Part shown: positions 1 through 64,000 of the stretch, in pieces | Numbering within the stretch: the first letter of the stretch is position 1 | How the letters are laid out: each line of letters begins with the position of its first letter | NCBI GenBank assembly: GCA_043766895.1 | Contig: JAYUHQ010000062.1 | Coordinates: 792-64,791 of the forward strand | Length of the DNA stretch: 64,000 bases | DNA from: Aestuariivirga sp. | GTDB taxonomy: Bacteria > Pseudomonadota > Alphaproteobacteria > Rhizobiales > Aestuariivirgaceae | Direction of reading: 5' to 3' | The notes under the pieces: generated by a model | Databases searched by the model: none | What the model was told of the DNA's origin: nothing | What the model saw: only the letters and a program-made list of their open reading frames with translations | Made by a program: the position numbers and the translations under genes

Positions 1-971
1 GCGTTTTTATCTTCAACCAAATCCCACTTGCTCAACACCAACACAATGGCGCGGCCTTCGCGGGCGATCAGGTCACACAGCGTTAAATCCTGCTTCTCGA
101 TTGAGAAGGAAGCATCCACCAACACCACAACAACTTCTGCAAATTTTACGGCGCGCAACGCGTCAGTGACTGAAAGTTTTTCCAGCTTTTCCTTCACTTT
201 GCCTTTGCGTCTGATACCCGCTGTATCCCATAACTTAATCTCGCGGCCCTGCCATTCCCAATCATTGGAAATGGCATCGCGCGTGATGCCAGCTTCAGGG
301 CCTGTGAGCATACGGTCTTCACCCAAAAGCGTGTTGACCAAGGTTGATTTGCCGGCATTGGGTTGGCCAATTATGGCAAGCCGCAAGGGCCGCAGCGGCT
401 TTTCAGGGCCTTCATAATCAGGATCAAAACGTTCTTCGATTTCTTCTTCTTCAACAATAGGGTTGATCTTCAGATCAGCCACAACCAACGGCTTCACAAT
501 GCCATAAATGTGTTCCAAGCCTTCGCCATGTTCGCCTGAAATGGCAAAGGGTTCACCAAAGCCCAAAGAGAATGCCTCAGGCACAGTTTGTTGAATAAGT
601 TTGGTTTCAGCCTTATTGGCCAAGACTGTCACAGGCTTGCCAATTTTGCGAATTTTCTCGGCAAACATTTTATCAACTGGGGTTACACCCGCACGCGCAT
701 CAATCACAAAAAACACATGGTCTGACAAGCGCGCTGCTTCAGAGGCTTGCTCGCTCATCCGCGCCTCTAAGCTGCCCTTTTTTGCTTCATCAAAACCAGC
801 CGTATCGAACACATTAAAACTAATGTCAGCAAGCTGGGCCACGCCCTCGCGCCTGTCACGCGTAACGCCGGGTTGATCATCGACAAGGGCAATCTTTTGC
901 CCAATCAAGCGATTGAACAAGGTTGATTTTCCAACGTTTGGGCGCCCAAGAATGGCGACGGTGACTGTCAT
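1..971 (-). CDS. der: Ribosome biogenesis GTPase Der (EngA), 5' part; runs off the left edge
   Basis: Not in the ORF track; translated by hand from ATG at 971: MTVTVAILGRPNVGKSTLFNRLIGQKIALVDDQPGVTRDRREG. A second G-domain follows (LAIIGQPNAGKSTLVN...GITRD). The ATG overlaps the upstream stop (ATGA). Confidence 0.97.
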   Translation of the reverse strand, partial: MTVTVAILGRPNVGKSTLFNRLIGQKIALVDDQPGVTRDRREGVAQLADISFNVFDTAGFDEAKKGSLEARMSEQASEAARLSDHVFFVIDARAGVTPVDKMFAEKIRKIGKPVTVLANKAETKLIQQTVPEAFSLGFGEPFAISGEHGEGLEHIYGIVKPLVVADLKINPIVEEEEIEERFDPDYEGPEKPLRPLRLAIIGQPNAGKSTLVNTLLGEDRMLTGPEAGITRDAISNDWEWQGREIKLWDTAGIRRKGKVKEKLEKLSVTDALRAVKFAEVVVVLVDASFSIEKQDLTLCDLIAREGRAIVLVLSKWDLVEDKN

Positions 972-1543
972 TGCGCAGGCGGCGTCGGTGGCGGCGGAGC
1001 TGGAACCGCAGGAACTGCTGGCACAGCGGGCGCCGCCGCATCAGCGGGCACGGCGGGCTTTGCCACAACGACCTTCTTTTTCTTCTTCTTGATAATCACT
1101 GGCTTTTTAACACCAAGCGGCTTGGCATCGGCCTTTCCGGCAACAGGCTTTTTAGCCATGGCTTGCTTGACGGGCACCGGTGCTGCCACGGATGGCGGTG
1201 GCAACGGATCTGGCGGCAAAGCTTCGGGGCACAAATCAACATTCGGATCACAAGGCGCATCGCCTGCCGATTGTGCGGGCATTTTTAAGGGTGCTGTTCC
1301 TTTTGGCGCAGTGCCTTGTGGCACCATGGGCTTTGATGCAACACCATTGTCGGGCATTTGCGGTTGGCCTGTCACAATCGGATCACGCGCAGTTTGCTGG
1401 TTTGGCGGCAAAATATCTTCGCGTGCACCGGGCAAAACTGTATCATTTTGCTGGCCTGTAACTTTTTTCAAAGTTGTGCAGCCAGAAAGAACCGCAACAG
1501 CGAGAACGGCAATCACTATTTTTTTCATCATCTTGGTGTTCAC
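968..1543 (-). CDS. Pro/Ala/Lys-rich lipoprotein of unknown function, in the slot usually occupied by the BamB-like PQQ-repeat lipoprotein
   Basis: Basic N-terminus, hydrophobic stretch and lipobox LSG-C. Low-complexity body with KKKKKK and PAVPAVPAVP. 4-bp overlaps with both neighbours. Confidence 0.75.
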   Translation of the reverse strand: MNTKMMKKIVIAVLAVAVLSGCTTLKKVTGQQNDTVLPGAREDILPPNQQTARDPIVTGQPQMPDNGVASKPMVPQGTAPKGTAPLKMPAQSAGDAPCDPNVDLCPEALPPDPLPPPSVAAPVPVKQAMAKKPVAGKADAKPLGVKKPVIIKKKKKKVVVAKPAVPADAAAPAVPAVPAVPAPPPPTPPAQ

Positions 1544-2205
1544 TTTTTCAAGTTGGGAGAAATTAACTGAAGCATCATTTCAGCACGTTGCTTCATGGCA
1601 CCTGACGATTCTTTGTCTGCCACAACGGCTTTGAAATAACGATCAGCCATGGAATAATCTTTCACACGCCATGCTGAAAGCCCGAAAATTTCACGGGCCT
1701 CGTTGTGCCAAAGCGCATCGTCTTTATCAAAGCGGCCCAATCGTGGCAGCAGTTGATCTGGCGATTGGGTGTCGGCCAGCAAATAGCCCGCGCGAATGCG
1801 GGCCAAATCTGCCAGCGCCGGATCAGACTTTGCATCAGCAGAAAACGCATCATAAGCGGCCACCGCTTTTTCAACGTCGCCCTTGGCACCAAGAATGCCA
1901 GCCTGTTGAATTTGGGCAAGTTGGGTATAGCCAGAATGATGCACCACAGCCAAAGCGGCCAGCGCATCTTCACTTTTGCCATTCGTAGCCTTTTTCAACG
2001 CGTCAAAATAAATGACGCTGGCGTCTTCGGCCTGCTTTAACTGATAATATTGAAAGCCTTGCCAAGCGGCAACGGCACCCACAAACAGCAAAGCCACGGT
2101 GCCTGCATATTTGCCATATTTGTCCCACAGTTTTTTATATTCGTCTTGGCGAACTTCATCGTCCACCTCGCGGAATATGGCGTCATCACTCTCGCTCAAA
2201 ATCAA
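1540..2205 (-). CDS. YfgM-like TPR membrane protein (ancillary SecYEG subunit)
   Basis: IFREVDDEVRQD...LWDKYG motif, one TM helix, then Ala-rich TPR-like helices; lies upstream of der. Confidence 0.88.
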   Translation of the reverse strand: MILSESDDAIFREVDDEVRQDEYKKLWDKYGKYAGTVALLFVGAVAAWQGFQYYQLKQAEDASVIYFDALKKATNGKSEDALAALAVVHHSGYTQLAQIQQAGILGAKGDVEKAVAAYDAFSADAKSDPALADLARIRAGYLLADTQSPDQLLPRLGRFDKDDALWHNEAREIFGLSAWRVKDYSMADRYFKAVVADKESSGAMKQRAEMMLQLISPNLKK

Positions 2206-2257
2206 GCTCCATTGTTGAGTGGTGAGTAAATCAGCTAGATGCTCAAATCAAGGCAAT

Positions 2258-3619
2258 TCACACAACCGAAAATGCCCCGATCAGCCCTGCGTCGCTGCGC
2301 TCAGCAATAAGGCTTTGAATTGCCCACAGGCCAACATTGTCGCAAACCAAGGCCAATTTCATTTTTCCAAGGGCTGGAACCACCACCGTATCGCGCCAAG
2401 GGGCTGCCCCCAACAGCAAACCGCCCTGCTCTATGGCCTGCCAAACATGGCCATGAAGATGCAACGGCTGGGGAAAGCTGGTTTGATTTTCAACATCCAG
2501 AACAACCGTTTCGCCGTTCTTGGCGTCAAACAACACTGGCCCGCCAATGCCTGCAATGCCATTGATGGCCCAAGCCAACCCGTGTTCCAACAGGCCGCGC
2601 ATTTCAAGATCTTTGTCGCCCAGTTTTGCAGATTTCAAGCCGCCCTTGGCCCCACCTTGAAGAACAATCGCAATATGCCGCGCCGTGGTCAAATCTCCCA
2701 ATACCGCTAAGGGGTTGGCCACCAACTTAAAATCAGCAGGCAGAGCGGCGGTGGGGCCTTTTCCACTAGGCACCAGAAAGGCCAGTTCAACCACATCTTC
2801 GGGCATATCGAGTTCAAGCGTTATTTCGTTTCGCAAACTTTTCACCAAAATATCGGCCCGTTGGCCTGGTGCCAAAACCAAGGCTTCGCGGCCCACCATT
2901 GCGGGCATGATGGGCTGGCCATCCCACGCCAAAATTTCTGCTTCGGCATCTTTCATCGAAAGCTGAATGGTGCGGGCATTGGCAACATTGAGAACCCGCA
3001 AACGCAAAGGCTTGCCCGCATCAACTTTAATCTTAGCGTGAAACACACCATTGGCCGTGAACCAATTGCCCATGCGCCCTTCGGCAATCGCCATATCTAA
3101 TTTTTCGAAGCCTTCAATGATGTGGCTTTTTTCATCAAGCAACCAATCATCAACAAGAAGTGGCACATCTTGCAATGGCGGCAGAACAACTTCCTCAACA
3201 ATCAACATGCCATAAAGCCCACGATCGCGCTGTTCAGAAGCGTGCAGCAACGGCCCAAACCAGAATGTGCCTGCATCTGGCGGGGTGAATGAAAAGCTTT
3301 GTGTGGTTTTTGCCAGAACATTGATGGTCATAGCCTTGACATCGCCACGCACGCCAAACCAGTGCAGCCACAACTCTTTGTCGAGCATGTTCACAATCTG
3401 GCCTTCAAACAGTTGGCCCTGTTTGGCGCGCAAGATGGCAACGGGGTGATTTTTTTCAAACCGCCAAACCGGGGTTTTGTTTGCGCCTTTAACCAAGGCC
3501 ATCGTTGCATTTTCAGCGGTGAGAGTGATGCCGCGGTGCGTTTGGGCAACGGCAATGCGCGGCGCCAAAACAACACCAGCCACCGCAGCCACAAACTTGC
3601 GCCTTGTTATGCCCATCAC
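2258..3619 (-). CDS. Tat-exported multicopper oxidase-fold protein with degenerate copper-binding motifs
   Basis: Twin-arginine signal TRRKFV. Cupredoxin motifs are recognisable but altered: HWFG, WFGPL, QPLHLHGH, WAIQSLIAER. Confidence 0.85.
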   Translation of the reverse strand: MMGITRRKFVAAVAGVVLAPRIAVAQTHRGITLTAENATMALVKGANKTPVWRFEKNHPVAILRAKQGQLFEGQIVNMLDKELWLHWFGVRGDVKAMTINVLAKTTQSFSFTPPDAGTFWFGPLLHASEQRDRGLYGMLIVEEVVLPPLQDVPLLVDDWLLDEKSHIIEGFEKLDMAIAEGRMGNWFTANGVFHAKIKVDAGKPLRLRVLNVANARTIQLSMKDAEAEILAWDGQPIMPAMVGREALVLAPGQRADILVKSLRNEITLELDMPEDVVELAFLVPSGKGPTAALPADFKLVANPLAVLGDLTTARHIAIVLQGGAKGGLKSAKLGDKDLEMRGLLEHGLAWAINGIAGIGGPVLFDAKNGETVVLDVENQTSFPQPLHLHGHVWQAIEQGGLLLGAAPWRDTVVVPALGKMKLALVCDNVGLWAIQSLIAERSDAGLIGAFSVV

Positions 3620-3707
3620 ATCACCTCTGATTCACCAGAGCATAGTGTGATGTGTGTCTAAATTGAGAATGCTCGATTCAGAACCGTCTGCAACAAACGG
3701 CGCGCAT

Positions 3708-3729
3708 AAAAAAAGGGCCGAAGCCCTTT
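3708..3729 (-). terminator. Rho-independent terminator downstream of the DUF2853 gene
   Basis: The - strand reads AAAGGGC-TTCG-GCCCTTT-TTTT immediately after the stop at 3733. Confidence 0.8.
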
Positions 3730-3732
3730 CCC

Positions 3733-4074
3733 TTATTTGTAAACGGCTTCTTTGCCGAAATGTTTGGTCAACATATAATAAACCACCGCACGATACTTAT
3801 TGCGGTTGGATTTGCCATAGGTGTCCATAACCTTGGCCAAGGCTTCATCAAGCTTTGGCCCGTTGGCCAAACCCAACTTCTTGATCAGGAAGTTTTGTTT
3901 CACGGTTTCAAGCTCAGATTCTTGTGTGGCCGAAACAGTTGCAGCATCAGCATTATAAATCGAAGGACCACAGCCGATTACAACCTTGGTCAACAAATCA
4001 ATATCAGCAGTCATGCCGCATTTATCTTTCAAATCGCCAGCATACTTGGCGATCAATTCGTCTCTTTTGCTCAT
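3733..4074 (-). CDS. DUF2853 family protein
   Basis: MSKRDELIAKY...GCGPSIYNADAATV...NKYRAVVYYML pattern typical of this small alphaproteobacterial family. Confidence 0.85.
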   Translation of the reverse strand: MSKRDELIAKYAGDLKDKCGMTADIDLLTKVVIGCGPSIYNADAATVSATQESELETVKQNFLIKKLGLANGPKLDEALAKVMDTYGKSNRNKYRAVVYYMLTKHFGKEAVYK

Positions 4075-4156
4075 GGTAATTTTCCCCTTTTAAGCATTAC
4101 AAAACTTTGTTAGCCCGATTCGGCCAAGAGTTCTAATCAGCCACCACCAAGAAGCT

Positions 4157-4975
4157 TTAATCTTTCACGTCATACGTGTTTTCTGGCAGCGGAAATGCCC
4201 TTGTCCGCACATCATCGGCATAAGATGCAATGGCTTTTTCAATGGCCTTGCCCACTTCGCCAAATTCTTTCACAAACTTTGGCACGCGCGGTGAAAGGCC
4301 CAACATATCTTCCATCACCAAAATCTGGCCATCACATGAGGCCGATGCGCCAATGCCGATTGTGGGAATATCAATCATTTTGGTAATTTTTGCGGCCAAG
4401 GGTTCAGCTACTGCCTCAAGCACAACAGCAAATGCGCCAGCTTCACTCACGGCTACAGCGTCGGCTTCGATGGCGGCCCATTGCGCGCGTTCACGGCCTT
4501 GGGTTTTAAAACCTCCAAACACGTTGATGGATTGTGGGGTCAACCCGATATGCGCCATGACGGGAATGCCCCTGTCTGACAAAAACTTGATCGTTTCAGC
4601 CATGCGCAAGCCACCCTCAATTTTGATGGCGCCACATTCAGTTTCTTTCATCACCTTAGCGGCATTGCGAAACGCTTGCGCCGGGCTTTCTTCATAAGAA
4701 CCAAATGGCATATCAACCACCACCAAGGCGTGCTTTGCCCCGCGTGTGACAGCACGGCCATGCATAATCATCAATTCAAGGGGCACAGGCAATGTGGTTT
4801 CAAACCCGTGCATCACCATGCCAAGGCTGTCGCCGACCAATAGAAAGTCGACATATTTATCAGCAATAGCAGCTGTGTGGGCGTGATAAGATGTAAGCGA
4901 AACAATGGGCGCCATGTTTTTGCGGGCGCGAATATCAGGTGCCGTAAGGCGTTTTTGAACGGTGTGTTGTGACAT
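4157..4975 (-). CDS. panB: 3-methyl-2-oxobutanoate hydroxymethyltransferase
   Basis: [35 protein letters not shown] and DGQILV motifs. Start moved to ATG 4975. Confidence 0.97.
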
Positions 4976-5142
4976 GCGAGCACTTATAGCCGGGAATGGG
5001 CCACGGCTCAAATCATTGTCGCACCACCGTTAATGGCGGCGACTAAGTGCTGATTATTCGTATACTCAAAAAACCATCCATGTTAGATAAGTGCTTCGTT
5101 TGTCGGGCGGCGACGGGAAATTCACTTCAATCGGAGGCATTT

Positions 5143-5889
5143 ATGAAACCAACTTTAATTCTCGTCGGCGCTGATAAGGGCGGCGTTGGCAAAACCACAT
5201 TGTCGCGCGCGTTGCTAGACTATTTTGCTCGCAAAAATGTTTTAACGAGGGCTTTCGATACCGAAAACCCACGCGGCAGCTTGCGCCGGTTTTATCCAGC
5301 CATCACTGAGGTGATTGACCTATCCAACGTGGCCCACCAGATGAAAGTTTTGGACACGATGGAATCTGCCAACGTGCCTGTCACCATTGTTGATCTGAAG
5401 GCTGGCAATTTGTCTTATGCGTTGGATTTATTTGAACGCATCGGCGTATTGGAAGCCGCGCGCAATGGCGTGTTCAACATGGGGCTGATGCATGTTGTTG
5501 GGTCGTCGATCGCTTCGCTTGATGAAATTGGCGAGATTGCAAAATATCTGCAAGGGGTCAGCTATGTTGTGGCAAGGAACTCCATCAACGAAACCAATTT
5601 CTTTGAATGGGATGACGCCACCCACAAGAAATATTTTTCAGCCATTCCCAAGGCCCAAGAGATCAACATTCCGAAATTAAATGAAATGGCCTATGAGCAG
5701 GTGGATGTGGCTGGTGTTACATTCAAAGATTTCATTGAAAACAAAGCCGCCGATGGATCTGCAGGCAAATTCTCGTTCGTGCTGCGTGGCTATGTCAAAA
5801 AGTGGATTTCAGAGATTGATGCCGAATTGGCACATGTGCAAATGTTGCAAGAGATAACCTCTGGCGGCCGCGCACCCAACCTTGTCTAA
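5143..5889 (+). CDS. ParA/MinD-like P-loop NTPase, uncharacterised
   Basis: GGAGG RBS before ATG 5143. Deviant Walker A DKGGVGKTT, then AFDTENP and Walker-B-like IVDL. Confidence 0.8.
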   Translation: MKPTLILVGADKGGVGKTTLSRALLDYFARKNVLTRAFDTENPRGSLRRFYPAITEVIDLSNVAHQMKVLDTMESANVPVTIVDLKAGNLSYALDLFERIGVLEAARNGVFNMGLMHVVGSSIASLDEIGEIAKYLQGVSYVVARNSINETNFFEWDDATHKKYFSAIPKAQEINIPKLNEMAYEQVDVAGVTFKDFIENKAADGSAGKFSFVLRGYVKKWISEIDAELAHVQMLQEITSGGRAPNLV

Positions 5890-5902
5890 CGCATAAAGCC
5901 CC

Positions 5903-6574
5903 GTGGCCAACCCTCCCACGGTTTATATCACGGCCTCAGACGAGAACCGCAACGGCAAAACTTTGCTGGCGCGGCTCTTGACTGACTATCTTTTGCTCGA
6001 TGGCAAAGATCCCTTCATCATCGATACCGATGCGCCAGATGGCCCGCTTCGGCAGTTCTTTCCCGGCCGCACGGCACTGGCTGATTTTGCCACAATGCAA
6101 GGGCAGATGAAGGTTTTCGATACAATTCTTGCAGCACCGGGCCGCGATTATATTGTCGATTTGCCCGCCCGCCATCTTTGGGATTTTTTCAAAGCTGTCG
6201 AAGAACTCAATGTCTTTGAAGAAGCCAAGCGCGAAGGCTTTCGCATTGTGGTTTTTTATGTGGTGGATCGCGTGGCGGCATCACTCAAAGCCGCAAAAGT
6301 TATTTATGAGCAAGAAGGTATTGATCTTTTCGTGGCAGTGCGCAACGAAAACGTAGGATCATCTTGGCCGCCTGATGAAAGTGCGTTGGTGCTGCCTGCC
6401 CTGCCCCGTGATGTGGCTGTGGCTATTTCTGATAAACGCTTCAGCCTGCGCAATTTTGTGTTGGGCGATGAACAAGGATTGGAAGATTCTGGCAAACTGG
6501 CGCTTAACACATTTCTATTTGATGTGTTGGGCAATTTGAACAGCTTGGATAACCAGATGTCTGCGCGCACTTAA
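5903..6574 (+). CDS. Second ParA-like P-loop protein with degenerate Walker A, uncharacterised
   Basis: ASDENRNGKTLLARLLTDY, IIDTDAP and YIVDLPA align by eye with the upstream protein; 13-bp gap suggests one operon. Confidence 0.72.
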   Translation: MANPPTVYITASDENRNGKTLLARLLTDYLLLDGKDPFIIDTDAPDGPLRQFFPGRTALADFATMQGQMKVFDTILAAPGRDYIVDLPARHLWDFFKAVEELNVFEEAKREGFRIVVFYVVDRVAASLKAAKVIYEQEGIDLFVAVRNENVGSSWPPDESALVLPALPRDVAVAISDKRFSLRNFVLGDEQGLEDSGKLALNTFLFDVLGNLNSLDNQMSART

Positions 6575-6585
6575 GCGCACTGTGT

Positions 6586-7335
6586 TCATGCCAAGTGGAT
6601 GGTGGCACCTTGGCGTTTGAATTTCGACAACACCAAAGCAGCAACGGGTTGGGCGACGACAAGATGACGAATAGATTTTGGCCCCGCCACATGGTAAGGG
6701 GCCGCCGTTGAAAGTTTTTCAGCTGTTGCGGCAACAACAATGTCCACACTGTTCTTCACCATCGCGCGTTTGATCTCGGCCTCAACGGAATCAAAAGCTG
6801 TCACACCGCGAACCGCATCAACACCACATGAACCCAGAAATAAAAGATCTGCATTGATTTGCGATATAGCACTTAACGTTTCTGCCCCGCTGCACATGCC
6901 AAGATCATGATGATAAGCACCACCCAAAACGACCAACTTAATTGCCTTGTGATCTGCCAACGCCACGGCCACACCCAAAGAATTTGTAACCACGGTCAAT
7001 TCCATAGTGTTGGCAATGGCTTTAGCGATTGCAATATTCGTAGAGCCACTATCAATAAACAATGTTTGGCCGGGCCGAATAAGCTTTACAGCCATTTGCG
7101 CCAAACGAAACTTTTCATTGGTTAAATGGCAGTTGCGTTCACCAAGAGAGCCAGCACTGGGCGCCAAGGCACCGCCATAAACCCGCTTGCACAAACCATC
7201 CTTGGCCAGCTCTCGCAAATCTCGCCGCGCTGTGTCTTCTGAAACGCCAAACCGTTCTGCCAAATCGCCGGCAAAAACGCGGCCCTTCAAAGCCAGTTCA
7301 GTGCGAATGAAATTATGGCGTTCGTCTGTCAGCAT
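6586..7335 (-). CDS. DeoR/GlpR family transcriptional regulator
   Basis: HTH LAERFGVSEDTARRDL; IDSGST and VVTNS sensor motifs. Start moved to MLTDERH (7335; 7350 also possible). Confidence 0.93.
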   Translation of the reverse strand: MLTDERHNFIRTELALKGRVFAGDLAERFGVSEDTARRDLRELAKDGLCKRVYGGALAPSAGSLGERNCHLTNEKFRLAQMAVKLIRPGQTLFIDSGSTNIAIAKAIANTMELTVVTNSLGVAVALADHKAIKLVVLGGAYHHDLGMCSGAETLSAISQINADLLFLGSCGVDAVRGVTAFDSVEAEIKRAMVKNSVDIVVAATAEKLSTAAPYHVAGPKSIRHLVVAQPVAALVLSKFKRQGATIHLA

Positions 7336-7419
7336 TTTCACATCCTGCATATTGGCATTTGTTCTTGCACGTTTTGCACGATTATGCAAGATTGAAGGCA
7401 TATTTGAACAGGACTGATC

Positions 7420-8580
7420 ATGACTCTTGGTGTTAACTTGGCCCCGCATCACCGTATATTCGCTGGTTTTTTTCTTCATGCCGTTGCCATGGGCAGCATT
7501 TTTCCGCGCATGGCCGATGTGAAGCAAAATATGGGTGTGGGCGATCAAACCTTGGGCCTCAGCTTGATTGGCGTTCCCGCTGGCACAATGTTAGCGCTGA
7601 CGTTTGCGGCACCTTGGGTTGAACGGTTTGGCTTTCGGCGCACCATTCTCGCGGCCATTCCTTGTGTGGCCATTGGTTATGCTTTGGCTGTGCATGCCAT
7701 AAGCCCGCCGCTGTTTTTTTTGGCGCTGTTGCCGATTGGTTTTTTGATCGGCTGCATTGAAATTGTGTTGAACACGGAAGCAGACCGTGTGGAACATTTG
7801 ATGGGCAGGCGCATTATGAACCGCGCCCATTCATTCTGGAGCTTTGGTTTTTTTGGAGCAGGCTTGGCCGGGGCCGCCATGGCACAAGCGAACATTTCAC
7901 CACAGCTTGGCTTGGCCCTTATTGCACCCGCAATTGCCATTGGTGTTACAGTTTTTCTGGGCAAGTTTGAACATTCGCCAACACGCATAGCAGAAGGAGA
8001 TATTGCGCGGCCCAAATTTGCTCTGCCAAGCTTGGCCATTCTAAGCCTCGTCGCGGTAACAATTTCTGCCATGCTGATGGAGGGCGCTGGCATTGATTGG
8101 TCAGCAATCTATATGCAATCGATGTTCGCCTCTGGGCCATTTGTGGTTGGCATCGCTGTGGCCACAGTGGCGCTTTCACAAGCCGTCACCCGCTTTTTCG
8201 CCGATGCTTATATCGAAACCCATTCACCTGAAACCGTATCGCGAATTCTTTCAGGCGTATTGTTTGCAGGCACTGTTGTTGTGTTCTTGGCGATCAACCC
8301 CGCACTATCGTTGCTGGGCTTTGCGCTGATCGGCATTGGCAACAGCGCCATGTTCCCGCTGGCGGTTTCAGCCGCTGCCCAAATGACAGATCGACCATCG
8401 GCCATCAACGTGGCCTCGATGGTACAAACCTCGTTCATGATATTTCTGCTGGGGCCGCCCCTTCTGGGCACCCTTGGCCAACATTTCGGCACCCCATGGA
8501 TCTATGGCGTTGGCGCACCCTTGGCGATTTTAAGCTGGTTTACAGCCAGCACATTAAGCGGCAAGAAAAAGCCAGCCTAA
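7420..8580 (+). CDS. MFS transporter (YbjJ-like)
   Basis: About 12 hydrophobic segments; HSFWSFG and EGAGIDWSAIY motifs; divergent from the DeoR gene. Confidence 0.88.
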   Translation: MTLGVNLAPHHRIFAGFFLHAVAMGSIFPRMADVKQNMGVGDQTLGLSLIGVPAGTMLALTFAAPWVERFGFRRTILAAIPCVAIGYALAVHAISPPLFFLALLPIGFLIGCIEIVLNTEADRVEHLMGRRIMNRAHSFWSFGFFGAGLAGAAMAQANISPQLGLALIAPAIAIGVTVFLGKFEHSPTRIAEGDIARPKFALPSLAILSLVAVTISAMLMEGAGIDWSAIYMQSMFASGPFVVGIAVATVALSQAVTRFFADAYIETHSPETVSRILSGVLFAGTVVVFLAINPALSLLGFALIGIGNSAMFPLAVSAAAQMTDRPSAINVASMVQTSFMIFLLGPPLLGTLGQHFGTPWIYGVGAPLAILSWFTASTLSGKKKPA

Positions 8581-8593
8581 GGCCCCGCCCAAA

Positions 8594-9490
8594 TCAAACG
8601 CCATGCAATCGAGTTTGCGCCAAAGCAACACCTGCCAGCACAATAAGGCCACCGATAATCAGGCTGGGTGTAATAGCTTCGCCAAGCCATAGATAACCTG
8701 CGAGAATGGCAAACAGTGGCAACAAATAAAGAAATGACCCAACGGCTGCGCCAGCAAGATGTTGTGTGCCAAATGTCCACAACACATTGCCCAGAATAGA
8801 GTTGAACACGGCCAGATATAAAATCTCTAGCCAAGACGACGCTGGCGTATGAAGCAGAAGTTCAGAATAGGGCTTGCTTGCCAACAGGAATATAATGGGT
8901 GCGGCGATCAACGTGCTCCACGCTGTAACGGTAAATCCGCTGTAAGCCGTAAGCAGTGGCTTGGCACCGATGGTGTATGCTGCCCAGCTTGTGCTGGCAC
9001 ACAAAAGGGCCACAACACCCCAGCCGTTTAATGGCTGCTGTGCAGCGGCATTTAAATCTGGCCAAAAAATCACCACACCACCCACAATGGCGATGGCAAG
9101 CCCCGCCCACAAACGCCACGTTAAAGTTTCGCTGATCAATAAGGCTGCAAGTAAGGCAATGATGATGGGTTCCACCATTTGAATAACTGTGCCAAGGCCA
9201 GCGGCCACCCGCGCAAAACCTTGAATCGTAAACCATGCAGAGCCCAACATGCCCAATGATGTAACAGCCAACCTTGGCCAATGGGCCTTGGCAATGTGCC
9301 ATTGCCCACTGAAAAACAAACCACCCGCCAACAGCGGCACCAACACGATATAGCGCAGCCAAAGCGCGTTTTCAGGCGCCAAGGAAAGTGCTGTGGTTCG
9401 CAAAAACACCGCAGATGTGCCCCAGAAAAATACGGCCGCAAGCAAAGCCATGAGCGCTTGCGCGCGAAGCGAAGGCGCTGTTTTATTCAA
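8594..9490 (-). CDS. DMT/EamA family transporter
   Basis: Two EamA repeats (FWGTS...ALWLRY; SWAAYTI...YLLPLFA). Likely TTG start at 9490 overlapping the acetamidase stop; ATG 9451 is the alternative. Confidence 0.88.
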   Translation of the reverse strand: MNKTAPSLRAQALMALLAAVFFWGTSAVFLRTTALSLAPENALWLRYIVLVPLLAGGLFFSGQWHIAKAHWPRLAVTSLGMLGSAWFTIQGFARVAAGLGTVIQMVEPIIIALLAALLISETLTWRLWAGLAIAIVGGVVIFWPDLNAAAQQPLNGWGVVALLCASTSWAAYTIGAKPLLTAYSGFTVTAWSTLIAAPIIFLLASKPYSELLLHTPASSWLEILYLAVFNSILGNVLWTFGTQHLAGAAVGSFLYLLPLFAILAGYLWLGEAITPSLIIGGLIVLAGVALAQTRLHGV

Positions 9491-10421
9491 ACACAACTCG
9501 TGGAAAATAAAACGACACCACCCAGTTGGGCATATCGACAATTTCGCTGATGCGCAGATCGCCACATACGGAACACAGCATATAGGCTTCAACCGCGCTA
9601 AGCTTATAACGCGCGCTTAACAGATCAATCATGCCGCGCACCGCATCGCGTGCACCTTGCATTAAATCAGGCCCGATGCCGGTGGTCACTTCATAGCCCT
9701 TTGCGTCGAGATGATGGGTGACAGGCCCCGGCGTTGTAAACCGCGGGAAGGCCAAATTTGCGCCTTTGATCAATTCCAGCTTGGCAGAAACAATACATGG
9801 GCTCTCAATTGCCGTGCCGCACACTTCGCCATCGCCTTGCGCTGCATGGGTATCTCCCAAGCTGAAAAGCCCGCCCGCCACTTCAACGGGAAGATAAAGT
9901 TCAGTGCCAGCCGCAATATCGCGAATGTCTAAATTGCCGCCCATGCGCCGCGGCGGCACAACCGAATGAAGCCCAGGTTCAGCCGGCGCCAAACCAATGG
10001 TTCCACAGAATGGCTTTAACGGAATACGTGCAGCTGAACTGTGCAAAGCCGGGCCCATGGCAACCGCGTCATATTTCCAAATATGCAAGGCCGGATCTTT
10101 AAACTGGTCTGCCAGCAAGCCAAAACCCGGGATATTAGCAGTCCAGCCCCAGCCAGAAGCAGCAAATTCAAGCAGTGTCACTTTAATGGCATCACCTGGT
10201 TCAGCGCCATCAACATAGACAGGGCCAGTAACCGGATTCACTTTGCCAAAATCAAGCTTTTGCAAATCGCTCAAAGTTGATTTTGCATTGAGTTGCCCGC
10301 CACTTGCGTCTTGGGTGTGAAACTCAATTGTCTCACCAGGTTTCACCCAAAGTGCAGGTGTGTTGGCATTGTTCCAGCCATGGTGGCAGGTGTGATCGTG
10401 AATGGTGTGGGTGCATTTCAT
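9483..10421 (-). CDS. Acetamidase/formamidase family protein
   Basis: NPVTGPVYVDGAEPGD, PPRRMGGNLD and GDTHAAQGDGEVCGTAIE motifs. Start moved to ATG 10421. Confidence 0.92.
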   Translation of the reverse strand: MKCTHTIHDHTCHHGWNNANTPALWVKPGETIEFHTQDASGGQLNAKSTLSDLQKLDFGKVNPVTGPVYVDGAEPGDAIKVTLLEFAASGWGWTANIPGFGLLADQFKDPALHIWKYDAVAMGPALHSSAARIPLKPFCGTIGLAPAEPGLHSVVPPRRMGGNLDIRDIAAGTELYLPVEVAGGLFSLGDTHAAQGDGEVCGTAIESPCIVSAKLELIKGANLAFPRFTTPGPVTHHLDAKGYEVTTGIGPDLMQGARDAVRGMIDLLSARYKLSAVEAYMLCSVCGDLRISEIVDMPNWVVSFYFPRVVFE

Positions 10422-10529
10422 GGTGTTGAAATTCGCGTGCTGCGACAAAACTGTCAATCCCTAAATCGTCATTGCCATTCGTAAAAATTCGAAATAGGTT
10501 GATCGCTCAGGGAAAATATGAGGCGTTAA

Positions 10530-11429
10530 ATGCCCGCGTTGAAGCAGCTTGAAGGCCGCGCAAAGTTCGGCCCTTATGAAACATGGTATCGCATAACGGG
10601 CGATCTCAACTCTAAAAAACCGCCAATATTTCTTCTCCACGGTGGGCCCGGGGTTGGGCATAATTACATCGATGCTTATAAGCTTCTGGCAAATGATGGC
10701 CGGGCAGTTATTCACTATGACCAAATCGGCTGTGGCAATTCCACGTTGTTGCCTGACAAAGGCGGTGACTTTTGGACAGTGCAACTTTTTATTGATGAGT
10801 TGAACAATCTGATTGACCATTTGGGCCAACGCAAAGCCTTTCATGTTCTGGGCCAAAGTTGGGGCGGCATGTTGGGCGCTGAATATGGCACCACCAGACC
10901 GCAAGGTTTGAAGTCTTTGACAATCGCAAATTCACCCGCTTCGATGGCGCTGTGGATGAGCGAAGCTGCGCGTATGCGTTCGCTGATGCCACAGCCCATC
11001 CAAGATGCGCTGAACAAACACGAAGCTGCAGGCACGACCGACAGCAAAGAATATCAAGACGCAACAATGTGGGTTTACGAGCGCCACGTCTGCCGCGTTG
11101 TGCCCTTCCCTCCAGAGGTTGTTGCGTCGTTCGAACAGGTGGCCCGCAACCCCACCGTTTATCATGTGATGAACGGGCCTAATGAATTCTTTGTGGTGGG
11201 CACGCTTAAAACATGGAGTGTGATTGATCGCCTTCACCTGATCAATGTACCAACGTATGTTTTGTCGGGTTATTATGATGAAGCAACACCGCCCTGCGCG
11301 CAGCCTTTCAAAGATCACATCAAAGGTGCCATCGGTGAAATTTATGGAAATTCAAGCCACATGCCTCACATCGAAGAACAAGAGCTGTGCATGAAAAACG
11401 TTGGGAAATTCCTCGCAGACAATGATTAA
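10530..11429 (+). CDS. Proline iminopeptidase-family alpha/beta hydrolase (L-amino-acid amidase-like)
   Basis: HGGPG oxyanion motif, GQSWGG nucleophile elbow, YDE and SSHMPH. Confidence 0.92.
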   Translation: MPALKQLEGRAKFGPYETWYRITGDLNSKKPPIFLLHGGPGVGHNYIDAYKLLANDGRAVIHYDQIGCGNSTLLPDKGGDFWTVQLFIDELNNLIDHLGQRKAFHVLGQSWGGMLGAEYGTTRPQGLKSLTIANSPASMALWMSEAARMRSLMPQPIQDALNKHEAAGTTDSKEYQDATMWVYERHVCRVVPFPPEVVASFEQVARNPTVYHVMNGPNEFFVVGTLKTWSVIDRLHLINVPTYVLSGYYDEATPPCAQPFKDHIKGAIGEIYGNSSHMPHIEEQELCMKNVGKFLADND

Positions 11430-11444
11430 ACCAAGGAGACGAGC

Positions 11445-13106
11445 ATGAAGAAACTATTATTGGCAGGCGTTGCATCGTTGTTGTTTACAGCAGGTGCATT
11501 AAGCCCCGCATCAGCCGAATATATGAAAGAACATCGCGGTGGAACGATGCGCATTTTGGCCCATGCCGCAGGCGGTACGATTGACCCACATATCAATTAC
11601 ACGCTGCAATATTGGCAGATTTATCAATCAACCTATGATGGCCTGATTGCTTTTCAAAAGGCCGCGGGCGCTGATGGCTTTATCAAGGTTCCTGATATTG
11701 CCGAAGATTTTCCAAAGCCCACCAATGATGGCAAGACTTATGTTTTCAAAATTCGCAAAGGCATTAAATTTTCCAATGGCAATGAACTTGGCGTAAAAGA
11801 TGTGGTTGCATCGTTGCAACGCATTTTTAAAGTGTCCAGCCCAACGGCTGGTGGTTTTTATTCGGTAATCGTTGGTGCTGATGCTTGCATTAAAACACCA
11901 AAAACTTGCACCCTTGAAGGCGGTGTTGTGGGCGATGAAGCCGCAAGCACCGTAACGATCAACCTAACCCGGCCAGATGCTGAGTTTTTTGACAAGCTGG
12001 CCCTGCCCCACGCAACAATCTTGCCAGCAGATTCACCCACGGCTGATGTGGGTTCTAATCCCCTGCCCGGCACCGGCCCATATATGTTCTCGGCCTATGA
12101 CCCCAACAAAGGCATGACATTGGTGCGCAATCCAAACTTCAAGGTGTGGAGCGAAAAAGCCCAGCCGGATGGCTATCCAGATATTGTGCAATATGATTTT
12201 GGTCCAACAGAAGAAGCCCAGGTAACGGCCGTGCAAAATGGTGAAGCCGATTGGATGTTTGATGAAGCACCAGCTGATCGGCTGGCCGAAATGGGAACCA
12301 AAAACAAAGACCAAGTGCATGTGACACCGCTGACAGCGTGGTGGTATTTGCCCATGAACAACAAGCTGGCACCATTTGATAATATCAAAGCGCGCCAAGC
12401 CGTGAACTATGCGCTAGATCGCAAGGCTTTGGTCAACCTGTTCGGCGGGCCAGTTCTTGCAACGCCCGTGTGCCAAGTATTGCCACCAGGTTTCCCCGGC
12501 CATGTTGATTATTGCCCTTATACCAAAGACCCCGGTGCAAAATGGTCTGCGCCAGACATGGAAAAGGCCAAGAAATTGGTCGAAGAATCGGGCACCAAAG
12601 GCCAAAAAGTTACAATCATTGTGGAAGACAAATCGATTTCAAAATCGATTGGTGTTTATCTGCAAAGCTTGTTGACCGATCTTGGTTATGTGGTGGAAGT
12701 AAAACCCATCTCGCCAGATATTCAATTCACCTATATTCAGAACACCAACAACAAGGTGCAAATGTCTGTAACGCAGTGGTATCAAGATTATCCGGCAGCT
12801 TCAGATTTCTTGAACATCCTGTTCGGAAGTTCAAGCTATACACCGGGGTCTGATAGTTCCATCAACATTGCGGGCTATACCAACAAAGACTTGGATGCAA
12901 AAATGCAATCCGCTTTGGCCTTGGGTGTTACCGACCAAGATGCGGCTAACAAGATCTGGGCTGAGGTTGATAAAACAGTGACAGATGATTCACCCGCCGC
13001 AGCCATGTTTACACCAAAGCATTTGGATTTTGTGTCCAAGCGGCTAGGCAACTTCCAGTTCAACTCACAGTTCTATTGGATGGTTACACAGTCTTGGGTG
13101 AAATAA
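11445..13106 (+). CDS. Peptide/opine/nickel-family ABC transporter substrate-binding protein
   Basis: Signal peptide, family-5 motifs YVFKIRKGIKFSNG and GTGPY; AAGGAG RBS. Confidence 0.93.
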   Translation: MKKLLLAGVASLLFTAGALSPASAEYMKEHRGGTMRILAHAAGGTIDPHINYTLQYWQIYQSTYDGLIAFQKAAGADGFIKVPDIAEDFPKPTNDGKTYVFKIRKGIKFSNGNELGVKDVVASLQRIFKVSSPTAGGFYSVIVGADACIKTPKTCTLEGGVVGDEAASTVTINLTRPDAEFFDKLALPHATILPADSPTADVGSNPLPGTGPYMFSAYDPNKGMTLVRNPNFKVWSEKAQPDGYPDIVQYDFGPTEEAQVTAVQNGEADWMFDEAPADRLAEMGTKNKDQVHVTPLTAWWYLPMNNKLAPFDNIKARQAVNYALDRKALVNLFGGPVLATPVCQVLPPGFPGHVDYCPYTKDPGAKWSAPDMEKAKKLVEESGTKGQKVTIIVEDKSISKSIGVYLQSLLTDLGYVVEVKPISPDIQFTYIQNTNNKVQMSVTQWYQDYPAASDFLNILFGSSSYTPGSDSSINIAGYTNKDLDAKMQSALALGVTDQDAANKIWAEVDKTVTDDSPAAAMFTPKHLDFVSKRLGNFQFNSQFYWMVTQSWVK

Positions 13107-13116
13107 GGCCCAAAAT

Positions 13117-14133
13117 TTGACTGACTTAACTTTAAATACAGCACGTAAAAGCCGTGGCCCATGGGCCACGGCAATGCGCCGCTTATGGCGAGATCGCACA
13201 GCAATGTTAGCGCTGTTCATGTTTCTACTGATTTTGGTTTTGTGCCTTTTGGCACCAGTTTACGCCGCATGGTCTCACATGCAGCCGTTTAAATCCACCT
13301 TGGATGCAACCATTATCTTCGATGGTAAAACAGTCAACGTGATGGAACAATCCACCGAGGGTTTAGGCATGGGCTATAATCCCATCGGCCCCACATGGCA
13401 GCCTGGCAATTATTTCTTGGGGGCTGATAATCAGGGCCGCGATGTGATGAGCCGCTTGCTTTATGGGGGCATCAATTCATTTTTAATTGCGGGCACTGCA
13501 ACCATATTCACACTTTTTTTCGCAACGTTGATGGGGCTTGCCGCAGGCTTTTTTGGTGGCTTCATCGACATTCTTCTGTCGCGCATCCTCGATATTCTAT
13601 GGGCCTTTCCAGTTTATCTTTTGGCCATTTCACTTTCTATTGTATTGATTGCCCATGGCATTTCAATTGGGCCCATTACCATTGAATCAGGCAGCCTGTG
13701 GTTGCCCATTTTCATTATCGGTGTTGTCTATATTCCTTATGTGGCAAGGCCCATTCGCGGGCAGGTTTTATCATTGCGGCAAAGTGAATTTGTCATGGCC
13801 GCCATTGGTTTGGGTGTGCCCAGCCACCGCATTCTCTTGCGTGATATTTTGCCAAATGTATCCACCACCTTAATCGTTTTTGTGCCTTTGATGATGGCGC
13901 TCAACATGCTCACTGAATCAGCCCTTTCGTTCTTGTCGATTGGCGTGCAAGCGCCAGATGCAAGTTGGGGCACAATTATCCAAGATGGTCAGGGCTTGCT
14001 CTATTCGCGGCCGATGGTGGCGCTGGCACCAGGCTTTGCCATTGTTCTCAGCGTGTTGACGCTTAACGTTTTGGGTGACGGTTTGCGTGATGCGCTTGAC
14101 CCGCGTTCGAAAATTAAACTGGGGCGCGGCTGA
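13117..14133 (+). CDS. ABC permease (DppC/OppC type)
   Basis: LGADNQGRDVMSRLLYG, EFVMAAIGLG and ESALSFLSIG motifs. Confidence 0.93.
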   Translation: MTDLTLNTARKSRGPWATAMRRLWRDRTAMLALFMFLLILVLCLLAPVYAAWSHMQPFKSTLDATIIFDGKTVNVMEQSTEGLGMGYNPIGPTWQPGNYFLGADNQGRDVMSRLLYGGINSFLIAGTATIFTLFFATLMGLAAGFFGGFIDILLSRILDILWAFPVYLLAISLSIVLIAHGISIGPITIESGSLWLPIFIIGVVYIPYVARPIRGQVLSLRQSEFVMAAIGLGVPSHRILLRDILPNVSTTLIVFVPLMMALNMLTESALSFLSIGVQAPDASWGTIIQDGQGLLYSRPMVALAPGFAIVLSVLTLNVLGDGLRDALDPRSKIKLGRG

Positions 14134-15104
14134 TGCTGCTGGCCATTGCACAACGGTTGGGTCAAATGCTGTTTGTCATGGTGGGCATCAGCGTCACCGT
14201 ATTTTTGATTTTTTTTGCAACGCCGGGCGCTGATCCTTCGGCGCGCATTGCCGGCCGCAATGCCAGCCCCGAAATTTTAGAAGCGGTGCGAAAAAGTTTT
14301 GGCTTTGATCAACCATTTTATGTGCAATATCTGATCATGATGAAAAAGATTTTCGTCACGGGCGATCTCACCTCGTTTGTTAACCGCGGGTGGAAAGTTG
14401 TTCCCGCCATTCTGGACGCCATTCCCGTTACAATTTCTCTGGTTGTTGGCGCTGCCGTTCTGTGGGTTATATTTGCAATCATTCTGGGAACGGTGGCGGC
14501 AGCCACCCGCGGCAGTTGGCTTGATAAGTTTCTGATGATCTTGGGCCTCATCGGCATCTCAATGCCGGTTTACTGGTTGGGCGAAGTGATGAACTTGATC
14601 ACGCAGAGCCGCTTTAAAGATACATGGATGTTTTCGTGGGTTCCGCCGCTTGGATATAAAAATCTCAGCGATGATCCCAAGGCGTGGTTTCTAACACTCA
14701 TCATTCCATGGATCACTTTGGCCATTCTTTATATCGGCCTTTATGCCCGGGTGTTGCGCGCCAATTTGATTGAAGCGATGCAAGAAGATTATGTGCGCAC
14801 CGCGCGCGCCAAGGGCCTATCTGAAACGCGCATTCTTCTGCGCCACGCGTTGCGCACATCACTGATCAGTTTTGTAACTTTGTTTGGCTTAGATTTCGGC
14901 GCTCTGGTGGGGGGCGCAGCACTTTTGACAGAAGTTGTGTTTGATCTGCATGGCGTGGGCAAGCTTACCTATGAGGCGTTGCTCACCCTTGATCTGCCCG
15001 TCATCATGGCAACGGTGCTTTATGCGTCATTCTTCGTGGTGCTTGCCAATGCCTTGGTTGATGTTCTTTATATTTTTCTAGATCCGCGGGTGAGAACTGC
15101 CTGA
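14133..15104 (+). CDS. ABC permease (DppB/OppB type)
   Basis: EDYVRTARAKGLSE EAA loop; ends LDPRVR. Confidence 0.93.
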   Translation: MLLAIAQRLGQMLFVMVGISVTVFLIFFATPGADPSARIAGRNASPEILEAVRKSFGFDQPFYVQYLIMMKKIFVTGDLTSFVNRGWKVVPAILDAIPVTISLVVGAAVLWVIFAIILGTVAAATRGSWLDKFLMILGLIGISMPVYWLGEVMNLITQSRFKDTWMFSWVPPLGYKNLSDDPKAWFLTLIIPWITLAILYIGLYARVLRANLIEAMQEDYVRTARAKGLSETRILLRHALRTSLISFVTLFGLDFGALVGGAALLTEVVFDLHGVGKLTYEALLTLDLPVIMATVLYASFFVVLANALVDVLYIFLDPRVRTA

Positions 15105-16054
15105 TGTTAGAAGTGCGCGATCTAAAAGTTTCATTTCGCACCGAGCAGGGATTGGTCCAGGCCATTGATGGCGTTTCATTTAATGTGGCCGAAGGAGAAA
15201 TTCTTGGCGTGGTGGGCGAGTCTGGGTCAGGCAAAACAGTTTCGCTGTTAGCTGTGATGGGCTTGATTACAGATCCCAACGCGGTGATTGAAGGATCTAT
15301 CACCTATCAAGGCCGCGAACTTGTAGGCCTCAATGCCAAAGAAATGCGCAAATTGCGCGGGCGCGAAATTGCAATGATCTTTCAAGATCCGATGACGGCA
15401 TTGACACCTGTTTACACAATTGGCTGGCAGATCGCCGAACAAATTCGCGCCCACACCAAAATCAGCGCCAAAGCCGCTGAACAACGCGCCATCGACCTGC
15501 TTGCCGAAGTGAACATTCCTAACCCATCAGAGGCAATCCATCGTTATCCCCATCAACTGTCTGGCGGCATGCGCCAACGCGCAGTGATCGCCATGGCCTT
15601 ATCATGCAACCCTTCTCTTTTGGTGGCAGACGAGCCGACAACAGCGTTGGATGTAACAGTGCAAGCACAAATCTTGGATTTGGTACGCAAACTGCAAAAG
15701 AACCATAAATCTGCTGTTGTCTTTATCACGCACGACATGGGCGTGATTGCTGAAATCGCCACGCGGGTTATGGTGATGTATGCTGGCCGCATTGTTGAAC
15801 GCGGCACCAAGGGTGAATTGTTTTCAGATCCTTTGCACCCTTACACCAAAGCCCTGCTCGATTCCATTCCGCCGCTTGAAGGCATTAGGCCTCATCGCTT
15901 GAAATCAATTCCGGGCGCGCCGCCCACATTGCTCAATCGGCCAACGGGTTGTGCATTTGCACCCCGCTGCAGCAATCGTTTTGATGCCTGCGTCAACACA
16001 CCCGTGCTGACCGCCCATGGCCATGACGCAGCCTGTTTCAAGGTAAATCCATGA
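15104..16054 (+). CDS. ABC ATP-binding protein (DppD type)
   Basis: [25 protein letters not shown] and C-terminal GCAFAPRC. Confidence 0.95.
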
Positions 16055-17058
16055 CCATTTTGTACGAAGCCAAAAATGTCAGCAAACAATTCACTGTGGG
16101 CAGCCGCTTTTCGGCGCAAGGCAAACTAATTGTTAAGGCCGTCGATAATGTTTCGCTGGCAATCAATGCGGGTGAAACCCTAGGCTTGGTGGGCGAGTCT
16201 GGCTGTGGCAAATCCACCTTGGGCCGCTGCATGACAAGGCTTTATGAAATATCTGATGGCCATTTGATTTTTGATGGCGATGACATCTCCAAAAAGTCAA
16301 TTCGTCAACTGCGGCCCTTGCGTGCCAAGTTGCAAATGGTGTTTCAAGATCCTTCCGCCTCGCTCAACCCGCGCCGCCGCATTCGTGATTTAATTGCCGA
16401 ACCGTTGCGCATCCACACCCAACAAAATGAGGCCGAGATTTCAGACAGGGTGTCTGAATTGCTGGGCTTGGTAGGTCTTTCGCCTGATCATGCCACGCGC
16501 TTTCAACATGAATTTTCTGGTGGGCAGCGCCAGCGCATTGGCATTGCGCGCGCCATTGCAGTTAATCCGAAGCTTATCGTGTTGGACGAACCCGTCTCAG
16601 CACTAGATGTGTCTGTGCAGGCGCAAATCGTCAACCTGTTGGCCGACTTGCAGGAAAAACTTAATCTTACTTATGTGTTCATTGCCCATGATCTGAGTGT
16701 GGTGCGGCAAGTTTCAACCCGCATCGCAGTGATGTATTTGGGCTCTATTGTTGAAATTGGAAATGCCGATGATGTTTTTTCAAAGCCAGCCCACCCCTAT
16801 ACGCAAGCGTTAATCTCAGCGGTTCCCTTGCCCGATCTTAACAAGGCGGGTTCACGCAAACGCATTATTTTAACGGGTGATGTGCCAAGCCCGGTTAACC
16901 CTCCTTCGGGTTGTCGTTTCCATCCGCGCTGCCCAATTGCCCAAGAGCGTTGTAAAAGTGAACGCCCAATTCTTGCCGTGCACAATTTAAAACAACAAGT
17001 GGCTTGTCATTTTCCTGGCGAGCTCAGCACCACCGCAGTTCGCAAGGCTAGTGTCTAA
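16051..17058 (+). CDS. ABC ATP-binding protein (DppF type)
   Basis: [25 protein letters not shown] and GCRFHPRC. Confidence 0.95.
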
Positions 17059-17459
17059 GCCATCGCGCGCGCCACTAACAAAGTATCTGTAAATTGCTCA
17101 AAGCGGGCCACCTTGCCATCTTTCACATGCCAAACATGCACAACGCGGGCGGAAAAAGATTTTCCAGTTTGTTTGTGCCGCCCCGCGTAATCCCCAATTG
17201 CAACGGCATGATCACCCGCATCCAACAAGCGCTCCAGCTTGAAAGTGTAATCATCAAACTGCGCGCCCAACGCCATAAACACGTTTTTAACAATTTCCTG
17301 CGGCCCGTAATAAGTGCCAGCACAAGGAAAGCCTGCCATTTCAATCCATTGCGTGTTTGGCGTTATATCGGCCAACATTCCTTCAATGTCGCGGCGATCA
17401 TTGGCATCATAGTGGGCCTTCACAACATCATAAGCACTGCGCATAACAATTTCCTTCAT
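17055..17459 (-). CDS. SnoaL/NTF2-like family protein
   Basis: WIEMAGFPCAGTYYG...HVWHVKDGKVARFEQFTDT pattern. Confidence 0.88.
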   Translation of the reverse strand: MKEIVMRSAYDVVKAHYDANDRRDIEGMLADITPNTQWIEMAGFPCAGTYYGPQEIVKNVFMALGAQFDDYTFKLERLLDAGDHAVAIGDYAGRHKQTGKSFSARVVHVWHVKDGKVARFEQFTDTLLVARAMA

Positions 17460-18247
17460 ACTGGTTCTTGGCCGGGCAAATAATAGCTCATCGAAACTTT
17501 TCGGATGTGAGCGCCGGCCGGGTTGTTTTCGATTTCACCTTTGCCGGTGACACCCAGAAATTTTCCTGTCGATCGCATGTCGGCAAAATTGTAAAAAAAT
17601 GTCGATGCCACTGGAATGATGAATTCACGGAAGGTGAAAATATATTGTTCTTCAGCAAATTTGTAGGTGGTTGTGAGATCAACATCACCATGGCCGCGCT
17701 GAACACCCACAAGACATTGCCACGCATAACGCTCTGAAGATAAATATGTATGTTCATAAACGTGCTGCGGGCTATAAGTATAATGCGCTCTAAGGCCAAT
17801 TAAATCACGCGTTGGAGCAGGCGCAAAACTATTGCCAGGTGATGTGCCACTAATAATTCCTGCGCGAAATATTTGCGCCACGCGTGGTTGGCCCGAATTG
17901 GCCCCCGCGTCACGCACTATTGAACGGATGGAAAGCACCCGTCCTGTTAGTATGTTCAGAATGATTGTTTCGGCTTCTTTGGCGCCCTTGGCAAATGTTG
18001 CATCGACAAAATACGTGTCAGCTGCAACGCAAACAATATCGCCAGTTGCTTGGGTCTTATGACCATTTTCTAACCATGTCAGCGCGCTGCCATCCATAAA
18101 TTCAAGCGCAATTTCTCGACCATCTTCAAACGCAATAGCAATGTTTTTGCCCGCGAGTGCTGCGCTGGGCGCCAATCTGTTGGTGGCAATGCCAGCGGCA
18201 AAATCATCATAATTTTTCCATTCCGCTGGTGCTGTTGTGTCAGTCAT
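17456..18247 (-). CDS. MoaF-like domain protein
   Basis: YTYSPQHVYEHTYLSSERYAWQCLVG resembles the MoaF C-terminal motif. GGAG RBS before ATG 18247. Confidence 0.75.
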   Translation of the reverse strand: MTDTTAPAEWKNYDDFAAGIATNRLAPSAALAGKNIAIAFEDGREIALEFMDGSALTWLENGHKTQATGDIVCVAADTYFVDATFAKGAKEAETIILNILTGRVLSIRSIVRDAGANSGQPRVAQIFRAGIISGTSPGNSFAPAPTRDLIGLRAHYTYSPQHVYEHTYLSSERYAWQCLVGVQRGHGDVDLTTTYKFAEEQYIFTFREFIIPVASTFFYNFADMRSTGKFLGVTGKGEIENNPAGAHIRKVSMSYYLPGQEPV

Positions 18248-18262
18248 GTGCAATCTCCAATT

Positions 18263-19048
18263 TCAAACAAAGGCCAAGGTGGGCAAATCAACTGTGCCTG
18301 CACCACCATCAACAGTTACAATCGCGCCATTGACCATGGCTGCCTCTGGGCACGCGAGAAAGCACACAACGTTGGCAACCTCTTCTGGCGATGCAGGCCT
18401 GCCCAAGGGCACATCTTTGGTAACCAACGCATAAGCTTCTGCCACTGAGTTCAATCCGTGTTTGGCGATGATGTGTTGCATCTGCTCATCAGCCATTGCC
18501 GTTGTCACCCAACCTGGGCAAACCGTGTTTGTGCGCACACCAAAGCGGCCATAGTCACGCGCCAATGATTTTGCCAAACCAATGCAGGCGTGTTTCATGG
18601 TCACATAGCCCGCCGCATCAGGGCCAGAAAATAGCCCTGCGATAGAAGACAAAACCACAATATTGCCCTTGCGTTTAATCAACTGCGGCAAGCATTCGCG
18701 CGCACTGACAAAGGCCGTGTCAAGGTTAAGCCGCGTGGCCAAAGACCAGGTTTCATCGCTCATTGAAAGTGTGGGGCCAACGCCGTGCCCACCCGCATTG
18801 GCGATGAGAATATCAAGCCCGCCAAAGCGCTCAGCAATTTCGGCAACACCTTTGCCCATTGCAGCACCATCAGCAGCGTCTGCCACCACAACCATTGCTT
18901 TTGTTTCAGCAGCTACGGCTTCCAAGGGCTCTTTGCGCCGGCCCACCAACGCAATGTTTGCCCCTTCGCTTGCCAAGCGGCGCGCCACCGCCGCCCCAAT
19001 GCCAGTGCCGCCGCCCGTAATCAAAACAGTTTTGCTTTTAAAGCGCAT
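18263..19048 (-). CDS. Short-chain dehydrogenase/reductase
   Basis: TGGGTGIG, ANAG, S...YVTMK catalytic motif and VCPG. Confidence 0.95.
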   Translation of the reverse strand: MRFKSKTVLITGGGTGIGAAVARRLASEGANIALVGRRKEPLEAVAAETKAMVVVADAADGAAMGKGVAEIAERFGGLDILIANAGGHGVGPTLSMSDETWSLATRLNLDTAFVSARECLPQLIKRKGNIVVLSSIAGLFSGPDAAGYVTMKHACIGLAKSLARDYGRFGVRTNTVCPGWVTTAMADEQMQHIIAKHGLNSVAEAYALVTKDVPLGRPASPEEVANVVCFLACPEAAMVNGAIVTVDGGAGTVDLPTLAFV

Positions 19049-19060
19049 GGGTGAATTCCT

Positions 19061-20176
19061 TTACCGTTGCAATGCTCTTGCTTGTTCAACCAATAGTGCA
19101 CGTTGAAAAGCTTGGAAGGGGGCGTTGGGTTGTTGGCCCTTGAAAAAATCAAGTGCCGGATCAGCCACTTCAGTTTTGATGCCAGACAATTGCTCAATCA
19201 GCGCATGCCCACAAAATGGCACATATGATTCAGAATATCCCCCTTCGTGCACAACAGCCACGCGGCCCGCGCAATGGCGATCAGCAACACCCATGATCTC
19301 TGCCATCATCCAACGGAATGATTCACTGTAAAGCGACATGCGCGCTAATGGATCAAGCGCGTTGGCATCAAGACCCGAGGCCACAACAATCAGTTCGGGT
19401 TTATAAGCTTCGAGCGCCGGCAGAACCAACAACTCAAACGCATCGCGATAAGCTTGGTCGCCCCCGCCAGGAAGCAAAGGCACATTCAGATTATAGCCCT
19501 TGCCTGGGCCTTCACCACGTATGCTTGCAGCACCTGAATCATTGGGAAAACAATTTTCCTGATGAATCGAAATTGTCATCACATCTGAGCGCTTGATAAA
19601 CACTGCTTCGGTGCCGTTACCGTGGTGAACATCCCAATCCAAAATTGCAACGCGCGTTAATCCATGTTTGGCGATAGCTGCTTCAACCGCAATTGCGATA
19701 TTGGCAAACAGGCAAAAACCCATACCCATGTCTGGCAAACAATGATGGCCCGGCGGCCTTGAAAGAACGTAAGCGTTTTTTACTTCACCGCAAATCACAG
19801 CGTCCACGCCGGCAATTGCCAAGCCCGCCGATTGTTTTGCAATTTCATAGCCCCCTTGGCTGAAGCTGGCCTGAATGCCCATGTCACCGCCGCCAGCATC
19901 ACTGAGAGATTTAAATTTATTCAGATATGATTGCGGATGAACGCGCAACAGATCTTCTTCTGTAGCCATTTTTGCCGTGCGTTGATCAAGCTGGCCCAAC
20001 AACCCTGATGCATCCATTAAGTTTCGCAAGCGACGTTTAGTATCTGGCGATTCAGCAAGGCCTGAAGCATTGGGCGGCTGCACCCAGCCCCCAACCGGAA
20101 ACACACCTGCATGAAGTTGGCCAGAGTGCCACATGCATTTTTCGTCGAAATAGAATCCAGTTTTAGGTTTTGCCAT
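19061..20176 (-). CDS. Class II histone-deacetylase-family Zn amidohydrolase
   Basis: RPPGHH, GFC, DWDVHHGNGT, GLDA and HEGGY, all intact. Start moved to 20176. Confidence 0.93.
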   Translation of the reverse strand: MAKPKTGFYFDEKCMWHSGQLHAGVFPVGGWVQPPNASGLAESPDTKRRLRNLMDASGLLGQLDQRTAKMATEEDLLRVHPQSYLNKFKSLSDAGGGDMGIQASFSQGGYEIAKQSAGLAIAGVDAVICGEVKNAYVLSRPPGHHCLPDMGMGFCLFANIAIAVEAAIAKHGLTRVAILDWDVHHGNGTEAVFIKRSDVMTISIHQENCFPNDSGAASIRGEGPGKGYNLNVPLLPGGGDQAYRDAFELLVLPALEAYKPELIVVASGLDANALDPLARMSLYSESFRWMMAEIMGVADRHCAGRVAVVHEGGYSESYVPFCGHALIEQLSGIKTEVADPALDFFKGQQPNAPFQAFQRALLVEQARALQR

Positions 20177-20181
20177 GAACA

Positions 20182-20874
20182 TCATTCTCCAAAGTAAAGC
20201 CGATGCAGCATTTGGGCGTCTTCGCGCAATTCCTTGCATGTGCCGTCATAGGCAATATGACCATGGCGCAACACATAGGCGCGGTGGCCCACGGCCAGGG
20301 CCAATGAAGCAAACTGTTCAACCAATAAAACCGACAGGCCCTTGCGCGATAATTCAGCGACCAGTTTCATCAGACGTTGCACAATCAACGGGGCCAATCC
20401 CAAAGACATTTCATCGATCAACAAAACTTTGGGCCGCGCCAGCAAGGCCCGACCAATCAACAGCATTTGCTGTTCGCCGCCTGAAAGAAGGCCAGACTTG
20501 ACATGCCTTCGTTGCAAAAGTTCAGGAAAAATTGCGAACACTTCATCAGTCGATGCCAGTGTGTTTCGGGCAACTTCTAAATTTTCTTCAACCGTAAGGT
20601 CAACAAATACTGCGCGTCCTTGTTCGATTAAAGACAGCCCCGCTTTTGCCCGGCTGCTGGGACCCATCTTCTCAATGTGGCTTTCGCCTAAGCGGATCAA
20701 GCCACCTGTGCAAGCCACAGCACCGGCAATGCCTTCCAGCAAAGTTGTTTTTCCAGCCCCATTGGCACCCAGAAGCACGGTAATCGTGCCAGCATCCACC
20801 ACCAAGGAAGCATTGCGCACCACTGGCAAACCTGCGCGATTAACGGAAAGGTTTTCAACGATCAGCGCGCTCAT
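20182..20874 (-). CDS. ABC ATP-binding protein (LivF type)
   Basis: GANGAGKT, LSGGEQQ, IDEMSLGLAP and LVEQ. Confidence 0.93.
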   Translation of the reverse strand: MSALIVENLSVNRAGLPVVRNASLVVDAGTITVLLGANGAGKTTLLEGIAGAVACTGGLIRLGESHIEKMGPSSRAKAGLSLIEQGRAVFVDLTVEENLEVARNTLASTDEVFAIFPELLQRRHVKSGLLSGGEQQMLLIGRALLARPKVLLIDEMSLGLAPLIVQRLMKLVAELSRKGLSVLLVEQFASLALAVGHRAYVLRHGHIAYDGTCKELREDAQMLHRLYFGE

Positions 20875-22601
20875 GCCGCCAGTCCTTCAGGATCGCCAAT
20901 ATAGGCTTTAATGACGCCGGGGTCGGCCAACACTTGTTGGGTTGAACCCGCCGCAATCACCCTACCAAAATCGAGAACGATGATCGTATTACAAACCATT
21001 CGTACAAGATCCATGTCGTGTTCCACCATCAAAACAGATGTGCCAAAACGTGTTGGAATTTGCGCAATGCGTGCGGCAAGCTGCGTTGACTCTTGGTGAG
21101 ACAAACCAGCGGCTGGCTCATCAAGCAACACAATCTTGGGCCGTGCGGCCACAACACCCGCAACATCCAACAGACGGCGCGTGCCGGCATCAATTTGTGA
21201 GATCGATGTAAGCGGGCCAGGACAACCCATCCACGCCAGCAATTCATCAGCTTCTTGCGCTGGCAATCGACGACCGGCGGCCAATGTTAAATAGTCGCCA
21301 ACACACAGTTGCGGGGCAATGCGCGTGTGTTGCCACGTGCGGCGAATGCCTGCACGCGCGCGAAGGTGAGCGGGCAAACTATCAAGCTTTTGCGTGTCGA
21401 GCCCAATGGAACCTTCATAAGATGCAAGAAAGCCTGTCACGCCATCAATCAGTGTTGATTTGCCTGCACCATTGGGGCCGATAAGACCTACCACTGAACC
21501 TTCAGGAACAACAAAACTAACATCATTTAAGGCCACCACACTGCCATAGCGCACAGTGAGGTTTTTGATTTCAAGCATCGCGCGGGCATTGGCATTCACA
21601 GTTGGCGGCACAACAGCTGCAAGGCTTGCATCTTCCACAAAACCGCTGGCAACAATCGCTTTGCCTTTAAATATTTTTCGCAGCAGTCCACGCAGATCTT
21701 CTGCCATGGTGCCCCCCATGCTGAGAGCTTGGGTTGCCCCCAATGCAAAAAAGATGTTGCCAATATCTTGCGGCAAATTTAGACGGCGCAAAAGTTCGGG
21801 AAAAAATATGATGAGAATTCCGCCAAAAACCGCACCTTCTGCCAAATGCGCGCCAGCCATCGTCGTGACAACGAAATAGACCATAGACACCATGAGGGTG
21901 AACGATTCAGCCACCAAGGTTCCAAGCTGGCCAGCAAGCAAGCCCCCACTGATGCCCGCAATAAAAGCACTAAGCGCAAAAGCACTGAGTTTTGATTGAG
22001 GAATGCTAACGCCATGTGCAGCGGTTCCACGTTCTGAATGGCGCAACGCCAGCCATGAAGCCCCCAATGGTGTTTGGCTTAGAAGATTAAGCGCAATGGC
22101 AAGAACCACAAACACGGCCACACACAGCGAAAAATAGGCTTGGTCTGAACTGAACAAGTCTGGCCGTTTCACAAAGATGAATTTGGTTTGACCAGGAAAC
22201 GTATAAGAAAGCAGGATGACGTCAAACGCTGACGCAAATCCAAGGGTTACAATGGCCAAGTTAATTCCGCGCAAGCGCAAGGCCGGAAGCCCGATAGCAA
22301 TGCCAAAAGGCACAGCGGCCAATCCACCCAAGAGAACCCACAACAATAATGTGCCAGGCGCATTGCGAACGTTGAGCCATGCCACAACCCAAGCACCGAT
22401 GGCGGCAAAGGACATTTGGCAAAGCGAGATCATCCCTGCCCGGCTGGCAACAAGGCCAACACCCAAGAGGGCTATGCCTGCCACCACGGCCCCTGTGAAC
22501 AGGAAAACCCAATAAGATGTCATCGTGAAATTGATGACCAGCGTTGCAGCACACGCAATCAGAATTGTGCTGAGCGATGATTTCAGATTAGCGCGATTCA
22601 T
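20871..22601 (-). CDS. Fused LivM-type permease and LivG-type ATPase
   Basis: N-terminal TM domain (LRLRGINLAIVTL) fused to GPNGAGKST...LLDEPAAGL...VEHDMDLV. Confidence 0.9.
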   Translation of the reverse strand: MNRANLKSSLSTILIACAATLVINFTMTSYWVFLFTGAVVAGIALLGVGLVASRAGMISLCQMSFAAIGAWVVAWLNVRNAPGTLLLWVLLGGLAAVPFGIAIGLPALRLRGINLAIVTLGFASAFDVILLSYTFPGQTKFIFVKRPDLFSSDQAYFSLCVAVFVVLAIALNLLSQTPLGASWLALRHSERGTAAHGVSIPQSKLSAFALSAFIAGISGGLLAGQLGTLVAESFTLMVSMVYFVVTTMAGAHLAEGAVFGGILIIFFPELLRRLNLPQDIGNIFFALGATQALSMGGTMAEDLRGLLRKIFKGKAIVASGFVEDASLAAVVPPTVNANARAMLEIKNLTVRYGSVVALNDVSFVVPEGSVVGLIGPNGAGKSTLIDGVTGFLASYEGSIGLDTQKLDSLPAHLRARAGIRRTWQHTRIAPQLCVGDYLTLAAGRRLPAQEADELLAWMGCPGPLTSISQIDAGTRRLLDVAGVVAARPKIVLLDEPAAGLSHQESTQLAARIAQIPTRFGTSVLMVEHDMDLVRMVCNTIIVLDFGRVIAAGSTQQVLADPGVIKAYIGDPEGLAA

Positions 22602-23448
22602 CCCACCGCGCCCTTCTTTGAGACCACAACAACACCGCCAGAATAATTAAAAATGGCACCGCACTTCGGAATTGTGCCAATGCCGAAAGCCCCGCTGCCA
22701 TGCCCTCAAGTAAACCCAATGCAATGCCCCCGGCAAGCGTCAACCAAAAACTGCGAAAGCCACCGATTAGCGCCGCAGCAAAGGCTGGCACAACCAACAT
22801 GCTGAATGTCATGAAATTGGGGGCGCGTTGCGGAGCAATAATCATCAATGCAATTGTCGTTGCAAGGCCAGCAACTGCCCAAACACCGATTGAAAGCCTT
22901 TTTACCGGAATGCCAATCAACTCAGCGGTCATCGGTCTTTCTGAAAGCGCACGAAGTTCGAGGCCCATACGCGTGTGATTCAAAAATCGTGTGGCAGCAA
23001 TTGTGAAAACAATCGCCAATGAAATTGTCACCAAAGCGGCGCGCGTAATAACCACATCTGCCAGCGTAAAGGCGGCACCAGGTATAAGATCGGGAAACGG
23101 CCGAGGATGTTGGCCACCCGTAATGCGCAAGCCCAATGCAATCATTCCCACAAGAAGGGCCACAGTTACAGCAGCTTTTGATTGAGGTGGCGCGCCTGCA
23201 AACCATTTCATCATTACCGCGCCTAAAACGGTTGCGGTTATAGTTCCAAAAGCCAGACCCACCAAAATACACAGAGGCAGAGCAGAACCCTGCTCTCGCA
23301 GCATGACCATTGCAAAAGTTCCAACTGCACCAATGGCAGCGCCTGTAAAGTTTACGACCGAAACCAATCGATAAGTGAAAACCAAGCAAACCCCAATGAG
23401 TGCATAAGCGCCACCCGCGGCCAAGCCAGCAACAGTTGATGTGAACAT
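22588..23448 (-). CDS. ABC permease (LivH type)
   Basis: GGAYALIG...VVNF, LRALSE...AELIGI and AAALIGG motifs. Start moved to 23448. Confidence 0.9.
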   Translation of the reverse strand: MFTSTVAGLAAGGAYALIGVCLVFTYRLVSVVNFTGAAIGAVGTFAMVMLREQGSALPLCILVGLAFGTITATVLGAVMMKWFAGAPPQSKAAVTVALLVGMIALGLRITGGQHPRPFPDLIPGAAFTLADVVITRAALVTISLAIVFTIAATRFLNHTRMGLELRALSERPMTAELIGIPVKRLSIGVWAVAGLATTIALMIIAPQRAPNFMTFSMLVVPAFAAALIGGFRSFWLTLAGGIALGLLEGMAAGLSALAQFRSAVPFLIILAVLLWSQRRARWDESR

Positions 23449-23480
23449 GAAAGGTCTTGTTCCCCGAATGTCAAATGAGA

Positions 23481-23518
23481 AAAAGCACCCCGCAGCCAAC
23501 ACAAACTTTGGCTGCGGG
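23481..23518 (-). terminator. Intra-operon hairpin after the SBP gene (terminator or mRNA stabiliser)
   Basis: 11-bp perfect stem CCCGCAGCCAA/TTGGCTGCGGG (23489-23518), followed on - by GTGCTTTTT. Confidence 0.6.
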
Positions 23519-23535
23519 ATGAGATTGATTTGGTG

Positions 23536-24717
23536 TTATTCAGGAGGGAGGACAAACCAATCTGGAGTTTCGACTTTCCAGGCACCGTTTTCAAGTTTCA
23601 CCATTTTGGTGCCTTGGGATGAAGCATGAGATTTTGCATCGCCAAAAGTATAGGGCGTGCCCACAAGTGGGTTGTTTACTGGCGGAAGTTTATGCAATGC
23701 AGCAGTAACAGTTTCGCGGGTAACGGGGCCGTCAATTGATTTGAGAACATCAACCAAAATAGAGGCTGATTCATAACCGCCTTGGGTAAATGCAGTAAGC
23801 GGCATGCCAGCTTTTGTCATCGCGGCATTCCAACTTTCGTTGGCCTTTGATTTGGAGTCTGTATAGGGTTCCCACTCGGTGCCAACATAAATTTCCTGTT
23901 TGGTGGCGGCCAATGCCTTTGCCACTTGCACAGAATATCCCGGAGCCAAGAACAGCCATTTGATGCCGGTTATGTTTTGCGCATCAGCAGTATTAATCAT
24001 TTGCACAATTTGTGGTTCAACCGTGTTCAACACAACAGCATCACAGCCAGAATCACGCGCCTTCAACACATAAGGCGTATAGTCGCCTTGGAAAGGCAAT
24101 GTCAGATCAATCATGCCAAATTTTTGGCCGCTCACTTTTTCCCAGCGCGCAACAGCTGCTGGATAAGCTTCATCCGTTCCGCCGACGATCCAGAAAATAC
24201 CGCATAATTTTTTGGCTTTTAAAACTGAAGAACCATATTGCAACACTGCCGTTGTAAGGGTGAATGGCCCCACATTCACTGGCGAAATTGAAGGCGAATG
24301 AAAGCATACAGGATCAACGCCAAGGCCATGCACAGACAGAATGCCCTGTTTATCATAATATCCGGCATTGACAGCGCAATCGAGAAGGCTGGCGCTGCCT
24401 GTCATTACCACAGCACCCTTATTTTCCACCAAGTCGCGGGCAGATTGTGCCGCCACTTGCGGATCAGCTTTATCATCAGCGATGGTGTAGTCAATTTTGC
24501 AACCGTTAATTCCACCCGCCGCATTCACAACATCAAATGTTGCCTTTGCAGCTTTGGGCACTTCGCTGAAATCTGCGGGCCCCGTAATTGTTGACACTGC
24601 ACCCACGACAATTTTGCCATCGGTACAGGTGGGGCCGGCCGCTGCCGCCGGTGTTATTTGGCTAACGATCACTGAAAACAGTGATACCGCTGCCAAAAGT
24701 GCTGTCTTTCCAATCAT
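23536..24717 (-). CDS. LivK-like ABC substrate-binding protein
   Basis: Signal peptide; NAAGGINGCKI...DDKADPQ pattern of the periplasmic binding protein type 1 fold. Confidence 0.9.
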   Translation of the reverse strand: MIGKTALLAAVSLFSVIVSQITPAAAAGPTCTDGKIVVGAVSTITGPADFSEVPKAAKATFDVVNAAGGINGCKIDYTIADDKADPQVAAQSARDLVENKGAVVMTGSASLLDCAVNAGYYDKQGILSVHGLGVDPVCFHSPSISPVNVGPFTLTTAVLQYGSSVLKAKKLCGIFWIVGGTDEAYPAAVARWEKVSGQKFGMIDLTLPFQGDYTPYVLKARDSGCDAVVLNTVEPQIVQMINTADAQNITGIKWLFLAPGYSVQVAKALAATKQEIYVGTEWEPYTDSKSKANESWNAAMTKAGMPLTAFTQGGYESASILVDVLKSIDGPVTRETVTAALHKLPPVNNPLVGTPYTFGDAKSHASSQGTKMVKLENGAWKVETPDWFVLPPE

Positions 24718-24824
24718 AAATCTTTCTCCCTATGTTGCGATGCCGCTTCTTGCTTCATCGAATTTCTGAAATTTCTTTTTGGCTCTTGCTGACCAACTCG
24801 ACTCTCAAACAATTATTATTTCAC

Positions 24825-24852
24825 ACGTTAAGTAATTTTGCGCTTTTGTCAA
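24825..24852 (-). promoter_or_regulatory. Candidate sigma70 promoter for the LIV/HDAC operon
   Basis: The - strand reads TTGACA (24852-24847), 16 nt, TAACGT (24830-24825); the -35 overlaps the GMC stop codon. Confidence 0.45.
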
Positions 24853-26450
24853 GCACGCGTGGTTTGTTCTGCATCAATTATGAACCTTGCCGCTCTTTCT
24901 CCAATCATCATGGCCGGAGCATTGGTGTTGCCAGACACGAGCGTCGGCATAATTGAAACATCAGCAACCCTTAACCCGTGCACGCCGCGCACCCGAAGCA
25001 TCTCATCCACAACAGCGCCTTTGTCGGTGGCTGGCCCCATTTTACAGGTGCCAGAAGGATGAAAAACCGTCTTGGCCGTTGTGCGCACATAGTCACTAAG
25101 GGCTTCGTGATTGTTCTCAATACCAAGCTTTGGCAAAACCCGGCGCTTGATAATTTTTGCCAATGCTGGTGCCTCAAGAATTTTGATGGCCAGTTGCACA
25201 CCCCGCACCAAAGTATCAAGATCCGAAACATCTGAAAACGTATTGGCGTTGAACAGTGCTGAATCTTTTGGATTTGCAGAACGCAATTTCACGGTTCCCC
25301 GGGATTTCGGCCGCAAAATACAAGGGCCAATACTTAAGCCGTGGCCCGGCTCTGGCACCCGATCAGCAAAGCCAACCAATGCAGGCAAAACGTGAAACTG
25401 GATATCGGGCTGGCCTGTACCAGACACGTCTGCAAAGCCACCGCATTCAACAACATTCGAGGTTAACAGCCCCGTTTTGGTCAACAAATATTGCGCCATA
25501 TGCCTTGCTGCTGCCAAGCCCTTGTCTTGGCCTAACATCGAGATGGGGTGAATGGATTGTCCTTGTACTGGCGCTTCCATGTGGTCTTGATAATTTTCCC
25601 CCACACCGCGCACATCTGCGATAACAGCTACGCCATGGGCCGCAAGTTCAGCAGCATTGCCCACGCCCGAAAGTTGAAGAAGTTTTGGCGTGGCAATTGC
25701 ACCTGCACATAAAACAATTTCTTTGCGGGCTTTGATCGTAACGCCGGATTCAAGTTCAACCGCGCTGGCTATCTTACCATCAAACACAACACGCGCCACA
25801 CGGGTTTCGGTCATCACTTTTAAATTGTTGCGTTTTTCAGCATCTCGCAGAAATGCAACTGCTGCACTGAAACGTTTTCCACGATAAGTTGTGGTTTGAT
25901 AAAATCCAACGCCTTCTTGCACATTGCCATTAAAGTCACCGTTATAGGCAAGGCCCGCTTGCTGCGCTGCTTTAACAAACGCTTCACACAAAGGGTGCCC
26001 ATAAGCCTTGTCAGAAACTTTCAGCGGCCCATGGGTGCCATGAAATTCGTCTGATAGACTTTGGTTGTCTTCCAAGGCACGAAACACTGGCAATACTTTT
26101 TCATAAGACCAATTGCGATTTCCCAACTGGGCCCAAGTGTTGTAATCATCAGCCGAGCCACGAATATAAATCATGGCATTCACCGAGCTGCCACCCCCAA
26201 TCACATGCCCCTGTGGCACTAAGTTGGGCCTGTTGTTCATGTGCTTTTCGGGTTCACTTGCATAAAGTTGTGCGTCTTTGCCGCCTTCCAAAACTTTAAA
26301 AAACGTAGCGGGAATATGGATCCAGCGATTTTCATCGCGTCTGCCCGACTCGATTAACAGCACCCGGTTGCCAGGGTTCTCTGAAAGGCGTGCGGCCACA
26401 ACACACCCAGACGAGCCACCGCCAACAACAATGTAATCAAATTCAGTCAT
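24849..26450 (-). CDS. GMC family oxidoreductase (choline/alcohol dehydrogenase-like)
   Basis: GGGSSG FAD motif, GGGSSVNAMIY, FHPSGTCKMG and GNTNAP. Confidence 0.93.
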   Translation of the reverse strand: MTEFDYIVVGGGSSGCVVAARLSENPGNRVLLIESGRRDENRWIHIPATFFKVLEGGKDAQLYASEPEKHMNNRPNLVPQGHVIGGGSSVNAMIYIRGSADDYNTWAQLGNRNWSYEKVLPVFRALEDNQSLSDEFHGTHGPLKVSDKAYGHPLCEAFVKAAQQAGLAYNGDFNGNVQEGVGFYQTTTYRGKRFSAAVAFLRDAEKRNNLKVMTETRVARVVFDGKIASAVELESGVTIKARKEIVLCAGAIATPKLLQLSGVGNAAELAAHGVAVIADVRGVGENYQDHMEAPVQGQSIHPISMLGQDKGLAAARHMAQYLLTKTGLLTSNVVECGGFADVSGTGQPDIQFHVLPALVGFADRVPEPGHGLSIGPCILRPKSRGTVKLRSANPKDSALFNANTFSDVSDLDTLVRGVQLAIKILEAPALAKIIKRRVLPKLGIENNHEALSDYVRTTAKTVFHPSGTCKMGPATDKGAVVDEMLRVRGVHGLRVADVSIMPTLVSGNTNAPAMMIGERAARFIIDAEQTTRA

Positions 26451-26466
26451 AGGCTGTTCGCTTCCC

Positions 26467-27888
26467 TTATCGGATGACAGTTTGAACCGTTGTAAATTCT
26501 TTCAGGCCTTCTTCGCCAAACTCTATGCCAAAGCCAGATTGCTTCACGCCACCAAAAGGCGCGTTGGGTTGAATGGCACCGTGTTTGTTGATCCACACAG
26601 TGCCACATTCTAATCGGCCGGCAATCGCTTGCGCCTTGGCAATATCTTTGCTCCAAACCGATCCACCCAATCCGGCAGAATTGTCATTGGCTTTGGCAAT
26701 TGCCTCTTCAACAGTTGAAAACCGAATGATCGGCAAAGCCGGGCCAAACTGCTCTTCGTCCACCAATTTGCAGCCGTTATCAACATCCGCCACAAGTGTG
26801 ATGGGATAGAAATAACCCTTGCCGCCTGTTGGGGTGCCGCCCAGCAAAATTTGGCCGCCATTATGCTTTGCATCATCAACAAGTGATTTTATTTTTTCGA
26901 ATTGCATAGCGTTTTGTATGGGGCCCAGCGCGGAACCAGCATCAAGCCCATCACCTACTGGAATATTTTTGGCGTATGCAACCAAAGCGTTGCAAACTTC
27001 ATCATAGATATCATCATGCACATACAGGCGTTTTAATGCGGCGCAGGTTTGCCCGTTGTTGATAAAAGCACCCCAGAACAGACCTTCAGCAATGGCCAAG
27101 GGGTCTGCGTCTGGCAAAACAATTCCGGCGTCATTGCCGCCCAATTCCAAGGTGAGGCGCTTTAATGTTGCCGAAGCGCCTTCCATGATTTTGCGCCCTG
27201 TTGCGGTCGATCCGGTGAATGTGATCTTGGAAACATCGGGGTGGGTTGTCAGTGTAACCGCCACGGCGTTGTCACACGTGATGCAATTGACAACCCCGGC
27301 AGGCAAAACCTCATTCATCAATTCAACCATGCGCAGCGTGCTCAGTGGCGTATTGGGTGATGGCTTAATGATCACCGCGTTGCCAGCACGGATAGCGGGA
27401 ATAATGTGCCAACAAGCAATCATCACTGGCCAGTTCCAAGGTGTAATTGAAACAACAATGCCAATTGCTTTACGATGCAATTCAACGCGCCCTTCGGGAG
27501 AGTCTTGCAGAAGCTCAAAGGGCAATTTCAATCCCGCCGTATGGCGCGTCCAAGCCAGCGCTCCACCCAGCTCAAACCGCGAACCAAGCCCACCTAAAGG
27601 CTTTCCCTGTTCAAGGGTTAGAAGGGTTGCAAGCTCTTCGGCATGTTCTTCAATTTTTGCTGCAACCGCCAAACACGCCGCGGCGCGTTCAGCATCAGCA
27701 ACATCTTTCCAAGAGGCAAATGCTTTTTTTGCGGCCGCTATTGCTGCCTCAACGTCTTGATGCGTTGCCAACGGCATTTGACCTACAATTGCACCCGTCG
27801 ATGGATTAAGCACAGGCAACGACGCAAGTGTGCTGACGCGCTTTCCGCCGATTGTCATTGCATAGTCTGGCATTGGTTCTGCCTTCAT
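26467..27888 (-). CDS. Aldehyde dehydrogenase (phenylacetaldehyde dehydrogenase-like)
   Basis: ITPWNWP, FTGST, LELGGND, GQTC, EEQFGP and FGGVKQSG. Confidence 0.93.
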   Translation of the reverse strand: MKAEPMPDYAMTIGGKRVSTLASLPVLNPSTGAIVGQMPLATHQDVEAAIAAAKKAFASWKDVADAERAAACLAVAAKIEEHAEELATLLTLEQGKPLGGLGSRFELGGALAWTRHTAGLKLPFELLQDSPEGRVELHRKAIGIVVSITPWNWPVMIACWHIIPAIRAGNAVIIKPSPNTPLSTLRMVELMNEVLPAGVVNCITCDNAVAVTLTTHPDVSKITFTGSTATGRKIMEGASATLKRLTLELGGNDAGIVLPDADPLAIAEGLFWGAFINNGQTCAALKRLYVHDDIYDEVCNALVAYAKNIPVGDGLDAGSALGPIQNAMQFEKIKSLVDDAKHNGGQILLGGTPTGGKGYFYPITLVADVDNGCKLVDEEQFGPALPIIRFSTVEEAIAKANDNSAGLGGSVWSKDIAKAQAIAGRLECGTVWINKHGAIQPNAPFGGVKQSGFGIEFGEEGLKEFTTVQTVIR

Positions 27889-27968
27889 CCCATTCCTCCA
27901 AATTTTTTACCGAACGACATTGGCTCGGCTATTTTGGAAACATAGTGAAACGAAAGCAGGTTGAAGTC

Positions 27969-28003
27969 TTGGACAGCAGCGAAACCAAAATTGGAAAAAA
28001 GCG
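27969..28003. promoter_or_regulatory. Candidate AraC-type tandem direct-repeat site upstream of the ALDH gene
   Basis: TTGGACAGCAGCG (27969) and TTGGAAAAAAGCG (27991), period 22 bp. Confidence 0.35.
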
Positions 28004-28009
28004 CAGACC

Positions 28010-28975
28010 TTAACGCTTTTCGCGGTTCAAATAATCTTTCGGTGTACAATGAAAAACCTCACGAAAACACCGATTGAAATACGAGATATCGTTAAAACCT
28101 GTCGCATAAGCAACTTCTGCGATATTCAGTTTGGCGCCTTGCCGGTTGTTTTGCTGCAATTGTTCTTTTGCCAGGTGCAAACGGCGCATTCTGATAAGGG
28201 ACGTAGGCGTTGTGCCAAAGCCGCTGAAGTCATCCTGCAAGGTTCGCAGTGAAACACCCAATTTTTCTGCAAGCCAACGTGCCGTAAGGTTTTCATCAGT
28301 CAAATGGCGATCGATCAAAATTTGAACAATTTCCAAGCGCTCCCCAGCTGAATCCGCATGCGGCAATACATCAATTTCTTCTTGTGTTGCAAAAGCCTGT
28401 CGGGTGGCATCAAATAACAATCGTTGCAAATGTGGGGCACGTTTGTCTTGGGGCGCAACCTCAATCAATTTGGCAACAAGCGATCCTAACATCACCGACA
28501 TAGGATCTTGCGCAACAAGGCGGCGAGCAACATCAAGGCTCTGTGTCGCTTTGGTGAAAAGCAATTGACGGGGCAGATGCACTGATATGTGGTTTGAGTA
28601 TTGGCCACCAAAATGGAATACGGATGGTCGTGTAGAATCGACCAGAACACAATCTCCCGGAGAGATCACGTCCCTTCTATCTTTTTGTTCAATTCCACAG
28701 GTTCCTTCAAGTTGAATAAGCAAGAACAGATTTTCACCAAAATCCTGCCGAATGTCTTGCGCCTCTCGCCTAACTTCACCAAGATTGTTGGCAATATGAG
28801 CAACGTCAATGCCGCCTGCGGCAATAACACCAACATATCCAATAACTTCAGGTTGGTGTTCATGGCGCAGTGGATTATAGCGGCCACAAATCAACTGCAA
28901 ACGGCTTGACCAATCATCAAACTGCAATGCTTGCCGATGCGAAGCCGCATATTTGGACAATAGCGCAGAATCCAT
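28010..28975 (-). CDS. AraC family regulator, FeaR-like
   Basis: N-terminal ligand domain (ICGRY, PGDCVLVDS) and C-terminal LGVSLRTL...VAYATGFNDISYFNRCF. Confidence 0.9.
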   Translation of the reverse strand: MDSALLSKYAASHRQALQFDDWSSRLQLICGRYNPLRHEHQPEVIGYVGVIAAGGIDVAHIANNLGEVRREAQDIRQDFGENLFLLIQLEGTCGIEQKDRRDVISPGDCVLVDSTRPSVFHFGGQYSNHISVHLPRQLLFTKATQSLDVARRLVAQDPMSVMLGSLVAKLIEVAPQDKRAPHLQRLLFDATRQAFATQEEIDVLPHADSAGERLEIVQILIDRHLTDENLTARWLAEKLGVSLRTLQDDFSGFGTTPTSLIRMRRLHLAKEQLQQNNRQGAKLNIAEVAYATGFNDISYFNRCFREVFHCTPKDYLNREKR

Positions 28976-29059
28976 TTCGTTGTGCCCTACACAAAAAATT
29001 TCAACCCACAGTCAATCACGTCTTGAATAAAAAGCAACGCTTAAAACTTGCGCCCGTTT

Positions 29060-30349
29060 TTAGATGTAGTTGATATAAAAGTCTCTCAAAGTTTCGCCTT
29101 CTAGCTTAGCAGTCTTTTCAACTTCGGCCCGTTTCATAAAAACATGATTGTCAACCAGCGTTGTACCAACAGCTTCGCGCAATACTTGGTCTGCTTCCAA
29201 TTCATCCAAAGCTTGTGCAAGATTATCGGGCGCTGCCGATGTGGCGCTACTATGTTCAAAGCAATCGCCAGTCTCACGCGGAGGGAGAGGATAGTTGTTT
29301 TCCAAGCCAAGGCGCGCAGCTTGCAAAACTGTGGCCACCAACACATAGGGATTTGCCGCGCCATCACCCATACGGTGTTCAATGCGGGCTTTGGCTCCTC
29401 CTTCAGCAGATATGCGCGTGGTCACCCCGCGATGATCGCCACCCCAATTGCACCAATAACCAGACATGCTGGCGGGCTTAAGCCGATCATAGGAATTGGT
29501 GATTGGCGCTATCAGGCCAGCCATGCCGCGATGGTGATGCATAAGGCCTGCAACACAGCCCTTGGCCAGTGCTGTCATCTGCGCAGCTTCGCCGGGCTCA
29601 CCGATTGCGTTTTTATTTTTCTTATCGAGAAAACTAAAATTCACATGCGTGCCGCTGCCGCCTTTGTTTGCAAATGGCTTTGGCAAGCAGGTGAGAACAA
29701 TGCCATGTTTTGCGGCAATTTCGCGGGCCATCAAACGGAACAAAAAATGATCATCCACCGCCTTCACGGCATCATCATATTGCAAAGTGAATTCAAATTG
29801 TGGCGTGTCATATTCGGTTGTCAGCGACTCAAGTTTGAAACCTGCTTTCTCTGATGCAACCCAGATAGCATCACTGAACCCGCGCGGATCAGCAAATTGC
29901 CCCGTGCTGTAAACATATGAATGAGGCGTGTCATAGGGCTTCAAACTGCCGTCGGCCTCTCGTTGAAAAGCATAGGCTTCAATTTCCATGCCCACTTTGG
30001 CCTTAAGGCCGTGTTTTGCCCAATCAGCAACAGCACGTTTCAATGCAGTGCGGCCACACATCGGCAGTTCAGATCCATCCCATTGTTGTAAATCTCCAAC
30101 AACAACTTTTGTTTCTGGATCCCAGCTGTTGCGAATTTCAGCCTTGCGATAAACCGCCTGCATGTCTGGCGCACCATCCATCATTCTGCAGCCGGGGGCT
30201 GGTAAAAGGTCACGATCAAAATGCACGCCAAACAACGCTTGCGCAAACCGCGACGCACCGTTGGCTTGCATTTTGTCAGCGGGCAAATATTTGCCACGCG
30301 CAATATTCAAATGATCACAAAACAAAAGTCTTAAACGTTGACGGGCCAT
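29060..30349 (-). CDS. Glutamine synthetase-like gamma-glutamyl-amine ligase
   Basis: GMEIEAY, TEYDTPQFEFT, GSGTHVNFS, NSYDRL and RIEHR; PuuA/PauA-like rather than GlnA. Confidence 0.88.
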   Translation of the reverse strand: MARQRLRLLFCDHLNIARGKYLPADKMQANGASRFAQALFGVHFDRDLLPAPGCRMMDGAPDMQAVYRKAEIRNSWDPETKVVVGDLQQWDGSELPMCGRTALKRAVADWAKHGLKAKVGMEIEAYAFQREADGSLKPYDTPHSYVYSTGQFADPRGFSDAIWVASEKAGFKLESLTTEYDTPQFEFTLQYDDAVKAVDDHFLFRLMAREIAAKHGIVLTCLPKPFANKGGSGTHVNFSFLDKKNKNAIGEPGEAAQMTALAKGCVAGLMHHHRGMAGLIAPITNSYDRLKPASMSGYWCNWGGDHRGVTTRISAEGGAKARIEHRMGDGAANPYVLVATVLQAARLGLENNYPLPPRETGDCFEHSSATSAAPDNLAQALDELEADQVLREAVGTTLVDNHVFMKRAEVEKTAKLEGETLRDFYINYI

Positions 30350-30359
30350 GTGTGTTTCC

Positions 30360-31619
30360 TCAATTTAATGAAATGCGAACAGGCAGACGCTTGATGCCGC
30401 CTACAAAATTAGATCTGACATAGGCATGTTGCCCCACCTGCTCGATCGAGCGCAGCCGCTTGGAAATTTCTTGAAACACAATTCGCACTTCAAGCTTTGC
30501 CAGCCACATGCCCAAGCACACATGTGCGCCTCCTTGGCCGAATGCCAAGTGGCGGTTGGGTGTCCGGCGAAAGTCTACGATGTTCGGATTGTTAAATGCA
30601 TTTTCATCACGATTGCCTGATGCAAACCAGAACAAAACTTTGTCACCTTCACGAATGGTTTTGCCATGCAATTCGCCGTCGCGCGTTGCAGTGCGGCGGA
30701 AATATGTAGCAGGCGATGCCCAACGGATGACTTCGTCTGGCAATGTTGTCCAAATGTTTGGGTCTTCGTGCAAATCAGCGAGCAACCCTGGTTGGTTGGC
30801 AAGTGCATGCAGGCCCGCCGCAATCGAATAGCGGGTGGTATCATTTCCGGCTGCTACCAATAAGCAAAAGAAGTTCTTGAACTCAGATTCAGAAATCACG
30901 TTGCCCTCAGCATCCGGCTGCAACATCATTTGCAAAATTCCGCTTTCATCGCCACGTCTTTTGCGTTCAGCCATCATGCGTTCAGCATAATCAAAAAGCT
31001 CTGCTCCCGCTGGCGATCGAAATGGCATAAATCGATAAGCGTCTGTGTCCATTTTATCGACAACAGTTGCGGTGAAATCACTATCACTATTGGCCATCAA
31101 CGCATCGCCTTTTTCAACCAGCCAATTCAAATCTTCGTCTGGCGTTCCCATAATTTGTCCCAACATCCGCATCGGCAGCTGGCGCGCAATTGTCTGAACT
31201 GCATCAAATTCTTTGCTCTGAAATGCTTCATCTAAAATCTCAACGCATAATTCACGAATTTGATTTTCAAATTGAATAACAACAGGCTGGGAAAAAGCCT
31301 TGGAAACCAACCGGCGCACCCGCGTATGGTCTGGGGCATCGGTTTCCTGAAACGTCCGGCGCGCCAAATATTCTTCGTAAGTCTGGTCTTCCATACGAAT
31401 GCCACGGGCAGAACTCATCCAAGCGCTGTCGCGGTTCAAGGCTAAAATATCGTCATGACGGGTAACCGACCAAAAGCCCTTGCCGTCGGCATAATCACAC
31501 CAGGCAACGGGGTCTTCTTGGCGCATCCTTGCAAAAGTATTCAGCGGCAGACCGTTCACAAAACTATCATGAAGCGATAGATCGGCATGGCCATCATCAT
31601 TTGCAGTCCAAATTGTCAT
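30360..31619 (-). CDS. Cytochrome P450
   Basis: I-helix AAGNDTT, ExxR (EVIR) and heme-ligand motif FGQGGAHVCLG. Confidence 0.95.
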   Translation of the reverse strand: MTIWTANDDGHADLSLHDSFVNGLPLNTFARMRQEDPVAWCDYADGKGFWSVTRHDDILALNRDSAWMSSARGIRMEDQTYEEYLARRTFQETDAPDHTRVRRLVSKAFSQPVVIQFENQIRELCVEILDEAFQSKEFDAVQTIARQLPMRMLGQIMGTPDEDLNWLVEKGDALMANSDSDFTATVVDKMDTDAYRFMPFRSPAGAELFDYAERMMAERKRRGDESGILQMMLQPDAEGNVISESEFKNFFCLLVAAGNDTTRYSIAAGLHALANQPGLLADLHEDPNIWTTLPDEVIRWASPATYFRRTATRDGELHGKTIREGDKVLFWFASGNRDENAFNNPNIVDFRRTPNRHLAFGQGGAHVCLGMWLAKLEVRIVFQEISKRLRSIEQVGQHAYVRSNFVGGIKRLPVRISLN

Positions 31620-31689
31620 CTTAATACTTTCCTCGCAATTGCGCGTGAACGTTACACATGTTAATTATTCGATCAAGGAGTTGACACCC

Positions 31690-32397
31690 ATGCATATCGG
31701 AATTTTGGTGACAAATACGGATCGATCTGATTTTGCAAAGGCGCGAGCAGATGACGGTGAAAAATTTCGAGCCTTGCTGCAACCCTTGCGGCCACATTGG
31801 CAATTCACTGCGGTCCAAGTCAGAGATGGTAAATTTCCAAAAGCAGTTCATGCCTTTGATGGCTATGTTATTACTGGCAGCCCGGCCTCGGCCAATGGCG
31901 GCGAAGCATGGATCGAGAAATTGATGGGCTTCATTAGGGAATTGAACCTTGCTCACATACCAACGGTCGGCATCTGCTTTGGCCACCAGGTGATTGCCCG
32001 TGCGCTTGGTGGCAGCGTTGGCAAGAACCCCGAAGGTTGGGGATTTGGCATTTCGCCCACACATTTCACCGCCCATCAGTCGTGGATGTTGCCCGCCCAA
32101 ACCACGGTGAATCTTTATGCCGCGCACACTGAGCAAGTTATTACGTTGCCTAAAAATGCTGAAGCATTGGGCGGCAGCCCATTTTGCCCAATTGGGTCTT
32201 ACAAAATTGGTGATCACATTTTTACAACGGAATATCACCCAGAAATGACACCCGAATTCATCACGGATCTTTCGCACGAAAAAGAAAACTATATCGGCCA
32301 ACCCATTGCCGAACGTGCGCGCGAACAATTCAAAACTCCCGCTGATGGCAAAATTTTTGCCCAGTGGATGGTTCAGTTTTTTGAATTGCCGCGTTAA
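31690..32397 (+). CDS. Type 1 glutamine amidotransferase (gamma-glutamyl hydrolase-like)
   Basis: ITGSP, GICFGHQ nucleophile and YHPE. AAGGAG RBS before ATG 31690. Confidence 0.9.
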   Translation: MHIGILVTNTDRSDFAKARADDGEKFRALLQPLRPHWQFTAVQVRDGKFPKAVHAFDGYVITGSPASANGGEAWIEKLMGFIRELNLAHIPTVGICFGHQVIARALGGSVGKNPEGWGFGISPTHFTAHQSWMLPAQTTVNLYAAHTEQVITLPKNAEALGGSPFCPIGSYKIGDHIFTTEYHPEMTPEFITDLSHEKENYIGQPIAERAREQFKTPADGKIFAQWMVQFFELPR

Positions 32398-33878
32398 AGC
32401 TGAATCCATGCTGTTTTAAGTTCTGAATATTTATCCAGCGCATGCAATGATTTGTCATGGCCATTGCCGCTTTGTTTCACGCCCCCCAAAGGCACTGTAT
32501 TATCAGCCCCGCCATATGTATTCACATGCACAACACCCGCTTTAATGCCGCGCACCATGCGATGCGCCTTGGAAAGATTTGAAGTCCACACAGCGGAGGC
32601 CAAACCAAACACAGTAGAATTGGCAATGCGCAAAGCATCGTCTTCATCACTAAATTTCATCACCCCCAACACCGGGCCAAACACTTCGTTTTGCGCCAAA
32701 TCCATTTGGGAAGTTACGTTTGAAATGACCGTGGGGGCCATATAAAAGCCGCCTGTATTTTCGAGAATGCGTTGGCCGCCTGTTTCAATTTTTCCGCCTT
32801 CGCTTTGCGCACGCGAAACAAAATCTAAATCCTTTTGCAATTGGTCTAAACTGGTTACGGCGCCTGCTTCGGTGCCAAGGTCAAGTGGATCGCCCACTTT
32901 TATTTTTGCAGAAATGCTCGCAACTTTAGCCACAAATTCGTCGTGGATTTTATCTTCCACCAACAGTCGGGAACCGGCCACACACACTTGGCCAGAGTTG
33001 CGGAATATCCCATAAGCAGAGATTTTAGCGGCAACATCAAGATTGGGTGCATCAGCAAAAACAATGTTGGGAGACTTTCCGCCCAGTTCCAGATAGCAGC
33101 GCTTTAAATTTGACTTGGCAGAATATTCCAGCAATTTGCGCCCCACCATGCCTGAGCCTGTGAAGGCCAAAACATCGATATCCATATGAAGGCCAAGTGC
33201 CTCACCCACCACTGAACCTTTGCCTGTAACCACGTTTAACACGCCATCAGGAAGTCCCGCTTCTGAACACAGCTCTGCCAAACGCAACAAAGACAGAGAC
33301 GCTACTTCAGCTGGCTTCAGAACCACACTGTTGCCGGCTGCAAGTGCTGGCGCTATTTTCCACGAACCAATCATCAATGGAAAATTCCAAGGCACAATTG
33401 CTGCCACAACCCCTATGGGCTCTCGGTGAATAAGCCCAAGAATATTATTCGCGGTGGGTGCAATCTCACCATACACTTTATCAATTGCCTCGGCATAATA
33501 GCGGAATGTTCCGCCAGCACTTCCCGGCTCAGCCTTGATTGCCATAGAAATTTCGGTGCCGTTATCACGCACACCCAAAACCGCCAATTCCAAGGCATGC
33601 TTCTCAATAAGATCTGCAATCCGATGCATCACTTTTTTGCGCTCGGCTGGTGCGGCTTTGGACCATACGCCTGAATCAAAACTTGCGCGTGCTGCCTTCA
33701 CAGCAAGATCAGCATCAACAGCAGTCGCCAGTGAAATCGATGAAAACACTTTGCCATCAATCGGCGACAATACCGCGTGAATGCCACCAGCCTGGGCTTC
33801 CACGTGCTTGCCATTGATGAACAGTTTTTGCGCCGAAACGGGCAGAATGCGAAGCCGATTGATCTCTGATTGAGACAT
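32394..33878 (-). CDS. Aldehyde dehydrogenase (PuuC-like)
   Basis: IVPWNFP, FTGS, LELGGKSPN, GQVC and EVFGP. Start moved to MSQSE. Confidence 0.92.
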   Translation of the reverse strand: MSQSEINRLRILPVSAQKLFINGKHVEAQAGGIHAVLSPIDGKVFSSISLATAVDADLAVKAARASFDSGVWSKAAPAERKKVMHRIADLIEKHALELAVLGVRDNGTEISMAIKAEPGSAGGTFRYYAEAIDKVYGEIAPTANNILGLIHREPIGVVAAIVPWNFPLMIGSWKIAPALAAGNSVVLKPAEVASLSLLRLAELCSEAGLPDGVLNVVTGKGSVVGEALGLHMDIDVLAFTGSGMVGRKLLEYSAKSNLKRCYLELGGKSPNIVFADAPNLDVAAKISAYGIFRNSGQVCVAGSRLLVEDKIHDEFVAKVASISAKIKVGDPLDLGTEAGAVTSLDQLQKDLDFVSRAQSEGGKIETGGQRILENTGGFYMAPTVISNVTSQMDLAQNEVFGPVLGVMKFSDEDDALRIANSTVFGLASAVWTSNLSKAHRMVRGIKAGVVHVNTYGGADNTVPLGGVKQSGNGHDKSLHALDKYSELKTAWIQL

Positions 33879-33892
33879 AGTATTCTCCGAAA

Positions 33893-33928
33893 AAAGGAAA
33901 AAGAGCGACACAGAAGTGCCGCTCTTTT
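33893..33928 (-). terminator. Rho-independent terminator between the APC permease and ALDH genes
   Basis: The - strand reads AAAAGAGCGGCAC-TTCT-GTGTCGCTCTTTT (one G-U pair) followed by a T-rich tract. Confidence 0.65.
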
Positions 33929-33941
33929 TGTTGGTGAGTGG

Positions 33942-35381
33942 TTATGTGTTGCTGCCAAGAGCTTGGAATTTGACAGGATTATTCGTTTCCAAACGGCTGG
34001 CAGAAATAAAGCCCACGATAGCAGCGACGATTACCAACGATGGCAAAATAACACCAAGTGAACCAACAGCGCCCGTTAAATCTCCAAACTTTGCGAAGAT
34101 GTAAACGAACAACGCCGCCATGATCACACCCGCAATGATCGGCAAGACTTTTACCGACAGCGCGTTCTCGCCCATTGCGTCTTTTGCAAAAAAGGCAACG
34201 ACTGAGAAAGATGTAACGGCCATCAAACCCAAAATTCCGAGCGTTCCAAGCTGGGTGAGCCAGGTGAACAACTGTAACACGGGGTCAAGTCCCATTATTG
34301 CAAAGAAGCCAACAACCACGATTGCTAGGATCGTTTGAATGATGGAACCCACATGTGGGCTTTGAAATGTATCATGTGTCACACCAACAGAAGCTGGCAA
34401 CAATCCTTCACGGCCAGCCACATATTTATACCGCGCCACACCATTGTGAAATGCCAGCACCCCAGCAAACAAGCTGGACACGAACAGAAAGCCCATAATG
34501 GTAGGAACTGGCCCGCCAACATAACGCCCTGCAAGATCAAACAGGAATGTTGTTGGATCTTTGAGTGCCTGCAATGTTGGCAACAATTTATCCACGCCTG
34601 CACCAACAGCCATCAACCATGATGTGAGCATATAGAACACACCAATCAGAATGACGGAGTAGTAGGTTGCTTTTGGAACGGTAATATGTGGATCTTTAGC
34701 TTCTTCTGAATAGATTGTTGTGGCTTCAAAACCAATAAATGCCGCAAAGCAGAACAAGATGCCAATGGCGGGCGAACCCATCATTACAGCGCTGGGCGTG
34801 AACGGTGTCAAAGAAAGACCAGAGTCGCCACCCTTAACGAAAATGGCAACATCAAGAATGAGCACAATGAGATATTCGAGGGCGACCAGCGCCATCAAAA
34901 TTTTGGCAGACAACTCTACTTGCCGATAGCCCAGAATGCCCGCAAATGCGATGCCAACAAAGCTCCACACCCACCACGGGAAGTTCAAACCGATGGAAGC
35001 AAATGTTCCTGCTGAAGCAGCGCCAAGCAACCCCAGAATGCCAATCTGCATGGCGTTATAGCTGAAAATTGCAACCATCGCCGATGCGCCGCCGATTTTG
35101 CCGCCAAGCCCGCGCGCGGCAAGTGCATAAAAACCGCCAGCACTTGAAACGTGCCGCGCCATTGCCACGTAACCAACTGCAAAAACCAACAATATTGCGG
35201 TTGCTAATAAAAATGAACCGACAATGCCTGCGCCATTTCCAAGCAACATGCTTATGGGAACGCCGCCGGCAACTGCCGTCAATGGTGCGGCCGCCGAAAT
35301 AACCAAGAACGTAACCGCCCCAACACCAAGACTGTTTTTTCGCAACTGGTTTGCACCAGCTGTAGCTGAAGTATTTGCCAT
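33942..35381 (-). CDS. APC family amino-acid/amine permease
   Basis: SAAAP (TM1), FIGFEATTIYSEEA and about 12 TM segments. Confidence 0.92.
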   Translation of the reverse strand: MANTSATAGANQLRKNSLGVGAVTFLVISAAAPLTAVAGGVPISMLLGNGAGIVGSFLLATAILLVFAVGYVAMARHVSSAGGFYALAARGLGGKIGGASAMVAIFSYNAMQIGILGLLGAASAGTFASIGLNFPWWVWSFVGIAFAGILGYRQVELSAKILMALVALEYLIVLILDVAIFVKGGDSGLSLTPFTPSAVMMGSPAIGILFCFAAFIGFEATTIYSEEAKDPHITVPKATYYSVILIGVFYMLTSWLMAVGAGVDKLLPTLQALKDPTTFLFDLAGRYVGGPVPTIMGFLFVSSLFAGVLAFHNGVARYKYVAGREGLLPASVGVTHDTFQSPHVGSIIQTILAIVVVGFFAIMGLDPVLQLFTWLTQLGTLGILGLMAVTSFSVVAFFAKDAMGENALSVKVLPIIAGVIMAALFVYIFAKFGDLTGAVGSLGVILPSLVIVAAIVGFISASRLETNNPVKFQALGSNT

Positions 35382-35421
35382 AGGTTTCCCCTCCTTAATT
35401 GGCCTTGCCCGATATTATTTT

Positions 35422-35438
35422 GTTTCATTATTTGAACC
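35422..35438. promoter_or_regulatory. Candidate IclR-type operator
   Basis: Palindrome TTCA-N5-TGAA (35424-35436) between the divergent APC and IclR genes. Confidence 0.3.
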
Positions 35439-35521
35439 TTCGGTGCAAATATAGACTTGCAAAAAAATGCGGCGAGTGTCAAGTTATTTTACGTGTTAAG
35501 AAAATTAGGGCTAACCTCTTT

Positions 35522-36289
35522 ATGGGAACAGTCAGTAAAGCATTAGGATTGTTGAATATTTTGGCGGGTACACACGCCCCAAAAGGCTTGACTGAAATTG
35601 CCAAAGCAGCGGGATTCGACAAGGCCACAACGCGTAGACTTTTGGTTGAGCTGAGCAGCAACGGCTATGTTGTGCAAGATTCGGACAGCCGTGATTATGA
35701 GTTGGGGCCGGCGTTGCAAGTATTGGGCAAAACACGTGAAGAGCGGTTTCCGCTCTATCGCACAACATTGCCTTTTGTTCGTGCATTGGCCGAACAGACC
35801 GATGAAACCGTGCACGCAACTGAATACAGTTCCGGGGTGTTGCTTTCGATCTGCATTGAACATTCAACCAAGGCAAACCGCGTGAGTTTGGAACAGGGCC
35901 AAAGATTGCCACTTCATGCCACGGCTTCGGGAATTGCTTTTCTTGCTGCATCTCAACCAGCCTTCGTCGACAGCGTGGCAGGCAAACCATTGGCTCATTT
36001 TACTCCAACCACTTCAACATCACGCGATGCCCTGTTGAAAGTCGTTCAGGAAGCAAAAAAGCGCGGATATTCAATCAGCAATCAATCCCTTGAAGCAGGC
36101 GTAAGCAGCGTTGCTGCTGCAATTTGCATTCAAGTTGGCAAGCCAATTGGCACAATCGCAATTGCGGTTCCAACCTTGCGCATGTCACCAAAGACTATTG
36201 CTGAATTTGGCGCTTTGGTGCGCAAGGCCGCTGACGAAGTTTCTCACCACCTTTCCGGACGCGCAACAAATATGCAAAAATCATCATAA
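35522..36289 (+). CDS. IclR family regulator
   Basis: MGTVSKALGLL, HTH GLTEIAKAAGFDKATTRRLL, PLHATASG and GVSSVAA. Start moved to 35522. Confidence 0.93.
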   Translation: MGTVSKALGLLNILAGTHAPKGLTEIAKAAGFDKATTRRLLVELSSNGYVVQDSDSRDYELGPALQVLGKTREERFPLYRTTLPFVRALAEQTDETVHATEYSSGVLLSICIEHSTKANRVSLEQGQRLPLHATASGIAFLAASQPAFVDSVAGKPLAHFTPTTSTSRDALLKVVQEAKKRGYSISNQSLEAGVSSVAAAICIQVGKPIGTIAIAVPTLRMSPKTIAEFGALVRKAADEVSHHLSGRATNMQKSS

Positions 36290-36299
36290 CAAGGAGCCA

Positions 36300-37547
36300 A
36301 TGATGAGCACTCCACGAATTCTCATAATCGGCACCGGAGACACCAAATCCGATGAACTCACCTTCATGCGTGAATGTGTTTCAACAGCGGGCGGCCATGC
36401 AGTAATGATGGATGTATCCATTCTTGGCGAACCCCAGTTTATACCGCAATACTCCAAACATGATGTGGCCGCGGCTGCCGAAACAACCATTGATGCTGTT
36501 ATCAAATCTGGCGATGAAAACTCGGCAATGGCCATGATGGCAGATGGCGCTTCTAAACTTTCTCGGCATCTCTATGATCAACAGAAGATTGATGCTGTAA
36601 TAATACTCGGCGGATCAATGGGAACTGACTTAGCCCTGGATGTTGCCAATGCATTGCCATTAGGTGTTCCAAAATTTGTTGTTTCGACAATCTCTTTCTC
36701 GCACCTTATTCCGCCTGAACGAATTTCCACTGATTTGATGATGATCCTTTGGGCTGGTGGATTGTATGGCCTTAACAGCATTTGCAAATCGGTTTTAAGT
36801 CAAGCCTGTGGTGCCGTTGTGGGCGCGGCGCGCGCAAGCGTTAAGCCTCAAAACACGCGTCCGGTGATTGGTATGACATCGCTTGGTAAAAGTTGTTTGA
36901 AATATATGGTGCCCCTAAAGCCAGCACTGGAAAAGCGGGGCTATGAAGTGGCCGTGTTTCACACCACCGGCATGGGTGGCCGCGCTTTTGAATCAGTCGC
37001 ATCACAGAAAACTTTTGCAGCAGTGATGGATTTTAGTTTGCAAGAAGTGGTGAACCATGAAAATGGTGTGCTGGCAACATCGTCAGGTTGGGACCGGCTG
37101 GAAAATGCAGGCCGTGTTGCAATCCCACAAATTGTGGCGCCAGGTGCCGTAGACATGGTCGACTTGCCTTCTTGGCTGCCCTTGCCAAAAGAATTCGCAG
37201 ATCGACCTTACCATGCCCATAATCGGCTGATCGGTTCAATCACAACTGATCCTGAGGGCCGCCGAAAAACTGCGCGCACCATTGCCCACAAACTTGAACG
37301 CGCCTTGGGCCCTGTCGCACTCATTCTGCCAACGGGTGGAATTGAAGAATGGGATCAGCAGGGCGAACCCTTGCATGACCCCGACGGATTACACGCTTTT
37401 GTCGAAGCCATGCGCCTTGCGGTAAAAGCGCCGGTGGAACTTCATGAAATTCCAGATCATATCAACAGCCCCGCCTTCGCGGCCAAGGCACTCGAGGTGT
37501 TTGATACCTGGGTGGCGGCGGGAATTATTCCTGCAGGACAGCTATGA
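36300..37547 (+). CDS. Tm-1-like ATP-binding domain protein (UPF0261)
   Basis: IIGTGDTKSDE, LGGSMGT, ALPLGVPK, FHTTGMGGRAFE and PGAVDMV. AAGGAG RBS before ATG 36300. Confidence 0.85.
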   Translation: MMSTPRILIIGTGDTKSDELTFMRECVSTAGGHAVMMDVSILGEPQFIPQYSKHDVAAAAETTIDAVIKSGDENSAMAMMADGASKLSRHLYDQQKIDAVIILGGSMGTDLALDVANALPLGVPKFVVSTISFSHLIPPERISTDLMMILWAGGLYGLNSICKSVLSQACGAVVGAARASVKPQNTRPVIGMTSLGKSCLKYMVPLKPALEKRGYEVAVFHTTGMGGRAFESVASQKTFAAVMDFSLQEVVNHENGVLATSSGWDRLENAGRVAIPQIVAPGAVDMVDLPSWLPLPKEFADRPYHAHNRLIGSITTDPEGRRKTARTIAHKLERALGPVALILPTGGIEEWDQQGEPLHDPDGLHAFVEAMRLAVKAPVELHEIPDHINSPAFAAKALEVFDTWVAAGIIPAGQL

Positions 37548-38215
37548 CAAAACGCGCCCTGATCTTAGATTTTGGCGGTGTCATTACGCGAACACTGTTT
37601 GAAACTCACAGCCTTACCGAAAAATCGCTAGGCTTGAAACCGGGCACCCTTATTTGGCGGGGGCCTTTTGATGTCGCAACTGACCCGTTATGGCAATCTA
37701 TGCAAAATGACGAAATGAGCGAGCGTGATTATTGGATGAGGCGCACGCAAGAAGTGGGAAGCCTTGTTGGTGAAAATTGGACAACGATGGAAACTTTCGT
37801 TCAGCGTGCGCGTGGCGCCGAGCCTGAGTTGGTGTTGCGGCCCGAGGCACGCATTGCCATCGAAACCGCAAAAGCCAATGGCATGCACCTTGCCATTCTT
37901 TCTAATGAATTAGACTTGTTTTACGGTGCAGATTTTCGCAAACGTTTTCCATTGATGGAACTGTTTGATGTGATCGTTGATGCCACCTACACAAAAATTC
38001 TAAAACCTGATCCGCGCAGCTATCGTGCCTGCCTTTCTGAACTTGATATTGACGCAAACGCTTGTGTCTTTGTTGATGATCAAAAGCGAAATGTTGATGG
38101 CGCACGCGCTGTGGGAATTCCCACAATACATTTCGATGTGATGAAACCTGCCCACAGTTTTGCCGCAGCGCTCAACCTGCTCGGTCTCAAATATAAGGAA
38201 CCCGCTCATGCGTAA
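37544..38215 (+). CDS. HAD family hydrolase
   Basis: ILDFGGV, ILSN, KPDP and FVDD motifs. Confidence 0.9.
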   Translation: MTKRALILDFGGVITRTLFETHSLTEKSLGLKPGTLIWRGPFDVATDPLWQSMQNDEMSERDYWMRRTQEVGSLVGENWTTMETFVQRARGAEPELVLRPEARIAIETAKANGMHLAILSNELDLFYGADFRKRFPLMELFDVIVDATYTKILKPDPRSYRACLSELDIDANACVFVDDQKRNVDGARAVGIPTIHFDVMKPAHSFAAALNLLGLKYKEPAHA

Positions 38216-39554
38216 CGCTAATTTCCTCAAAGAAAATAATGCCCGCCACATGTGGCACGCAATGGCCAACGCGGGCGACATGCGGGCAAACCCACCCCAA
38301 ATCATCAACACTGCGAAATTAGCGGAAATTACTGACATTGACGGCCACACGGTTTTAGATGCCGTTGGTGGTTTGTGGAATGTAAATCTTGGCTATTCCT
38401 GTGAGCCAGTCAAAAAAGCCATCCGCGACCAATTGGATTCCCTCCCCTATTATTCAACATTTCGTGGCACCACCAATGCGCCACTCATCGAACTTTCGTA
38501 TGAGTTGGCAGAATTTTTTAAACCTGAAGGCATGACGCGTTCGTTCTTCACTTCCGGTGGATCAGACTCGGTGGAATCGGCGCTGCGTCTGGCTCGGCAA
38601 TATCATAAACTCAAAGGTCAACCTGAACGCACTAAATTCTTCGCTCTCAAAAAAGGTTACCATGGCACTCATTTTGGCGGCGCATCAGTCAATGGCAATG
38701 CCAATTTCCGCCGCGCTTATGAACCTTTGTTGCCCGGTGTGTTTCACTTGCCTGCACCGTGGACCTATCGCAATCCGTTCAACACTACCGATGGCGCAAT
38801 AATCGCGCAAAAAATTGCTGCGCTGTTTGAAGATGAAATTGCTTTTCAAGGTGCGGACACGATTGCGGCTTTCATCATGGAACCTGTTTTAGGCGCAGGT
38901 GGTGTTATTGTGCCCCATGAAAGCTTCATGCCTCTTATGCGGGCGATTTGTGACAAGCACGGCATTCTGATGATTGCCGACGAAGTGATTACAGCTTTTG
39001 GCCGCACCGGCGCGTGGACTGGTTCACGCCTTTGGGGGGTGCAACCTGATATGATCTGCACGGCCAAAGCCATCACCAATGCCTACTATCCTTTCGGTGC
39101 AGTGATGATTCATGAAAAGCTTACTGAAGCCTTTGAAACGTCCAAATCACCTCTTGCATCTATTGGCCATGGCTATACTTATTCAGGCCATCCGGTGGGT
39201 GCTGCTGCTGCGCTTGCAACACTGGCTGAAACCAAACGCCTTAACGTGAAAGATAATGCGGCTGCACGTGGCCATAAATTGTTGGCTGGTCTGGAAAACT
39301 TGAAGGCCAAACATAATGCTGTCGGCGACGTCCGCGGCATTGGTTTGATGTGCGCGCTTGAACTTGTGTCTGATCGTGAAAAAAAATCTGCCCCCGCCAA
39401 AGAAGCCGTGCAGAAGGTTCAAGACATAGCATATAAGGCGGGCGTGATGGTGCGCACTTCCGGGCCGAATATCATTCTATCTCCACCGCTGATCATTACC
39501 GCAAAGGATGTGAACCGCATTCTTTCAGCACTTGATGAGGGGCTTTCTGCGTGA
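38208..39554 (+). CDS. Class III aminotransferase (omega-amine type)
   Basis: DAVGGLWNVNLG, SGGSDSVE, GYHG, DEVITAFGRTG, TAK and HGYTYSGHP. Start moved to 38208. Confidence 0.93.
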   Translation: MRNANFLKENNARHMWHAMANAGDMRANPPQIINTAKLAEITDIDGHTVLDAVGGLWNVNLGYSCEPVKKAIRDQLDSLPYYSTFRGTTNAPLIELSYELAEFFKPEGMTRSFFTSGGSDSVESALRLARQYHKLKGQPERTKFFALKKGYHGTHFGGASVNGNANFRRAYEPLLPGVFHLPAPWTYRNPFNTTDGAIIAQKIAALFEDEIAFQGADTIAAFIMEPVLGAGGVIVPHESFMPLMRAICDKHGILMIADEVITAFGRTGAWTGSRLWGVQPDMICTAKAITNAYYPFGAVMIHEKLTEAFETSKSPLASIGHGYTYSGHPVGAAAALATLAETKRLNVKDNAAARGHKLLAGLENLKAKHNAVGDVRGIGLMCALELVSDREKKSAPAKEAVQKVQDIAYKAGVMVRTSGPNIILSPPLIITAKDVNRILSALDEGLSA

Positions 39555-40831
39555 CAACAAATGCTGAACTTCTCAAACGCCGAGAACGTTTGCTGGGCCC
39601 AAATGTCCGCGTGTTTTATAATGAGCCAGTGCAGCTTGTGCGCGGCCAAGGTGTTTGGGTTTATGATGCTGATGGACGCAAATACCTAGATTGTTACAAC
39701 AACGTGCCGCACGTGGGCCATTGTCATCCTCATGTGGTTGAAGCCATTTGCAAACAGGCCGCAACGTTGAACACCCACACGCGCTATTTGCACGAAGGCA
39801 TATTGAATTATGTTGAGCGATTAACGGCAACGTTTGCTTCTAATATCACCTCGGCAATCATGGTGTGCACAGGCAGCGAAGCCAATGATGTGGCGCTGCG
39901 CATGGCCCAAGCGATCACTGGGAAAACGGGCATCATCGCTTCCAACCACACCTATCACGGCAACACGTCTGCGGTGTCTCAGCTTTCAACCACAAAACCT
40001 CCAATTGGTGGATTTGGTGGCCACATTCGCCATGTCACAACGCCTGACAGTTATCGCCCCAACGGGGGCAATGCAATCGCACACGCCAAAGCCTTCGCAG
40101 ACGAAGTTGAACAGGCCTGCCAGTCGCTCATCGCATCTGGGCATGGCGTTTCTGGCATGATCATTTGCCCTGCCTTTGTGAATGAAGGGTTCCCCGATTT
40201 AGCGGCTGGATTTTTAGACGGTGCCATCGCCGCCGTGCACAAAGCAGGCGGCGTAGTCATTGCTGATGAAGTTCAACCTGGCTTTGGCCGTATTGGCACT
40301 CATTTCTGGGGCCACCAGAAAGCCGGTTTTGCGCCTGATATTGTGACAATGGGTAAGCCCATGGGCAACGGCCATCCGGTTTCTGCCGTGGCAACTTCGC
40401 TTGATATTATGGGCGCATTTCGCAATGCGTTTGGATATTTCAACACCTTCGGCGGCAACCCAGTTTCTTGCGCCGCTGCCAATGCAGTGCTCGATGTTAT
40501 CGAAAACGAACAGCTGCAAAAAAATGCTGAGATCACTGGAAGTTACACGCGTCAGGGTCTTAAAAAACTTGCTGACAAGCACAGCATTATTGGCGATGTG
40601 CGGGGTTCGGGCTTGGCCATTGGCGCTGAGTTGGTATTAGACCGCCAAACGAAAAAACCTGCCAAAGCTGAAGCCGATCGCGTCATAAATCTTATGCGGC
40701 AACATGGCGTGCTGATGGGCGCCAACGGGATTGCCTATAATGTTTTAAAAATTCGCCCGCCCATGCCATTTGGAAAAGCTGAAGCAGATTTAATGCTTGC
40801 TACACTTGACCAGTGCTTGCAGGCATTGTGA
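39551..40831 (+). CDS. Class III PLP enzyme (AGXT2L/phospho-lyase-like or GABA-aminotransferase-like)
   Basis: YLDCYNNVPHVGHCHP, TGSEAND, YHGN, DEVQPGFGRIG, MGKPMGNG and FNTFGGNP. Confidence 0.88.
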   Translation: MTTNAELLKRRERLLGPNVRVFYNEPVQLVRGQGVWVYDADGRKYLDCYNNVPHVGHCHPHVVEAICKQAATLNTHTRYLHEGILNYVERLTATFASNITSAIMVCTGSEANDVALRMAQAITGKTGIIASNHTYHGNTSAVSQLSTTKPPIGGFGGHIRHVTTPDSYRPNGGNAIAHAKAFADEVEQACQSLIASGHGVSGMIICPAFVNEGFPDLAAGFLDGAIAAVHKAGGVVIADEVQPGFGRIGTHFWGHQKAGFAPDIVTMGKPMGNGHPVSAVATSLDIMGAFRNAFGYFNTFGGNPVSCAAANAVLDVIENEQLQKNAEITGSYTRQGLKKLADKHSIIGDVRGSGLAIGAELVLDRQTKKPAKAEADRVINLMRQHGVLMGANGIAYNVLKIRPPMPFGKAEADLMLATLDQCLQAL

Positions 40832-41808
40832 TGATTGCAAACAGGGCCGCTGATCATTGGGACTGCATTATCGGTGCGCCTGAATTTATAATGCAACGCG
40901 AAAATGCTGTTTATAAAATTCAAACCAAAACAGGTTTTGCGGCACTTCGCATTCATCGCCCGGGCTATCACAGCCGCATCGAAATTGAATCAGAACTTCA
41001 ATGGATGGCGCATTTGGCGCAAAGCGGATTGCATGTGCCGGTTCCTTTTCAGACCCGCAGTGGAACTTTTCTCGCTGAAATTACGGACAGCCAGAACCAA
41101 GTTTTTATTCTTGATCTCTTGTCATGGATTGATGGCGAGCCGCTTGGCAAATCTAGAGTGCCGCTCACATTTTCTGGTTCTGAATTAGAACAGATTTTCT
41201 TCGATCTGGGTTACAACATCGCGCTGATGCACCATGTTTCTGATCAATGGGTATCACCTCAGGGATTCCAGCGTCATGCCTTGGATAAGGAGGGGCTGCT
41301 TGGAGAAACCGCGGCATGGGGGAAATTTTGGGATGCATCTTGCCTCGCGCTTGATGAAAGGCAGTTGCTCATAAAAGCACGAAACCAGGCTGCAACAGAA
41401 ATTGATCTGCTGACTGCAAAGGGCGCCGACTATGGGCTTATCCATGCCGATCTGGTGCGCGAAAATATTTTAATCGCATCGGGCAAAACGCGTTTCATCG
41501 ATTTTGACGATGCTGGTTTTGGCTTTCGCATGTTTGATTTGGCAACAGCTTTGGTCAAAAATCGTGAAGAACTGTATTATCGACCGATGAAGGCGGCACT
41601 CATCGCTGGATATAAGTCCAAGAGAAACATCACAAAAGCTGACGAACGCTCAATTGATTTCTTTCTCACCTTGCGTGATTTTGCTTATTTCGGTTGGGCC
41701 GATGCAAGGCGGGAGGAACCCAGCATGGCGCCCCGAATAGCACAAATAAAACAAGACACTCTTGTGGCGGCTCGTGGCTATTTAGATCACTCGTCATTTG
41801 ATGTTTAA
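40831..41808 (+). CDS. APH/homoserine-kinase-II-like phosphotransferase
   Basis: RENAVY, ALRIHRPGY, IHADLVRENIL (Brenner motif) and IDFDDAGFG. Confidence 0.88.
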   Translation: MIANRAADHWDCIIGAPEFIMQRENAVYKIQTKTGFAALRIHRPGYHSRIEIESELQWMAHLAQSGLHVPVPFQTRSGTFLAEITDSQNQVFILDLLSWIDGEPLGKSRVPLTFSGSELEQIFFDLGYNIALMHHVSDQWVSPQGFQRHALDKEGLLGETAAWGKFWDASCLALDERQLLIKARNQAATEIDLLTAKGADYGLIHADLVRENILIASGKTRFIDFDDAGFGFRMFDLATALVKNREELYYRPMKAALIAGYKSKRNITKADERSIDFFLTLRDFAYFGWADARREEPSMAPRIAQIKQDTLVAARGYLDHSSFDV

Positions 41809-42237
41809 GTGATGCAACTGTTCCAATTTTTCTAACGACAGAATGAGTTTCTGGGAGTAGTCCTTTCCCAAAGATTGCAGCAATTTTATTTCGTAGTCAT
41901 GCGCCAGGATCGACAGATTTTCAAATTTTGATTGACCCAACTTTGTTAATTCCAACCATTCCATGCGTCGATCATTTTGATCTAACCTTCGAACCAACCA
42001 TTTGCGCTTTTCCAACTCAAAAACCGCTCGACTCACTTTGGTTTTATGCATCGCTGAACGAATGCCGATGTCTGTGGCCGTGGCTTTGCCCAGCTGCGCC
42101 AGATTTGCCAGAACCCTCCACTCTGGTCGGCTCAGCTCATACTTTTTCTTGTAAATCTGTGAAAATTCAACACTCACCGCCTCTGCCGCTCGCACCAACC
42201 GGAAAGGCAAAAATTCTTCTAGTTTTAGCAGGTTCAT
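41794..42237 (-). CDS. MarR family regulator divergent from hmgA (HmgR-like)
   Basis: [26 protein letters not shown] and DRR. Start moved to 42237. Confidence 0.9.
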
Positions 42238-42253
42238 CGCAATGAACTCCTTG

Positions 42254-42285
42254 ATAGTTACAAAATCAATAGTTACAAACGTAAC
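42254..42285. promoter_or_regulatory. Candidate operator for the hmg MarR regulator
   Basis: ATAGTTACAAA repeated at 42254 and 42269, plus the palindrome GTTAC-AAAC-GTAAC at 42272-42285. Confidence 0.5.
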
Positions 42286-42316
42286 AGATAATGGATTTAG
42301 GACGGGAGTGCCAGAC

Positions 42317-43633
42317 ATGACCCTCAAATATATGCCAGGCTTTGGCAATGATTTTGAAACGGAAACCCTGCCCGGTGCTTTGCCGCAAGGGCAGAATTCG
42401 CCACAGCGCTGCGCATATGGGCTTTATGCTGAACAGCTTTCTGGTTCGCCCTTCACGGCCCCGCGCGGCAGCAACGAACGGTCTTGGCTTTATCGCATTC
42501 GCCCTTCCGTGCGCCACACGGGAAAATTCAAGTCGGTAAACCACACCACTTGGAAATCTGCTCCAAACGTTGATGACCATCAGTTGCCACTTGGCCAATT
42601 GCGTTGGAATCCCGTTCCGATGCCGGCCAAACCCACAACGTTCATCGATGGCATTTGCACAATAACCACAGCAGGCGATGTGAACGGCCAAGCCGGCATG
42701 GCGGCCCATGTTTATGTGGCCAACGCCAATATGGTGGACGAGCATTTCTTCAACGCTGATGGCGAGTTAATGCTTGTGCCCGAAGCGGGTCGCATTCGCG
42801 TTCTGACTGAGATGGGGATGATGGATGTAGAGCCGTCAGAAATTTGCGTCATCCCGCGCGGCATGGTGTTTCGTGTTGAATTGCTTGATGGCTCTGCACG
42901 TGGCTATCTCTGCGAGAATTATGGTGCCAAATTCACCTTGCCAGAGCGCGGCCCCATTGGTGCCAATTGCTTGGCCAATCCGCGTGATTTCAAAACGCCT
43001 GTGGCTTGGTTTGAAGAAAAGGAAACGCCAACGCGGCTTCTCATAAAATGGTGCGGCAAATTTCATGAAACCACTCTGCCCCATTCACCGCTTGATGTGG
43101 TGGCATGGCATGGCAATTATGCGCCCTATAAATATGATCTCCGCACCTTCTCCCCCGTAGGCGCCATTCTTTTTGATCATCCTGATCCTTCGATCTTTAC
43201 AGTGCTCACTGCTCCTTCAGGCGAAGCGGGAACAGCCAATATCGACTTTGTTATTTTCCCGCCGCGCTGGCTGGTGGCTGAACATTCGTTCCGCCCGCCG
43301 TGGTATCATCGCAACATCATGTCAGAGTTTATGGGGCTGATCTATGGTCGCTATGACGCCAAGGAAGAAGGCTTCGTGCCCGGCGGCATGAGCTTGCATA
43401 ATATGATGCTGGCCCATGGGCCTGACGCGCCGGGTTATTGGAAAGCTTCAACTGCTGAACTGAAACCTCATAAGCTTGATCACACAATGGCCTTCATGTT
43501 TGAAACGCGTTTTCCACAACACATCACGCGCTTTGCCGCCGAGTTGGAAACGCTGCAAGATAACTATACTGATTGTTGGTCGGATTTACGCAAACGTTTT
43601 AATGGTACACTTGAGGGGGACTGGAGCGAATGA
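42317..43633 (+). CDS. hmgA: Homogentisate 1,2-dioxygenase
   Basis: [47 protein letters not shown] and [11 protein letters not shown]. Confidence 0.97.
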
Positions 43634-44652
43634 AACTAGCTACACTCAAAAATGGAACTCGCGACGGCAAGTTGGTGATCGTATCAACTGATCTTACGCA
43701 TTATGTCGATGCCAGTTCAATTGCACCAACACTGCAAGCGGCTTTGGATAATTGGAACAAACACAAAGCCGATTTGGAAAACCTCGCAGAATCTCTGCAA
43801 CACGGCTCCATTCCCGTTGAGCGCTTCCACGAACATGAGGCCATGTCGCCTTTGCCCCGCGCCTACCAATGGGCTGATGGTTCGGCTTATGTGAACCATG
43901 TGGAACTGGTGCGCAAAGCCCGTGGTGCGGAATTGCCAGCGAGTTTTTGGACAGATCCGCTGATGTATCAAGGTGGTTCTGATTCATTCATTGGCCCACG
44001 TGATCCAATCATTATGGCCGACGAGGCCTACGGCATCGATATGGAAGGAGAAGTGGCAGTGATTGTGGATGATGTTCCGGCAGGAGCATCGCCCGAAACC
44101 TGCGCGGCTGCTATTCGTCTCATCATGCTAGTGAATGATGTGTCCTTACGCAATCTCATGCCGGCTGAACTTGCTAAAGGTTTTGGCTTTTTTCAATCCA
44201 AACCGTCGTCAGCATTTTCTCCGGTGGCCGTAACACCTGATGAATTGGGCGCAGCTTGGCAAGATGGAAAAGTGCATTTACCGCTGTGGGTTGATTTGAA
44301 CGGCAAGCCCTTTGGTCGCAACCAAGCAGGCGCTGATATGACCTTTGATTTTGGCCAACTCATTGCTCATGCGGCAAAGACACGGCCCCTCTGTGCCGGA
44401 ACAATCATCGGTTCAGGCACCATATCCAATAAAGACAAAGATGGTAGTGCGGGAAAGCCCATCAGCGAAGGCGGGCTTGGCTATTCCTGCATCGCCGAAA
44501 TTCGGATGATTGAAACGATTGCTCACGGCAAGCCATCAACACCCTTTATGAAATTTGGTGATACGGTGCGTATCGAAATGAAAGACGCCAAAGGGCATAC
44601 AATTTTTGGCGCAATTGAACAAACAGCCCAACAGTTAAAACAGGAGGGCTGA
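43630..44652 (+). CDS. Fumarylacetoacetate hydrolase family protein
   Basis: [31 protein letters not shown] and GSGT; sits in the hmgB position. Confidence 0.9.
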
Positions 44653-44654
44653 CC

Positions 44655-45605
44655 ATGGCCAAAGCATTTGCATCACAAGGCGATCTCACCGAAAAGAAAA
44701 TTTCCTTCAGCGAAATCGGCAAGGGCCTCTGGGCTTTCACTGCAGAAGGTGACCCCAACACCGGCGTTATCATCGGCGATGACTCAGTGATGATTGTGGA
44801 TGCGCAAGCCACACCGCGTTTGGCCGCCAAAGTTGTTGAAAAGATTCGCACTGTCACTGATAAGCCGATTAAATATGTGGTGCTGTCGCATTATCATGCC
44901 GTGCGTGTTCTCGGTGCTTCGGCCTATGGCGCCAGCGAAATCATCGCCTTGGAAAAATGCCGCGCAATGGTGGCAGAACGCGGAAAAGAAGATTGGGATT
45001 CAGAGTTTGGCCGTTTTCCGCGTCTCTTCCAAGGCCATGAATCAATCCCTGGCCTGACGTGGCCCACGCAAACATTCACTAATAAAATGACAGTCTATCT
45101 TGGAAAGCGCCGTGTTGATCTGATGCACTTGGGACGCGCCCACACCGCAGGCGATATCGTCGCTTGGGTGCCTGATGAAGGTGTGATGTTTACAGGCGAC
45201 ATTATTGAATATCATTCTGCTTGTTATTGTGGGGATGGACATTTTAATGATTGGAGCAAAACATTAGACGCCATCAAAACCTATCGCGCACGCGCCATTG
45301 CTCCGGGCCGTGGGGATGCACTCGTCGGTGACAAGCTGGTGCATGATGCCATCGAAAACACCCGAGACTTTGTAGAAAGCACCTATCGTCCGGCAGCCCA
45401 AGTTGCTGCGCGCGGCGGTACTTTGAAAGAAGCGTGGGACGCCGTGCGGGCAACCTGTGACTCTAAATTTTCAACCTATGCCATTTATGAACATTGCCTG
45501 CCGTTCAATGTGGCCCGTGCTTATGATGAGGCGCTGGGCATGGATACACCGCGGATCTGGACAGCAGAGCGAGACGTTGCCATGTGGAATGCTTTGCAAG
45601 GTTAA
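44655..45605 (+). CDS. MBL-fold metallo-hydrolase
   Basis: SHYHAVR (variant of HxHxDH), HTAGD, FTGD and PGRG. Confidence 0.88.
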   Translation: MAKAFASQGDLTEKKISFSEIGKGLWAFTAEGDPNTGVIIGDDSVMIVDAQATPRLAAKVVEKIRTVTDKPIKYVVLSHYHAVRVLGASAYGASEIIALEKCRAMVAERGKEDWDSEFGRFPRLFQGHESIPGLTWPTQTFTNKMTVYLGKRRVDLMHLGRAHTAGDIVAWVPDEGVMFTGDIIEYHSACYCGDGHFNDWSKTLDAIKTYRARAIAPGRGDALVGDKLVHDAIENTRDFVESTYRPAAQVAARGGTLKEAWDAVRATCDSKFSTYAIYEHCLPFNVARAYDEALGMDTPRIWTAERDVAMWNALQG

Positions 45606-45610
45606 GCGAA

Positions 45611-47155
45611 ATGCCGCGCTACAATTATGAACCCTTTGCCTATCACACCCCGCCAGAACTTTGCGGTGGCGCAAAATCATCGGCACGGGTTGCAATCATC
45701 GGCGCCGGCCCCGTGGGACTGGCACTCGCGGTTGATCTTGCATTGCAGGGCGTTGCTTCAATTGTTTTGGATGACAATAATGTCGTGTCCCTTGGCAGCC
45801 GGGCAATTTGCTGGGCCAAGCGAACACTTGAAATTTTTGATCGCTTGGGCATCGGCGAACGCATGGTCGCCAAAGGTGTAACGTGGAAAGTGGGCAGATT
45901 ATTCCATGGGGATGAAGAAGTCTGGTCCTTTGATCTGTTGCCCGAAGATGGTCATAAAAATCCTGCGTTTATCAATTTACAGCAATATCACGTGGAACAA
46001 TATTTGGTGGAACGCTGCGCCAACTTTCCAAGCCTGATCGATATTCGCTGGAAAAACAAAGTAGCGGGCCTTACACAATCGCAAAGCACTGCAACTCTGA
46101 ATATCGAGACGCCCGATGGCACCTATAATCTAACAACGGAATATGTGTTGGCCTGCGACGGTGCGCGTTCGCCAACGCGCGCCATGTTGGGTCTCGATTT
46201 TCAGGGAAAGTTTTTCGAAGAGCGGTTCCTGATAGCCGACGTTGAAATGAAAATCGAACAGCCATCAGAACGCTGGTTTTGGTTTGAACCCAAGTTTCAT
46301 GCAGGCCAATCTGCTTTGCTTCACAAACAACCCGACAATATCTATCGCATCGATCTTCAATTGGGGCCAGACGCAGACCCCGAATTGGAGAAGCAACCAG
46401 ACCGCGTCATCCCCCGCATTGAGAAAGCGGTCGGCCACAAAAATTTCGAACTGGATTGGGTTTCCGTTTACACCTTTCAATGCCGCAGGCTTGAACGGTT
46501 TGTCCACAGCCGTGTGATCTTTGCGGGTGACAGCGCCCATGTAGTTTCACCTTTTGGCGCGCGCGGCGGCAATGGCGGTATACAAGACGTTGACAATTTA
46601 GCGTGGAAGCTTGCCGCCGTCATTCACGGGAAAGCCTCCACCAAGCTGCTTGAAAGCTACAATGATGAGCGGGTTTATGCTGCTGATGAAAATATAAAAA
46701 ACTCGTCACGCACGAGCAATTTCATGTCACCCAATTCAAAGGTTGAACATATGTTTCGTGATGAGGTGTTGCAGCTGGCAAGGACAATGCCTTTCGCACG
46801 ACGAATGATTAATTCAGGCCGATTGTCACAACCTTGTTCATTGTCGGGCCTGCCGTTGCAAACAGCAAATGCTCATGCACCCATGCAACCTGGTTCGCCG
46901 TGTTTGGATGCGCCACTTCATCGTGGCTATGTGTTAGATCACCTCGGCGGAACGTTTAAGCTGCTCTGCACTGGTGGCCCACCAAAACAGATTCCAGAAG
47001 GTTTGGCGGTTGTCGTTGGTCAATCGCCTTCCCTCACCGCACGCTATGGCAAAGATTGGACATATCTTATTCGCCCAGATCAACATATCGCTGCCGCGTG
47101 GCAAAATCCTTCCCCGGAAGAAATCAACGCAGCACTGGAGAAGTTCCATGTTTGA
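45611..47155 (+). CDS. FAD-dependent aromatic hydroxylase-family oxidoreductase
   Basis: GAGPVG, CDG and GDSAHVVSPFGARGGNGGIQD. Start moved to 45611. Confidence 0.9.
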   Translation: MPRYNYEPFAYHTPPELCGGAKSSARVAIIGAGPVGLALAVDLALQGVASIVLDDNNVVSLGSRAICWAKRTLEIFDRLGIGERMVAKGVTWKVGRLFHGDEEVWSFDLLPEDGHKNPAFINLQQYHVEQYLVERCANFPSLIDIRWKNKVAGLTQSQSTATLNIETPDGTYNLTTEYVLACDGARSPTRAMLGLDFQGKFFEERFLIADVEMKIEQPSERWFWFEPKFHAGQSALLHKQPDNIYRIDLQLGPDADPELEKQPDRVIPRIEKAVGHKNFELDWVSVYTFQCRRLERFVHSRVIFAGDSAHVVSPFGARGGNGGIQDVDNLAWKLAAVIHGKASTKLLESYNDERVYAADENIKNSSRTSNFMSPNSKVEHMFRDEVLQLARTMPFARRMINSGRLSQPCSLSGLPLQTANAHAPMQPGSPCLDAPLHRGYVLDHLGGTFKLLCTGGPPKQIPEGLAVVVGQSPSLTARYGKDWTYLIRPDQHIAAAWQNPSPEEINAALEKFHV

Positions 47156-47339
47156 TATCAGCCACGATCGCTTGGGAAATCACGGCGACGATTTTTATGA
47201 GGCTCTGATGGCCGCTCACCTTGGTCTTACTGAAAATGAAAGCGCGCGGTTGAATGCGCGTCTTGTTCTGATAATGGCAAATGTCATTGGCGATTTTGAA
47301 CAGCTCAAGCAGATCATAACAAAGGCAAGCGCGCCATGA
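47148..47339 (+). CDS. DUF2783 family small protein
   Basis: DDFYEALMAAHLGLTENESARLNARLVLIMANVIGD. GGAG RBS before ATG 47148. Confidence 0.8.
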   Translation: MFDISHDRLGNHGDDFYEALMAAHLGLTENESARLNARLVLIMANVIGDFEQLKQIITKASAP

Positions 47340-47977
47340 GCGATGTGCTTCTCTATGACTACTGGCGATCGTCAGCAAGCTACCGCGTACGCATTGCCCT
47401 CAATTTAGCCGGCGTTGCATATAAAAGCGTTTCAGTTGATCTTTTGAAACGCGAACATAAGGCCCCTGAGCACCTTGCGCGCAATCCGCAAGGCTTGGTT
47501 CCCGCGCTGTTTATTGATGGTGTAGTGCTTACACAATCTTTGGCCATCATCGAATATCTTGCACAAACGCGCAAAATTTCATGTTTCCCCGCAGACCCCA
47601 TTGCATGTGCACAAGTGCGTTCAATTGCCTACGCAATCGCAATGGATATTCACCCCGTCTGCAATTTAAATGTGGTGGCGCATGTGTTGCAACTCACCAA
47701 TGGCAATGATGAAACAAGATTTGCGTGGATGCAAAAATTCATTGGCGAGGGTCTCGACGCAGTTGAGGCAATGGTACAGAAAACGACAGGCCCGCTATGT
47801 TACAGTGATGAGATAACAATTGCTGATATGTGTTTGATCCCACAAGTTTATAACGCGAAACGCTGGGGTATAGACGTGACCAAATACGCGCGTATCACCA
47901 GCATTGTCGAAGAACTAAAACCCAATGCGGCATTTGTTGCAGCAGAACCAGAGAACGTTAGGCCTCAGGCAAAGTAA
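47336..47977 (+). CDS. maiA: Maleylacetoacetate isomerase (GST zeta)
   Basis: YWRSSASYRVRIALN, NPQGLVP, TQSLAIIEYL and DIHPVCN. Confidence 0.95.
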   Translation: MSDVLLYDYWRSSASYRVRIALNLAGVAYKSVSVDLLKREHKAPEHLARNPQGLVPALFIDGVVLTQSLAIIEYLAQTRKISCFPADPIACAQVRSIAYAIAMDIHPVCNLNVVAHVLQLTNGNDETRFAWMQKFIGEGLDAVEAMVQKTTGPLCYSDEITIADMCLIPQVYNAKRWGIDVTKYARITSIVEELKPNAAFVAAEPENVRPQAK

Positions 47978-48765
47978 CAGCTGACATTTCCGAATGCGCC
48001 AAAATCTGCTTCAATCAGGCAACCATGCGTGGTTTCAATCGGACGAATGAAAGACCCCGAAAGCACCACATCGCCTGCTGAAATACCATCACCATAGTGC
48101 GCAAGCCTGTTGGCCAGCCAAGCAATTCCCAGCATTGGATCATTCAGCACGCCCGCGCCCAATCCAGTTTCCTCAACTTCCCCATCACGCTTGACAATGG
48201 CACCAACCCAACGCAGATCGAAAGACTCCACGCTATGGCGCTGCGCACCAAGCACAATTCCAGCGTTCGCCGCATTGTCAGAAATCGTGTCAAATACAGT
48301 GCGCGACTTTCCCGAGCCGGGATCAACGCGCAAAATTCGAGTGTCGAGTATTTCCAAAGACGGGGCAACCCATTCTGTTGCCGCCAATACGTGGTTCACT
48401 GAAATATTCGGCCCAACAAGCGGGTGTTTCATAATGAACGCTATCTCTGCTTCAATACGTGGCTGAATGAAACGATCAGCTGAAATTGTTGCACCATCTT
48501 CAAAAAACATATCATCGAGCAAAACGCCAGAATCTGGAATATCGATATTCAAAGCTGATTGCATGGCCTTGGATGTAAGTCCAATTTTCCAACCCTTTAC
48601 AGTTCTTCCGTCCGTTATCTTTTTTTTCACCCATGCCGCTTGAATTGCATAAGCATCATCCATTGCGATAGTGGGATATTGCAAACTCAATAAGTCAATT
48701 TGCTTGCGGGTTTTTTCAGCGCGATCAAGTTGGGCTGCCGCGGCAGAAATTTCTTCAGGCTTCAT
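47965..48765 (-). CDS. hpaH: 2-oxo-hept-4-ene-1,7-dioate hydratase
   Basis: KIGLTSKAMQ, PRIEAEIAF, DTISDNAANAG and LSGSF. Confidence 0.93.
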   Translation of the reverse strand: MKPEEISAAAAQLDRAEKTRKQIDLLSLQYPTIAMDDAYAIQAAWVKKKITDGRTVKGWKIGLTSKAMQSALNIDIPDSGVLLDDMFFEDGATISADRFIQPRIEAEIAFIMKHPLVGPNISVNHVLAATEWVAPSLEILDTRILRVDPGSGKSRTVFDTISDNAANAGIVLGAQRHSVESFDLRWVGAIVKRDGEVEETGLGAGVLNDPMLGIAWLANRLAHYGDGISAGDVVLSGSFIRPIETTHGCLIEADFGAFGNVSCYFA

Positions 48766-49624
48766 CTTCAATTCCATTGTGTAAAATGCCTAAGCCATCT
48801 GCTTCAACTTCAACCACGTCACCTGGCTTCAACCAAATCGGTGGATCAAATCGAGCCCCTGCCCCGGTTGGAGTACCACAAACTATAATATCGCCAGCCA
48901 CCAACGTCGTGAACGTTGAAACATAATTGATGATCTTGCTGAATGAAAAGATCATCCGCGAAGTTCGATCGAGTTGGCGCACCGCCCCATTGACGCGGGT
49001 TGTAATTTGAATATCAAAAAGTTGGCTTTCATCCGTATACGGAACAAGCCAAGGCCCCATCGAGCCTGATCGATCAAAATTCTTTCCCTGTGTTACATTG
49101 AATTTTGCATGCCTAACCCAATCGCGCAATGTGCCCTCGTTGCATAGAGTAATTGCCGCAATATGCAAAAGCGATTGGGCTTCAGGTATGCGTCTGCCAC
49201 CTTTACCAATAACAATTGCTATTTCACCTTCATAATCAAGCTGCACCGACTCTGGTGGCCGTTGAAGTGGTTGCTTGTGGCCCGTAAAAGACCGCGCAAA
49301 GCGAATAAACAGCGATGGATTGGTTGGCGCTGCTTGCCCATCTTTATATTCTTCATTGCGGTCTGGAAAATTTACGCCAACGCAAATAATTTTCTCTGGC
49401 GTCGCCAACGGTATTTCAAATTTAATGTCCGACACTGAAAAATCAACAGGCAAAGTCGCTGCACGTTTTGCAAGAGACGTTAATGCCCCAGCTTTAACCA
49501 CTGACATAAGATCGGGAAATTCTGTCGCAAAGTGCTCTGATAGGTCCACAATGCCATCGCCGACAAGCAGTCCATAACCAAGCTTTTCTTGACGTGTGAA
49601 AGATACAAATTTGGGAGCAGCCAT
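48755..49624 (-). CDS. FAH-family protein (HpaG-like decarboxylase/isomerase)
   Basis: KIICVGVN, LDYEGE, NEGTLRDW, GKNF and CGTP. AAGGA RBS before ATG 49624. Confidence 0.85.
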   Translation of the reverse strand: MAAPKFVSFTRQEKLGYGLLVGDGIVDLSEHFATEFPDLMSVVKAGALTSLAKRAATLPVDFSVSDIKFEIPLATPEKIICVGVNFPDRNEEYKDGQAAPTNPSLFIRFARSFTGHKQPLQRPPESVQLDYEGEIAIVIGKGGRRIPEAQSLLHIAAITLCNEGTLRDWVRHAKFNVTQGKNFDRSGSMGPWLVPYTDESQLFDIQITTRVNGAVRQLDRTSRMIFSFSKIINYVSTFTTLVAGDIIVCGTPTGAGARFDPPIWLKPGDVVEVEADGLGILHNGIEDEA

Positions 49625-49625
49625 T

Positions 49626-51038
49626 TTAAATTCCTTGTTCAGCCAATTCGACAATCACCTCATAGGCAGTGTTTGCATCGGCCTCTGTCATGTCCCACGA
49701 GCCTGCCTGAAACCGGATCACAAATGCGCCATCTACGTTGGTCTGAGTAAGATAAATGCGGCCGTCATTGTTGATGCGATTGATCAGGGCTTGGTTATGG
49801 CTATCTAAATCAACACCATCCATCGGATCATGCCGAAATGAAAACAGCGACAACATAGGGGGCGTCGTCACTTTGAAGTGTTTTGTGTTGGCCAAGCGTT
49901 CAGCAAGACCTTCTGACCAGCGTACGTGATTGCGGATCATCGCACGCAAGCCTTGAAGGCCATAGGCACGCAACAAAAACCACAATTTCAGGGCACGGAA
50001 GCGGCGGCCAAGCGGCACAGTCCACTCAGAATAATTGATGATGTTTTCGTGTCCATCGGTTTTCAAATATTCAGGGTGAATGGCCAACGTGCGCACCAAG
50101 CTTTTGGGATCGCGCACAAAATGAACTGAACAATCAAATTGTGCACCAAGCCATTTGTGTGGATTAAAAACCACCGAATCCGCCTCATCGATGCCTGCCC
50201 AAAAATGTCTGAACTCAGGACAGATCATGGCAGAACCCGCCCAAGCGGCATCAACATGCACATAAACATTATGACGCTTTGCCACCGCACAGACGGCTTT
50301 CAAATCATCAGTGGCGCCCACGCTAGTGCCACCCACACATGCAATTATACCCGCAGGAATAAAACCGGCATCCTCATCCGCTAAAATTGCAGCCTCTAAG
50401 GCTTCGGCATCCATGCCTCGCATGTGCCCTGTGGTTGCAATGCGAACAAGGTTTGCGCTGCCAATGCCAGACACCCAAATGGCCCTATCAATTGATGTGT
50501 GCACCTGCCCTGAACAATAAACCCGCAATTGTTTGTGCGCGTTTAATCCTTGAACATTGCCCTGCCAATTCAGCGCTCTCTCTCGCATAACCAACACAGC
50601 ACAAAGTGTTGCCGACGAAGCCGAGTCTTGAATAACACCAGTAAATTCATCAGATAGATCCAATGCGCGCCGCAACCAATCGATAACACGCGTTTCTAAC
50701 TCGGTGGCGGAAGGTGATGTCTGCCAAAGCATACATTGGGCAGCCATAGAAGAAACAAGCTGCTCTGCCACAATTGATGCCGGGGCCGCATTGGCGGGAA
50801 AGTAAGCAAAAAACCGTGGATGTTGCCAATGAGTAATGCCGGGCAATATGATTTTTTCAAAATCTGCGAATATGGCTTCCATGGGCTCCGGCGCTTCTGG
50901 TGCTGCCTCTGGCACAGCGTTGAAAATGTCTCCCGGATTTACCTGCGCACGCACAGCACGATCGCGCAGAGATGCGCGATAATCAACACCCCAATCAGCG
51001 GCTTTATGACTCCAACTGCGAAATTCAGCGTCATCCAT
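49626..51038 (-). CDS. Group II PLP-dependent aromatic-L-amino-acid decarboxylase
   Basis: PGITHWQHPRFFAYF, HVDAAWAG, FNPHKW (PLP lysine) and GRRFRALKLW. Confidence 0.92.
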   Translation of the reverse strand: MDDAEFRSWSHKAADWGVDYRASLRDRAVRAQVNPGDIFNAVPEAAPEAPEPMEAIFADFEKIILPGITHWQHPRFFAYFPANAAPASIVAEQLVSSMAAQCMLWQTSPSATELETRVIDWLRRALDLSDEFTGVIQDSASSATLCAVLVMRERALNWQGNVQGLNAHKQLRVYCSGQVHTSIDRAIWVSGIGSANLVRIATTGHMRGMDAEALEAAILADEDAGFIPAGIIACVGGTSVGATDDLKAVCAVAKRHNVYVHVDAAWAGSAMICPEFRHFWAGIDEADSVVFNPHKWLGAQFDCSVHFVRDPKSLVRTLAIHPEYLKTDGHENIINYSEWTVPLGRRFRALKLWFLLRAYGLQGLRAMIRNHVRWSEGLAERLANTKHFKVTTPPMLSLFSFRHDPMDGVDLDSHNQALINRINNDGRIYLTQTNVDGAFVIRFQAGSWDMTEADANTAYEVIVELAEQGI

Positions 51039-51049
51039 TTTTCATTACC

Positions 51050-52030
51050 TTAGGGCGCAACAATCGGCTGGGCCTTTAAAATGGCTTCGCGCGGCTCAAC
51101 ATTTTCAAAGAGCGACCCTTCTTCAAACCAAGATTTTGGCGCAGCCGCACCCCACAGTGTTTGACGCTGGGGATCTTTCAAACCCCATTTGATCGGTTCT
51201 AAATCTGGATCAACGGTGAGATAATCTGAACAATAAATTTCCACACGATGTCCATCAGGATCCCGAATATACAGAAAAAATGCATTTGAAATTCCGTGCC
51301 GACCCGGGCCGCGCTCTATGTTTTTAAGATAGCCAGTGGTCGCCATCAAATCCAGCAAGTCAATGATGTTCATCGGTGTTGGCACCCAAAATGCAACGTG
51401 GTGCAATCGTGGGCCCCGGCCATTGGTAAAGGCCATGTCATGCACACCACCTTTACGGTGCATCCATGCGGCCCAAAGTTTTTGCGACTGCTCGTCTTCA
51501 GTATATTCGGTGACGCGAAAGCCCATCTCGTTATAAAATGCAACCGAAGCATCAACACTTTCAGAGAAGCAATTGAAATGATCAATACGCAAGGGCTTCA
51601 CACCACGATACAATTTATAGTGTTGATGAATGGGGCTAAGTTTGTCCATGCTGGCATAAAATTCAAGTGGAACACCGTGCGGATCACTGGTCAAAAGGGT
51701 TCGGCCTTGATGCGGGCGGCTCACCCAACTTGTGGCGCGGCCTTGGCCTTCAAACCAAATTTTCGCTTTGTCCAAGTCCTGCTCAGCATAAACTTTAAAA
51801 CCCAAGACACGCACAACAGGTTTATCACCCTTGGAAAGAATGATGCAGTGGTGGCCACGTTCTTCCATCGCACGCATATAAATATGCGAAGCATCTTCAG
51901 CTGTGACTTGCAAACCCAAGGTATCAGCCCAAAAGGCCCGCGATATTCCAAGATCGGTGACCACAAGTTCAACATGGCTTAGACGCACAACGTTGAAATC
52001 TGGATAAAGATTGGATTTAGGTACAGGCAT
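51050..52030 (-). CDS. hpaD: 3,4-dihydroxyphenylacetate 2,3-dioxygenase (VOC type)
   Basis: RLSHVEL, RIDHFN, KGGVHDMAFT, LHHVAF, GPGRHG and RVEIY. Confidence 0.95.
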   Translation of the reverse strand: MPVPKSNLYPDFNVVRLSHVELVVTDLGISRAFWADTLGLQVTAEDASHIYMRAMEERGHHCIILSKGDKPVVRVLGFKVYAEQDLDKAKIWFEGQGRATSWVSRPHQGRTLLTSDPHGVPLEFYASMDKLSPIHQHYKLYRGVKPLRIDHFNCFSESVDASVAFYNEMGFRVTEYTEDEQSQKLWAAWMHRKGGVHDMAFTNGRGPRLHHVAFWVPTPMNIIDLLDLMATTGYLKNIERGPGRHGISNAFFLYIRDPDGHRVEIYCSDYLTVDPDLEPIKWGLKDPQRQTLWGAAAPKSWFEEGSLFENVEPREAILKAQPIVAP

Positions 52031-52033
52031 GGC

Positions 52034-53548
52034 TTAGCCTCCCAATTTTTGAATTGAATGAGCAGTGGTTGCGAACGCAACGTTTTTAGTTTCCATATAA
52101 AAGTCGAAAGACCAATCGCCGCCATCTCGCCCAATGCCCGAATTTTTTACGCCGCCAAAGGGCGCAGGCAAATGCCGAACATTCTCAGAATTGATCCAAA
52201 TCATGCCCGCTTCCAAACCATCAGAAAAGCGAAAGGCGCGCGTAACATCAGAAGTCCAAATATAACCAGTAAGGCCATATTGCACCGCATTGGCAAGCAC
52301 CAAAGCCTCTGCTTCATCCTTAAAGGGAATTGCGGTCAACACGGGCCCGAAAATTTCTTCTTGGGCAATCCGCATCGCGTTATTGGCATTCGTGAACAAA
52401 GTGGGTGACACGTAACAGCCGCCGCCGGGGCCATCAAATTTGGCGCCTCCAGCAGCTACTGTGGCACCTTCACTTTTTCCAATTTCGATATATTCCAAAA
52501 CCTTCTTTTCATGAACCGGATGAATAAGTGGCCCTATCACTGTGTCGGGATCAAGCGGGTGGCCAACTTTAATGCGTTTGGCCTTGGCGGCCACCATGGC
52601 GGTGAATTTTTCATAGATCGAATTTTCAACCAAAAGCCGCGATGAAGATGTGCAGCGCTCGCCATTCAAAGAATATATCATAAACACTGCTGCATCAGCG
52701 GCGCGTTCCAAATCTGCGTCAGCAAAAACAATGACGGGGTTTTTGCCACCAAGTTCAAAATGAATGCGCTTCAAAGTATCCGCACCTTGGCGCATGATCA
52801 TTGAACCCGTGCGGCTTTCACCCACAAAGCCAATCGCTTTGATGTCAGGATGTTCAGTTAGCGCTTTGCCGGCTTCTTCACCCAAACCATTCACCAGATT
52901 CCATACGCCTTTGGGCAGGCCTGCTTCTTCCGCAATTTCCACCAACAGGCGCGCGGTCAATGGCGAAAATTCCGCTGGTTTATGAACAACGGTACATCCC
53001 GCAGCCAGCGCTGGTGCTATTTTCCAAGTCGACAACATGAATGGTGTATTCCACGGCGTGATTATGCCAATTGGGCCCAACGGCACCCGTGTTGTCACAT
53101 TCACTTGGCCCACTGCGCGCAATGCTTGGCCATCGCGTGCCTCAGGGGCAAGATCAGCAAAATAACGGAAGTTTTCTGCGCCTCGCAAGGCGGCTTTGGC
53201 CATGAACTTCAAAGATTGGCCAGTGTCCATACATTCCACAAATGCAATTTCTTCGGCGCGTGCCACAATTCCATCTGCAATTTTGTGGAGTAATTTTTTG
53301 CGCGCAACACCAGGCATGGCCGCCCAATCTGCAAATGCGGCTTTGGCTGCCTTTGCGGCGCGGTCCACATCAATAGCTTTTCCGCGCGCCACGCGGGCCA
53401 TTGGCCTCAGATCAACCGGAGAAATGATTTCGAACGTCTCTCCATCTGCAGCTGGCACCGCCTCGCCATTGATGTGATTGAGAACCCCCTCGCGAAAGCG
53501 CTTCAAGTAAACTTCGGCGCGTTCAACATTTGTTTCAAACTGCGACAT
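52034..53548 (-). CDS. hpaE: 5-carboxymethyl-2-hydroxymuconate semialdehyde dehydrogenase
   Basis: ITPWNTPFMLSTWK, FVGES, FELGGKNP, LNGERC and ENVRHLP. Start moved to 53548. Confidence 0.95.
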   Translation of the reverse strand: MSQFETNVERAEVYLKRFREGVLNHINGEAVPAADGETFEIISPVDLRPMARVARGKAIDVDRAAKAAKAAFADWAAMPGVARKKLLHKIADGIVARAEEIAFVECMDTGQSLKFMAKAALRGAENFRYFADLAPEARDGQALRAVGQVNVTTRVPLGPIGIITPWNTPFMLSTWKIAPALAAGCTVVHKPAEFSPLTARLLVEIAEEAGLPKGVWNLVNGLGEEAGKALTEHPDIKAIGFVGESRTGSMIMRQGADTLKRIHFELGGKNPVIVFADADLERAADAAVFMIYSLNGERCTSSSRLLVENSIYEKFTAMVAAKAKRIKVGHPLDPDTVIGPLIHPVHEKKVLEYIEIGKSEGATVAAGGAKFDGPGGGCYVSPTLFTNANNAMRIAQEEIFGPVLTAIPFKDEAEALVLANAVQYGLTGYIWTSDVTRAFRFSDGLEAGMIWINSENVRHLPAPFGGVKNSGIGRDGGDWSFDFYMETKNVAFATTAHSIQKLGG

Positions 53549-53559
53549 AGATGTGCCTC

Positions 53560-53946
53560 TCAACGATTACGCAAGCGCGGATGAATTGCATTTTTTTTCC
53601 AGCTCAAATCAGCATCAATTTCTCTGATTTCGAGAGACAGCGCAAAATGTGGAGTAGCAAATTGCGGAACAAAAAACTCTGTCATGGTCGCAAACACCGC
53701 CTCGCCTACGCTCACTTTCTCCTCTTCCGAACGACCCTTTCCAATCCGCAAGCTGCCATCAACAAAAGCGTTTTGCGGCATGTCGTCAGCAACAACGAAA
53801 ATATCAGATCGGAATGCGCGAACCCTGATTGCACCCAATTCGAAAAGCTTGGTTTCATAAAGCCTCTTCACCAATAGCCTGCAAAGATCTTGCAAATTGG
53901 CAACGCCATCAAGATTGGCGCTATATTCCAGTGTGAGATGAGGCAT
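53560..53946 (-). CDS. hpaF: 5-carboxymethyl-2-hydroxymuconate isomerase
   Basis: MPHLTLEYSANL (catalytic N-terminal Pro), GAIRVRA and GKGR. Confidence 0.92.
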   Translation of the reverse strand: MPHLTLEYSANLDGVANLQDLCRLLVKRLYETKLFELGAIRVRAFRSDIFVVADDMPQNAFVDGSLRIGKGRSEEEKVSVGEAVFATMTEFFVPQFATPHFALSLEIREIDADLSWKKNAIHPRLRNR

Positions 53947-53970
53947 GAGTTTTCTCGATCAATTTATTTA

Positions 53971-54001
53971 TTAACATGTTAAATATTAAAAACGTTGTCA
54001 A
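53971..54001. promoter_or_regulatory. HpaR-like operator overlapping the hpaF promoter
   Basis: Perfect palindrome TTAACATGTTAA at 53971-53982. On -, TTGACA (54001-53996), 17 nt, CATGTT. Confidence 0.7.
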
Positions 54002-54053
54002 GAAAATTTCTTCACTATTTGCACCTTCGCACAAAATCTGAAATAAGTTCGTT

Positions 54054-54542
54054 ATGAATCTTCACATTGATCCATTGACTGATAGCATTCCAGCCGAATC
54101 CGTTGATTCACGAGGTCCTCGGCAAACACGGCGGTCATTGCCCATCGCCCTTCTGCGCGCGCGAGAATCAGTCATGGCGAAGTTCCGCCCCATGCTTGCA
54201 CGCCACAAAATAAATGAACAGCAATGGCGCGTCATTCGAATTCTGGGTGAGTTTGGCGAACTTGACGCCACCCAACTTGCTGAACGCGCCCTGGTGTTGG
54301 GCCCAAGCCTTACGCGTATGATCAAAACACTCGAAAAAAGCAAATTGATCGCAACCCGAAGCGATAAATCCGATGGCAGAAGAACGATAGTTTCAATTAC
54401 GCCCAGAGCAAGGGCTTTAATCAAAGTGGTCACACCTGAAAGTTCGGCAATTTACAAGGAAATCGAAAGAAAATTCGGCGCAGAACAAATGGAGCAGTTG
54501 CTTGATCTTCTGGAAGCTGTGGTCAGAGACAACGCTGGTTGA
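54054..54542 (+). CDS. hpaR: Homoprotocatechuate operon regulator (MarR family)
   Basis: RSLPIALLRARESVMAKFRPML and EQQWRVIR, characteristic of HpaR; divergent from hpaF. Confidence 0.93.
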   Translation: MNLHIDPLTDSIPAESVDSRGPRQTRRSLPIALLRARESVMAKFRPMLARHKINEQQWRVIRILGEFGELDATQLAERALVLGPSLTRMIKTLEKSKLIATRSDKSDGRRTIVSITPRARALIKVVTPESSAIYKEIERKFGAEQMEQLLDLLEAVVRDNAG

Positions 54543-54585
54543 ATCAAAACAAGCCCGCACATAGCAATGCGCAGGCCTGTGTGAT

Positions 54586-55176
54586 TTATTTCTTCTGTGC
54601 TTCAATTTCCAGCATCAGCTTAAGATCTGGGCCAAGCCCATATTCTGCAACTTTGGCCATGCCGTAATCAGCCGGTTTCACTATGCCAGTGGCGGAAAAA
54701 CCACTAATAATTGCTGAAGCATCCCAAGAGCGGGCTTGCTCAGCATTCCAAACAACGTCCAAGGTCACTGGTTTAGTAACGCCGATAATTGTTAAATTGC
54801 CTGTAATTTTGCCCGTTTTCTCACCGGTTTTTTCAACTGCTGTGCTGACAAAAGTGATTTTAGGAAATTCTGCAGAATTCAAAAAATCAGGGCTGTTCAG
54901 ATCTTTGTCGCGGTCTGCAAAATTGGTATCAATGCTGGTTGAATCAATTTCGACTTTCACGGAACTCTTGGCCACATCGGCTTTGTCAAAAACAATGTCG
55001 CCCGAAACCGCACGAAATTTTCCCATGGCTGTCGACCAACCGGCATGATTGATAGCGAAATTTACCCATGCATGGTCCTTGTCAATTTTATAGGTGTCGG
55101 CAGCGAAGCTCGCAGCAGGTGTTGCCAAGAACACGCCAGCTGCCAGTGCAGCAAAAAGTTCAAATTTCATTTCCAT
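54586..55176 (-). CDS. YceI family periplasmic isoprenoid/lipid-binding protein
   Basis: Signal peptide; YKIDKDHA, SIDTN...RD..L.S.DF and GNLTI.GVTKPV. Confidence 0.92.
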   Translation of the reverse strand: MEMKFELFAALAAGVFLATPAASFAADTYKIDKDHAWVNFAINHAGWSTAMGKFRAVSGDIVFDKADVAKSSVKVEIDSTSIDTNFADRDKDLNSPDFLNSAEFPKITFVSTAVEKTGEKTGKITGNLTIIGVTKPVTLDVVWNAEQARSWDASAIISGFSATGIVKPADYGMAKVAEYGLGPDLKLMLEIEAQKK

Positions 55177-55214
55177 TTCTCCCTGTTTATTGCCGGTGTT
55201 GTGATGAACACGCT

Positions 55215-56051
55215 CTATCCGATGGTGAGCCCTCGTTGGATAAAAGCGATCAGGATTGCAGCAACCGCCGGCACGGCAGCCAGAAATCCAAATATGAAAG
55301 GTTTGGTAATTGACGACACCTCGCTCAATTTTGGTGCAAAATTTGGAACCAAAAGCGAGAGTGACAAAATTGCATAAGCCAAAAGGCTAATATCTGGCGC
55401 AAATAGCGCTACCATGAAAGATATGGAAACAAAGCACAAAACCACTGATTGAAGGGCCACCGGCGATAGCGCGACTGTTCCACGGCCAAGCAAAATGGCC
55501 AGAAATTGCAGCAGCATATATCCCCCAAGCCACGCCGCAAATGCCCCCATAGCTTGGGCAAAACCAACGAAAACACCAAACAATGAAAGCAACGAGCCGC
55601 CAATTGCAAATGCCAAAAGTGCCGAAGGCCAAAGCAATACTTCGCTCGCGCGCGTTTCCAAACTTGATGTGCCAAATGCCGTTGCAAGGATTGGTGCAAA
55701 CATCAGCAATGCTTGCGGCCATGCCGCCACACCCATAAGTTTGTTGGCTCCCAACCAGGCCAATCCGAATGCCAACAGTATAATGGTGAGAAGCCAAGAC
55801 TTGATAGGAAAGTTCGAAGCCATAGCAAGCGCAACGCCAATTCCAGCAAACAGCCAACTCAATTTCTGTTTGGCGGCCATAGGCGGCAAAGAAGGAAACC
55901 CTTCCAAAAGAGTATAAATTGCCAACATCATTGCAACGGCAACAACTACCTGAACGCTTGCGTTGATGCGGCCAGACAAAACGATAATTGCCAACAGAGC
56001 GCCCAAACCAAACGGCCAAACAATTGTATGAAACATCAATGATGACAGCAA
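55215..56051 (-). CDS. Hypothetical polytopic membrane protein
   Basis: GGAGG 5 nt before TTG 56051; about 9 hydrophobic segments; no family recognised. Confidence 0.75.
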   Translation of the reverse strand: MLSSLMFHTIVWPFGLGALLAIIVLSGRINASVQVVVAVAMMLAIYTLLEGFPSLPPMAAKQKLSWLFAGIGVALAMASNFPIKSWLLTIILLAFGLAWLGANKLMGVAAWPQALLMFAPILATAFGTSSLETRASEVLLWPSALLAFAIGGSLLSLFGVFVGFAQAMGAFAAWLGGYMLLQFLAILLGRGTVALSPVALQSVVLCFVSISFMVALFAPDISLLAYAILSLSLLVPNFAPKLSEVSSITKPFIFGFLAAVPAVAAILIAFIQRGLTIG

Positions 56052-56112
56052 TTAGGCCTCCATAACTTTTGCCCAAAGCACTTTTCGAGCAAGTGCCTGA
56101 TGGGCAAAGTAG

Positions 56113-56155
56113 ATAACATGTTCATTATTTTAGTAAACATGTTAAATAAAATCAA
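56113..56155 (-). promoter_or_regulatory. Sigma70 promoter with two HpaR-like boxes
   Basis: On -, TTGATT (56155-56150), 17 nt, TAAAAT (56132-56127). AACATGTT occurs at 56115-56122 and 56136-56143. Confidence 0.65.
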
Positions 56156-56349
56156 GAACGAAGTTTTTTGGTTGGAAATCCTTTGCCCGGCACATCGGTG
56201 CCTTTCATATTGGGGTGGCTAAACAGCCAGCGTCCGTCGCTCGCATTGTTTGATCGGAAGCTGTTCTTATCTATTCATGAGGCCTATCGAATAGACATTC
56301 AAACACGCTGTATGCAGTCAGCACTTCACAGTTTATCATCAGGCGGTTT

Positions 56350-57483
56350 TTACAAACTGCCATTAACCCATGTTTGCTGCACCATAAGCTCGTCACTCAG
56401 GTGAACCAAGCTAGCGAGATAGTTGGGTTTTATAGAGCCAAGCTCGTGCTGTTGCCTTAAAAACGTCGCCGGGTTTTGTGACGCCATGCGCAAGGCGTCA
56501 TCAATACACACACCAAGATTTGTCACGCAATAACGCACAGCCTCATCCATGGTGAGATCACATCCAGCCAAAGTGCCGTCGTCAAGCTGTAGGCGACCAT
56601 CAACGCGTGTTACGATTCGGCCCTGCAATTCAAAACTGTCCGGCCCTCCAGCCGCCGTGGGCATAGCATCTGAAATAAGCATCACGCGGTTCTTGGGCTT
56701 GGCGGCAAGTGCCACTTTCATGGTGGCATCATTAACATGCAAGCCATCAGCAATCAGGCCACAGAAACTTTCTTTATCGACAAGCGCGGTTCCAACCATG
56801 CCGGGCTCGCGCCCTGTCATTTGACTCATGGCATTGAAAATATGTGTGAAGGCGCACGCACCTGCGTGAAGTGCGCGTTGAATTTCGGCGTATGTTGCGT
56901 TTGAGTGGCCAAGGCTGACCAAAACGCCTTGTTCTGCTAGCGACTGGATCAACTCCGGGGGCACACGATTAGGGGCCAACGTTAACATCACCACACCGCA
57001 ATCTGCCCCCACAATCTGTTTTAGATCTTGGGCTGTCATCGCGCGAATAAACCGCGCCTCATGTGCGCCTTTGCGTTCGATATCGAGAAATGGCCCTTCA
57101 ATATGGATGCCAAGAACGCCTGGTATGCGCGCCGTCTGTGCGGCCTTTACTGCAGCGATAGCCTGCGCGAGAATTTCTGGTGCATCGGTAATAACAGTTG
57201 GCAACAGGCCAGTGGTGCCAAATTTACGATGCGATTCTGCAATGCGCTTTACGGTTTCGATGGTTGGACGATCATTGAGCAGCGCACCACCACCACCGTT
57301 CACCTGCACGTCAATAAAGCCAGGTGCGAGGATCCCGCCATTAAGGGTTATAACCTCAATATTGCGGTCAAGTTGATCAGCCCGAACGACCTCCCGAATG
57401 CGTTTGCCTTCAACAGTTACCGCAAGACCATCGGATATGATATTACCGTCAAACACCCGCGCCCCAACAAGTGCAAAAGCCAT
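56350..57483 (-). CDS. nagA: N-acetylglucosamine-6-phosphate deacetylase
   Basis: PGFIDVQVNG, GIHIEGPFL, GHSNA, THIFNAM, DGLHV, SDAM and LAG. Confidence 0.95.
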   Translation of the reverse strand: MAFALVGARVFDGNIISDGLAVTVEGKRIREVVRADQLDRNIEVITLNGGILAPGFIDVQVNGGGGALLNDRPTIETVKRIAESHRKFGTTGLLPTVITDAPEILAQAIAAVKAAQTARIPGVLGIHIEGPFLDIERKGAHEARFIRAMTAQDLKQIVGADCGVVMLTLAPNRVPPELIQSLAEQGVLVSLGHSNATYAEIQRALHAGACAFTHIFNAMSQMTGREPGMVGTALVDKESFCGLIADGLHVNDATMKVALAAKPKNRVMLISDAMPTAAGGPDSFELQGRIVTRVDGRLQLDDGTLAGCDLTMDEAVRYCVTNLGVCIDDALRMASQNPATFLRQQHELGSIKPNYLASLVHLSDELMVQQTWVNGSL

Positions 57484-58487
57484 CACACGGTCTCCGTCAC
57501 TTTTTTAAGAAGCCGCGGCCGATCAGGATCACGTCCCTTTGCTTGTGCCGTTGCCTCAACAAAGCGATAAGCAGTTTGTATAAGCGATATAGGATCAAGA
57601 TACGGGTGCCCCGTGCCGACAAACGGCAACCCCCCTATTTCCGCCACCAAAATATTCGCTCCCGTTTTGCGCATTTTTAAAAGCGCATCTTTCGACGATG
57701 CACGCGATTTATCTTCAGGCGAATATGCTAAAACCGGATAGCCTTCCGCCAACAGTTCTAATGGGCCATGCATCACCTCAGCGATCGAATATGCTTCGGC
57801 ATGAATTGCGCAGGTTTCTTTCAGCTTCAGCGCAGTTTCGGCGGCTATCGGTAACGTTGGCCCACGGCCCACAACATAGAGTGATTCAGCATTTTGCGCC
57901 AAAGCCACAGCCTCAGGCCAATCAATTGATGCGGCTTTTGCCAAGTGTTCAGGCAGCGCCGAAATTGCAGAAAGCAGTTCACGATCTTTGCGCCAATGAG
58001 CAAGAATGGCGGCACCAGCAACCAAAGAAACAATAAATGTTTTTGTTGCAGCAACACTCAATTCAGGGCCAGCATAAAGTGGTAAGCAAATATCTGCCGC
58101 GTGTGCTGCTGGTGAATCCTCAACATTAACGATGGCAACGGTGAAGGCCCCCGCTTTGCGCGCTGCATTTTGCAAAGCAACAATATCAGGGCTTTTGCCA
58201 GATTGTGAAACCGTTAAACAAAAGCCATCCGGCAATTGAAGTGCCGCACCGTAAACCGAAACCACCGAAGCGCCCATCGAACAACAAGGTACGCCCGTTT
58301 GAATTTCAGTAAGATATTTAAAATAGCCCGCCGCATTGTCTGAACTACCACGCGCTGAAGTGATAATGACTGGCGGTGTTTTGCGCCGCAGCCTTGCGCC
58401 AATTTCATCCAATGTTTTCGCATTGCGATCAAGAAAACGTGCCACAGCCTCAGGGGCTTCGGTGGCTTCGCGGGCCATGTGGCTCAT
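57483..58487 (-). CDS. SIS-domain glucosamine-6-phosphate deaminase (NagB-II / GlmS-C type)
   Basis: ARGSSDNA, SQSGKSPD, AGPELSVAATKTF, ETALKLKE, HGP and KKVTETV. Confidence 0.9.
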   Translation of the reverse strand: MSHMAREATEAPEAVARFLDRNAKTLDEIGARLRRKTPPVIITSARGSSDNAAGYFKYLTEIQTGVPCCSMGASVVSVYGAALQLPDGFCLTVSQSGKSPDIVALQNAARKAGAFTVAIVNVEDSPAAHAADICLPLYAGPELSVAATKTFIVSLVAGAAILAHWRKDRELLSAISALPEHLAKAASIDWPEAVALAQNAESLYVVGRGPTLPIAAETALKLKETCAIHAEAYSIAEVMHGPLELLAEGYPVLAYSPEDKSRASSKDALLKMRKTGANILVAEIGGLPFVGTGHPYLDPISLIQTAYRFVEATAQAKGRDPDRPRLLKKVTETV

Positions 58488-59254
58488 AATGCGCCGCCTG
58501 GAGCAATGGTGAGCTCGGCCACAAAATCATAGCCGTCGCCGCGATAATAACAGCGGGTAAATTCTACAATGCGTCCGTCCGGAAGGTATGAAATTCGTTC
58601 AATAAAAAGTGCCGGGCTGGCAATGGGCATTCCAAGTAAACGCGCATCATGAGCCGATAGTGCAGTTGCCTGCAATCGCTGCAATGCGCGCACTGGCCTC
58701 ACACCCAACGCATCAAGCGCAACATAAAGTGACCCCGTAACCTCTTCCGGGTTTCTGATAAATTTATAAGGAATAACCGCAAGTTCAATTGCCATCGGCT
58801 CACCATTGGCGCGGCGCAAACGATGAAACCGCGATACATATTCGCTCGGTGAAATTGAAAGCTTCAAGGCTTCCTCAGGCGTTGGCAACCTGACCGAACG
58901 ATCAAGCCAATCCGCATCCGTCTTCAATCCGCGAAGTTCCATATCTTGCGTAAAACTTGTAAGACGAGAAAGTGGCTGCTCAATGCGCAGCGCCGCACCA
59001 TTGACGTAGGTTCCAGAACCGCGCCGTTGCAACAACACCCCCTCAGCCACCAATTCGGTGAAGGCCGTTCTCACTGTAACACGCGATACATCCAACATCT
59101 GGGCCACATCCCGCTCACTAGGAATGGAGTCTCCCACTTGCAGATCACCAGAATCGACGGCATCACGAACAAGTTTTTTAACGCGCGCATAAAGCGGCGC
59201 GGTGTTGCTAGCCTCGAACCGACTTTGCGCAAAAATTTTTTCAATCTGGCTCAT
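58484..59254 (-). CDS. GntR/HutC family regulator (NagQ-like)
   Basis: PSERDVAQMLDVSRVTVR, RRGSGTYV and UTRA domain (LSRLTSFTQDM); lies within the nag cluster. Confidence 0.9.
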   Translation of the reverse strand: MSQIEKIFAQSRFEASNTAPLYARVKKLVRDAVDSGDLQVGDSIPSERDVAQMLDVSRVTVRTAFTELVAEGVLLQRRGSGTYVNGAALRIEQPLSRLTSFTQDMELRGLKTDADWLDRSVRLPTPEEALKLSISPSEYVSRFHRLRRANGEPMAIELAVIPYKFIRNPEEVTGSLYVALDALGVRPVRALQRLQATALSAHDARLLGMPIASPALFIERISYLPDGRIVEFTRCYYRGDGYDFVAELTIAPGGAL

Positions 59255-60135
59255 GCCCAAACTTCCGTCAAACCTTTGAACTTGCGCGCCATCATAATGG
59301 CCCCATCCATGGCATCGTAGATCGGCATGGCCAGAGATTTTTTAACATCTGCATCGAGATAAGGCGGGTAAACTTTGGCCAATCCGCCCAACAAACAAAT
59401 GTGTCGCGCACCCCGCGCCAATAAGGCACGCCCCAAATTTGAAATTGCTGCAGCACCTTCAATCACAATCGTCATGCCATGGACATCGCCCTTGGTGGCA
59501 CAGGCGAAAACCAGCGGGGCCATTTGGGCATAATCTTTGGGGCTGGCCTTTTCAGACCAGCGCGAAAGCTCAAATCGTGTACGACCAACACGCGATAAAA
59601 CATCTTCAATCAACGGCGTGGGTTGCAACAAACCATCAATAGCCAATGCTGCCCGCCGCACCGCGTGATGGCCAATCCACGCGCCCGATCCATGGTCACC
59701 CAGCGCAAAACCCCAACCCCCCACCATGTGACGCGTGTCATTAATCAAAGCAAACCCAATCGAACCCGTGCCCGCAATTACAATGCCACCATCACCACCC
59801 GCAAAAGCGCCAAGACAAGCAACATAGGCATCATTATCCGCGGTGACCGAAGCGAATGGCAAGTTTGCGGCAATAATTTTTTCGGCACCCTTGGATGTGA
59901 CAATACCAGCAAGGCCAAGACCTGCATGCAGATCAACCGTTCTTAAATTTGCTTTGCCCGCAGCCTCTTGCGCGGTTGAAATTATGTTGGCCAACGCACC
60001 TTCAAAACTAAGATAGATATTGGAAGAACCACCCACGGCTTCCCCCAATATTGCGCCTTCCAAATTCCGAATGCGGGCGCGGCAGCGGCTGCCACCGCCG
60101 TCAATTCCCAAAAAATATTTGCCTTCATAAGCCAT
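59251..60135 (-). CDS. BadF/BadG/BcrA/BcrD-family N-acetylglucosamine kinase
   Basis: GIDGGGS, DNDA, IAGTGS and GGWGF.LGDHGSGAWIG. Confidence 0.9.
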   Translation of the reverse strand: MAYEGKYFLGIDGGGSRCRARIRNLEGAILGEAVGGSSNIYLSFEGALANIISTAQEAAGKANLRTVDLHAGLGLAGIVTSKGAEKIIAANLPFASVTADNDAYVACLGAFAGGDGGIVIAGTGSIGFALINDTRHMVGGWGFALGDHGSGAWIGHHAVRRAALAIDGLLQPTPLIEDVLSRVGRTRFELSRWSEKASPKDYAQMAPLVFACATKGDVHGMTIVIEGAAAISNLGRALLARGARHICLLGGLAKVYPPYLDADVKKSLAMPIYDAMDGAIMMARKFKGLTEVWA

Positions 60136-60143
60136 TCAAGAAT

Positions 60144-60161
60144 AATACCAATATAATACCA
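60144..60161 (-). promoter_or_regulatory. Tandem TGGTATT boxes (NagQ-like operator) before the kinase gene
   Basis: The - strand reads TGGTATT-ATAT-TGGTATT (period 11), ending 8 nt before the ATG. Confidence 0.65.
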
Positions 60162-60243
60162 AATGAAAAGAACTATCTTGCATTGCCCCACAAATACTGG
60201 AATATTTCATATTTACGGCTATTTAAACTTAGTTCTGGACAAG

Positions 60244-60261
60244 TGGTAGCTGTTTGGTATT
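60244..60261 (+). promoter_or_regulatory. Tandem TGGTA(GC/TT) boxes (NagQ-like operator) before murQ
   Basis: TGGTAGC-TGTT-TGGTATT (period 11), ending 8 nt before the ATG. Confidence 0.6.
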
Positions 60262-60269
60262 GATATTCT

Positions 60270-61163
60270 ATGACCAGCACAGAAGACAAATCGTCCACTT
60301 ATAAAGACCTCGACACTTGGGCAGATGTCGATATTTTGTCGGCTTTGGTTGATGGCCAACAACGCGCCATAGCCGCCGTTCGAAACGCCATTCCGACACT
60401 GTCCAAGGCCGCTGATGCGATGGCAAATAACCTTAAAAATGGTGGTCGCCTGTTCTATGCTGGTGCTGGAACGTCAATCCGCATTGGCGTGCAAGACGGT
60501 TCAGAATTACCGGCAACATTTGGCATGGCAGATGAGAAAATTGGTTATCTCATTGCTGGTGGCACCGCTGCACTATTTGAAACGCTTGCAGATGCTGAAG
60601 ACAACACCGACGAAGGCACCAAGGCCGCCTTAATTCTAAAAAGTGATGATACTTTGATAGCGGTCGCGGCTTCTGGCGCAACGCCCTACACCGTTGCTGC
60701 GGCCATTCAAGCAAAGCAAAATGGCGCCACAGTCATAGCCGTTGTCAATAATTCAAATTCCCCTTTGGCCGCTGTTGCCGATGTTGAAATTTTTCTCGAC
60801 ACTGGTGCAGAAGTGATCGCAGGTTCAACGCGCATGGGCGCGGCAACTGCGCAAAAGGCAGCGCTCAATCTTATCTCAACTCTTGCTCACATCAAGTTAG
60901 GCGCGGTCTATGATGGTATGATGGTGAATGTGCAGGCAGGCAATTTGAAACTTCAAAAACGCGCGCGCGGCATTGTATGCACAATAACAGGTGTTGATGA
61001 AACCACGTCTGAAGCGGCGCTGAAACAAACCGAAGGCGATATAAAACTTGCGGTTCTGCTCTGTTCACGTTTCCAAACCATAGAAAGTGCGCGTCGCAAA
61101 TTGGCTGAAACCCATGGCAATTTAAGACAGGCGCTTAGCGCGAAAGCAACCGCGCCAGACTAA
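60270..61163 (+). CDS. murQ: N-acetylmuramic acid 6-phosphate etherase
   Basis: YAGAGTSIRIG, DGSELPATFG, DAED, AASGATPY, GSTRMGAATAQK and MVNV...N.KL..RA. Confidence 0.88.
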   Translation: MTSTEDKSSTYKDLDTWADVDILSALVDGQQRAIAAVRNAIPTLSKAADAMANNLKNGGRLFYAGAGTSIRIGVQDGSELPATFGMADEKIGYLIAGGTAALFETLADAEDNTDEGTKAALILKSDDTLIAVAASGATPYTVAAAIQAKQNGATVIAVVNNSNSPLAAVADVEIFLDTGAEVIAGSTRMGAATAQKAALNLISTLAHIKLGAVYDGMMVNVQAGNLKLQKRARGIVCTITGVDETTSEAALKQTEGDIKLAVLLCSRFQTIESARRKLAETHGNLRQALSAKATAPD

Positions 61164-62280
61164 GGCTTAGGATAAGTGGAAGTGCCAGCATCAACAAACC
61201 CAAGCGCATGCCCAGCCCCTGTGCCACCAAGCCTATCATAACGGGGCCAACAAGAAAGCCAAGCAGCGCCACAAATGTAAGCGTGGCGACGCTTGCTGCT
61301 GATGGTTTATCTGTTTGCTGTGCGGCAGCCGATACACCCAACGGAAAGCCCACAGAAACGCCAATGCCAACAAGTGCAAACCCCAAATAGGCTAGAATCA
61401 AATGAGGTGTAAGAAAAACGAGCGCAATGCCTGCCAACGAGACAATGCCGCACATTTCGGCGGTGGTGCGCGCACCAAAGCGCTGTTTTAATCGATCCCC
61501 CATAAAACGGCCAAATGCCACCATCGATGCAAATGCGGCATAACCAAGCCCGACACTGGCCCCCTTGGCTGCAAACACATCACGCAGATAAACCGCAGAC
61601 CAATCTGCAATCGCCCCTTCTGTCAATGCGATGCCAAATGCGAAAAGGCTGATGCCCAGCAACACGGAACTTGGCCAATTCCATTTTGAACCCTTAATCA
61701 CAGCCGCAGAAATAACGTCAAAACGCGGCAGTGCGCGGCTTGCCATAAGTGCCGGAACCACTACGGCGGCGGCAACACATGTCACACCCCATTCTGGCGA
61801 AAAACCAAATTGTGCTAAGCCTGAACCGACCAAGCTGCCAGACATAATACCCAAGCTCCAAAAGCCATGGCAGGAATTCATAATAAGTTTGCGGTCTGCT
61901 TTTTCGATTTGATCTGCCATCACATTCAAGCCAAGCTCAAGCACTGACAAGGCAGATCCAACAATTGCCAAGGCTCCATAAAGCAACGCAGCAGAATTGA
62001 CCCAGACTGGCAACGAGACAACACTCAAGAAAATGATGAACCCATAAAAAATAGTCGCGCGGCTGCCCAGAACGCCAACAATTTTGCTGCCAAAGAGCAA
62101 GGTTATCAAAATTCCGGTTGGCAGGCCCAAAAGGCCAAGGGCCAGGCTTTTTGAATCAAGCCCCATCCTCTCTTGAATTTCTGGAATGCGCGGCAACCAA
62201 CTTCCATAAGCGATAGGCTGCAAAGCAAAAACCAATTTGATCATAGTTGGATCAATGATTTTCCTTTCAAGATTTTTCAA
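61135..62280 (-). CDS. MFS transporter (YbjJ-like)
   Basis: HGFWSLG and EGAIADWSAVYL motifs. TTG 62280 overlaps the MlrC stop; ATG 62244 is the alternative. Confidence 0.85.
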   Translation of the reverse strand: MKNLERKIIDPTMIKLVFALQPIAYGSWLPRIPEIQERMGLDSKSLALGLLGLPTGILITLLFGSKIVGVLGSRATIFYGFIIFLSVVSLPVWVNSAALLYGALAIVGSALSVLELGLNVMADQIEKADRKLIMNSCHGFWSLGIMSGSLVGSGLAQFGFSPEWGVTCVAAAVVVPALMASRALPRFDVISAAVIKGSKWNWPSSVLLGISLFAFGIALTEGAIADWSAVYLRDVFAAKGASVGLGYAAFASMVAFGRFMGDRLKQRFGARTTAEMCGIVSLAGIALVFLTPHLILAYLGFALVGIGVSVGFPLGVSAAAQQTDKPSAASVATLTFVALLGFLVGPVMIGLVAQGLGMRLGLLMLALPLILSLSLARLLSR

Positions 62281-63761
62281 CCTTGAAGAACCGCAAATGG
62301 ATCGGCAACACGTGGCCAAATTGCCCGTTTAAGTTTTGTATAGTTGGTTTTAGCAGGATCCGATGGATAGGACGTAGGGGCCGAGACATAAATGATACGA
62401 GATGCAATGGGCTCAAACCCTGCATAAAAATGATTGGTGGATTTCACCAACAAAATATCTTTTTGCAGCGGATCAATGCCCAGATTTGAAAAAATATCGG
62501 GCTCAAAAGTTTGGGTTCGATTGGTATTGAGAATAACGTCAATATCTGTTCCAACAATACGCACCACTGCCGTTCTTCCTAGGGTCACGCGGCTTTTGCC
62601 GAAACTTTGCCAGCCTTCCTCAGCCAGCTTTTTCACGCTCACCAGTGCATCAATGGGTTCGCCAGCTTGCGGGCCTGCTTTGCCGCCAAAGCGCAGTTGC
62701 AGTTCAGCCCCCTCGCCCGCCGCATGACAAAATGTAACGGCCATCGGATCCCAGATTGTTGCCACACCCACATTGTTCACACCACGCTTGATAATTTCAC
62801 GCAAAATAACGGTTCCATCACCAGCTACGCCGCCGCCTGGATTATCCCATGTATCAGCAATAACAGCAGGACGCTTTGGATCAATGAGATGCGCTGCCAA
62901 GGCTTGATCAATTCCCTCATCCACCGGAACCATATTCATGATGGTTTTATCGCGCATCGCAAAAAGCTCGTGGCCAAGTCTTTCTGCCAATGCATCACCT
63001 TTTGCCTTTGAATTATTGGTCACCACCAAAATCCGTGTTCCCATGTCAGGCACGTCAGCTGCCATGAAGCCGTGAATAACCGAAATTGAAAGAATATCGT
63101 TAATGCCCTGCAATGCCTTGATGCGATCAACAAATGAACGCATGGGCTCGCGGCTTGTTGGCAACACTGCAATCATCCGACAATCAAATGTTGATATCAC
63201 CGGACGGATTTTACCGTTCAGAGCCGCCATTGCCAATTCCACCACATGTTCGCCACGCTCGTAAAAATCAGTATGTGGAAATTCAAGAAAACTCGCCAAA
63301 ATATTTGAGGCTTTCACGCGCATATCCGTCAAATGGCTATGGGGATCGAGTTCACAGGCAATCACCGTATCTGGCCCCACCATTTCTCTTATCCGCGCCA
63401 GAAAATCGCCTTCGCAATCATCATAGCCTTGGGCCACCATGGCGCCATGCAAGCCCAGCACAACACCATCAACAGGCAAGGCTTCAGCCAATTGCTGAAG
63501 AATTTCATCTCGAAGATTTTCATAGGTTTGTTTTTGAACCAGCCCGCCTGGTTCCGCCCACGCGGCGGTGCCCTCGATAACAGTAAGGTTTTCTCGGTCA
63601 GTCAGTTTGCGCAAAGCGATCATCGGAGAAGAGCAAAGGGTTGGCGTATCTGGGTGCTGTCCGGGTGGCGCATAAAAGGCCTGCACAAAGGAAGAGCGAT
63701 CCGTGGGCACGGGTGAGAATGTGTTGGTTTCAGTGGCGAGAGACGCCGTGAAAATGCGCAT
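62277..63761 (-). CDS. M81/MlrC-family metallo-hydrolase
   Basis: TETNTFSP, LGLHGAMV, DPH, FPHTD, DNPGGG and LVKSTNHF. Confidence 0.9.
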   Translation of the reverse strand: MRIFTASLATETNTFSPVPTDRSSFVQAFYAPPGQHPDTPTLCSSPMIALRKLTDRENLTVIEGTAAWAEPGGLVQKQTYENLRDEILQQLAEALPVDGVVLGLHGAMVAQGYDDCEGDFLARIREMVGPDTVIACELDPHSHLTDMRVKASNILASFLEFPHTDFYERGEHVVELAMAALNGKIRPVISTFDCRMIAVLPTSREPMRSFVDRIKALQGINDILSISVIHGFMAADVPDMGTRILVVTNNSKAKGDALAERLGHELFAMRDKTIMNMVPVDEGIDQALAAHLIDPKRPAVIADTWDNPGGGVAGDGTVILREIIKRGVNNVGVATIWDPMAVTFCHAAGEGAELQLRFGGKAGPQAGEPIDALVSVKKLAEEGWQSFGKSRVTLGRTAVVRIVGTDIDVILNTNRTQTFEPDIFSNLGIDPLQKDILLVKSTNHFYAGFEPIASRIIYVSAPTSYPSDPAKTNYTKLKRAIWPRVADPFAVLQG

Positions 63762-63867
63762 AAAAGTGCTTAGCCCTTTTTACAATAAATATTCATTTTG
63801 CACGCCAAAGGTTTCGAAATAAAAGTGAATTTATTACATAATGGTGAAATTCGAACAATTCAAGCAT

Positions 63868-63906
63868 AACATTATGTTGTTAGTTTACATTTTTTGACAT
63901 AACGTC
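63868..63906. promoter_or_regulatory. Two imperfect palindromes in the mlrC/SDR divergent spacer
   Basis: AACATTATGTT (63868-63878) and GACATAACGTC (63896-63906) in an AT-rich intergenic region. Confidence 0.25.
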
Positions 63907-63953
63907 TGTTTAACGTGCGTTCTCTATTGTTTTGCATCGGAGTTATCAAGGTC

Positions 63954-64000
63954 ATGGCCAAAGGTGATTTCTCAGGAAAAACCGTCTTGGTTACAGGCGC
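63954..64000 (+). CDS. SDR family oxidoreductase, 5' fragment; runs off the right edge
   Basis: MAKGDFSGKTVLVTGA, the start of a TGxxxGxG Rossmann motif. Confidence 0.75.
   Translation, partial: MAKGDFSGKTVLVTG

Follow-up and report, generated by a model that had tools for sequence, protein, structure and literature searches.

By its sequence and its modelled three-domain fold, the product of the gene at positions 2258 to 3619 of the window (the whole 64,000-nucleotide stretch of DNA analysed here) belongs to the multicopper oxidase (MCO) superfamily, and it has lost most of the copper ligands of that superfamily. Selection has long preserved this pseudo-MCO intact in a single family of bacteria from fresh water and soil; one gene slot in that family is occupied by intact MCOs, by MCOs in which only the type-1 copper site is missing, or by forms with almost no ligands left. 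In our judgement, the protein is probably catalytically dead, descended from a true three-domain MCO of the periplasm and now selected for a non-redox binding or scaffold role.

Reading Frame, Signal Peptide, and Predicted Fold

The preliminary description had reported an intact 453-aa ORF with a twin-arginine signal, encoding a copper-ligand-poor MCO homologue, and this is seen in the ORF itself, in the Pfam matches, and in conservation among relatives. The corresponding features are:

2258..3619, minus strand: pseudo-multicopper-oxidase ORF of 453 aa with three cupredoxin domains (from the ORF list, Pfam, and an AlphaFold2 model)
3545..3619, minus strand: twin-arginine (Tat) signal peptide MMGITRRKFVAAVAGVVLAPRIAVA, likely cut after AVA, which is followed by Q, so that the mature protein would span about residues 26-453 (from the translation)

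The start codon of the ORF is GTG; an ATG at 3616, 7 nt after GAGG, is the likelier start and would give a protein of 452 aa. The N-terminus reads T-R-R-K-F-V, followed by a hydrophobic stretch and AVA-Q, as in signals of the S/T-R-R-x-F-L-K type with an AxA site, and R6 and R7 each show conservation of at least 90% across 57 relatives. TatC is encoded in the same genome (100.5 bits, on contig C295, where the gene is interrupted by the contig end), and the MCO-like protein is predicted to be exported via the Tat pathway. Three Pfam models match the ORF above their cut-offs: Cu-oxidase_3 (PF07732; 1.4e-14, 54.7 bits), Cu-oxidase (PF00394; 1.3e-06, 29.0 bits), and Cu-oxidase_2 (PF07731; 2.2e-16, 60.3 bits). 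The AlphaFold2 model (pLDDT 90.7, pTM 0.88) has 6vow as its closest structure in a Foldseek search of the PDB (E 5.7e-38, TM 0.78/0.86), and the top 50 PDB matches listed for it are all three-domain MCOs. Automatic pipelines annotate homologues of this protein as 'FtsP/CotA-like multicopper oxidase'.

Loss of the Copper Ligands

Aligned to Escherichia coli CueO, the 12 ligand columns of the protein hold H86 and F88; G122 and L124; Q384, H387, and H389; and Q435, S436, L437, R441, and L446. Three of the 12 copper ligands are kept (H86, H387, and H389), the Cys is replaced by Ser, and the axial Met by Leu. The motifs had been read earlier as HWF, GPL, QPLHLH, and QSLIAERSDAGL, with 3 of 10 His left and the type-1 Cys gone; re-reading the sequence reproduced the motifs exactly, and the CueO alignment gave the same count. 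The type-2 and type-3 labels attached to individual His residues below are those presumed from the CueO structure; a literature search intended to back up this assignment for CueO gave no result.

3356..3364, minus strand: motif 1 remnant H86-W-F88, with the presumed type-2 ligand His kept and the type-3 ligand His replaced by Phe
3335..3352, minus strand: shortened loop VRGDVK after motif 1, in which a 6-residue deletion takes out the conserved 'MDGT' Asp-Gly motif
3248..3256, minus strand: motif 2 remnant G122-P-L124, with both type-3 His ligands gone
2453..2470, minus strand: motif 3 remnant Q384-P-L-H387-L-H389, with the type-1 His replaced by Gln and the type-2 and type-3 His kept
2282..2317, minus strand: motif 4 remnant Q435-S436-L437-I-A-E-R441-S-D-A-G-L446, QSLIAERSDAGL, with HCH changed to QSL, the type-1 His to Arg, and the axial Met to Leu

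At the type-1 site, Q384, S436, R441, and L446 replace CueO H443, C500, H505, and M510, and in the trinuclear cluster of eight His the lost residues are replaced by F88, G122, L124, Q435, and L437. The DGX (Asp-Gly) motif, which sits above the trinuclear copper cluster and has a role in MCOs (PMC2661564), is absent from the product owing to the 6-residue deletion; in the alignment it is retained by intact and intermediate positional orthologues, and is deleted only in strongly degenerate genera. Judged by these residues, the product would lack the requirements of a catalytically competent MCO of the laccase/CueO type, and it is expected to hold no bound copper.

The substitutions are the same in 110 to 120 of 120 homologues with 47–85% identity to the window protein, and such identity of residues in the ligand columns makes this a pattern far beyond chance. 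Among these homologues, residue 86 is His in 110 and Gln in 10, and F88 is Phe in 110; G122, Q384, H387, H389, and R441 are each found in all 120. Clade-specific signature residues are concentrated where the copper sites used to be (R441, D443, A439, W393, G122, and M97/T98), and E440, an acid that adjoins the old type-1 His and aligns to CueO E506, is also retained.

The Locus and Its Inherited Gene Order

The genes and signals surrounding the MCO gene in the window are the following:

4157..5011, minus strand: panB, which is conserved and anchors the locus on its upstream side
3733..4074, minus strand: DUF2853 gene, an insertion separating panB from the MCO gene (Pfam PF11015, 2.4e-44)
3706..3729, minus strand: intrinsic terminator of the upstream DUF2853 gene, with the stem AAAGGGC-TTCG-GCCCTTT and then a T-run (predicted from consensus)
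1540..2205, minus strand: YfgM-like TPR_21 gene, downstream of the MCO gene with a gap of 52 bp (Pfam PF09976, 2.4e-17)
968..1543, minus strand: lipoprotein gene, following the TPR_21 gene
3..971, minus strand: der, following the lipoprotein gene

The ORF list and Pfam agree with the preliminary description in placing the MCO gene 52 bp upstream of the yfgM-like, lipoprotein, and der genes on the same strand. Given the predicted terminator at 3706..3729, the MCO gene would need its own promoter, somewhere in 3620..3705; no terminator-like hairpin was found in the intergenic sequence between the MCO gene and the TPR_21 gene. The DUF2853 insertion is present only in L010, L011, L005, and L006, the lineage of the window. 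Throughout the family the order is panB–MCO–TPR_21–der, and PanB (77–97% identity; the Pfam Pantoate_transf match in L007 and L008 is the PanB product) adjoins the MCO gene in nearly all family loci that extend far enough. Intact MCOs lie in this same order in L043, L045, L046, L057, L077-L079, and L081, and L007, L044, L048, and L049 carry additional genes that separate the MCO gene from TPR_21. An envelope role had been proposed on the strength of these neighbours, and this argument does not hold: because the order is inherited from intact oxidases, the neighbours say nothing on the role of the pseudo-MCO. Functional linkage to the yfgM-like gene and der was rejected on the same grounds, synteny being uninformative where the order is ancestral and where both insertions and MCO excisions occur.

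Descent from Intact Oxidases

Positional orthologues with intact ligands occur in the sister genera g420 (L043) and g430 (L045, L046, and L057) and in one further family, f4 (L077-L079 and L081), where the ligand pattern is HH HH HHH HCHHM (each letter group representing one copper motif in CueO order). After this intact pattern, the graded series runs, by way of intermediate genera, through HH HH QHH ASSHL and HH GI QHH HSTRM to HF GL QHH QSLRL. L048 (g419 type) represents the forms in which just the type-1 site is missing. In a gene tree with the ligand columns masked, the syntenic genes of family f1 form a single clade (99% support), with the intact genes basal and the degenerate ones nested inside (86% support). 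The polarity of change, as read from these sequences, is from intact oxidase to degenerate form. Recent horizontal acquisition is unlikely, as the locus is fixed and the tree of the syntenic genes broadly tracks that of the flanking genes. We also discarded the idea of a split or heteromeric oxidase whose missing ligands would come from a paralogue next to it; no other MCO gene adjoins this one, and in the three-domain architecture the cluster forms inside a single chain.

The suggestion that this form arose independently of FtsP is upheld by the tree, in which FtsP pairs with CueO (100% support), and by a constrained tree forcing FtsP and the window clade together, which is 54.6 lnL worse (p-AU 0.0005). 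The NCBIfam FtsP model NF008135 gives the ORF product 46.8 bits against a cut-off of 581 and covers residues 129-265 only, and model score, tree, and AU test together rule out FtsP orthology. The NCBIfam CueO model NF008205 likewise scores 82.3 bits, against a cut-off of 525. A single origin for all ligand-poor small MCOs is also rejected: a topology test excludes common origin with a second ligand-poor clade (p-AU 4.7e-5), whose gene context also differs (L096). The type-1 His has given way to Gln and the Cys to Ser independently in no fewer than three bacterial lineages, namely FtsP, the window clade, and the second clade. Replacement of the second type-1 His with Arg occurs in both non-FtsP clades, and in 10 of the 24 members of the second clade.

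Selection, Distribution, and Repeated Gene Loss

Values of dN/dS are 0.07–0.12 for pairs inside the degenerate clade (0.10 for the window gene and L011) and 0.07–0.24 over all pairs tested; the degenerate clade is no higher than the intact orthologues (0.15–0.21), and its values resemble those of the adjacent TPR_21 gene. Intact and degenerate pairs have about the same MCO identity when compared at equal PanB identity. No stop codons were found in more than 100 matches to the MCO ORF, and 46 columns are invariant across 57 sequences with identity down to 35%. These comparisons indicate that purifying selection acts on the pseudo-MCO as strongly as it does on the active forms. Close orthologues with intact ligands, combined with dN/dS near 1, had been named beforehand as the mark of simple decay. 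Intact-ligand orthologues do exist, as more distant genes in the same position; the dN/dS of 0.07–0.12 is far from that mark and excludes simple decay, which the lack of stop codons also contradicts.

The distribution of the gene is narrow. At E <= 1e-95, the window's own genome gives the sole match in a sample of 401 genomes from the class, and among 201 genomes of the order, only the window's genus reaches a family-level score. Clean excision of the MCO gene, with panB then adjoining TPR_21, is seen in 11 genomes belonging to the same genus, and deletion of the gene accounts for at least seven independent events among 57 sampled loci. Of roughly 66 genomes of the genus, about 49 have the gene and at least 16 lack it. 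These repeated clean deletions imply that the function of the pseudo-MCO is accessory, and dispensable in many relatives.

A second MCO in the genome is fully intact and could take over the oxidase function. This intact paralogue type was found in 59 of the 66 genomes sampled from the genus; none of the genomes listed for g430 or g420 has it, and in those two genera the syntenic MCO gene is intact. The association of this paralogue with ligand loss is phylogenetically confounded, and fails in genera g423, g425, and g431.

Proposed History and Alternative Roles

The history that we propose would begin with an ancestor within one Hyphomicrobiales family (probably Aestuariivirgaceae) that carried an oxidase between panB and the yfgM-like/der genes. 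The type-1 copper site would have been lost first, with Cys replaced by Ser, and most of the trinuclear-cluster ligands would then have been lost stepwise, along with the Asp-Gly loop. The former ligand sites now hold the hydrophobic residues F88, L124, and L437 and the Arg/Asp pair R441 and D443, which may fill the emptied copper sites. The modelled MCO fold, the Tat signal, and purifying selection have all been retained after the ligands were lost, and their retention argues for a function without four-copper redox chemistry. The pseudo-MCO is most likely a non-catalytic periplasmic binding or scaffold protein, FtsP-like in principle and separately evolved. In the boldest form of this proposal, which we offer tentatively, the locus would be a time series from enzyme to pseudo-enzyme, the end product of which has taken on a new periplasmic role, either as an FtsP-like envelope/division scaffold or through a mononuclear metal site at the type-2 remnant.

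It is possible, but doubtful, that the protein instead binds a single metal, with H86 and H387 (formerly type-2) and H389 (formerly type-3) forming a mononuclear Cu/Zn site, and that it acts as a metal binder, sensor, or small-molecule enzyme. This reading places the three His where domains 1 and 3 meet. The option had been raised in the preliminary description, and the conservation that favours it stands: H387 and H389 occur in 120 of 120 homologues of at least 47% identity and H86 in 110 of 120, these three are the last ligands to go along the graded series, and the acid E440 (CueO E506) is kept as well. The option is nevertheless weakened, since H387 is replaced by Tyr (L098 and L110), Ala (L111), Cys (L101), or Asn (L038) in full-length, Tat-signal ORFs at the same locus, with H86 additionally changed to Gln and H389 to Thr in L101. 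The two Tyr-carrying genes are 59% identical, so the protein persisted long after the loss of H387, and P0122 and P0123 read QAH and QAD at these positions. The loss of H387 in five sampled genomes that keep the ORF argues against an obligatory single-metal site. Moreover, the adjoining ligand positions are now Phe, Leu, and Leu, which are expected to fill the cavity, and FtsP has two cluster His yet binds no metal (PMC2661564).

A more specific version of the scaffold role, in which the protein is a functional analogue of FtsP, recruited to the septum/peptidoglycan machinery and stabilising it under stress, is unlikely. The Alphaproteobacteria concerned are presumed to lack FtsP itself, which is not known to be needed except under stress. 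The analogy draws on the same make-up (a Tat-signal, three-domain MCO fold without copper sites), on the accessory and often lost character of the pseudo-MCO, and on the absence of a terminator-like hairpin before the envelope-related yfgM-like gene. However, the protein is not an FtsP orthologue (46.8 bits against 581, with the tree and the AU test), the gene order inherited from intact oxidases is uninformative on its role, and the clade-specific residues lie mostly at the old copper sites, with no obvious new surface apparent from the sequences.

Finally, a functionless relic on its way to becoming a pseudogene, its ligand loss reflecting ongoing decay, would fit the seven or more independent deletions among 57 sampled loci and the progressive ligand loss, but it is highly improbable and appears already largely refuted by dN/dS of 0.07–0.24 in every tested pair, the stop-free reading frames of more than 100 matches, the retained Tat signal, the 46 columns invariant across 57 sequences down to 35% identity, and an evolutionary rate equal to that of intact orthologues.

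Significance

MCO homologues without copper have been described before, in bacteria (FtsP) and in insects (MCORP), and one more is no surprise. What is unusual here is the clean evolutionary record, with active ancestor-like forms, intermediates, and a dead end product at one conserved locus, and similar ligand replacements recur across independent lineages. A literature search found no paper on this ligand-poor MCO family. The locus offers a tractable system for how a metallo-enzyme fold is re-stabilised after metal loss, and could reveal a copper-less MCO scaffold role outside the Gammaproteobacteria. It also carries a warning for annotation, as such proteins would be miscounted as laccases in metagenome surveys.

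Comparison with Known Systems

The intact positional orthologues occupy the same slot as the window protein, between panB and the yfgM-like/der genes, and fall with it in one clade of the gene tree (99% support). They are similar to it in length and have the same framework motifs (PPDAGTFW, DDW, and GRxGNW); the intact f1 copies also have a twin-arginine signal wherever the N-terminus was recovered. Unlike the window protein, to which they are 35–38% identical, they possess all 12 ligands and the Asp-Gly loop. The closest solved relatives are small bacterial three-domain laccases/MCOs, namely 4F7K (a metagenomic laccase), 6VOW (from Pseudomonas thermotolerans), and 6VOX (E 5e-48, 3e-39, and 1e-36), which resemble the ORF product in length and domain order. 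In their alignments HWH and HxxHxH are intact, and the two that reach motif 4 show its His, whereas the ORF product has 3 of 12 ligands and is without the Asp-Gly loop.

FtsP (SufI) has 2 of the 12 ligands left, binds no metal, and is viewed as a scaffold protein, with septal-ring localisation and suppression of division defects (PMC2661564). FtsP (from E. coli and other Gammaproteobacteria; PDB 2UXT) and the ORF product have in common the three-cupredoxin MCO fold, a Tat signal, the loss of nearly all ligands, and the replacement of the type-1 His with Gln and of Cys with Ser. They differ in that FtsP branches with CueO, whereas the ORF product falls inside a family-specific clade of small MCOs. 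The His residues kept are H86, H387, and H389 in the ORF product and the equivalents of CueO H141 and H446 in FtsP, and the Asp-Gly loop is deleted in the ORF product, while its Gly residues are retained in FtsP.

Among eukaryotes, the plant SKU5/SKS proteins have the MCO fold with many copper-coordinating residues absent, and are conserved and needed. Insect MCORP is described (PMC4203857) as an MCO-fold protein in which many copper-coordinating residues are absent, yet which is conserved and biologically needed. MCORP and SKU5/SKS belong to eukaryotic lineages unrelated to the ORF product and have other domain contexts, and the resemblance lies only in their being MCO pseudo-enzymes.

Sequence, signal and fold

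The ligand-poor multicopper oxidase (MCO) homologue, hereafter pseudo-MCO, is a lineage-specific protein that descends from an active positional orthologue and is kept by selection but accessory. Its reading frame is as follows:

2258..3619, minus strand: pseudo-MCO, 453 aa

A GAGG sequence lies 7 nt upstream of the ATG at 3616, making this the more probable start codon. The N-terminus, MMGITRRKFVAAVAGVVLAPRIAVA followed by Q, is a typical twin-arginine signal, and the earlier claim of such a signal on an intact 453-aa frame is thus borne out. TatC is encoded in the genome; its sole match (contig C295:9262-9561) is a 128-aa open frame truncated at the contig end, leaving the tat operon only partly assembled. 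All three MCO domains were matched by Pfam, while the NCBIfam models for CueO (82.3 bits, cut-off 525) and FtsP (46.8 bits, cut-off 581) remained sub-threshold. The nearest solved relatives by sequence are the small bacterial three-domain laccases 4F7K (E 5e-48), 6VOW and 6VOX, whereas the FtsP structure 2UXT reached only E 2e-10 with partial coverage. An AlphaFold2 model built with 57 relatives was confident (pLDDT 90.7, pTM 0.88), and its top Foldseek match was 6vow (E 5.7e-38, TM 0.78/0.86), with CueO and the Thermus laccase ranking next.

Ligand columns were assigned by alignment with Escherichia coli CueO and FtsP (K-12 record), and the four motif strings of the preliminary description proved exactly right when the sequence was re-read. 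From the CueO structure, we take the surviving H86 and H387 to be type-2 ligands and H389 to be one type-3 ligand. Downstream of motif 1, a 6-residue deletion removes a conserved Asp-Gly motif, which intact and intermediate relatives keep as MDGT.

Table. Copper ligands of CueO and the aligned pseudo-MCO residues
Motif 1: CueO H101, H103; pseudo-MCO H86, F88
Motif 2: CueO H141, H143; pseudo-MCO G122, L124
Motif 3: CueO H443, H446, H448; pseudo-MCO Q384, H387, H389
Motif 4: CueO H499, C500, H501, H505, M510; pseudo-MCO Q435, S436, L437, R441, L446

Descent from an active oxidase

Matches at E <= 1e-40 occur in 108 of 151 genomes of the GTDB family. Family-level scores were confined to the window's genus in an order-wide sample of 201 genomes, and a match at E <= 1e-95 to the window's own genome in a class-wide sample of 401. 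Of the named records, the two nearest come from MAGs, one assigned to Aestuariivirga and one to Hyphomicrobiales; each is 81% identical and shares the window's gene order. The locus recurs in every genus of the family: panB flanks the best match on one side and the yfgM-like TPR_21 gene on the other, and der follows farther downstream. Across these loci, PanB is 77-97% identical and the MCO only 35-85%.

Table. Residues in the twelve copper-ligand columns (CueO order, grouped by motif 1-4) at the panB locus; g-numbers are other genera of the window's family
HH HH HHH HCHHM (fully intact): g420, g430
HH HH QHH ASSHL: g419
HH HL HHH SSTHA: g425
HH HL QHH ASAHC: g423
HH H/R-T HHH ASxHL: g428
HY RG QHH ESARL: g431
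HH GI/GV QHH HSTR(M/L): g421, g427
HY SV QHH QSTRL: g426
HF GL QHH QSLRL or HF AM QHH HSLRL: window's genus

Another family of the order (f4) has the identical gene order with intact MCOs, and the best matches fetched from 13 further families of the order are all intact (20 loci in total, f4 counted); the change therefore ran from intact to degenerate. When the twelve ligand columns were masked, the maximum-likelihood tree united all syntenic MCO genes of the window's family in one clade (99% support), with the intact forms basal and the degenerate forms in a single nested group (86% support). Within that group, deep branches differ at CueO position 499, some retaining His and others having Ala, Ser or Gln, so erosion after the shared Cys-to-Ser change proceeded in parallel.

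The window's genome also encodes a second MCO, with all ligands intact (HWH, HSH, HPMHVH, HCHHLYH...M):

contig C234 (locus L003), 1483..2847, minus strand: intact MCO with Tat signal, 454 aa, adjoining secA

Within the genus, 59 of the 66 genomes sampled carry this type, and it is also present in g426, g427 and g419; the listed genomes of g430 and g420, the genera with an intact syntenic MCO, all lack it. The pattern is compatible with redundancy preceding the loss of activity at the panB locus; support is weak, because independent lineages are few and g423, g425 and g431 are at odds with it.

Selection on the degenerate protein

A database search gave 600 significant homologues, and among the best 120 (47-85% identity, same length) the replacements themselves are conserved, as the preliminary description had proposed to check: G122, Q384, H387, H389 and R441 in 120/120, S436 in 119, Q435 in 118, L437 in 117, and F88 and H86 in 110 each. 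Simple decay had been expected to appear as orthologues with intact ligands together with dN/dS near 1; intact positional orthologues do exist, but dN/dS (Nei-Gojobori) for pairs within the pseudo-MCO clade is only 0.07-0.12 (window against locus L011, 0.104), compared with 0.03-0.11 for the adjacent TPR_21 gene and 0.15-0.21 for the intact orthologues. For a given PanB divergence, the MCO has diverged about as much among degenerate copies as among intact ones; it has thus always been fast-evolving, and ligand loss brought no relaxed selection.

Clade-specific residues, taken as those with at least 95% conservation in the clade that seldom occur in intact relatives, are G92, M97, T98, G122, R131, P153, L270, D275, L344, A349, G359, G360, Q384, W393, Q435, S436, L437, A439, R441 and D443. 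Many lie at or beside former copper sites, where they may reflect repacking of the emptied sites.

Gene loss and surroundings

In the window's genus, about 66 genomes were sampled, and at least 16 of them lack a pseudo-MCO match. In 11 loci fetched from such genomes, panB and TPR_21 are 0-520 bp apart, and tblastn found no MCO remnant between them. Well-supported branches of the flanking-gene tree require at least seven changes to or from absence, and the four nearest relatives of the window and L011 pair all lack the gene, which is dispensable.

Other features of the locus are:

968..1543, minus strand: Pro/Ala/Lys-rich lipoprotein gene without propeller, 191 aa, between the yfgM-like gene and der
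3706..3729, minus strand: terminator-like hairpin and T-run, 3' of the upstream DUF2853 gene
3733..4074, minus strand: DUF2853 gene, an insertion separating panB from the pseudo-MCO gene and carrying a strong terminator of its own

Loci with the DUF2853 insertion all belong to the window's immediate lineage (L010, L011, L005, L006). The 52 bp between the pseudo-MCO gene and TPR_21 contain no terminator-like structure, and co-transcription with the yfgM-like gene would be possible in this genome. An envelope role had previously been proposed from the yfgM and der neighbours. This gene order dates back to the active oxidases, other genes break it up in some genomes, and it outlasts MCO excision; it is therefore no evidence of such a role. 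In L007 (a 2.9-Mb ENA contig), inserted GST, Rieske and MarR genes separate the MCO gene from TPR_21; der is there called as two overlapping genes (10394..11778; 267 and 194 aa), which may be a frameshift or assembly error.

In E. coli, the slot between yfgM and der holds bamB, where the window has the 191-aa lipoprotein gene; PF13360 (PQQ_2/BamB-type) has no match across the whole genome (94.5% complete). TPR_21 and der lie 0.3-0.6 kb apart in the window's genus; elsewhere in the family they are separated by about 1.3 kb, room enough for BamB.

Possible function and comparison with FtsP

The pseudo-MCO is most likely a non-redox periplasmic binding or scaffold protein, unspecified variants included. 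A residual single-metal site is a less probable reading. Several full-length ORFs at the panB locus that keep the Tat signal carry another residue in place of H387: Tyr (L098, L110), Ala (L111), Asn (L038) or Cys (L101, where H86 has also become Q and H389 T). The pair with Tyr share just 59% identity (dN 0.36, dS saturated), so the protein long outlived the loss of H387. Of the earlier reading as a non-catalytic or single-metal MCO, the ligand-poor character stands and an obligatory three-His metal site is unlikely, although metal binding is still conceivable in most members.

A specifically FtsP-like division role for the pseudo-MCO is doubtful. FtsP and CueO pair at 100% support in both trees, and joining FtsP to the pseudo-MCO clade costs 54.6 log-likelihood units (p-AU 0.0005), rejecting a common origin in agreement with the separate derivation first proposed. 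That the protein has no function at all is very improbable, given the selection described here.

Among the 114 full-length representatives of 50%-identity clusters nearest the query, we counted 40 with one or more ligands missing, and most of those outside the pseudo-MCO clade fall in one second clade of small three-domain MCOs (P0148 and others; for example HY HL QHH RSSHL and HH RM QHH GSxRL). One member lies in a context unrelated to the panB locus:

L096, 6001..7428: second-clade MCO among hflKC, GGDEF/EAL and MCP genes

A single group uniting the two clades was rejected (p-AU 4.7e-5); for both AU tests, the groups were chosen with the tree already in view. Replacement residues are convergent across FtsP and the two clades: type-1 His to Gln and Cys to Ser are common to FtsP, the pseudo-MCO clade and most of the second clade, and the second type-1 His is Arg in 120/120 close homologues of the pseudo-MCO and in 10 of 24 second-clade members.

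Follow-up and report, generated by a model that had tools for sequence, protein, structure and literature searches.

A conserved chromosomal pair of TraL-related ParA/MinD-superfamily paralogs, one with a rebuilt P-loop, in Aestuariivirga and other Hyphomicrobiales

ParA-type ATPases organise chromosomes, plasmids, division sites, flagella, chemoreceptor arrays and carboxysomes and, to our knowledge, every newly characterised orphan ATPase of this type has so far led to a cargo or a regulatory logic not seen before. A 64,000-nt stretch of an Aestuariivirga sp. assembly (GCA_043766895.1, contig JAYUHQ010000062.1, positions 792 to 64,791; the window) encodes two ParA/MinD-like proteins in tandem, P1 and P2, and raises the question of what such an ATPase does beside a second copy whose P-loop has lost the signature Lys. 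Judged by homology and synteny, the two genes are a conserved chromosomal two-gene module from a TraL-related branch of the ParA/MinD (SIMIBI) ATPase superfamily. We hold with high confidence that they form a functional, co-inherited pair of TraL-like paralogs; how the two proteins divide the work is graded below.

The two ORFs that the first-pass annotation had placed at this locus are present at those positions (Table 1). The ATG of P1 is preceded at a distance of five nt by the Shine-Dalgarno sequence GGAGG (5133-5137), and the GTG start of P2 agrees with the 'MA.xPTVYI' N-termini of its orthologs. No obvious Shine-Dalgarno sequence is found in the spacer between P1 and P2, which is compatible with coupled translation. 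The shared strand, the 13-nt gap and the orientation of the flanking genes, with panB divergent (4157-5011, − strand) and a convergent DeoR regulator gene ending at 6586, fit a two-gene transcription unit; in relatives the gap ranges from a slight overlap to about 360 nt and is mostly below 60 nt. A simple consensus scan of 5012..5142 revealed no sigma-70-like site, and terminator-like sites were not enriched (4 observed, 2.9 expected), with none between P1 and P2.

Table 1. Coordinates of the P1-P2 locus within the window
Feature	Position	Strand	Basis or comment
Divergent intergenic region, panB (−)/P1 (+)	5012..5142	.	Sequence and ORF map; presumed promoter region
P1, TraL-related ParA/MinD-superfamily ATPase, 248 aa	5143..5889	+	ATG start; deviant Walker A intact
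P1 deviant Walker A, G9-A-D-K12-G-G-V-G-K17-T-T19, signature Lys12 included	5167..5199	+	
Spacer from P1 stop codon to P2 GTG, 13 nt	5890..5902	+	Sequence
P2, fast-evolving P1 paralog with SIMIBI/ParA-like fold, 223 aa	5903..6574	+	GTG start
P2 remodelled P-loop, S12-D-E-N-R16-N-G18-K19-T20	5936..5962	+	Without signature Lys, without GG; Arg16 conserved

The Walker A motif of P1 (VGADKGGVGKTT) includes the deviant KGGVGKT read from the sequence at first pass, and within the loop DKGGVGKT the residues K12, G13, G14, G16, K17 and T18 are kept in 109 of 110 orthologs. D39 and E41, in the switch I segment 'FDTENP', are kept in 110 and 109 of the same 110 orthologs, and D84, in the Walker B segment 'VTIVDLKAG', in all of them. 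Because every residue for ATP binding, sandwich dimerisation and hydrolysis is kept, P1 is predicted to be an active ATPase. It is 77-93% identical to its orthologs in the genus, similar to PanB (mean identity 82% for P1 and 84.5% for PanB). Matches of P1 to general family models are weak: Pfam CbiA (PF01656) scores 24.1 bits, below its cutoff of 25.4, over residues 7-42 only, and is touched weakly by 26 of 31 diverse family members, and NCBIfam ParA_partition scores 16 bits against a cutoff of 180. A structure model of P1 was too poor to use (pLDDT 49.8; alignment of 18 sequences at about 80-90% identity).

P2 does not match the ParA/MinD deviant Walker A pattern xKGGxGK[ST] that P1 matches; its P-loop reads TASDENRNGKT. 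The first-pass annotation had called P2 degenerate, and the signature Lys and two Gly are indeed missing, but the protein cannot be labelled dead, since in the window it retains the Walker GKT, D41 and D43 of switch I and D86 of Walker B. Orthologs carry Q, R, E, S, A or H at the signature position (K in 0/95), together with S12, G18 and T/S20 (each 95/95) and the loop residue R16 (84/95), and the pattern S-x-x-x-R-x-G-K/x-T/S extends family-wide. D41 is conserved in 99, D43 in 62 and D86 in 100 of 103 orthologs. Read across these alignments, the odd P-loop of P2 is a selected, family-wide trait and not a local decay. The Walker Lys, K19, is present in 84 of 95 orthologs and replaced by V, R or T in the other 11, and because of these 11 losses a pseudo-ATPase is plausible at the level of the P2 family. 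With the P-loop rebuilt and the Walker Lys gone in some lineages, P2 would appear to have a role independent of its own catalysis. We consider it likely, from the motifs of the two families, that P1 is the catalytic member and P2 a non-canonical or regulatory one.

Conservation in P2 is highest in the N-terminal 100 residues (0.55-0.63 vs 0.39-0.48 in the C-terminal half), which contain the P-loop, switch I and Walker B/switch II. P2 is 40-87% identical to its genus orthologs, a level comparable to that of the YfgM-like and oxidase-like neighbours (53.5% mean). The AlphaFold2 model of P2 (pLDDT 82.8, pTM 0.85) yielded 26 Foldseek matches at E <= 1e-3, all of them SIMIBI-type P-loop proteins. 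The best were ParA (3ea0), HypB, MinD, ParF and Soj, with TM-scores of only about 0.4-0.5, and further matches included FtsY, NifH and the dethiobiotin and CTP synthetases. From this model we confidently assign P2 a predicted SIMIBI alpha/beta fold.

The common architecture claimed for the two proteins was borne out: P1 and P2 are paralogs, 31% identical over 168 aa (BLASTP, E = 4e-19), and their profiles align with an hhalign probability of 98.2% (E = 6e-14). The first-pass annotation had also proposed a search for co-occurrence of the pair, and in 75 of the 80 named loci, drawn from Aestuariivirgaceae, Bradyrhizobium, Nitrobacter and Methylocystis, P1 is followed immediately by P2 on the same strand; of the five exceptions, four are at contig ends. 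A P1 query matches 76 of 89 high-quality genomes of the family (19 of 20 genera), mostly as two adjacent matches, and 9 of 129 sampled genera of the order. In total, the pair is held together in hundreds of Hyphomicrobiales genomes, and the protein family counts at least 838 clusters when grouped at 50% identity, with matches at no fewer than 505 loci of the genome collection. Cultured carriers include Bradyrhizobium erythrophlei, Nitrobacter vulgaris and Aestuariivirga litoralis, and Methylocystis is represented by metagenome-assembled genomes (MAGs). The two genes are unlinked in Thermopetrobacter, and solitary P1-like genes occur in other classes in housekeeping contexts. No real P1-P2 fusion was found among natural sequences; the single candidate, P0282, looks like a frameshifted gene call. 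Broken copies are occasional: in G027 (locus L036) P1 has no Walker A, and in G559 a second copy contains an internal TAG.

The neighbours in the window include Der, a lipoprotein, a YfgM-like protein, a multicopper-oxidase-like protein, DUF2853, PanB, DeoR, an MFS transporter, an EamA protein, a formamidase and a peptidase/ABC set; most of these names were assigned by eye, with Pfam confirmation for DeoR and DUF2853. Other lineages carry the pair next to NnrU-like, APRT, TrpE(G), cytochrome bc1, CysN, sulfite reductase, GuaA or M16 peptidase genes. Because these housekeeping neighbours change completely between lineages, the pair appears to move and stay as a unit, and beyond the genus no conserved cargo or partner gene was found beside it. 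The 5 kb on each side of the locus contain no ParB-like ORF, and there is no parS consensus match in the whole window with up to 3 mismatches allowed, no minC or minE near the locus, no Rfam match in 4000-8000, and no operator or centromere repeats around the locus apart from short ones at chance level. The orphan status first assigned to the pair, outside any par, min, relaxase or mobile-element cluster, therefore stands.

Three assignments to known systems were rejected. Membership in a ParABS system fails on the missing parB, parS and repeat array. Against MinCDE, minC and minE are missing nearby, and the C-termini of the two proteins ('...LQEITSGGRAPNLV' and '...NSLDNQMSART') are by eye not MinD-like, with no amphipathic membrane helix apparent on visual inspection of the final 30 residues. 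Neither P1 nor P2 contains a single Cys, which excludes a metal-cluster role of the Mrp/Nbp35, NifH, CooC or HypB type.

Collections of described proteins placed the pair no more closely. Nothing scored above cutoff for P1 or P2 in Pfam, NCBIfam, PADLOC or PHROGs; a PHROG ParA-like match was confined to the N-terminus, and P2 matched no Pfam or NCBIfam model. Single-sequence searches of the PDB gave no match, and profile searches matched only the first 45-65 residues, to ArsA, MipZ, Soj and MinD. A tblastn search of plasmids with P2 returned no match at E <= 0.1. All named homologs are labelled 'hypothetical protein', distant cluster representatives are nameless or 'hypothetical', and our literature search found no paper on the family. 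The P1/P2 family is thus one without a family model, structure or described function, in agreement with its initial description as an undescribed unit.

To what extent does each gene depend on the other? Close genome pairs give dN/dS values of 0.03-0.06 for P1 and 0.04-0.10 for P2, which are only rough for codon-biased genes under NG86 (with the window sequence itself as partner, dS exceeds 1.4 and is saturated), and the non-synonymous rate of P2 is 3-4 times that of P1. These estimates indicate purifying selection on both genes. An intact P2 is retained at the syntenic panB-NnrU-[P1]-P2 site in eight Aestuariivirga genomes that have cleanly lost P1, among them a single-contig assembly with a rated completeness of 100%, suggesting that P2 keeps some function without P1. 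The dN/dS of P2 in these genomes rises to 0.2-0.43, so that constraint is about 2-4-fold looser after P1 loss at similar divergence. Both genes are absent from three genomes of the genus, and the module is therefore dispensable.

Our preferred account is a direct asymmetric P1:P2 heterodimer, which we consider quite possible and would stop short of calling probable. P2 would keep the fold and the face that forms the nucleotide-sandwich dimer in ParA-type proteins, and ATP-bound P1 would meet it across the usual dimer interface to give an asymmetric dimer with one competent active site. Lys12 of P1 would enter the site of P2, and Arg16 or the bulky loop of P2 would point toward the ATP of P1, an arrangement that may set the lifetime of the ATP state. 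The complex might then recruit or position a cargo encoded elsewhere. Going by the superfamily, the pair may be a positioning or signalling switch, as the first-pass annotation had also proposed. The eight P2-only genomes make an obligate heterodimer doubtful and, together with the solitary P1-like genes, indicate that the partnership is not strictly obligate.

The same observations would also suit an ATPase with a dedicated adaptor, in which P1 forms an ATP-sandwich homodimer and P2, descended from a duplicated ATPase, serves as its cargo-bound or regulatory partner, touching P1 away from the sandwich interface and able to serve the cargo alone. The P1 motif set is complete for a homodimer, signature Lys included, and P1-like genes do occur alone; a P2 that persists without P1 in eight genomes is what a cargo-acting adaptor might leave behind. 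Partners of the ParB, MinE and McdB type often evolve fast, as P2 does relative to P1, and no other partner gene is conserved nearby. However, the best-conserved residues of P2 are those of the P-loop, switch I and the Walker B face, and no novel surface stands out. We regard the adaptor as a serious but rather doubtful alternative to the heterodimer.

It is unlikely that the two proteins have independent functions, each forming its own homo-oligomer for a different target, with adjacency reflecting shared transcription or history. The constraint that persists on P2 in genomes without P1, the unlinked genes of Thermopetrobacter and the very different rates of the two proteins would fit such an arrangement, but adjacency, order and strand are preserved in the great majority of loci across families that share no other synteny, the loss of P1 loosens constraint on P2, and an analogous canonical-plus-degenerate tandem exists on cyanobacterial plasmids.

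A role in conjugation or mobilisation, in which the pair would act in trans and bring a plasmid or relaxosome to a type IV secretion system (T4SS) encoded elsewhere (unbinned plasmids, ICEs), in the manner of TraL, MobD and StbB, is very unlikely. In its favour, plasmids are often missing from MAGs, the homology to IncP TraL is distant but significant, and the cyanobacterial relatives reside on MOBP/MPF_T plasmids. TraL_RP4 and MobD_pTF-FC2 make up the KGGxxK[T/S] group of StbB-like ATPases encoded beside MOB regions, and StbB itself is needed for R388 conjugation (PMC3098194). Yet the alphaproteobacterial genes lie in core chromosomal housekeeping contexts in every lineage examined, with no neighbour of the TraK, StbA, TraM or DUF6753 type, and neither P1 nor P2 matches the NCBIfam models for TraL (NF010461) or StbB (NF041292) even at E <= 1. 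The T4SS coupling-protein and relaxase models PF02534 and PF03432 have no match in the genome of the window (94.5% complete). Among 24 genomes of the genus they match 3 and 2, respectively, and the P1-P2 pair is present in 22; some of the genomes that lack such matches are near-complete assemblies. A search for DUF6753, run without a positive control, gave no match in any of 41 genomes.

The idea that the pair is what remains of an integrated plasmid or ICE in decay, with P2 a pseudogene, draws on the TraL/MobD ancestry and on the occasional broken copies (G027, G559) and is effectively refuted by selection and distribution: virtually all of the more than 100 orthologs have open frames for both genes, dN/dS lies far below 1 for each, the unusual P2 loop is itself conserved, GC content is flat over the locus (0.49-0.50), the pair is syntenic across the genus, and no integrase or mobile-element genes lie nearby. 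The first-pass annotation had named decayed TraL/MobD relics restricted to one strain as the outcome that would overturn it; the TraL/MobD lineage is upheld at long range, and the decay and the single-strain limit are not.

An intact ATPase in strictly conserved pairing with a paralog whose loop is rebuilt offers a clean, testable case for an ATPase/pseudo-ATPase partnership in the ParA superfamily, and the pair may exemplify a conjugation-accessory protein domesticated for a chromosomal role. Should the pair be a dispensable accessory only, the gain would be a modest one in annotation and a definable new subfamily.

Comparison with known systems points first to TraL, which by profile alignment is the nearest named relative of P1/P2, although the relationship is distant. 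TraL of the IncP-1 plasmid R751 aligns with the P1 profile at full length (hhalign probability 96.8%, E = 2.5e-10, 191 columns), including a C-terminal 'IP.L.E..Y' block that lies outside ordinary ParA/MinD models, and TraL and MobD resemble P1 in length (about 240 aa) and in having a deviant Walker A that includes the signature Lys. TraL of R751 is a single protein, in contrast to the canonical-plus-degenerate pair described here, and its usual context of oriT, relaxase, TraK and TraM is missing at the chromosomal locus. A plasmid lineage is the probable source from which the branch was domesticated, with the tie to conjugation lost. StbB of R388 shares with P2 a Walker A without the signature Lys (SGxxGK[T/S]; PMC3098194) and, since R388 conjugation requires it, demonstrates that a functional protein of the ParA superfamily can carry such a loop. 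Its similarity to the pair is marginal (hhalign probability 19% with the P1 profile and 0.5% with the P2 profile), and StbB works with the DNA-binding protein StbA beside a relaxase, a context that the P1-P2 locus does not have.

A parallel in gene arrangement is found in cyanobacteria, whose plasmid 'ParA/MobD-like' protein aligns with the P1 profile at an hhalign probability of 99.3%. MOBP/MPF_T conjugative plasmids (for example pCC7120beta, pC052_E, pCHRO.01 and pANACY.02) encode a canonical GDKGGVGKST copy followed by a degenerate GDARVGKST paralog that, like P2, has an Arg in the loop and no signature Lys. These relatives are 25-29% identical to P1, are all annotated as hypothetical or ParA and are likewise uncharacterised; against the NCBIfam TraL model they give weak, whole-length matches of 19-20 bits (cutoff 360). 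Unlike P1-P2, the cyanobacterial tandem is plasmid-borne and followed by a DUF6753 gene, and small mobilisable cyanobacterial plasmids carry the canonical copy only, in one case beside MobC. The shared loop Arg would suggest that P2 is orthologous to the cyanobacterial degenerate copy, an assignment rejected by the tree, which separates the cyanobacterial tandem from the alphaproteobacterial pair (support 92/94 and 88/87), and by an AU test of a single degenerate-copy clade (p = 0.011), with the proviso that branches are long, support is moderate and the tested group was defined after the tree had been seen. The tree and the test suggest that the cyanobacterial tandem arose independently, so that the canonical-plus-degenerate arrangement appears to have evolved twice. 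One broader scenario, which we hold as possible but rather unlikely in its entirety, is that Hyphomicrobiales domesticated a TraL-like ATPase into a chromosomal positioning or regulatory system in which a catalytically dispensable paralog replaces a ParB, MinE or McdB partner, supplies its Arg in trans to an asymmetric dimer with one active site, and has a counterpart of parallel origin on cyanobacterial conjugative plasmids.

Among better-known systems, ParA/Soj, MinD, ParF and McdA have the deviant Walker A, the switch I Asp and the Walker B Asp in common with P1, and P2 shares the SIMIBI fold of the class in its predicted structure; profile similarity to MipZ, Soj and MinD chains is limited to the N-terminal segment given above. 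ParA, MinD and McdA systems employ an unrelated adaptor, whereas the conserved partner of P1 is its own paralog, and no McdB is encoded near the locus. NCBI labels R751 TraL an 'ArsA-related P-loop ATPase'. ArsA is a fused protein, in contrast to the separate P1 and P2 genes, and the metal or cluster Cys of the ArsA and Nbp35-Cfd1 type, as well as any arsenic, Fe-S, flagellar or SRP context, are missing from P1-P2. In ArsA, with its fused A1/A2 pseudo-dimer, and in Nbp35-Cfd1, FlhF/FlhG and SRP-FtsY, homologous SIMIBI units with unequal sites form one asymmetric dimer, and a P1:P2 heterodimer would, by analogy, resemble them in this respect.

Two adjacent genes in the window, P1 and P2, encode a conserved, selected and co-inherited pair of TraL-related ParA-superfamily paralogs found in core chromosomal contexts; one paralog has a fully canonical active site (DKGGVGKT in P1) and the other a conserved non-canonical loop (SDENRNGKT in P2). 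The genes lie 13 nt apart on the same strand, and a simple terminator scan of positions 4900-6800 placed no terminator-like site between them (4 in the interval, 2.9 expected by chance). GC content is flat over the locus (0.49-0.50), and the P2 start point is the same in orthologs (MA.xPTVYI). P1 and P2 share 31% identity over 168 aa (E = 4e-19), and their profile-profile comparison (probability 98.2%) likewise points to paralogy. As the re-read ORFs and loops, spacing, terminator scan and paralogy agree, the coordinates, motifs and two-gene unit of the first-pass annotation are right. Most Aestuariivirga genomes carry one or two genes for NnrU-like membrane proteins (~190 aa) on the opposite strand between panB and P1 (loci L044-L083, L128-L133). 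The window genome has none at this site, which leaves a divergent intergenic region of 131 bp between panB and P1.

Features of the P1-P2 locus (window coordinates)
Feature	Position	Strand	Remarks
panB	4157-5011	-	divergent from P1
panB-P1 intergenic region	5012-5142		131 bp
P1	5143-5889	+	ATG start; GGAGG 5 nt upstream; 248 aa, N-terminus MKPTLILVGADKGGVGKTT
P2	5903-6574	+	GTG start; 223 aa, N-terminus (M)ANPPTVYITASDENRNGKT
DeoR-family regulator	ends 6586		convergent with P2; Pfam-confirmed

ParA-like orphans are a familiar theme. The genes within about 5 kb on each side encode Der, a lipoprotein, YfgM-like and multicopper-oxidase-like proteins, DUF2853, PanB, DeoR, MFS and EamA transporters, formamidase-like and ABC substrate-binding proteins and a proline iminopeptidase (DeoR and DUF2853 confirmed with Pfam, all others named by eye). 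The pair had been described as an orphan, and this holds: the parS consensus has no match anywhere in the window, there is no repeat array around the pair, and no Rfam family was found in 4000-8000. A strict regular expression, KGG.GK[ST], matches only four ORFs in the window's MAG and no obvious chromosomal ParA/Soj, MipZ or MinD, which may reflect incomplete assembly. An ORF outside the window with YGKGGIGKS (contig C114:2459-3517) looks like a BchL/ChlL/BchX-type subunit, a hint that (bacterio)chlorophyll synthesis may be encoded in this Aestuariivirga MAG.

No curated model covers P1 or P2. P1 matches Pfam CbiA over residues 7-42 only (24.1 bits, below the cutoff of 25.4), P2 has no Pfam match, and NCBIfam, PADLOC and PHROGs gave nothing useful for either. 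Against PDB sequences, even a 31-sequence profile finds only ArsA, MipZ, Soj and MinD chains, with matches confined to their first 45-65 residues. The AlphaFold2 model of P2 is confident (pLDDT 82.8, pTM 0.85; P1 is modeled poorly, pLDDT 49.8), and Foldseek returned with it only SIMIBI-type P-loop proteins (Chlorobium ParA, HypB, MinD, ParF, Soj, FtsY; TM 0.4-0.5). The predicted fold class is clear, SIMIBI-type, and there is no close structural relative. Plasmid-borne relatives of P1 found by tblastn comprise 52 proteins, all from cyanobacterial plasmids (24-29% identity among the matches listed) and annotated as ParA, "similar to MobD" or hypothetical. In hhalign comparisons, the P1-family profile aligned with TraL of R751 (IncP-1) at a probability of 96.8% (E = 2.5e-10, 191 columns, taking in the C-terminal IP.L.E..Y block), with a Nostoc plasmid protein at 99.3%, and with R388 StbB at only 19%. 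"StbB-like" ParA-superfamily ATPases adjoining MOB regions, which include TraL_RP4 and MobD_pTF-FC2, have two P-loop types, KGGxxK[T/S] and SGxxGK[T/S] (PMC3098194). The alignments with R751 TraL and the Nostoc protein argue that P1 and P2 form a distant, unnamed branch of the TraL/MobD lineage inside the ParA/MinD superfamily. The curated TraL model matches neither at E <= 1, and by that model they are not TraL members.

Homologs of P1 fall into 5,123 90%-identity clusters in a word-indexed search (E <= 0.001); the 120 listed share 80-100% identity, and all named ones, Aestuariivirga among them, are "hypothetical protein". The same type of search gave 321 90%-identity clusters for P2, one from Aestuariivirga litoralis. 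An exhaustive search of 50%-identity representatives returned 838 clusters at E <= 1e-3 and 103 at E <= 1e-30, and none of 10 diverse representatives had a name. Literature and database searches found no paper, family model or structure, which bears out the earlier description of the proteins as undescribed; they constitute an uncharacterised ParA/TraL-like subfamily, defined by a tandem of ATPase and degenerate paralog.

Of 24 relatives from the genus, 22 have the pair, seen as two matches side by side. Within the GTDB family Aestuariivirgaceae, the P1 query matches 76 of 89 high-quality genomes (19/20 genera), mostly with two adjacent matches. Of 129 genera sampled across the order, 9 have the pair or P1, some of them in 7-9-Mb genomes. 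The sole match in a class sample (n = 301 genomes) is the window's own genome, and a phylum sample (n = 401) gave just a few weak or solitary matches outside the order, where the pair is essentially absent. A scan of named genome contigs matched at least 505 loci, and we took the 80 best, which come from Aestuariivirga, Aestuariivirgaceae, Anderseniella, Salaquimonas, a Nitratireductor MAG, Thermopetrobacter sp. TC1, Methylocystis, Bradyrhizobium erythrophlei and Nitrobacter vulgaris. The co-occurrence check proposed in the first-pass annotation came out positive: in 75 of these 80 loci P2 directly follows P1 on its strand. Of the five exceptions, four fall at contig ends and one is Thermopetrobacter, with a P2-like gene on another contig. 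Neighbors are conserved within the genus only (panB and the Der-YfgM-oxidase block) and elsewhere include apt, trpE(G), cytochrome bc1 genes, cysN, sulfite reductase, guaA and M16 peptidases. Because adjacency is kept while neighbors change, the pair behaves as a self-contained, co-inherited two-gene module. Two fetched loci (L035, L039) have the reversed order, P2 then P1. Some genomes carry two complete pairs, e.g. G365 on contig C1 (L030, ~7811030; L031, ~3192635), and the second pair adjoins M16 peptidase, TPR and ABC genes, not mobile-element genes.

Across 38 loci, P1 and PanB are conserved to a similar degree (mean identity to the window copy 82% vs 84.5%); P2 (53.5%) evolves like its YfgM-like and oxidase-like neighbors. 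Closely related genome pairs give dN/dS of 0.03-0.06 for P1 and 0.04-0.10 for P2 (comparisons with the window copy are saturated). dS is repeatedly lower in P1 than in P2 for the same genome pairs (e.g. 0.46 vs 1.19, 0.87 vs 1.28; loci L044-L123), which suggests that P1 is under tighter codon-usage constraint or more highly expressed. P1 residues K12, G13, G14, G16, K17 and T18 are kept in 109 of 110 orthologs, as is E41, and D39 and D84 in all 110. The Walker A exception is a truncated copy in genome G027 (L036, C2, ~2626828-2627415) in which the N-terminus and Walker A are gone and P2 is still adjacent. An extra P1-like copy elsewhere (G559:C107:19947-20673) is split and also interrupted by an in-frame TAG.

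In the 95 P2 orthologs whose N-terminus is aligned, Lys never occupies the signature position (which holds Q, R, E, S, A or H), and none has Gly at both Gly positions. Ser12, Gly18 and T/S20 are invariant (95/95 each) and Arg16 is present in 84; the Walker Lys is also kept in 84, with V, R or T in the other 11, including the Methylocystis loci. Switch-I D41 and Walker B D86 are almost invariant, D43 is variable, and conservation is densest over residues 1-100, where the nucleotide-binding and dimer face lies. This family-wide pattern indicates that the remodeled loop is an old, selected state, and the tolerated loss of the Walker Lys argues that P2 can function without hydrolysis of its own. 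The P2 copy in the window may still bind nucleotide, as it retains GKT and the acidic residues. Neither protein contains Cys, so a metal-cluster or metallochaperone role is excluded.

We infer an ATPase role for P1, with P2 as its non-catalytic or weakly catalytic partner. The simplest mechanism would be an asymmetric, ATP-dependent P1:P2 sandwich dimer, which would adjust how long the ATP state lasts and link that state to some cargo; we put a direct heterodimer tentatively at slightly under an even chance. Eight Aestuariivirga genomes (G002, G404, G580, G682, G717, G720, G722, G726), one a single-contig assembly rated 100% complete, gave only a weak match with the P1 query. The six loci fetched (L128-L133, from G404, G002, G580, G720, G722 and G717, respectively) are all syntenic (Der-YfgM-oxidase-PanB-NnrU-like, then P2), with P1 cleanly absent and P2 intact with the same loop, SDRGRNGKT. 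The eight, G682 and G726 included, represent a subclade of Aestuariivirga species with larger genomes (roughly 3-4.5 Mb). P2-only copies are still constrained (dN/dS 0.20-0.43, unsaturated dS), but 2-4 times less tightly than P2 in paired genomes of comparable divergence. Both genes are absent from three genus genomes, and another class has solitary P1-like genes in housekeeping surroundings. Such genomes indicate that P2 keeps some function without P1, that P1-type proteins can work alone and that the module is dispensable. The main rival, in which P1 forms an ordinary homodimer and P2 is an adaptor of paralog origin, is unlikely though to be taken seriously. Independent functions for P1 and P2 are less probable again, and the relaxation of P2 after P1 loss fits a functional link between the two. 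A trans-acting conjugation accessory, to which the TraL likeness might point, is improbable: the orphan status extends to the T4SS coupling-protein (PF02534) and relaxase (PF03432) families, with zero matches in the window's own genome (405 contigs, rated 94.5% complete). A decaying relic, named in the first-pass annotation as refuting its proposal if confined to this strain, is scarcely credible for a pair spread through the family with both genes constrained. The pair is widespread, occurs in culturable, model-adjacent bacteria and is directly testable.

Nostoc, Anabaena and Chroococcidiopsis carry a similar tandem on conjugative plasmids (MOBP/MPF_T), where a P1-like gene (TGDKGGVGKST) is followed by a gene for a 250-268-aa "hypothetical" protein and a DUF6753 gene. 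The middle protein matches both P1 and P2 HMMs over its full length and, like P2, has a loop with Arg and without the signature Lys (GDARVGKST). This conserved three-gene cluster, annotated as hypothetical/ParA, is carried by pCC7120beta, pCHRO.01, pANACY.02 and pC052_E (L134-L136, L125), with a response regulator after the DUF6753 gene in three of the four. Small mobilisable cyanobacterial plasmids have the canonical copy only, adjoining MobC in one case. In a maximum-likelihood tree the two kinds of cyanobacterial copy, canonical and degenerate, group with each other (92/94), and P1 groups with P2 (88/87). A single clade of all degenerate copies is rejected by the AU test (p = 0.011); the caveats are that branches are long, support is moderate and the group to be tested was chosen once the tree had been seen. 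Taken at face value, the canonical-plus-degenerate tandem would have arisen twice in the P1/P2 family, which would speak for an adaptive arrangement. The unequal halves of ArsA and other heterodimeric SIMIBI pairs are analogues of the proposed asymmetric P1:P2 dimer.

Follow-up and report, generated by a model that had tools for sequence, protein, structure and literature searches.

A 64,000-nucleotide stretch of contig JAYUHQ010000062.1 from Aestuariivirga sp. (the window) holds one copy of a catabolic module that is widespread and uncharacterised. At its core are a class-I glutamine-amidotransferase-fold protein (GATase), a cytochrome P450 and a glutamine-synthetase-like (GS-like) ligase, to which a [2Fe-2S] ferredoxin and a reductase are added elsewhere. 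An aldehyde dehydrogenase, an omega-transaminase, a UPF0261 kinase-like protein, a HAD hydrolase and an APC permease are conserved satellites. The P450 probably acts on a gamma-glutamylated amine. In the reading we prefer, to which we give a probability of roughly 0.5, the P450 would oxidise a glutamyl-protected tyramine- or dopamine-type amine, and removal of the glutamate, transamination and a further oxidation would then lead to homoprotocatechuate. Gene identities, synteny, a shared promoter motif and co-occurrence figures are observations; every chemical step, including the substrate, the sequence of reactions and the regiochemistry of the P450, is inferred.

Genes of the cluster

The core and its neighbours are as follows.

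24849-26450, minus strand: GMC (choline-dehydrogenase-like) alcohol oxidoreductase (GMC_oxred_N and GMC_oxred_C)
26467-27888, minus strand: ALDH2, phenylacetaldehyde/aminobutyraldehyde-dehydrogenase-like (Aldedh E 9.9e-146)
28010-28975, minus strand: FeaR-like AraC regulator (NCBIfam FeaR 175 bits, cut-off 199)
29060-30349, minus strand: GS-like ligase, glutamine-synthetase fold (Gln-synt_C E 1.7e-73)
30360-31619, minus strand: cytochrome P450, 419 aa (PF00067, 64 bits, cut-off 22.8)
31690-32397 (ORF 31639-32397), plus strand: GATase (PF00117 E 5.8e-13)
32394-33911, minus strand: PuuC-like aldehyde dehydrogenase, ALDH1 (Aldedh E 8.7e-159)
33942-35381, minus strand: APC-family amino acid/amine permease (AA_permease_2 and AA_permease matches)

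The layout described in an earlier note on this DNA holds in detail: the P450 stop and the GS-like start are separated by exactly 10 bp (30350-30359), the GATase is divergent from the P450 over a 70-bp spacer, and the PuuC-like ALDH1 adjoins the permease. The GS-like ligase is probably an ATP-dependent gamma-glutamyl-amine synthetase, judged by its closest solved structures (GmaS 7cql, NpaA1 8wwu and PA5508 4hpp); its NCBIfam scores for type III GS (203 bits) and gamma-glutamylputrescine synthetase (197 bits, equivalog cut-off 650) are both far below cut-off. The P450 carries the haem motif FGQGGAHVCLG, the I-helix motif AAGNDTT and EVIRW, with Cys368, T261/T262 and E296/R299 invariant in the family alignment; it is of the class I type that depends on a ferredoxin and a reductase. 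Its nearest structures are a CYP125 ancestor and CYP268, 126, 124, 153 and 108.

Lying between ALDH1 and the P450 on the strand opposite to its neighbours, the GATase is convergent with ALDH1 (4-bp overlap) and likely starts at the ATG at 31690, with the ribosome-binding site AAGGAG 8 nt before it. The Cys in GICFGHQ, the HPE motif and a match to the amidotransferase PRK05665 (160 bits) make it a probable gamma-glutamyl-amide hydrolase. A 262-aa minus-strand ORF across the same DNA has no family match and was rejected as a shadow ORF. ALDH1, whose true start is probably the ATG at 33878, contains ELGGKSP and, around the catalytic Cys, GQVCVAG; PuuC is its best NCBIfam model at 555 bits (cut-off 850), the phenylacetaldehyde dehydrogenase StyD scores 430 bits, and by score it is PuuC-like without being a PuuC equivalog. 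Further along, ALDH2 matches PRK13473 (424 bits) and StyD (394 bits), the GMC enzyme reaches 550 bits against PRK02106, under the cut-off of 605, and FeaR-ALDH2(-GMC) likewise lies downstream of GS in loci L006 and L029.

The earlier note had ended the set at 35381, which is too short: the plus-strand operon at 35.5-39.6 kb, with transaminase, UPF0261 and HAD genes, is part of the same conserved set as the P450 core.

35522-36289, plus strand: IclR-family regulator, first gene of the operon (HTH_IclR and IclR_C; ATG start)
36300-37547, plus strand: UPF0261 (Tm-1/MarK-family) ATP-binding protein (UPF0261 N and C domains)
37544-38215, plus strand: HAD-IA hydrolase (HAD matches; ATGA overlap with the UPF0261 stop)
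38160-39554, plus strand: class-III omega-amine:pyruvate-type transaminase, AT3a (NF005683 740 bits, cut-off 575)
39551-40831, plus strand: AGXT2L-like PLP enzyme (fused kinase-aminotransferase models PRK06148, PRK06149)
40813-41808, plus strand: APH-type kinase (the same models, PRK06148 and PRK06149)

The UPF0261 protein (NF002676, 641 bits, above the cut-off of 556) is probably a small-molecule kinase. Compared with the structure 9mpy (157 bits) of MarK, a phenol kinase (PMC12624787), it shares DTK, G195, H219 and H304 and differs at T196K, F283M, I285D and H348W. The HAD-IA hydrolase is probably a phosphatase, and the proposed route gives neither protein a step. The last two genes look like an accessory amino-alcohol kinase/phospho-lyase pair, probably so from their models, and this pair adjoins the cluster only in the window and in L017.

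Conservation and redox partners

A relative occurs in at least 475 species genomes, and for the P450 there are more than 120 protein clusters (≥70% identity). In 69 of 70 related loci the P450 is followed directly by GS (median apparent spacing 40 bp), and the GATase adjoins the P450 in 65 of 73 (37 divergent, 28 co-directional), an arrangement far beyond chance. Treating the three genes as one functional unit, as the earlier note did, thus agrees with its conservation across Alpha-, Beta- and Gammaproteobacteria, and the possibility that the P450-GS adjacency is unique to one genome is contradicted. On plasmids of Streptomyces canus and Sagittula stellata, where P450 identity is down to 38-40%, GS and the P450 are still paired.

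Among 80 loci, ferredoxin is found in 52, AT3a, the commonest accessory gene after it, in 37, ALDH1 in 25 (orthologues at ≥45% identity) and the permease in 13. UPF0261 and HAD each occur in 24, HAD always adjoining UPF0261 and/or AT3a, and the IclR gene is linked to AT3a/HAD/UPF0261 in 13 loci. Burkholderiales loci unite the core with ferredoxin, AT3a, ALDH1, UPF0261 and HAD in a single co-directional operon.

As the earlier note had observed, the window holds no ferredoxin or P450 reductase: all Fer2 and Reductase_C matches of the genome are on other contigs, tblastn with the cluster-linked ferredoxin and reductase gave no match on this contig, and a six-frame scan for Cys motifs returned out-of-frame noise only. 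In other genomes both genes lie downstream of GS. The genome search that the note had called for yielded candidate partners on other contigs, namely a 106-aa [2Fe-2S] ferredoxin sharing 44-47% identity with its cluster-linked counterparts and, after it, a thioredoxin-reductase-like flavoprotein (C348:4374-5743), as well as a putidaredoxin-reductase-type gene in two pieces, one at an end of contig C51 and one at an end of C192.

Links to homoprotocatechuate catabolism

Fifteen kb from the P450 cluster lies an operon that, by its gene matches, is one for homoprotocatechuate meta-cleavage; hmgA/maiA is also in the window, and the FeaR-like regulator adds to this aromatic context.

31656-31664, minus strand: TTAACATGT, operator-like, in the GATase/P450 spacer, 45 nt before the ATG of the P450
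35489-35497, minus strand: TTAACACGT, operator-like, in the 140 bp that separate the permease from the divergent IclR operon
47965-53563, minus strand: hpaE-hpaD-AADC-hpaG-like-hpaH operon (above cut-off for HpaE, 771 bits, HpaD, 409 bits, and HpaH, 400 bits)
49626-51038, minus strand: aromatic-L-amino-acid decarboxylase (AADC) embedded in the hpa operon (best solved relative DOPA decarboxylase 7xin, 383 bits)
53971-53982, no strand assigned: palindrome TTAACATGTTAA in the hpaE/hpaR spacer
54054-54542, plus strand: HpaR (MarR family) regulator (TIGR02337 162 bits, cut-off 121)

In 18 of 80 loci the P450 has hpa, hmgA or AADC genes no more than 8 kb away; at least five gene arrangements are represented, co-directional ALDH-LigB-FAH-(ADC/decarboxylase)-P450-GS-Fdx-FdR operons among them. 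A related plasmid of Ruegeria TM1040 adds paaABCDE, and related Streptomyces and Novosphingobium plasmids add a homoprotocatechuate dioxygenase. Counting against an aromatic substrate, the Burkholderiales operons have no aromatic catabolic gene within 8 kb.

Carriers have HpaD almost without exception and for the most part lack HpaB. Co-occurrence was followed in 25 carrier genomes without hpa genes near the P450. Type-I HpaD exceeded the cut-off in 6 of these 25 and LigB-type HpaD in 16 of the 18 tested among the rest, compared with HpaD in 20 of 79 genomes that lack the P450 and belong to the family of one carrier (Fisher p = 8e-7, a value that ignores phylogeny, many carriers being Limnohabitans-like). 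An HpaB-family hydroxylase, the only family covered by this search, is absent from the window's genome and from 25 of 33 carrier genomes, whose hpa pathway therefore lacks the classical source of homoprotocatechuate; its presence in the other 8 counts against the aromatic reading.

The TTAACATGT motif is common to the P450, permease and hpaR promoters, and the P450/GS, permease/ALDH1 and hpa promoters are therefore probably co-regulated. In about 20 alphaproteobacterial loci it precedes the P450 by 43-67 nt, and in 4 it precedes the permease or ALDH1. Counted back from the permease ATG, the TTAACACGT site lies at 108-116 nt; L008 and L011 have TTAACATGTG sites in the same place (115-118 nt), and L005 and L007 have a site 69-74 nt upstream. 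The hpaR spacer contains the palindrome TTAACATGTTAA in six further loci (L010, L011, L013, L017, L070 and L081). Within the window ACATGTTAA occurs four times against 0.62 expected, each time in a promoter spacer. In some lineages an adjacent GntR regulator, rather than HpaR, could bind the motif.

Proposed route and alternatives

In the proposed route, an aromatic ethylamine (tyramine, dopamine or phenylethylamine type) would be imported by the permease or arise from an amino acid through the hpa-operon decarboxylase, and the GS-like ligase would join it to the gamma-carboxyl of glutamate at the expense of ATP. The P450 would then oxidise the gamma-glutamyl-amide with electrons from the ferredoxin and reductase encoded in trans, most likely hydroxylating it with the amide left intact, for instance at ring position 3, which would take a compound at the tyramine level to the dopamine level. 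The GATase-fold enzyme would remove the glutamate, the omega-transaminase would turn the amine into an arylacetaldehyde, ALDH1 would oxidise this to 3,4-dihydroxyphenylacetate (homoprotocatechuate) and the hpa operon would open the ring. Enzyme kinships appear to fit, AT3a having omega- and amine transaminases as its nearest solved structures and AADC lying near DOPA decarboxylase; we put the chance of an aromatic ethylamine that feeds homoprotocatechuate at about even. Against the proposed route, the nearest solved relatives of the P450 (CYP124, 125, 153 and 108) introduce the hydroxyl at terminal methyls of lipid, steroid and terpene substrates instead of on aromatic rings. Dongia-type operons have neither GATase nor transaminase, so the linear route would be incomplete there.

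The earlier note had the P450 replace the flavoprotein PuuB. Part of this stands: because the conserved set has no PuuB-type flavoprotein, the obvious reading is that the P450 acts on a gamma-glutamyl-protected amine. PuuB-like deamination fits less well, and within the aromatic reading an amide-keeping hydroxylation suits the gene content better. Such deamination, which we regard as rather unlikely, would place the hydroxyl on the carbon adjoining the amide nitrogen in an arylethylamine or diamine derivative, the carbinolamide yielding aldehyde and glutamine, with the GATase as glutaminase and ALDH1 oxidising the aldehyde. Class-I GATases are glutaminases by ancestry, and a one-step deamination would explain the Dongia, Novosphingobium and Streptomyces operons, in which P450-GS-Fdx-FdR occur without GATase or transaminase. 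Aniline and naphthylamine dioxygenase systems likewise use a gamma-glutamyl-arylamide and reportedly release glutamine together with catechol, as is attributed to Takeo et al. 2013. One-step deamination would, however, leave AT3a without a role, and GATase and AT3a tend to co-occur or to be jointly absent, which deprotection followed by transamination fits better.

The earlier note knew of no characterised system with this architecture, but the design is already known from the Ipu pathway of isopropylamine breakdown, in which the GS-like IpuC makes gamma-glutamyl-isopropylamide, a multicomponent P450 monooxygenase hydroxylates it and an amidotransferase-type hydrolase then frees the product (PMC6776027, PMC1713258). 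The enzyme set matches that of the ipu clusters (GS-like ligase, P450, ferredoxin, reductase, GATase, permease and ALDH), and the proposed route would follow the same logic; a tyramine- or dopamine-type route through glutamylation and a P450 into homoprotocatechuate was not found in the literature searched. A small aliphatic amine as the substrate here too (isopropylamine, ethylamine, propylamine or a branched amine from amino-acid decarboxylation) has a slimmer chance than deamination. The P450 would hydroxylate a terminal methyl, as its nearest solved relatives do, and the deglutamylated amino alcohol would pass to the GMC dehydrogenase and ALDH2 or to the kinase/phospho-lyase pair, for which these genes of the window are suited. 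Yet GMC/ALDH2 and the kinase/lyase pair are rare companions of the cluster, present in 2-3 loci out of 80, P450 identities of 66-92% over three proteobacterial classes suggest a common natural substrate and not a xenobiotic, and the hpa/decarboxylase synteny, the hpaR-promoter motif and the HpaD co-occurrence are left unexplained.

Catabolism of putrescine, cadaverine or spermidine, with the P450 doing the oxidation step of the Puu/Pau-type set named in the earlier note, is improbable, and judged by its members the set is no Puu/Pau pathway. PuuC is the best model for ALDH1, the ligase also matches the gamma-glutamylputrescine synthetase model and AT3a is akin to polyamine:pyruvate and putrescine transaminases, among others, but the PuuA and PuuC scores are far under their cut-offs (197 against 650 and 555 against 850), no polyamine ABC transporter, PuuB or Peptidase_C26 PuuD is present, and the aromatic links go unexplained. 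That the genes are accidental neighbours, the P450 oxidising a lipid, terpene or steroid like its nearest solved relatives, can be dismissed as very improbable, given that the adjacency to GS survives rearrangement of every other gene and the drop to 38-40% identity in Actinomycetota. For the module as a whole, the genomic context points to aromatic ethylamines entering homoprotocatechuate catabolism rather than to polyamines.

The P450 cluster and its conserved gene set

The five genes named in the earlier note (cytochrome P450, glutamine-synthetase-fold ligase or GS, class-I amidotransferase or GATase, PuuC-like aldehyde dehydrogenase and APC permease) were confirmed by ORF listing and family scans, including the divergent GATase and the 10-bp gap from the P450 stop to the GS start. 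The span given for them, 29060-35381, proved too short, as the unit also takes in UPF0261, HAD and omega-transaminase genes and extends to 39554.

Features of the window that bear on the P450 cluster
24849-28975: FeaR-like regulator, second aldehyde dehydrogenase (ALDH2) and GMC oxidoreductase, after GS
29060-30349, minus: glutamine-synthetase-fold ligase (GS; family scans)
30360-31619, minus: cytochrome P450 (PF00067)
31690-32397, plus: class-I amidotransferase (GATase; family scans), between ALDH1 and P450
32394-33911, minus: PuuC-like aldehyde dehydrogenase (ALDH1; ORF listing and family scans), adjoining GATase
33942-35381, minus: APC permease (ORF listing and family scans)
35522-39554, plus: IclR, UPF0261, HAD and class-III omega-transaminase (AT3a), with overlapping stops and starts, divergent from the permease
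39551-41808, plus: AGXT2L-like PLP enzyme and APH-type kinase, both matching the fused kinase-aminotransferase models PRK06148/PRK06149
47965-53563: hpaE-hpaD-decarboxylase-hpaG-hpaH, in the window together with hpaR, hmgA and maiA

The P450 scores 64.4 bits against PF00067 (Pfam gathering cut-off 22.8) and carries the haem-Cys motif FGQGGAHVCLG, the I-helix acid-alcohol pair in AAGNDTT and the ExxR motif as EVIRW; C368, D260/T261/T262 and E296/R299 are invariant in an alignment of nine family members that reaches down to 58% identity. The B'/C-loop of the family (SSARGIRMEDQ..EEY.AR.TFQE.D) is invariant and unusually charged and Arg residues are conserved too, which, we infer, would suit a zwitterionic glutamyl moiety. 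The GS-like protein keeps what, judged by eye, we take to be the GS metal, ATP and glutamate motifs (MEIEAYAF, EYDTPQFEF, KPFANKGGSGTH, SYDRL and EHRMGDGAANPY), and falls below every equivalog cut-off, with 203 bits for type III GS (cut-off 470) and 197.5 bits for gamma-glutamylputrescine synthetase NF045547 (cut-off 650). GATase, which is convergent with ALDH1 (4-bp overlap) and divergent from the P450 (70-bp spacer), is a member of the class I GATase family that retains the Cys and His-Pro-Glu motifs and scores 17.8 bits against Peptidase_C26, below the cut-off of 20.5. The cluster would include an amidotransferase-type gamma-glutamyl-amide hydrolase, for which GATase is the candidate.

A 262-aa ATG-initiated minus-strand ORF at 31621-32409, antisense to the whole GATase gene, was rejected as a fifth operon gene and is regarded as a shadow ORF because it has no family match and the conserved GATase lies on the opposite strand. 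A 14-pair hairpin with a T-run after it, on the minus strand at 33898-33929, separates the permease stop from the probable ALDH1 start (ATG at 33878) and could be a terminator or attenuator within the permease-ALDH1 unit. A sigma-70 promoter scan gave fewer sites than shuffled sequences and was not used.

Relatives of the P450 were sought by a pattern scan with one genome per species, and at least 475 genomes (hereafter carriers) encode one. The window's proteins were mapped onto 80 fetched loci, with adjacency counted only where the flank suffices. The P450 family is tight: over 120 protein clusters share at least 70% identity with the window's P450, and the nearest relatives (84-92% identity) are found in Aestuariivirga and Hyphomicrobiales MAGs. 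Of the 70 loci whose flank is long enough, 69 have GS directly downstream of the P450. GATase directly precedes the P450 in 65 of 73, running in the same direction in 28 (Burkholderiales) and divergent, as in the window, in 37 (Alphaproteobacteria). These counts dispose of the possibility, raised in the earlier note, that the adjacency is unique to this genome. The P450-GS pairing recurs at 65% and 58% identity on megaplasmids of Ruegeria sp. TM1040 and Novosphingobium, and at 38-40% identity on plasmids of Streptomyces canus (ferredoxin and reductase, then GS and P450) and Sagittula stellata (AraC, then GS, GATase and P450).

Beside the permease of some relatives (L004, L009, L011, L020, L066 and L068) stands a second, unrelated P450 of about 393 aa, which shares 24-26% identity with the main one; in the first three of these loci it lies just upstream of ALDH1 (L004:55-1140, L009:545-1879 and L011:3785-4966). 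One such locus comes from an Aestuariivirga MAG in which the main P450 shares 92% identity with the window's; the window itself has no second P450. The genome's other P450, on contig C385, was rejected as an orthologue of the permease-linked second P450, the identity being only 24-26%.

Clustering and re-mapping all ORFs of the related loci extended the gene set. Limnohabitans and other Burkholderiales carry a single co-directional operon (AraC, then GATase, P450, GS, ferredoxin (reductase), ALDH1, omega-transaminase, UPF0261 and HAD), the last four genes of which are all present in the window. GATase and AT3a tend to be present or absent together, and the closest solved relatives of AT3a are omega- and amine transaminases. 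After GS, one other locus (L006) has the FeaR-like regulator and ALDH2, and another (L029) the regulator, ALDH2 and the GMC oxidoreductase. The AGXT2L-like/APH kinase pair, whose genes overlap, accompanies the cluster in only one other locus; it could turn beta-hydroxylated arylethylamines (octopamine type) into arylacetaldehydes, deaminating them through phosphorylation and then elimination.

As previously noted, no ferredoxin or P450 reductase lies within the 64-kb window. In the 80 related loci, a [2Fe-2S] ferredoxin of 105 aa follows GS in 52 and a putidaredoxin-reductase-type reductase is present in 11, which marks the P450 as an ordinary class I enzyme with partners usually encoded in cis. 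The search of the genome that had been suggested found possible partners in trans, that is, on other contigs of a 405-contig assembly that is ~95% complete. Contig C348 encodes a 106-aa [2Fe-2S] ferredoxin, 44-47% identical to the cluster-linked ones, with a thioredoxin-reductase-like flavoprotein directly after it. The one putidaredoxin-reductase-type gene of the genome is broken across the ends of two contigs (C51:38086-38841 and C192:28886-29272). The N-terminal half of the split gene adjoins a fatty-acid-desaturase/AlkB-like gene.

Links to homoprotocatechuate catabolism

Four independent lines (synteny, a shared motif, co-occurrence and a missing HpaB) point to a C6-C2 aromatic amine as the substrate and to homoprotocatechuate (3,4-dihydroxyphenylacetate) as the goal. 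The window's homoprotocatechuate meta-cleavage (hpa) genes score above their equivalog cut-offs (HpaD 409 against 321, HpaE 771 against 638, HpaH 400 against 351 and HpaR 162 against 121), and the decarboxylase embedded in the operon has as its closest relatives a solved DOPA decarboxylase and the aromatic amino-acid decarboxylases of plants and animals. The FeaR-like local regulator fits an aromatic amine, as does the likeness of AT3a to omega- and amine transaminases. Of the 80 related loci, 18 have hpa, hmgA or aromatic-L-amino-acid decarboxylase genes no more than 8 kb from the P450, in several arrangements. Dongia and relatives have a co-directional operon of ALDH, LigB dioxygenase, FAH, an acetoacetate-decarboxylase-family protein or decarboxylase, P450, GS, ferredoxin and reductase; plasmids of Novosphingobium and Streptomyces carry the same modules, and in Ruegeria TM1040 paaABCDE is next to the cluster.

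The acetoacetate-decarboxylase-family protein of a Dongia locus (L068:7161-7961) sits between the FAH-family gene and the P450, and in the loci of Novosphingobium and Streptomyces (L002 and L088) such a protein belongs to the LigB/ALDH/FAH block. At 42242-47977 the window has MarR, hmgA, a 340-aa protein without NCBIfam match, a metallo-beta-lactamase-fold protein, an FAD monooxygenase (PRK08132) and maiA, a block kept beside the P450 cluster in three other loci (L013, L064 and L082), which may be a homogentisate branch for monohydroxy products.

An operator-like motif is common to the P450 operon and the hpa promoter, and its position is conserved. The window has four copies of the sequence ACATGTTAA, where 0.62 would be expected: two sites form the palindrome TTAACATGTTAA in the hpaE/hpaR spacer, one lies at 56.1 kb and one 45 nt upstream of the P450 start, and the permease/IclR spacer holds a one-mismatch copy, TTAACACGT. 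Across the related loci TTAACATGT is found almost only in spacers. Its distance upstream is 43-67 nt for the P450 (about 20 loci) and 69-118 nt for the permease (four loci); one locus has it upstream of ALDH1, and the full palindrome stands beside hpaR in six. The regulator that binds the motif may be HpaR, the adjacent GntR as an alternative in some lineages, or another protein. A two-mismatch copy of the 13-mer, AACGTGTGAAATA, is present on the minus strand at 24817-24829, in the spacer upstream of a periplasmic-binding-protein gene (23536-24717) that heads a neighbouring transporter/deacylase operon. Four overlapping copies or near-copies of AACATGTT at 56110-56148 precede genes unrelated by annotation and may mark a further member of the same regulon.

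Co-occurrence was assessed in 25 carrier genomes with no hpa gene near the P450. Type-I HpaD exceeded its cut-off in 6 of the 25, a weak co-occurrence alone, and a LigB-type model was hence added. LigB-type HpaD was above cut-off in 16 of the 18 genomes tested among the remainder of the 25 and in 20 of 79 P450-negative genomes, the latter a family-level sample around one Limnohabitans carrier; the difference in HpaD between carriers and P450-negative genomes has a Fisher p = 8e-7, not corrected for phylogeny. No HpaB-family hydroxylase was found in the window's genome or in 25 of the 33 carriers searched, so that the hpa pathway of those genomes is without the usual step from 4-hydroxyphenylacetate to homoprotocatechuate.

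Comparison with known pathways

The earlier note knew of no characterised counterpart of this architecture, but the Ipu pathway is already known in outline: IpuC forms gamma-glutamyl-isopropylamide, which a multicomponent P450 monooxygenase turns into gamma-glutamyl-L-alaninol, and L-alaninol is released by an amidotransferase-type hydrolase (PMC6776027, PMC1713258). It is described from Pseudomonas sp. KIE171 and from ipu clusters on pTC1 and pTC2 of Paenarthrobacter/Arthrobacter aurescens TC1, and consecutive locus tags on pTC1 are GATase, P450, ferredoxin, ferredoxin reductase and IpuC (PMC6776027, PMC1713258). By gene content the window resembles Ipu in its GS-like ligase, a P450 that would oxidise the glutamylated amine, a probable hydrolase of the amidotransferase type, and a permease with aldehyde dehydrogenases, and given this precedent the logic of ligase, P450 on the glutamylated amine and GATase-type hydrolase is of a known kind. 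The gene order differs (GATase-P450-ferredoxin-reductase-IpuC on pTC1 and GATase-P450-GS-ferredoxin-reductase in the window's family), and the window's cluster, unlike Ipu, has no ferredoxin or reductase and adds an omega-transaminase, a UPF0261 protein and a HAD hydrolase. Moreover, synteny, motif and co-occurrence tie the window's family to homoprotocatechuate catabolism and not to s-triazine or alkylamine use; this genomic context points to aromatic ethylamines as substrate instead of isopropylamine or another short alkylamine. A 2002 paper on KIE171 reportedly showed IpuC and IpuF biochemically, with the oxygenase only inferred. A tblastn search with the Streptomyces canus P450 found no Arthrobacter plasmid among the relatives, in a plasmid collection that is without pTC1 (NC_008712).

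The gene set had been likened to the Puu/Pau pathways for putrescine and polyamines (PuuA-E of E. coli, PauA-D of P. aeruginosa), which proceed through a ligase, an oxidation, an aldehyde dehydrogenase, a gamma-glutamyl hydrolase and a class-III transaminase. The cluster shares ligase, ALDH, hydrolase and class-III transaminase with them, and the best model for ALDH1 is PuuC NF007352 (555.5 bits, cut-off 850). However, a PuuB/PauB FAD oxidase was found neither at 24-42 kb of the window nor among the gene families recurring in the 80 loci, the hydrolase is a class I GATase and not a Peptidase_C26, and the context is aromatic. With PuuB and Peptidase_C26 absent and the PuuA and PuuC models missed by wide margins, the cluster is not Puu/Pau by membership. 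The overall interpretation in the earlier note is supported in part: the P450, GS and GATase make up a conserved unit in which the P450 probably acts on a gamma-glutamylated amine, and the design is already known from Ipu.

The Tdn, Atd and Npa systems for aniline and 1-naphthylamine (TdnQ/TdnT/TdnA, AtdA1-A5 and NpaA1-A5) use a Rieske dioxygenase on ring-bound amines after gamma-glutamylation. They share with the window a GS-like ligase, a GATase-like hydrolase and an oxygenase whose substrate, in the window presumably, is a gamma-glutamylated aromatic amine, and NpaA1 (8wwu) is among the solved relatives of the window's GS. The oxygenase here is instead a P450, and the decarboxylase, transaminase and ALDH point to ethylamine side chains; no Rieske oxygenase subunits were found in the window or the 80 close loci, and a ring-hydroxylating dioxygenase occurs only beside the distant Sagittula cluster. 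The pip locus of Mycolicibacterium smegmatis (Poupin et al. 1999) is said to comprise pipR, pipA (a P450), ferredoxin and a GS-like gene, with cyclic secondary amines as substrates. It resembles the window's family in having P450, ferredoxin and GS-like genes adjacent in an amine-catabolic locus, and differs in its cyclic secondary amines, actinobacterial host and other P450 family.

The UPF0261 and HAD genes invite a further comparison. In the Cre and Acv/MarK pathways a phenol is phosphorylated, then oxidised or carboxylated, and finally dephosphorylated; Cre, in Corynebacterium glutamicum, uses a P450 with ferredoxin and reductase for the oxidation. The only catalytic activity reported for UPF0261 is that of MarK, an ATP-dependent kinase for phenolic hydroxyls (PMC12624787). 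The window's UPF0261 protein aligns full-length with the MarK structure 9mpy (157 bits) and keeps the D-T-K ATP motif (GDTK), Gly195, the phenolate-binding His219 (VFHTTG) and His304, whereas residues of the acetovanillone pocket are replaced (T196K, F283M, I285D and H348W). These four replacements argue for a different substrate, which is probably more polar than that of MarK. The likeness to Cre and Acv/MarK lies in a kinase and a phosphatase that bracket oxidative steps, the cluster having a MarK homologue and a HAD; it differs from Acv/MarK in its altered pocket and in having no carboxylase. In the literature searched, we found no description of this conserved family, its homoprotocatechuate wiring or its extra genes.

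A proposed route and its implications

The most likely mechanism is a seven-step route leading from the permease or decarboxylase to the hpa enzymes. The amine would be imported, or made by the decarboxylase, and glutamylated by the GS-like ligase; the P450 would oxidise the gamma-glutamyl-amide and GATase would take off the glutamate; AT3a would then give the arylacetaldehyde, ALDH1 would convert this to homoprotocatechuate, and the hpa enzymes would open the ring. This order would explain why GATase and AT3a tend to be present or absent together, and it uses each conserved enzyme once.

For the P450 step itself we tentatively prefer ring 3-hydroxylation, from the tyramine to the dopamine level, which remains doubtful. 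Speaking against ring chemistry, the nearest solved P450s (CYP125 ancestor, CYP268, 126, 124, 153 and 108) are terminal-methyl hydroxylases. Alternatively, the enzyme may hydroxylate next to the nitrogen to give aldehyde and glutamine, and so replace PuuB as the earlier note proposed, or it may hydroxylate the side chain or perform an O-demethylation.

More broadly, we put at about one in five the probability that glutamate, possibly together with phosphate, is a removable protecting group in an undescribed route of tyrosine, tyramine and dopamine breakdown that is co-regulated with the hpa genes. With the amine masked by the GS-like ligase, the P450 could make or handle an oxidation-prone catechol without quinone cyclisation, and in operons of the Dongia, Novosphingobium and Streptomyces type the glutamyl tag may be kept through extradiol ring cleavage. 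By analogy with Cre and Acv, a second tag, a phenol phosphate, may be put on by the MarK-like UPF0261 kinase and taken off again by the HAD phosphatase. Under such a protecting-group strategy the P450 would be the missing source of homoprotocatechuate in many freshwater and marine bacteria with HpaD and without HpaB.

If the proposed route is right, bacteria that abound in lakes and oceans would consume biogenic aromatic amines with no need of an amine oxidase; the carriers, at least 475 species genomes, include Limnohabitans, roseobacters and Hyphomicrobiales among others. The route would extend a tag-oxidise-untag strategy that has until now been demonstrated for only a few amines, xenobiotic or simple, and would place the barely characterised UPF0261 kinases in a second physiological context. 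The enzymes could find use as biocatalysts that hydroxylate protected amines regioselectively. The orphan P450 family, which is very highly conserved, would gain a function together with its GS-like partner, and the supply of homoprotocatechuate in genomes with HpaD but without HpaB would be explained.
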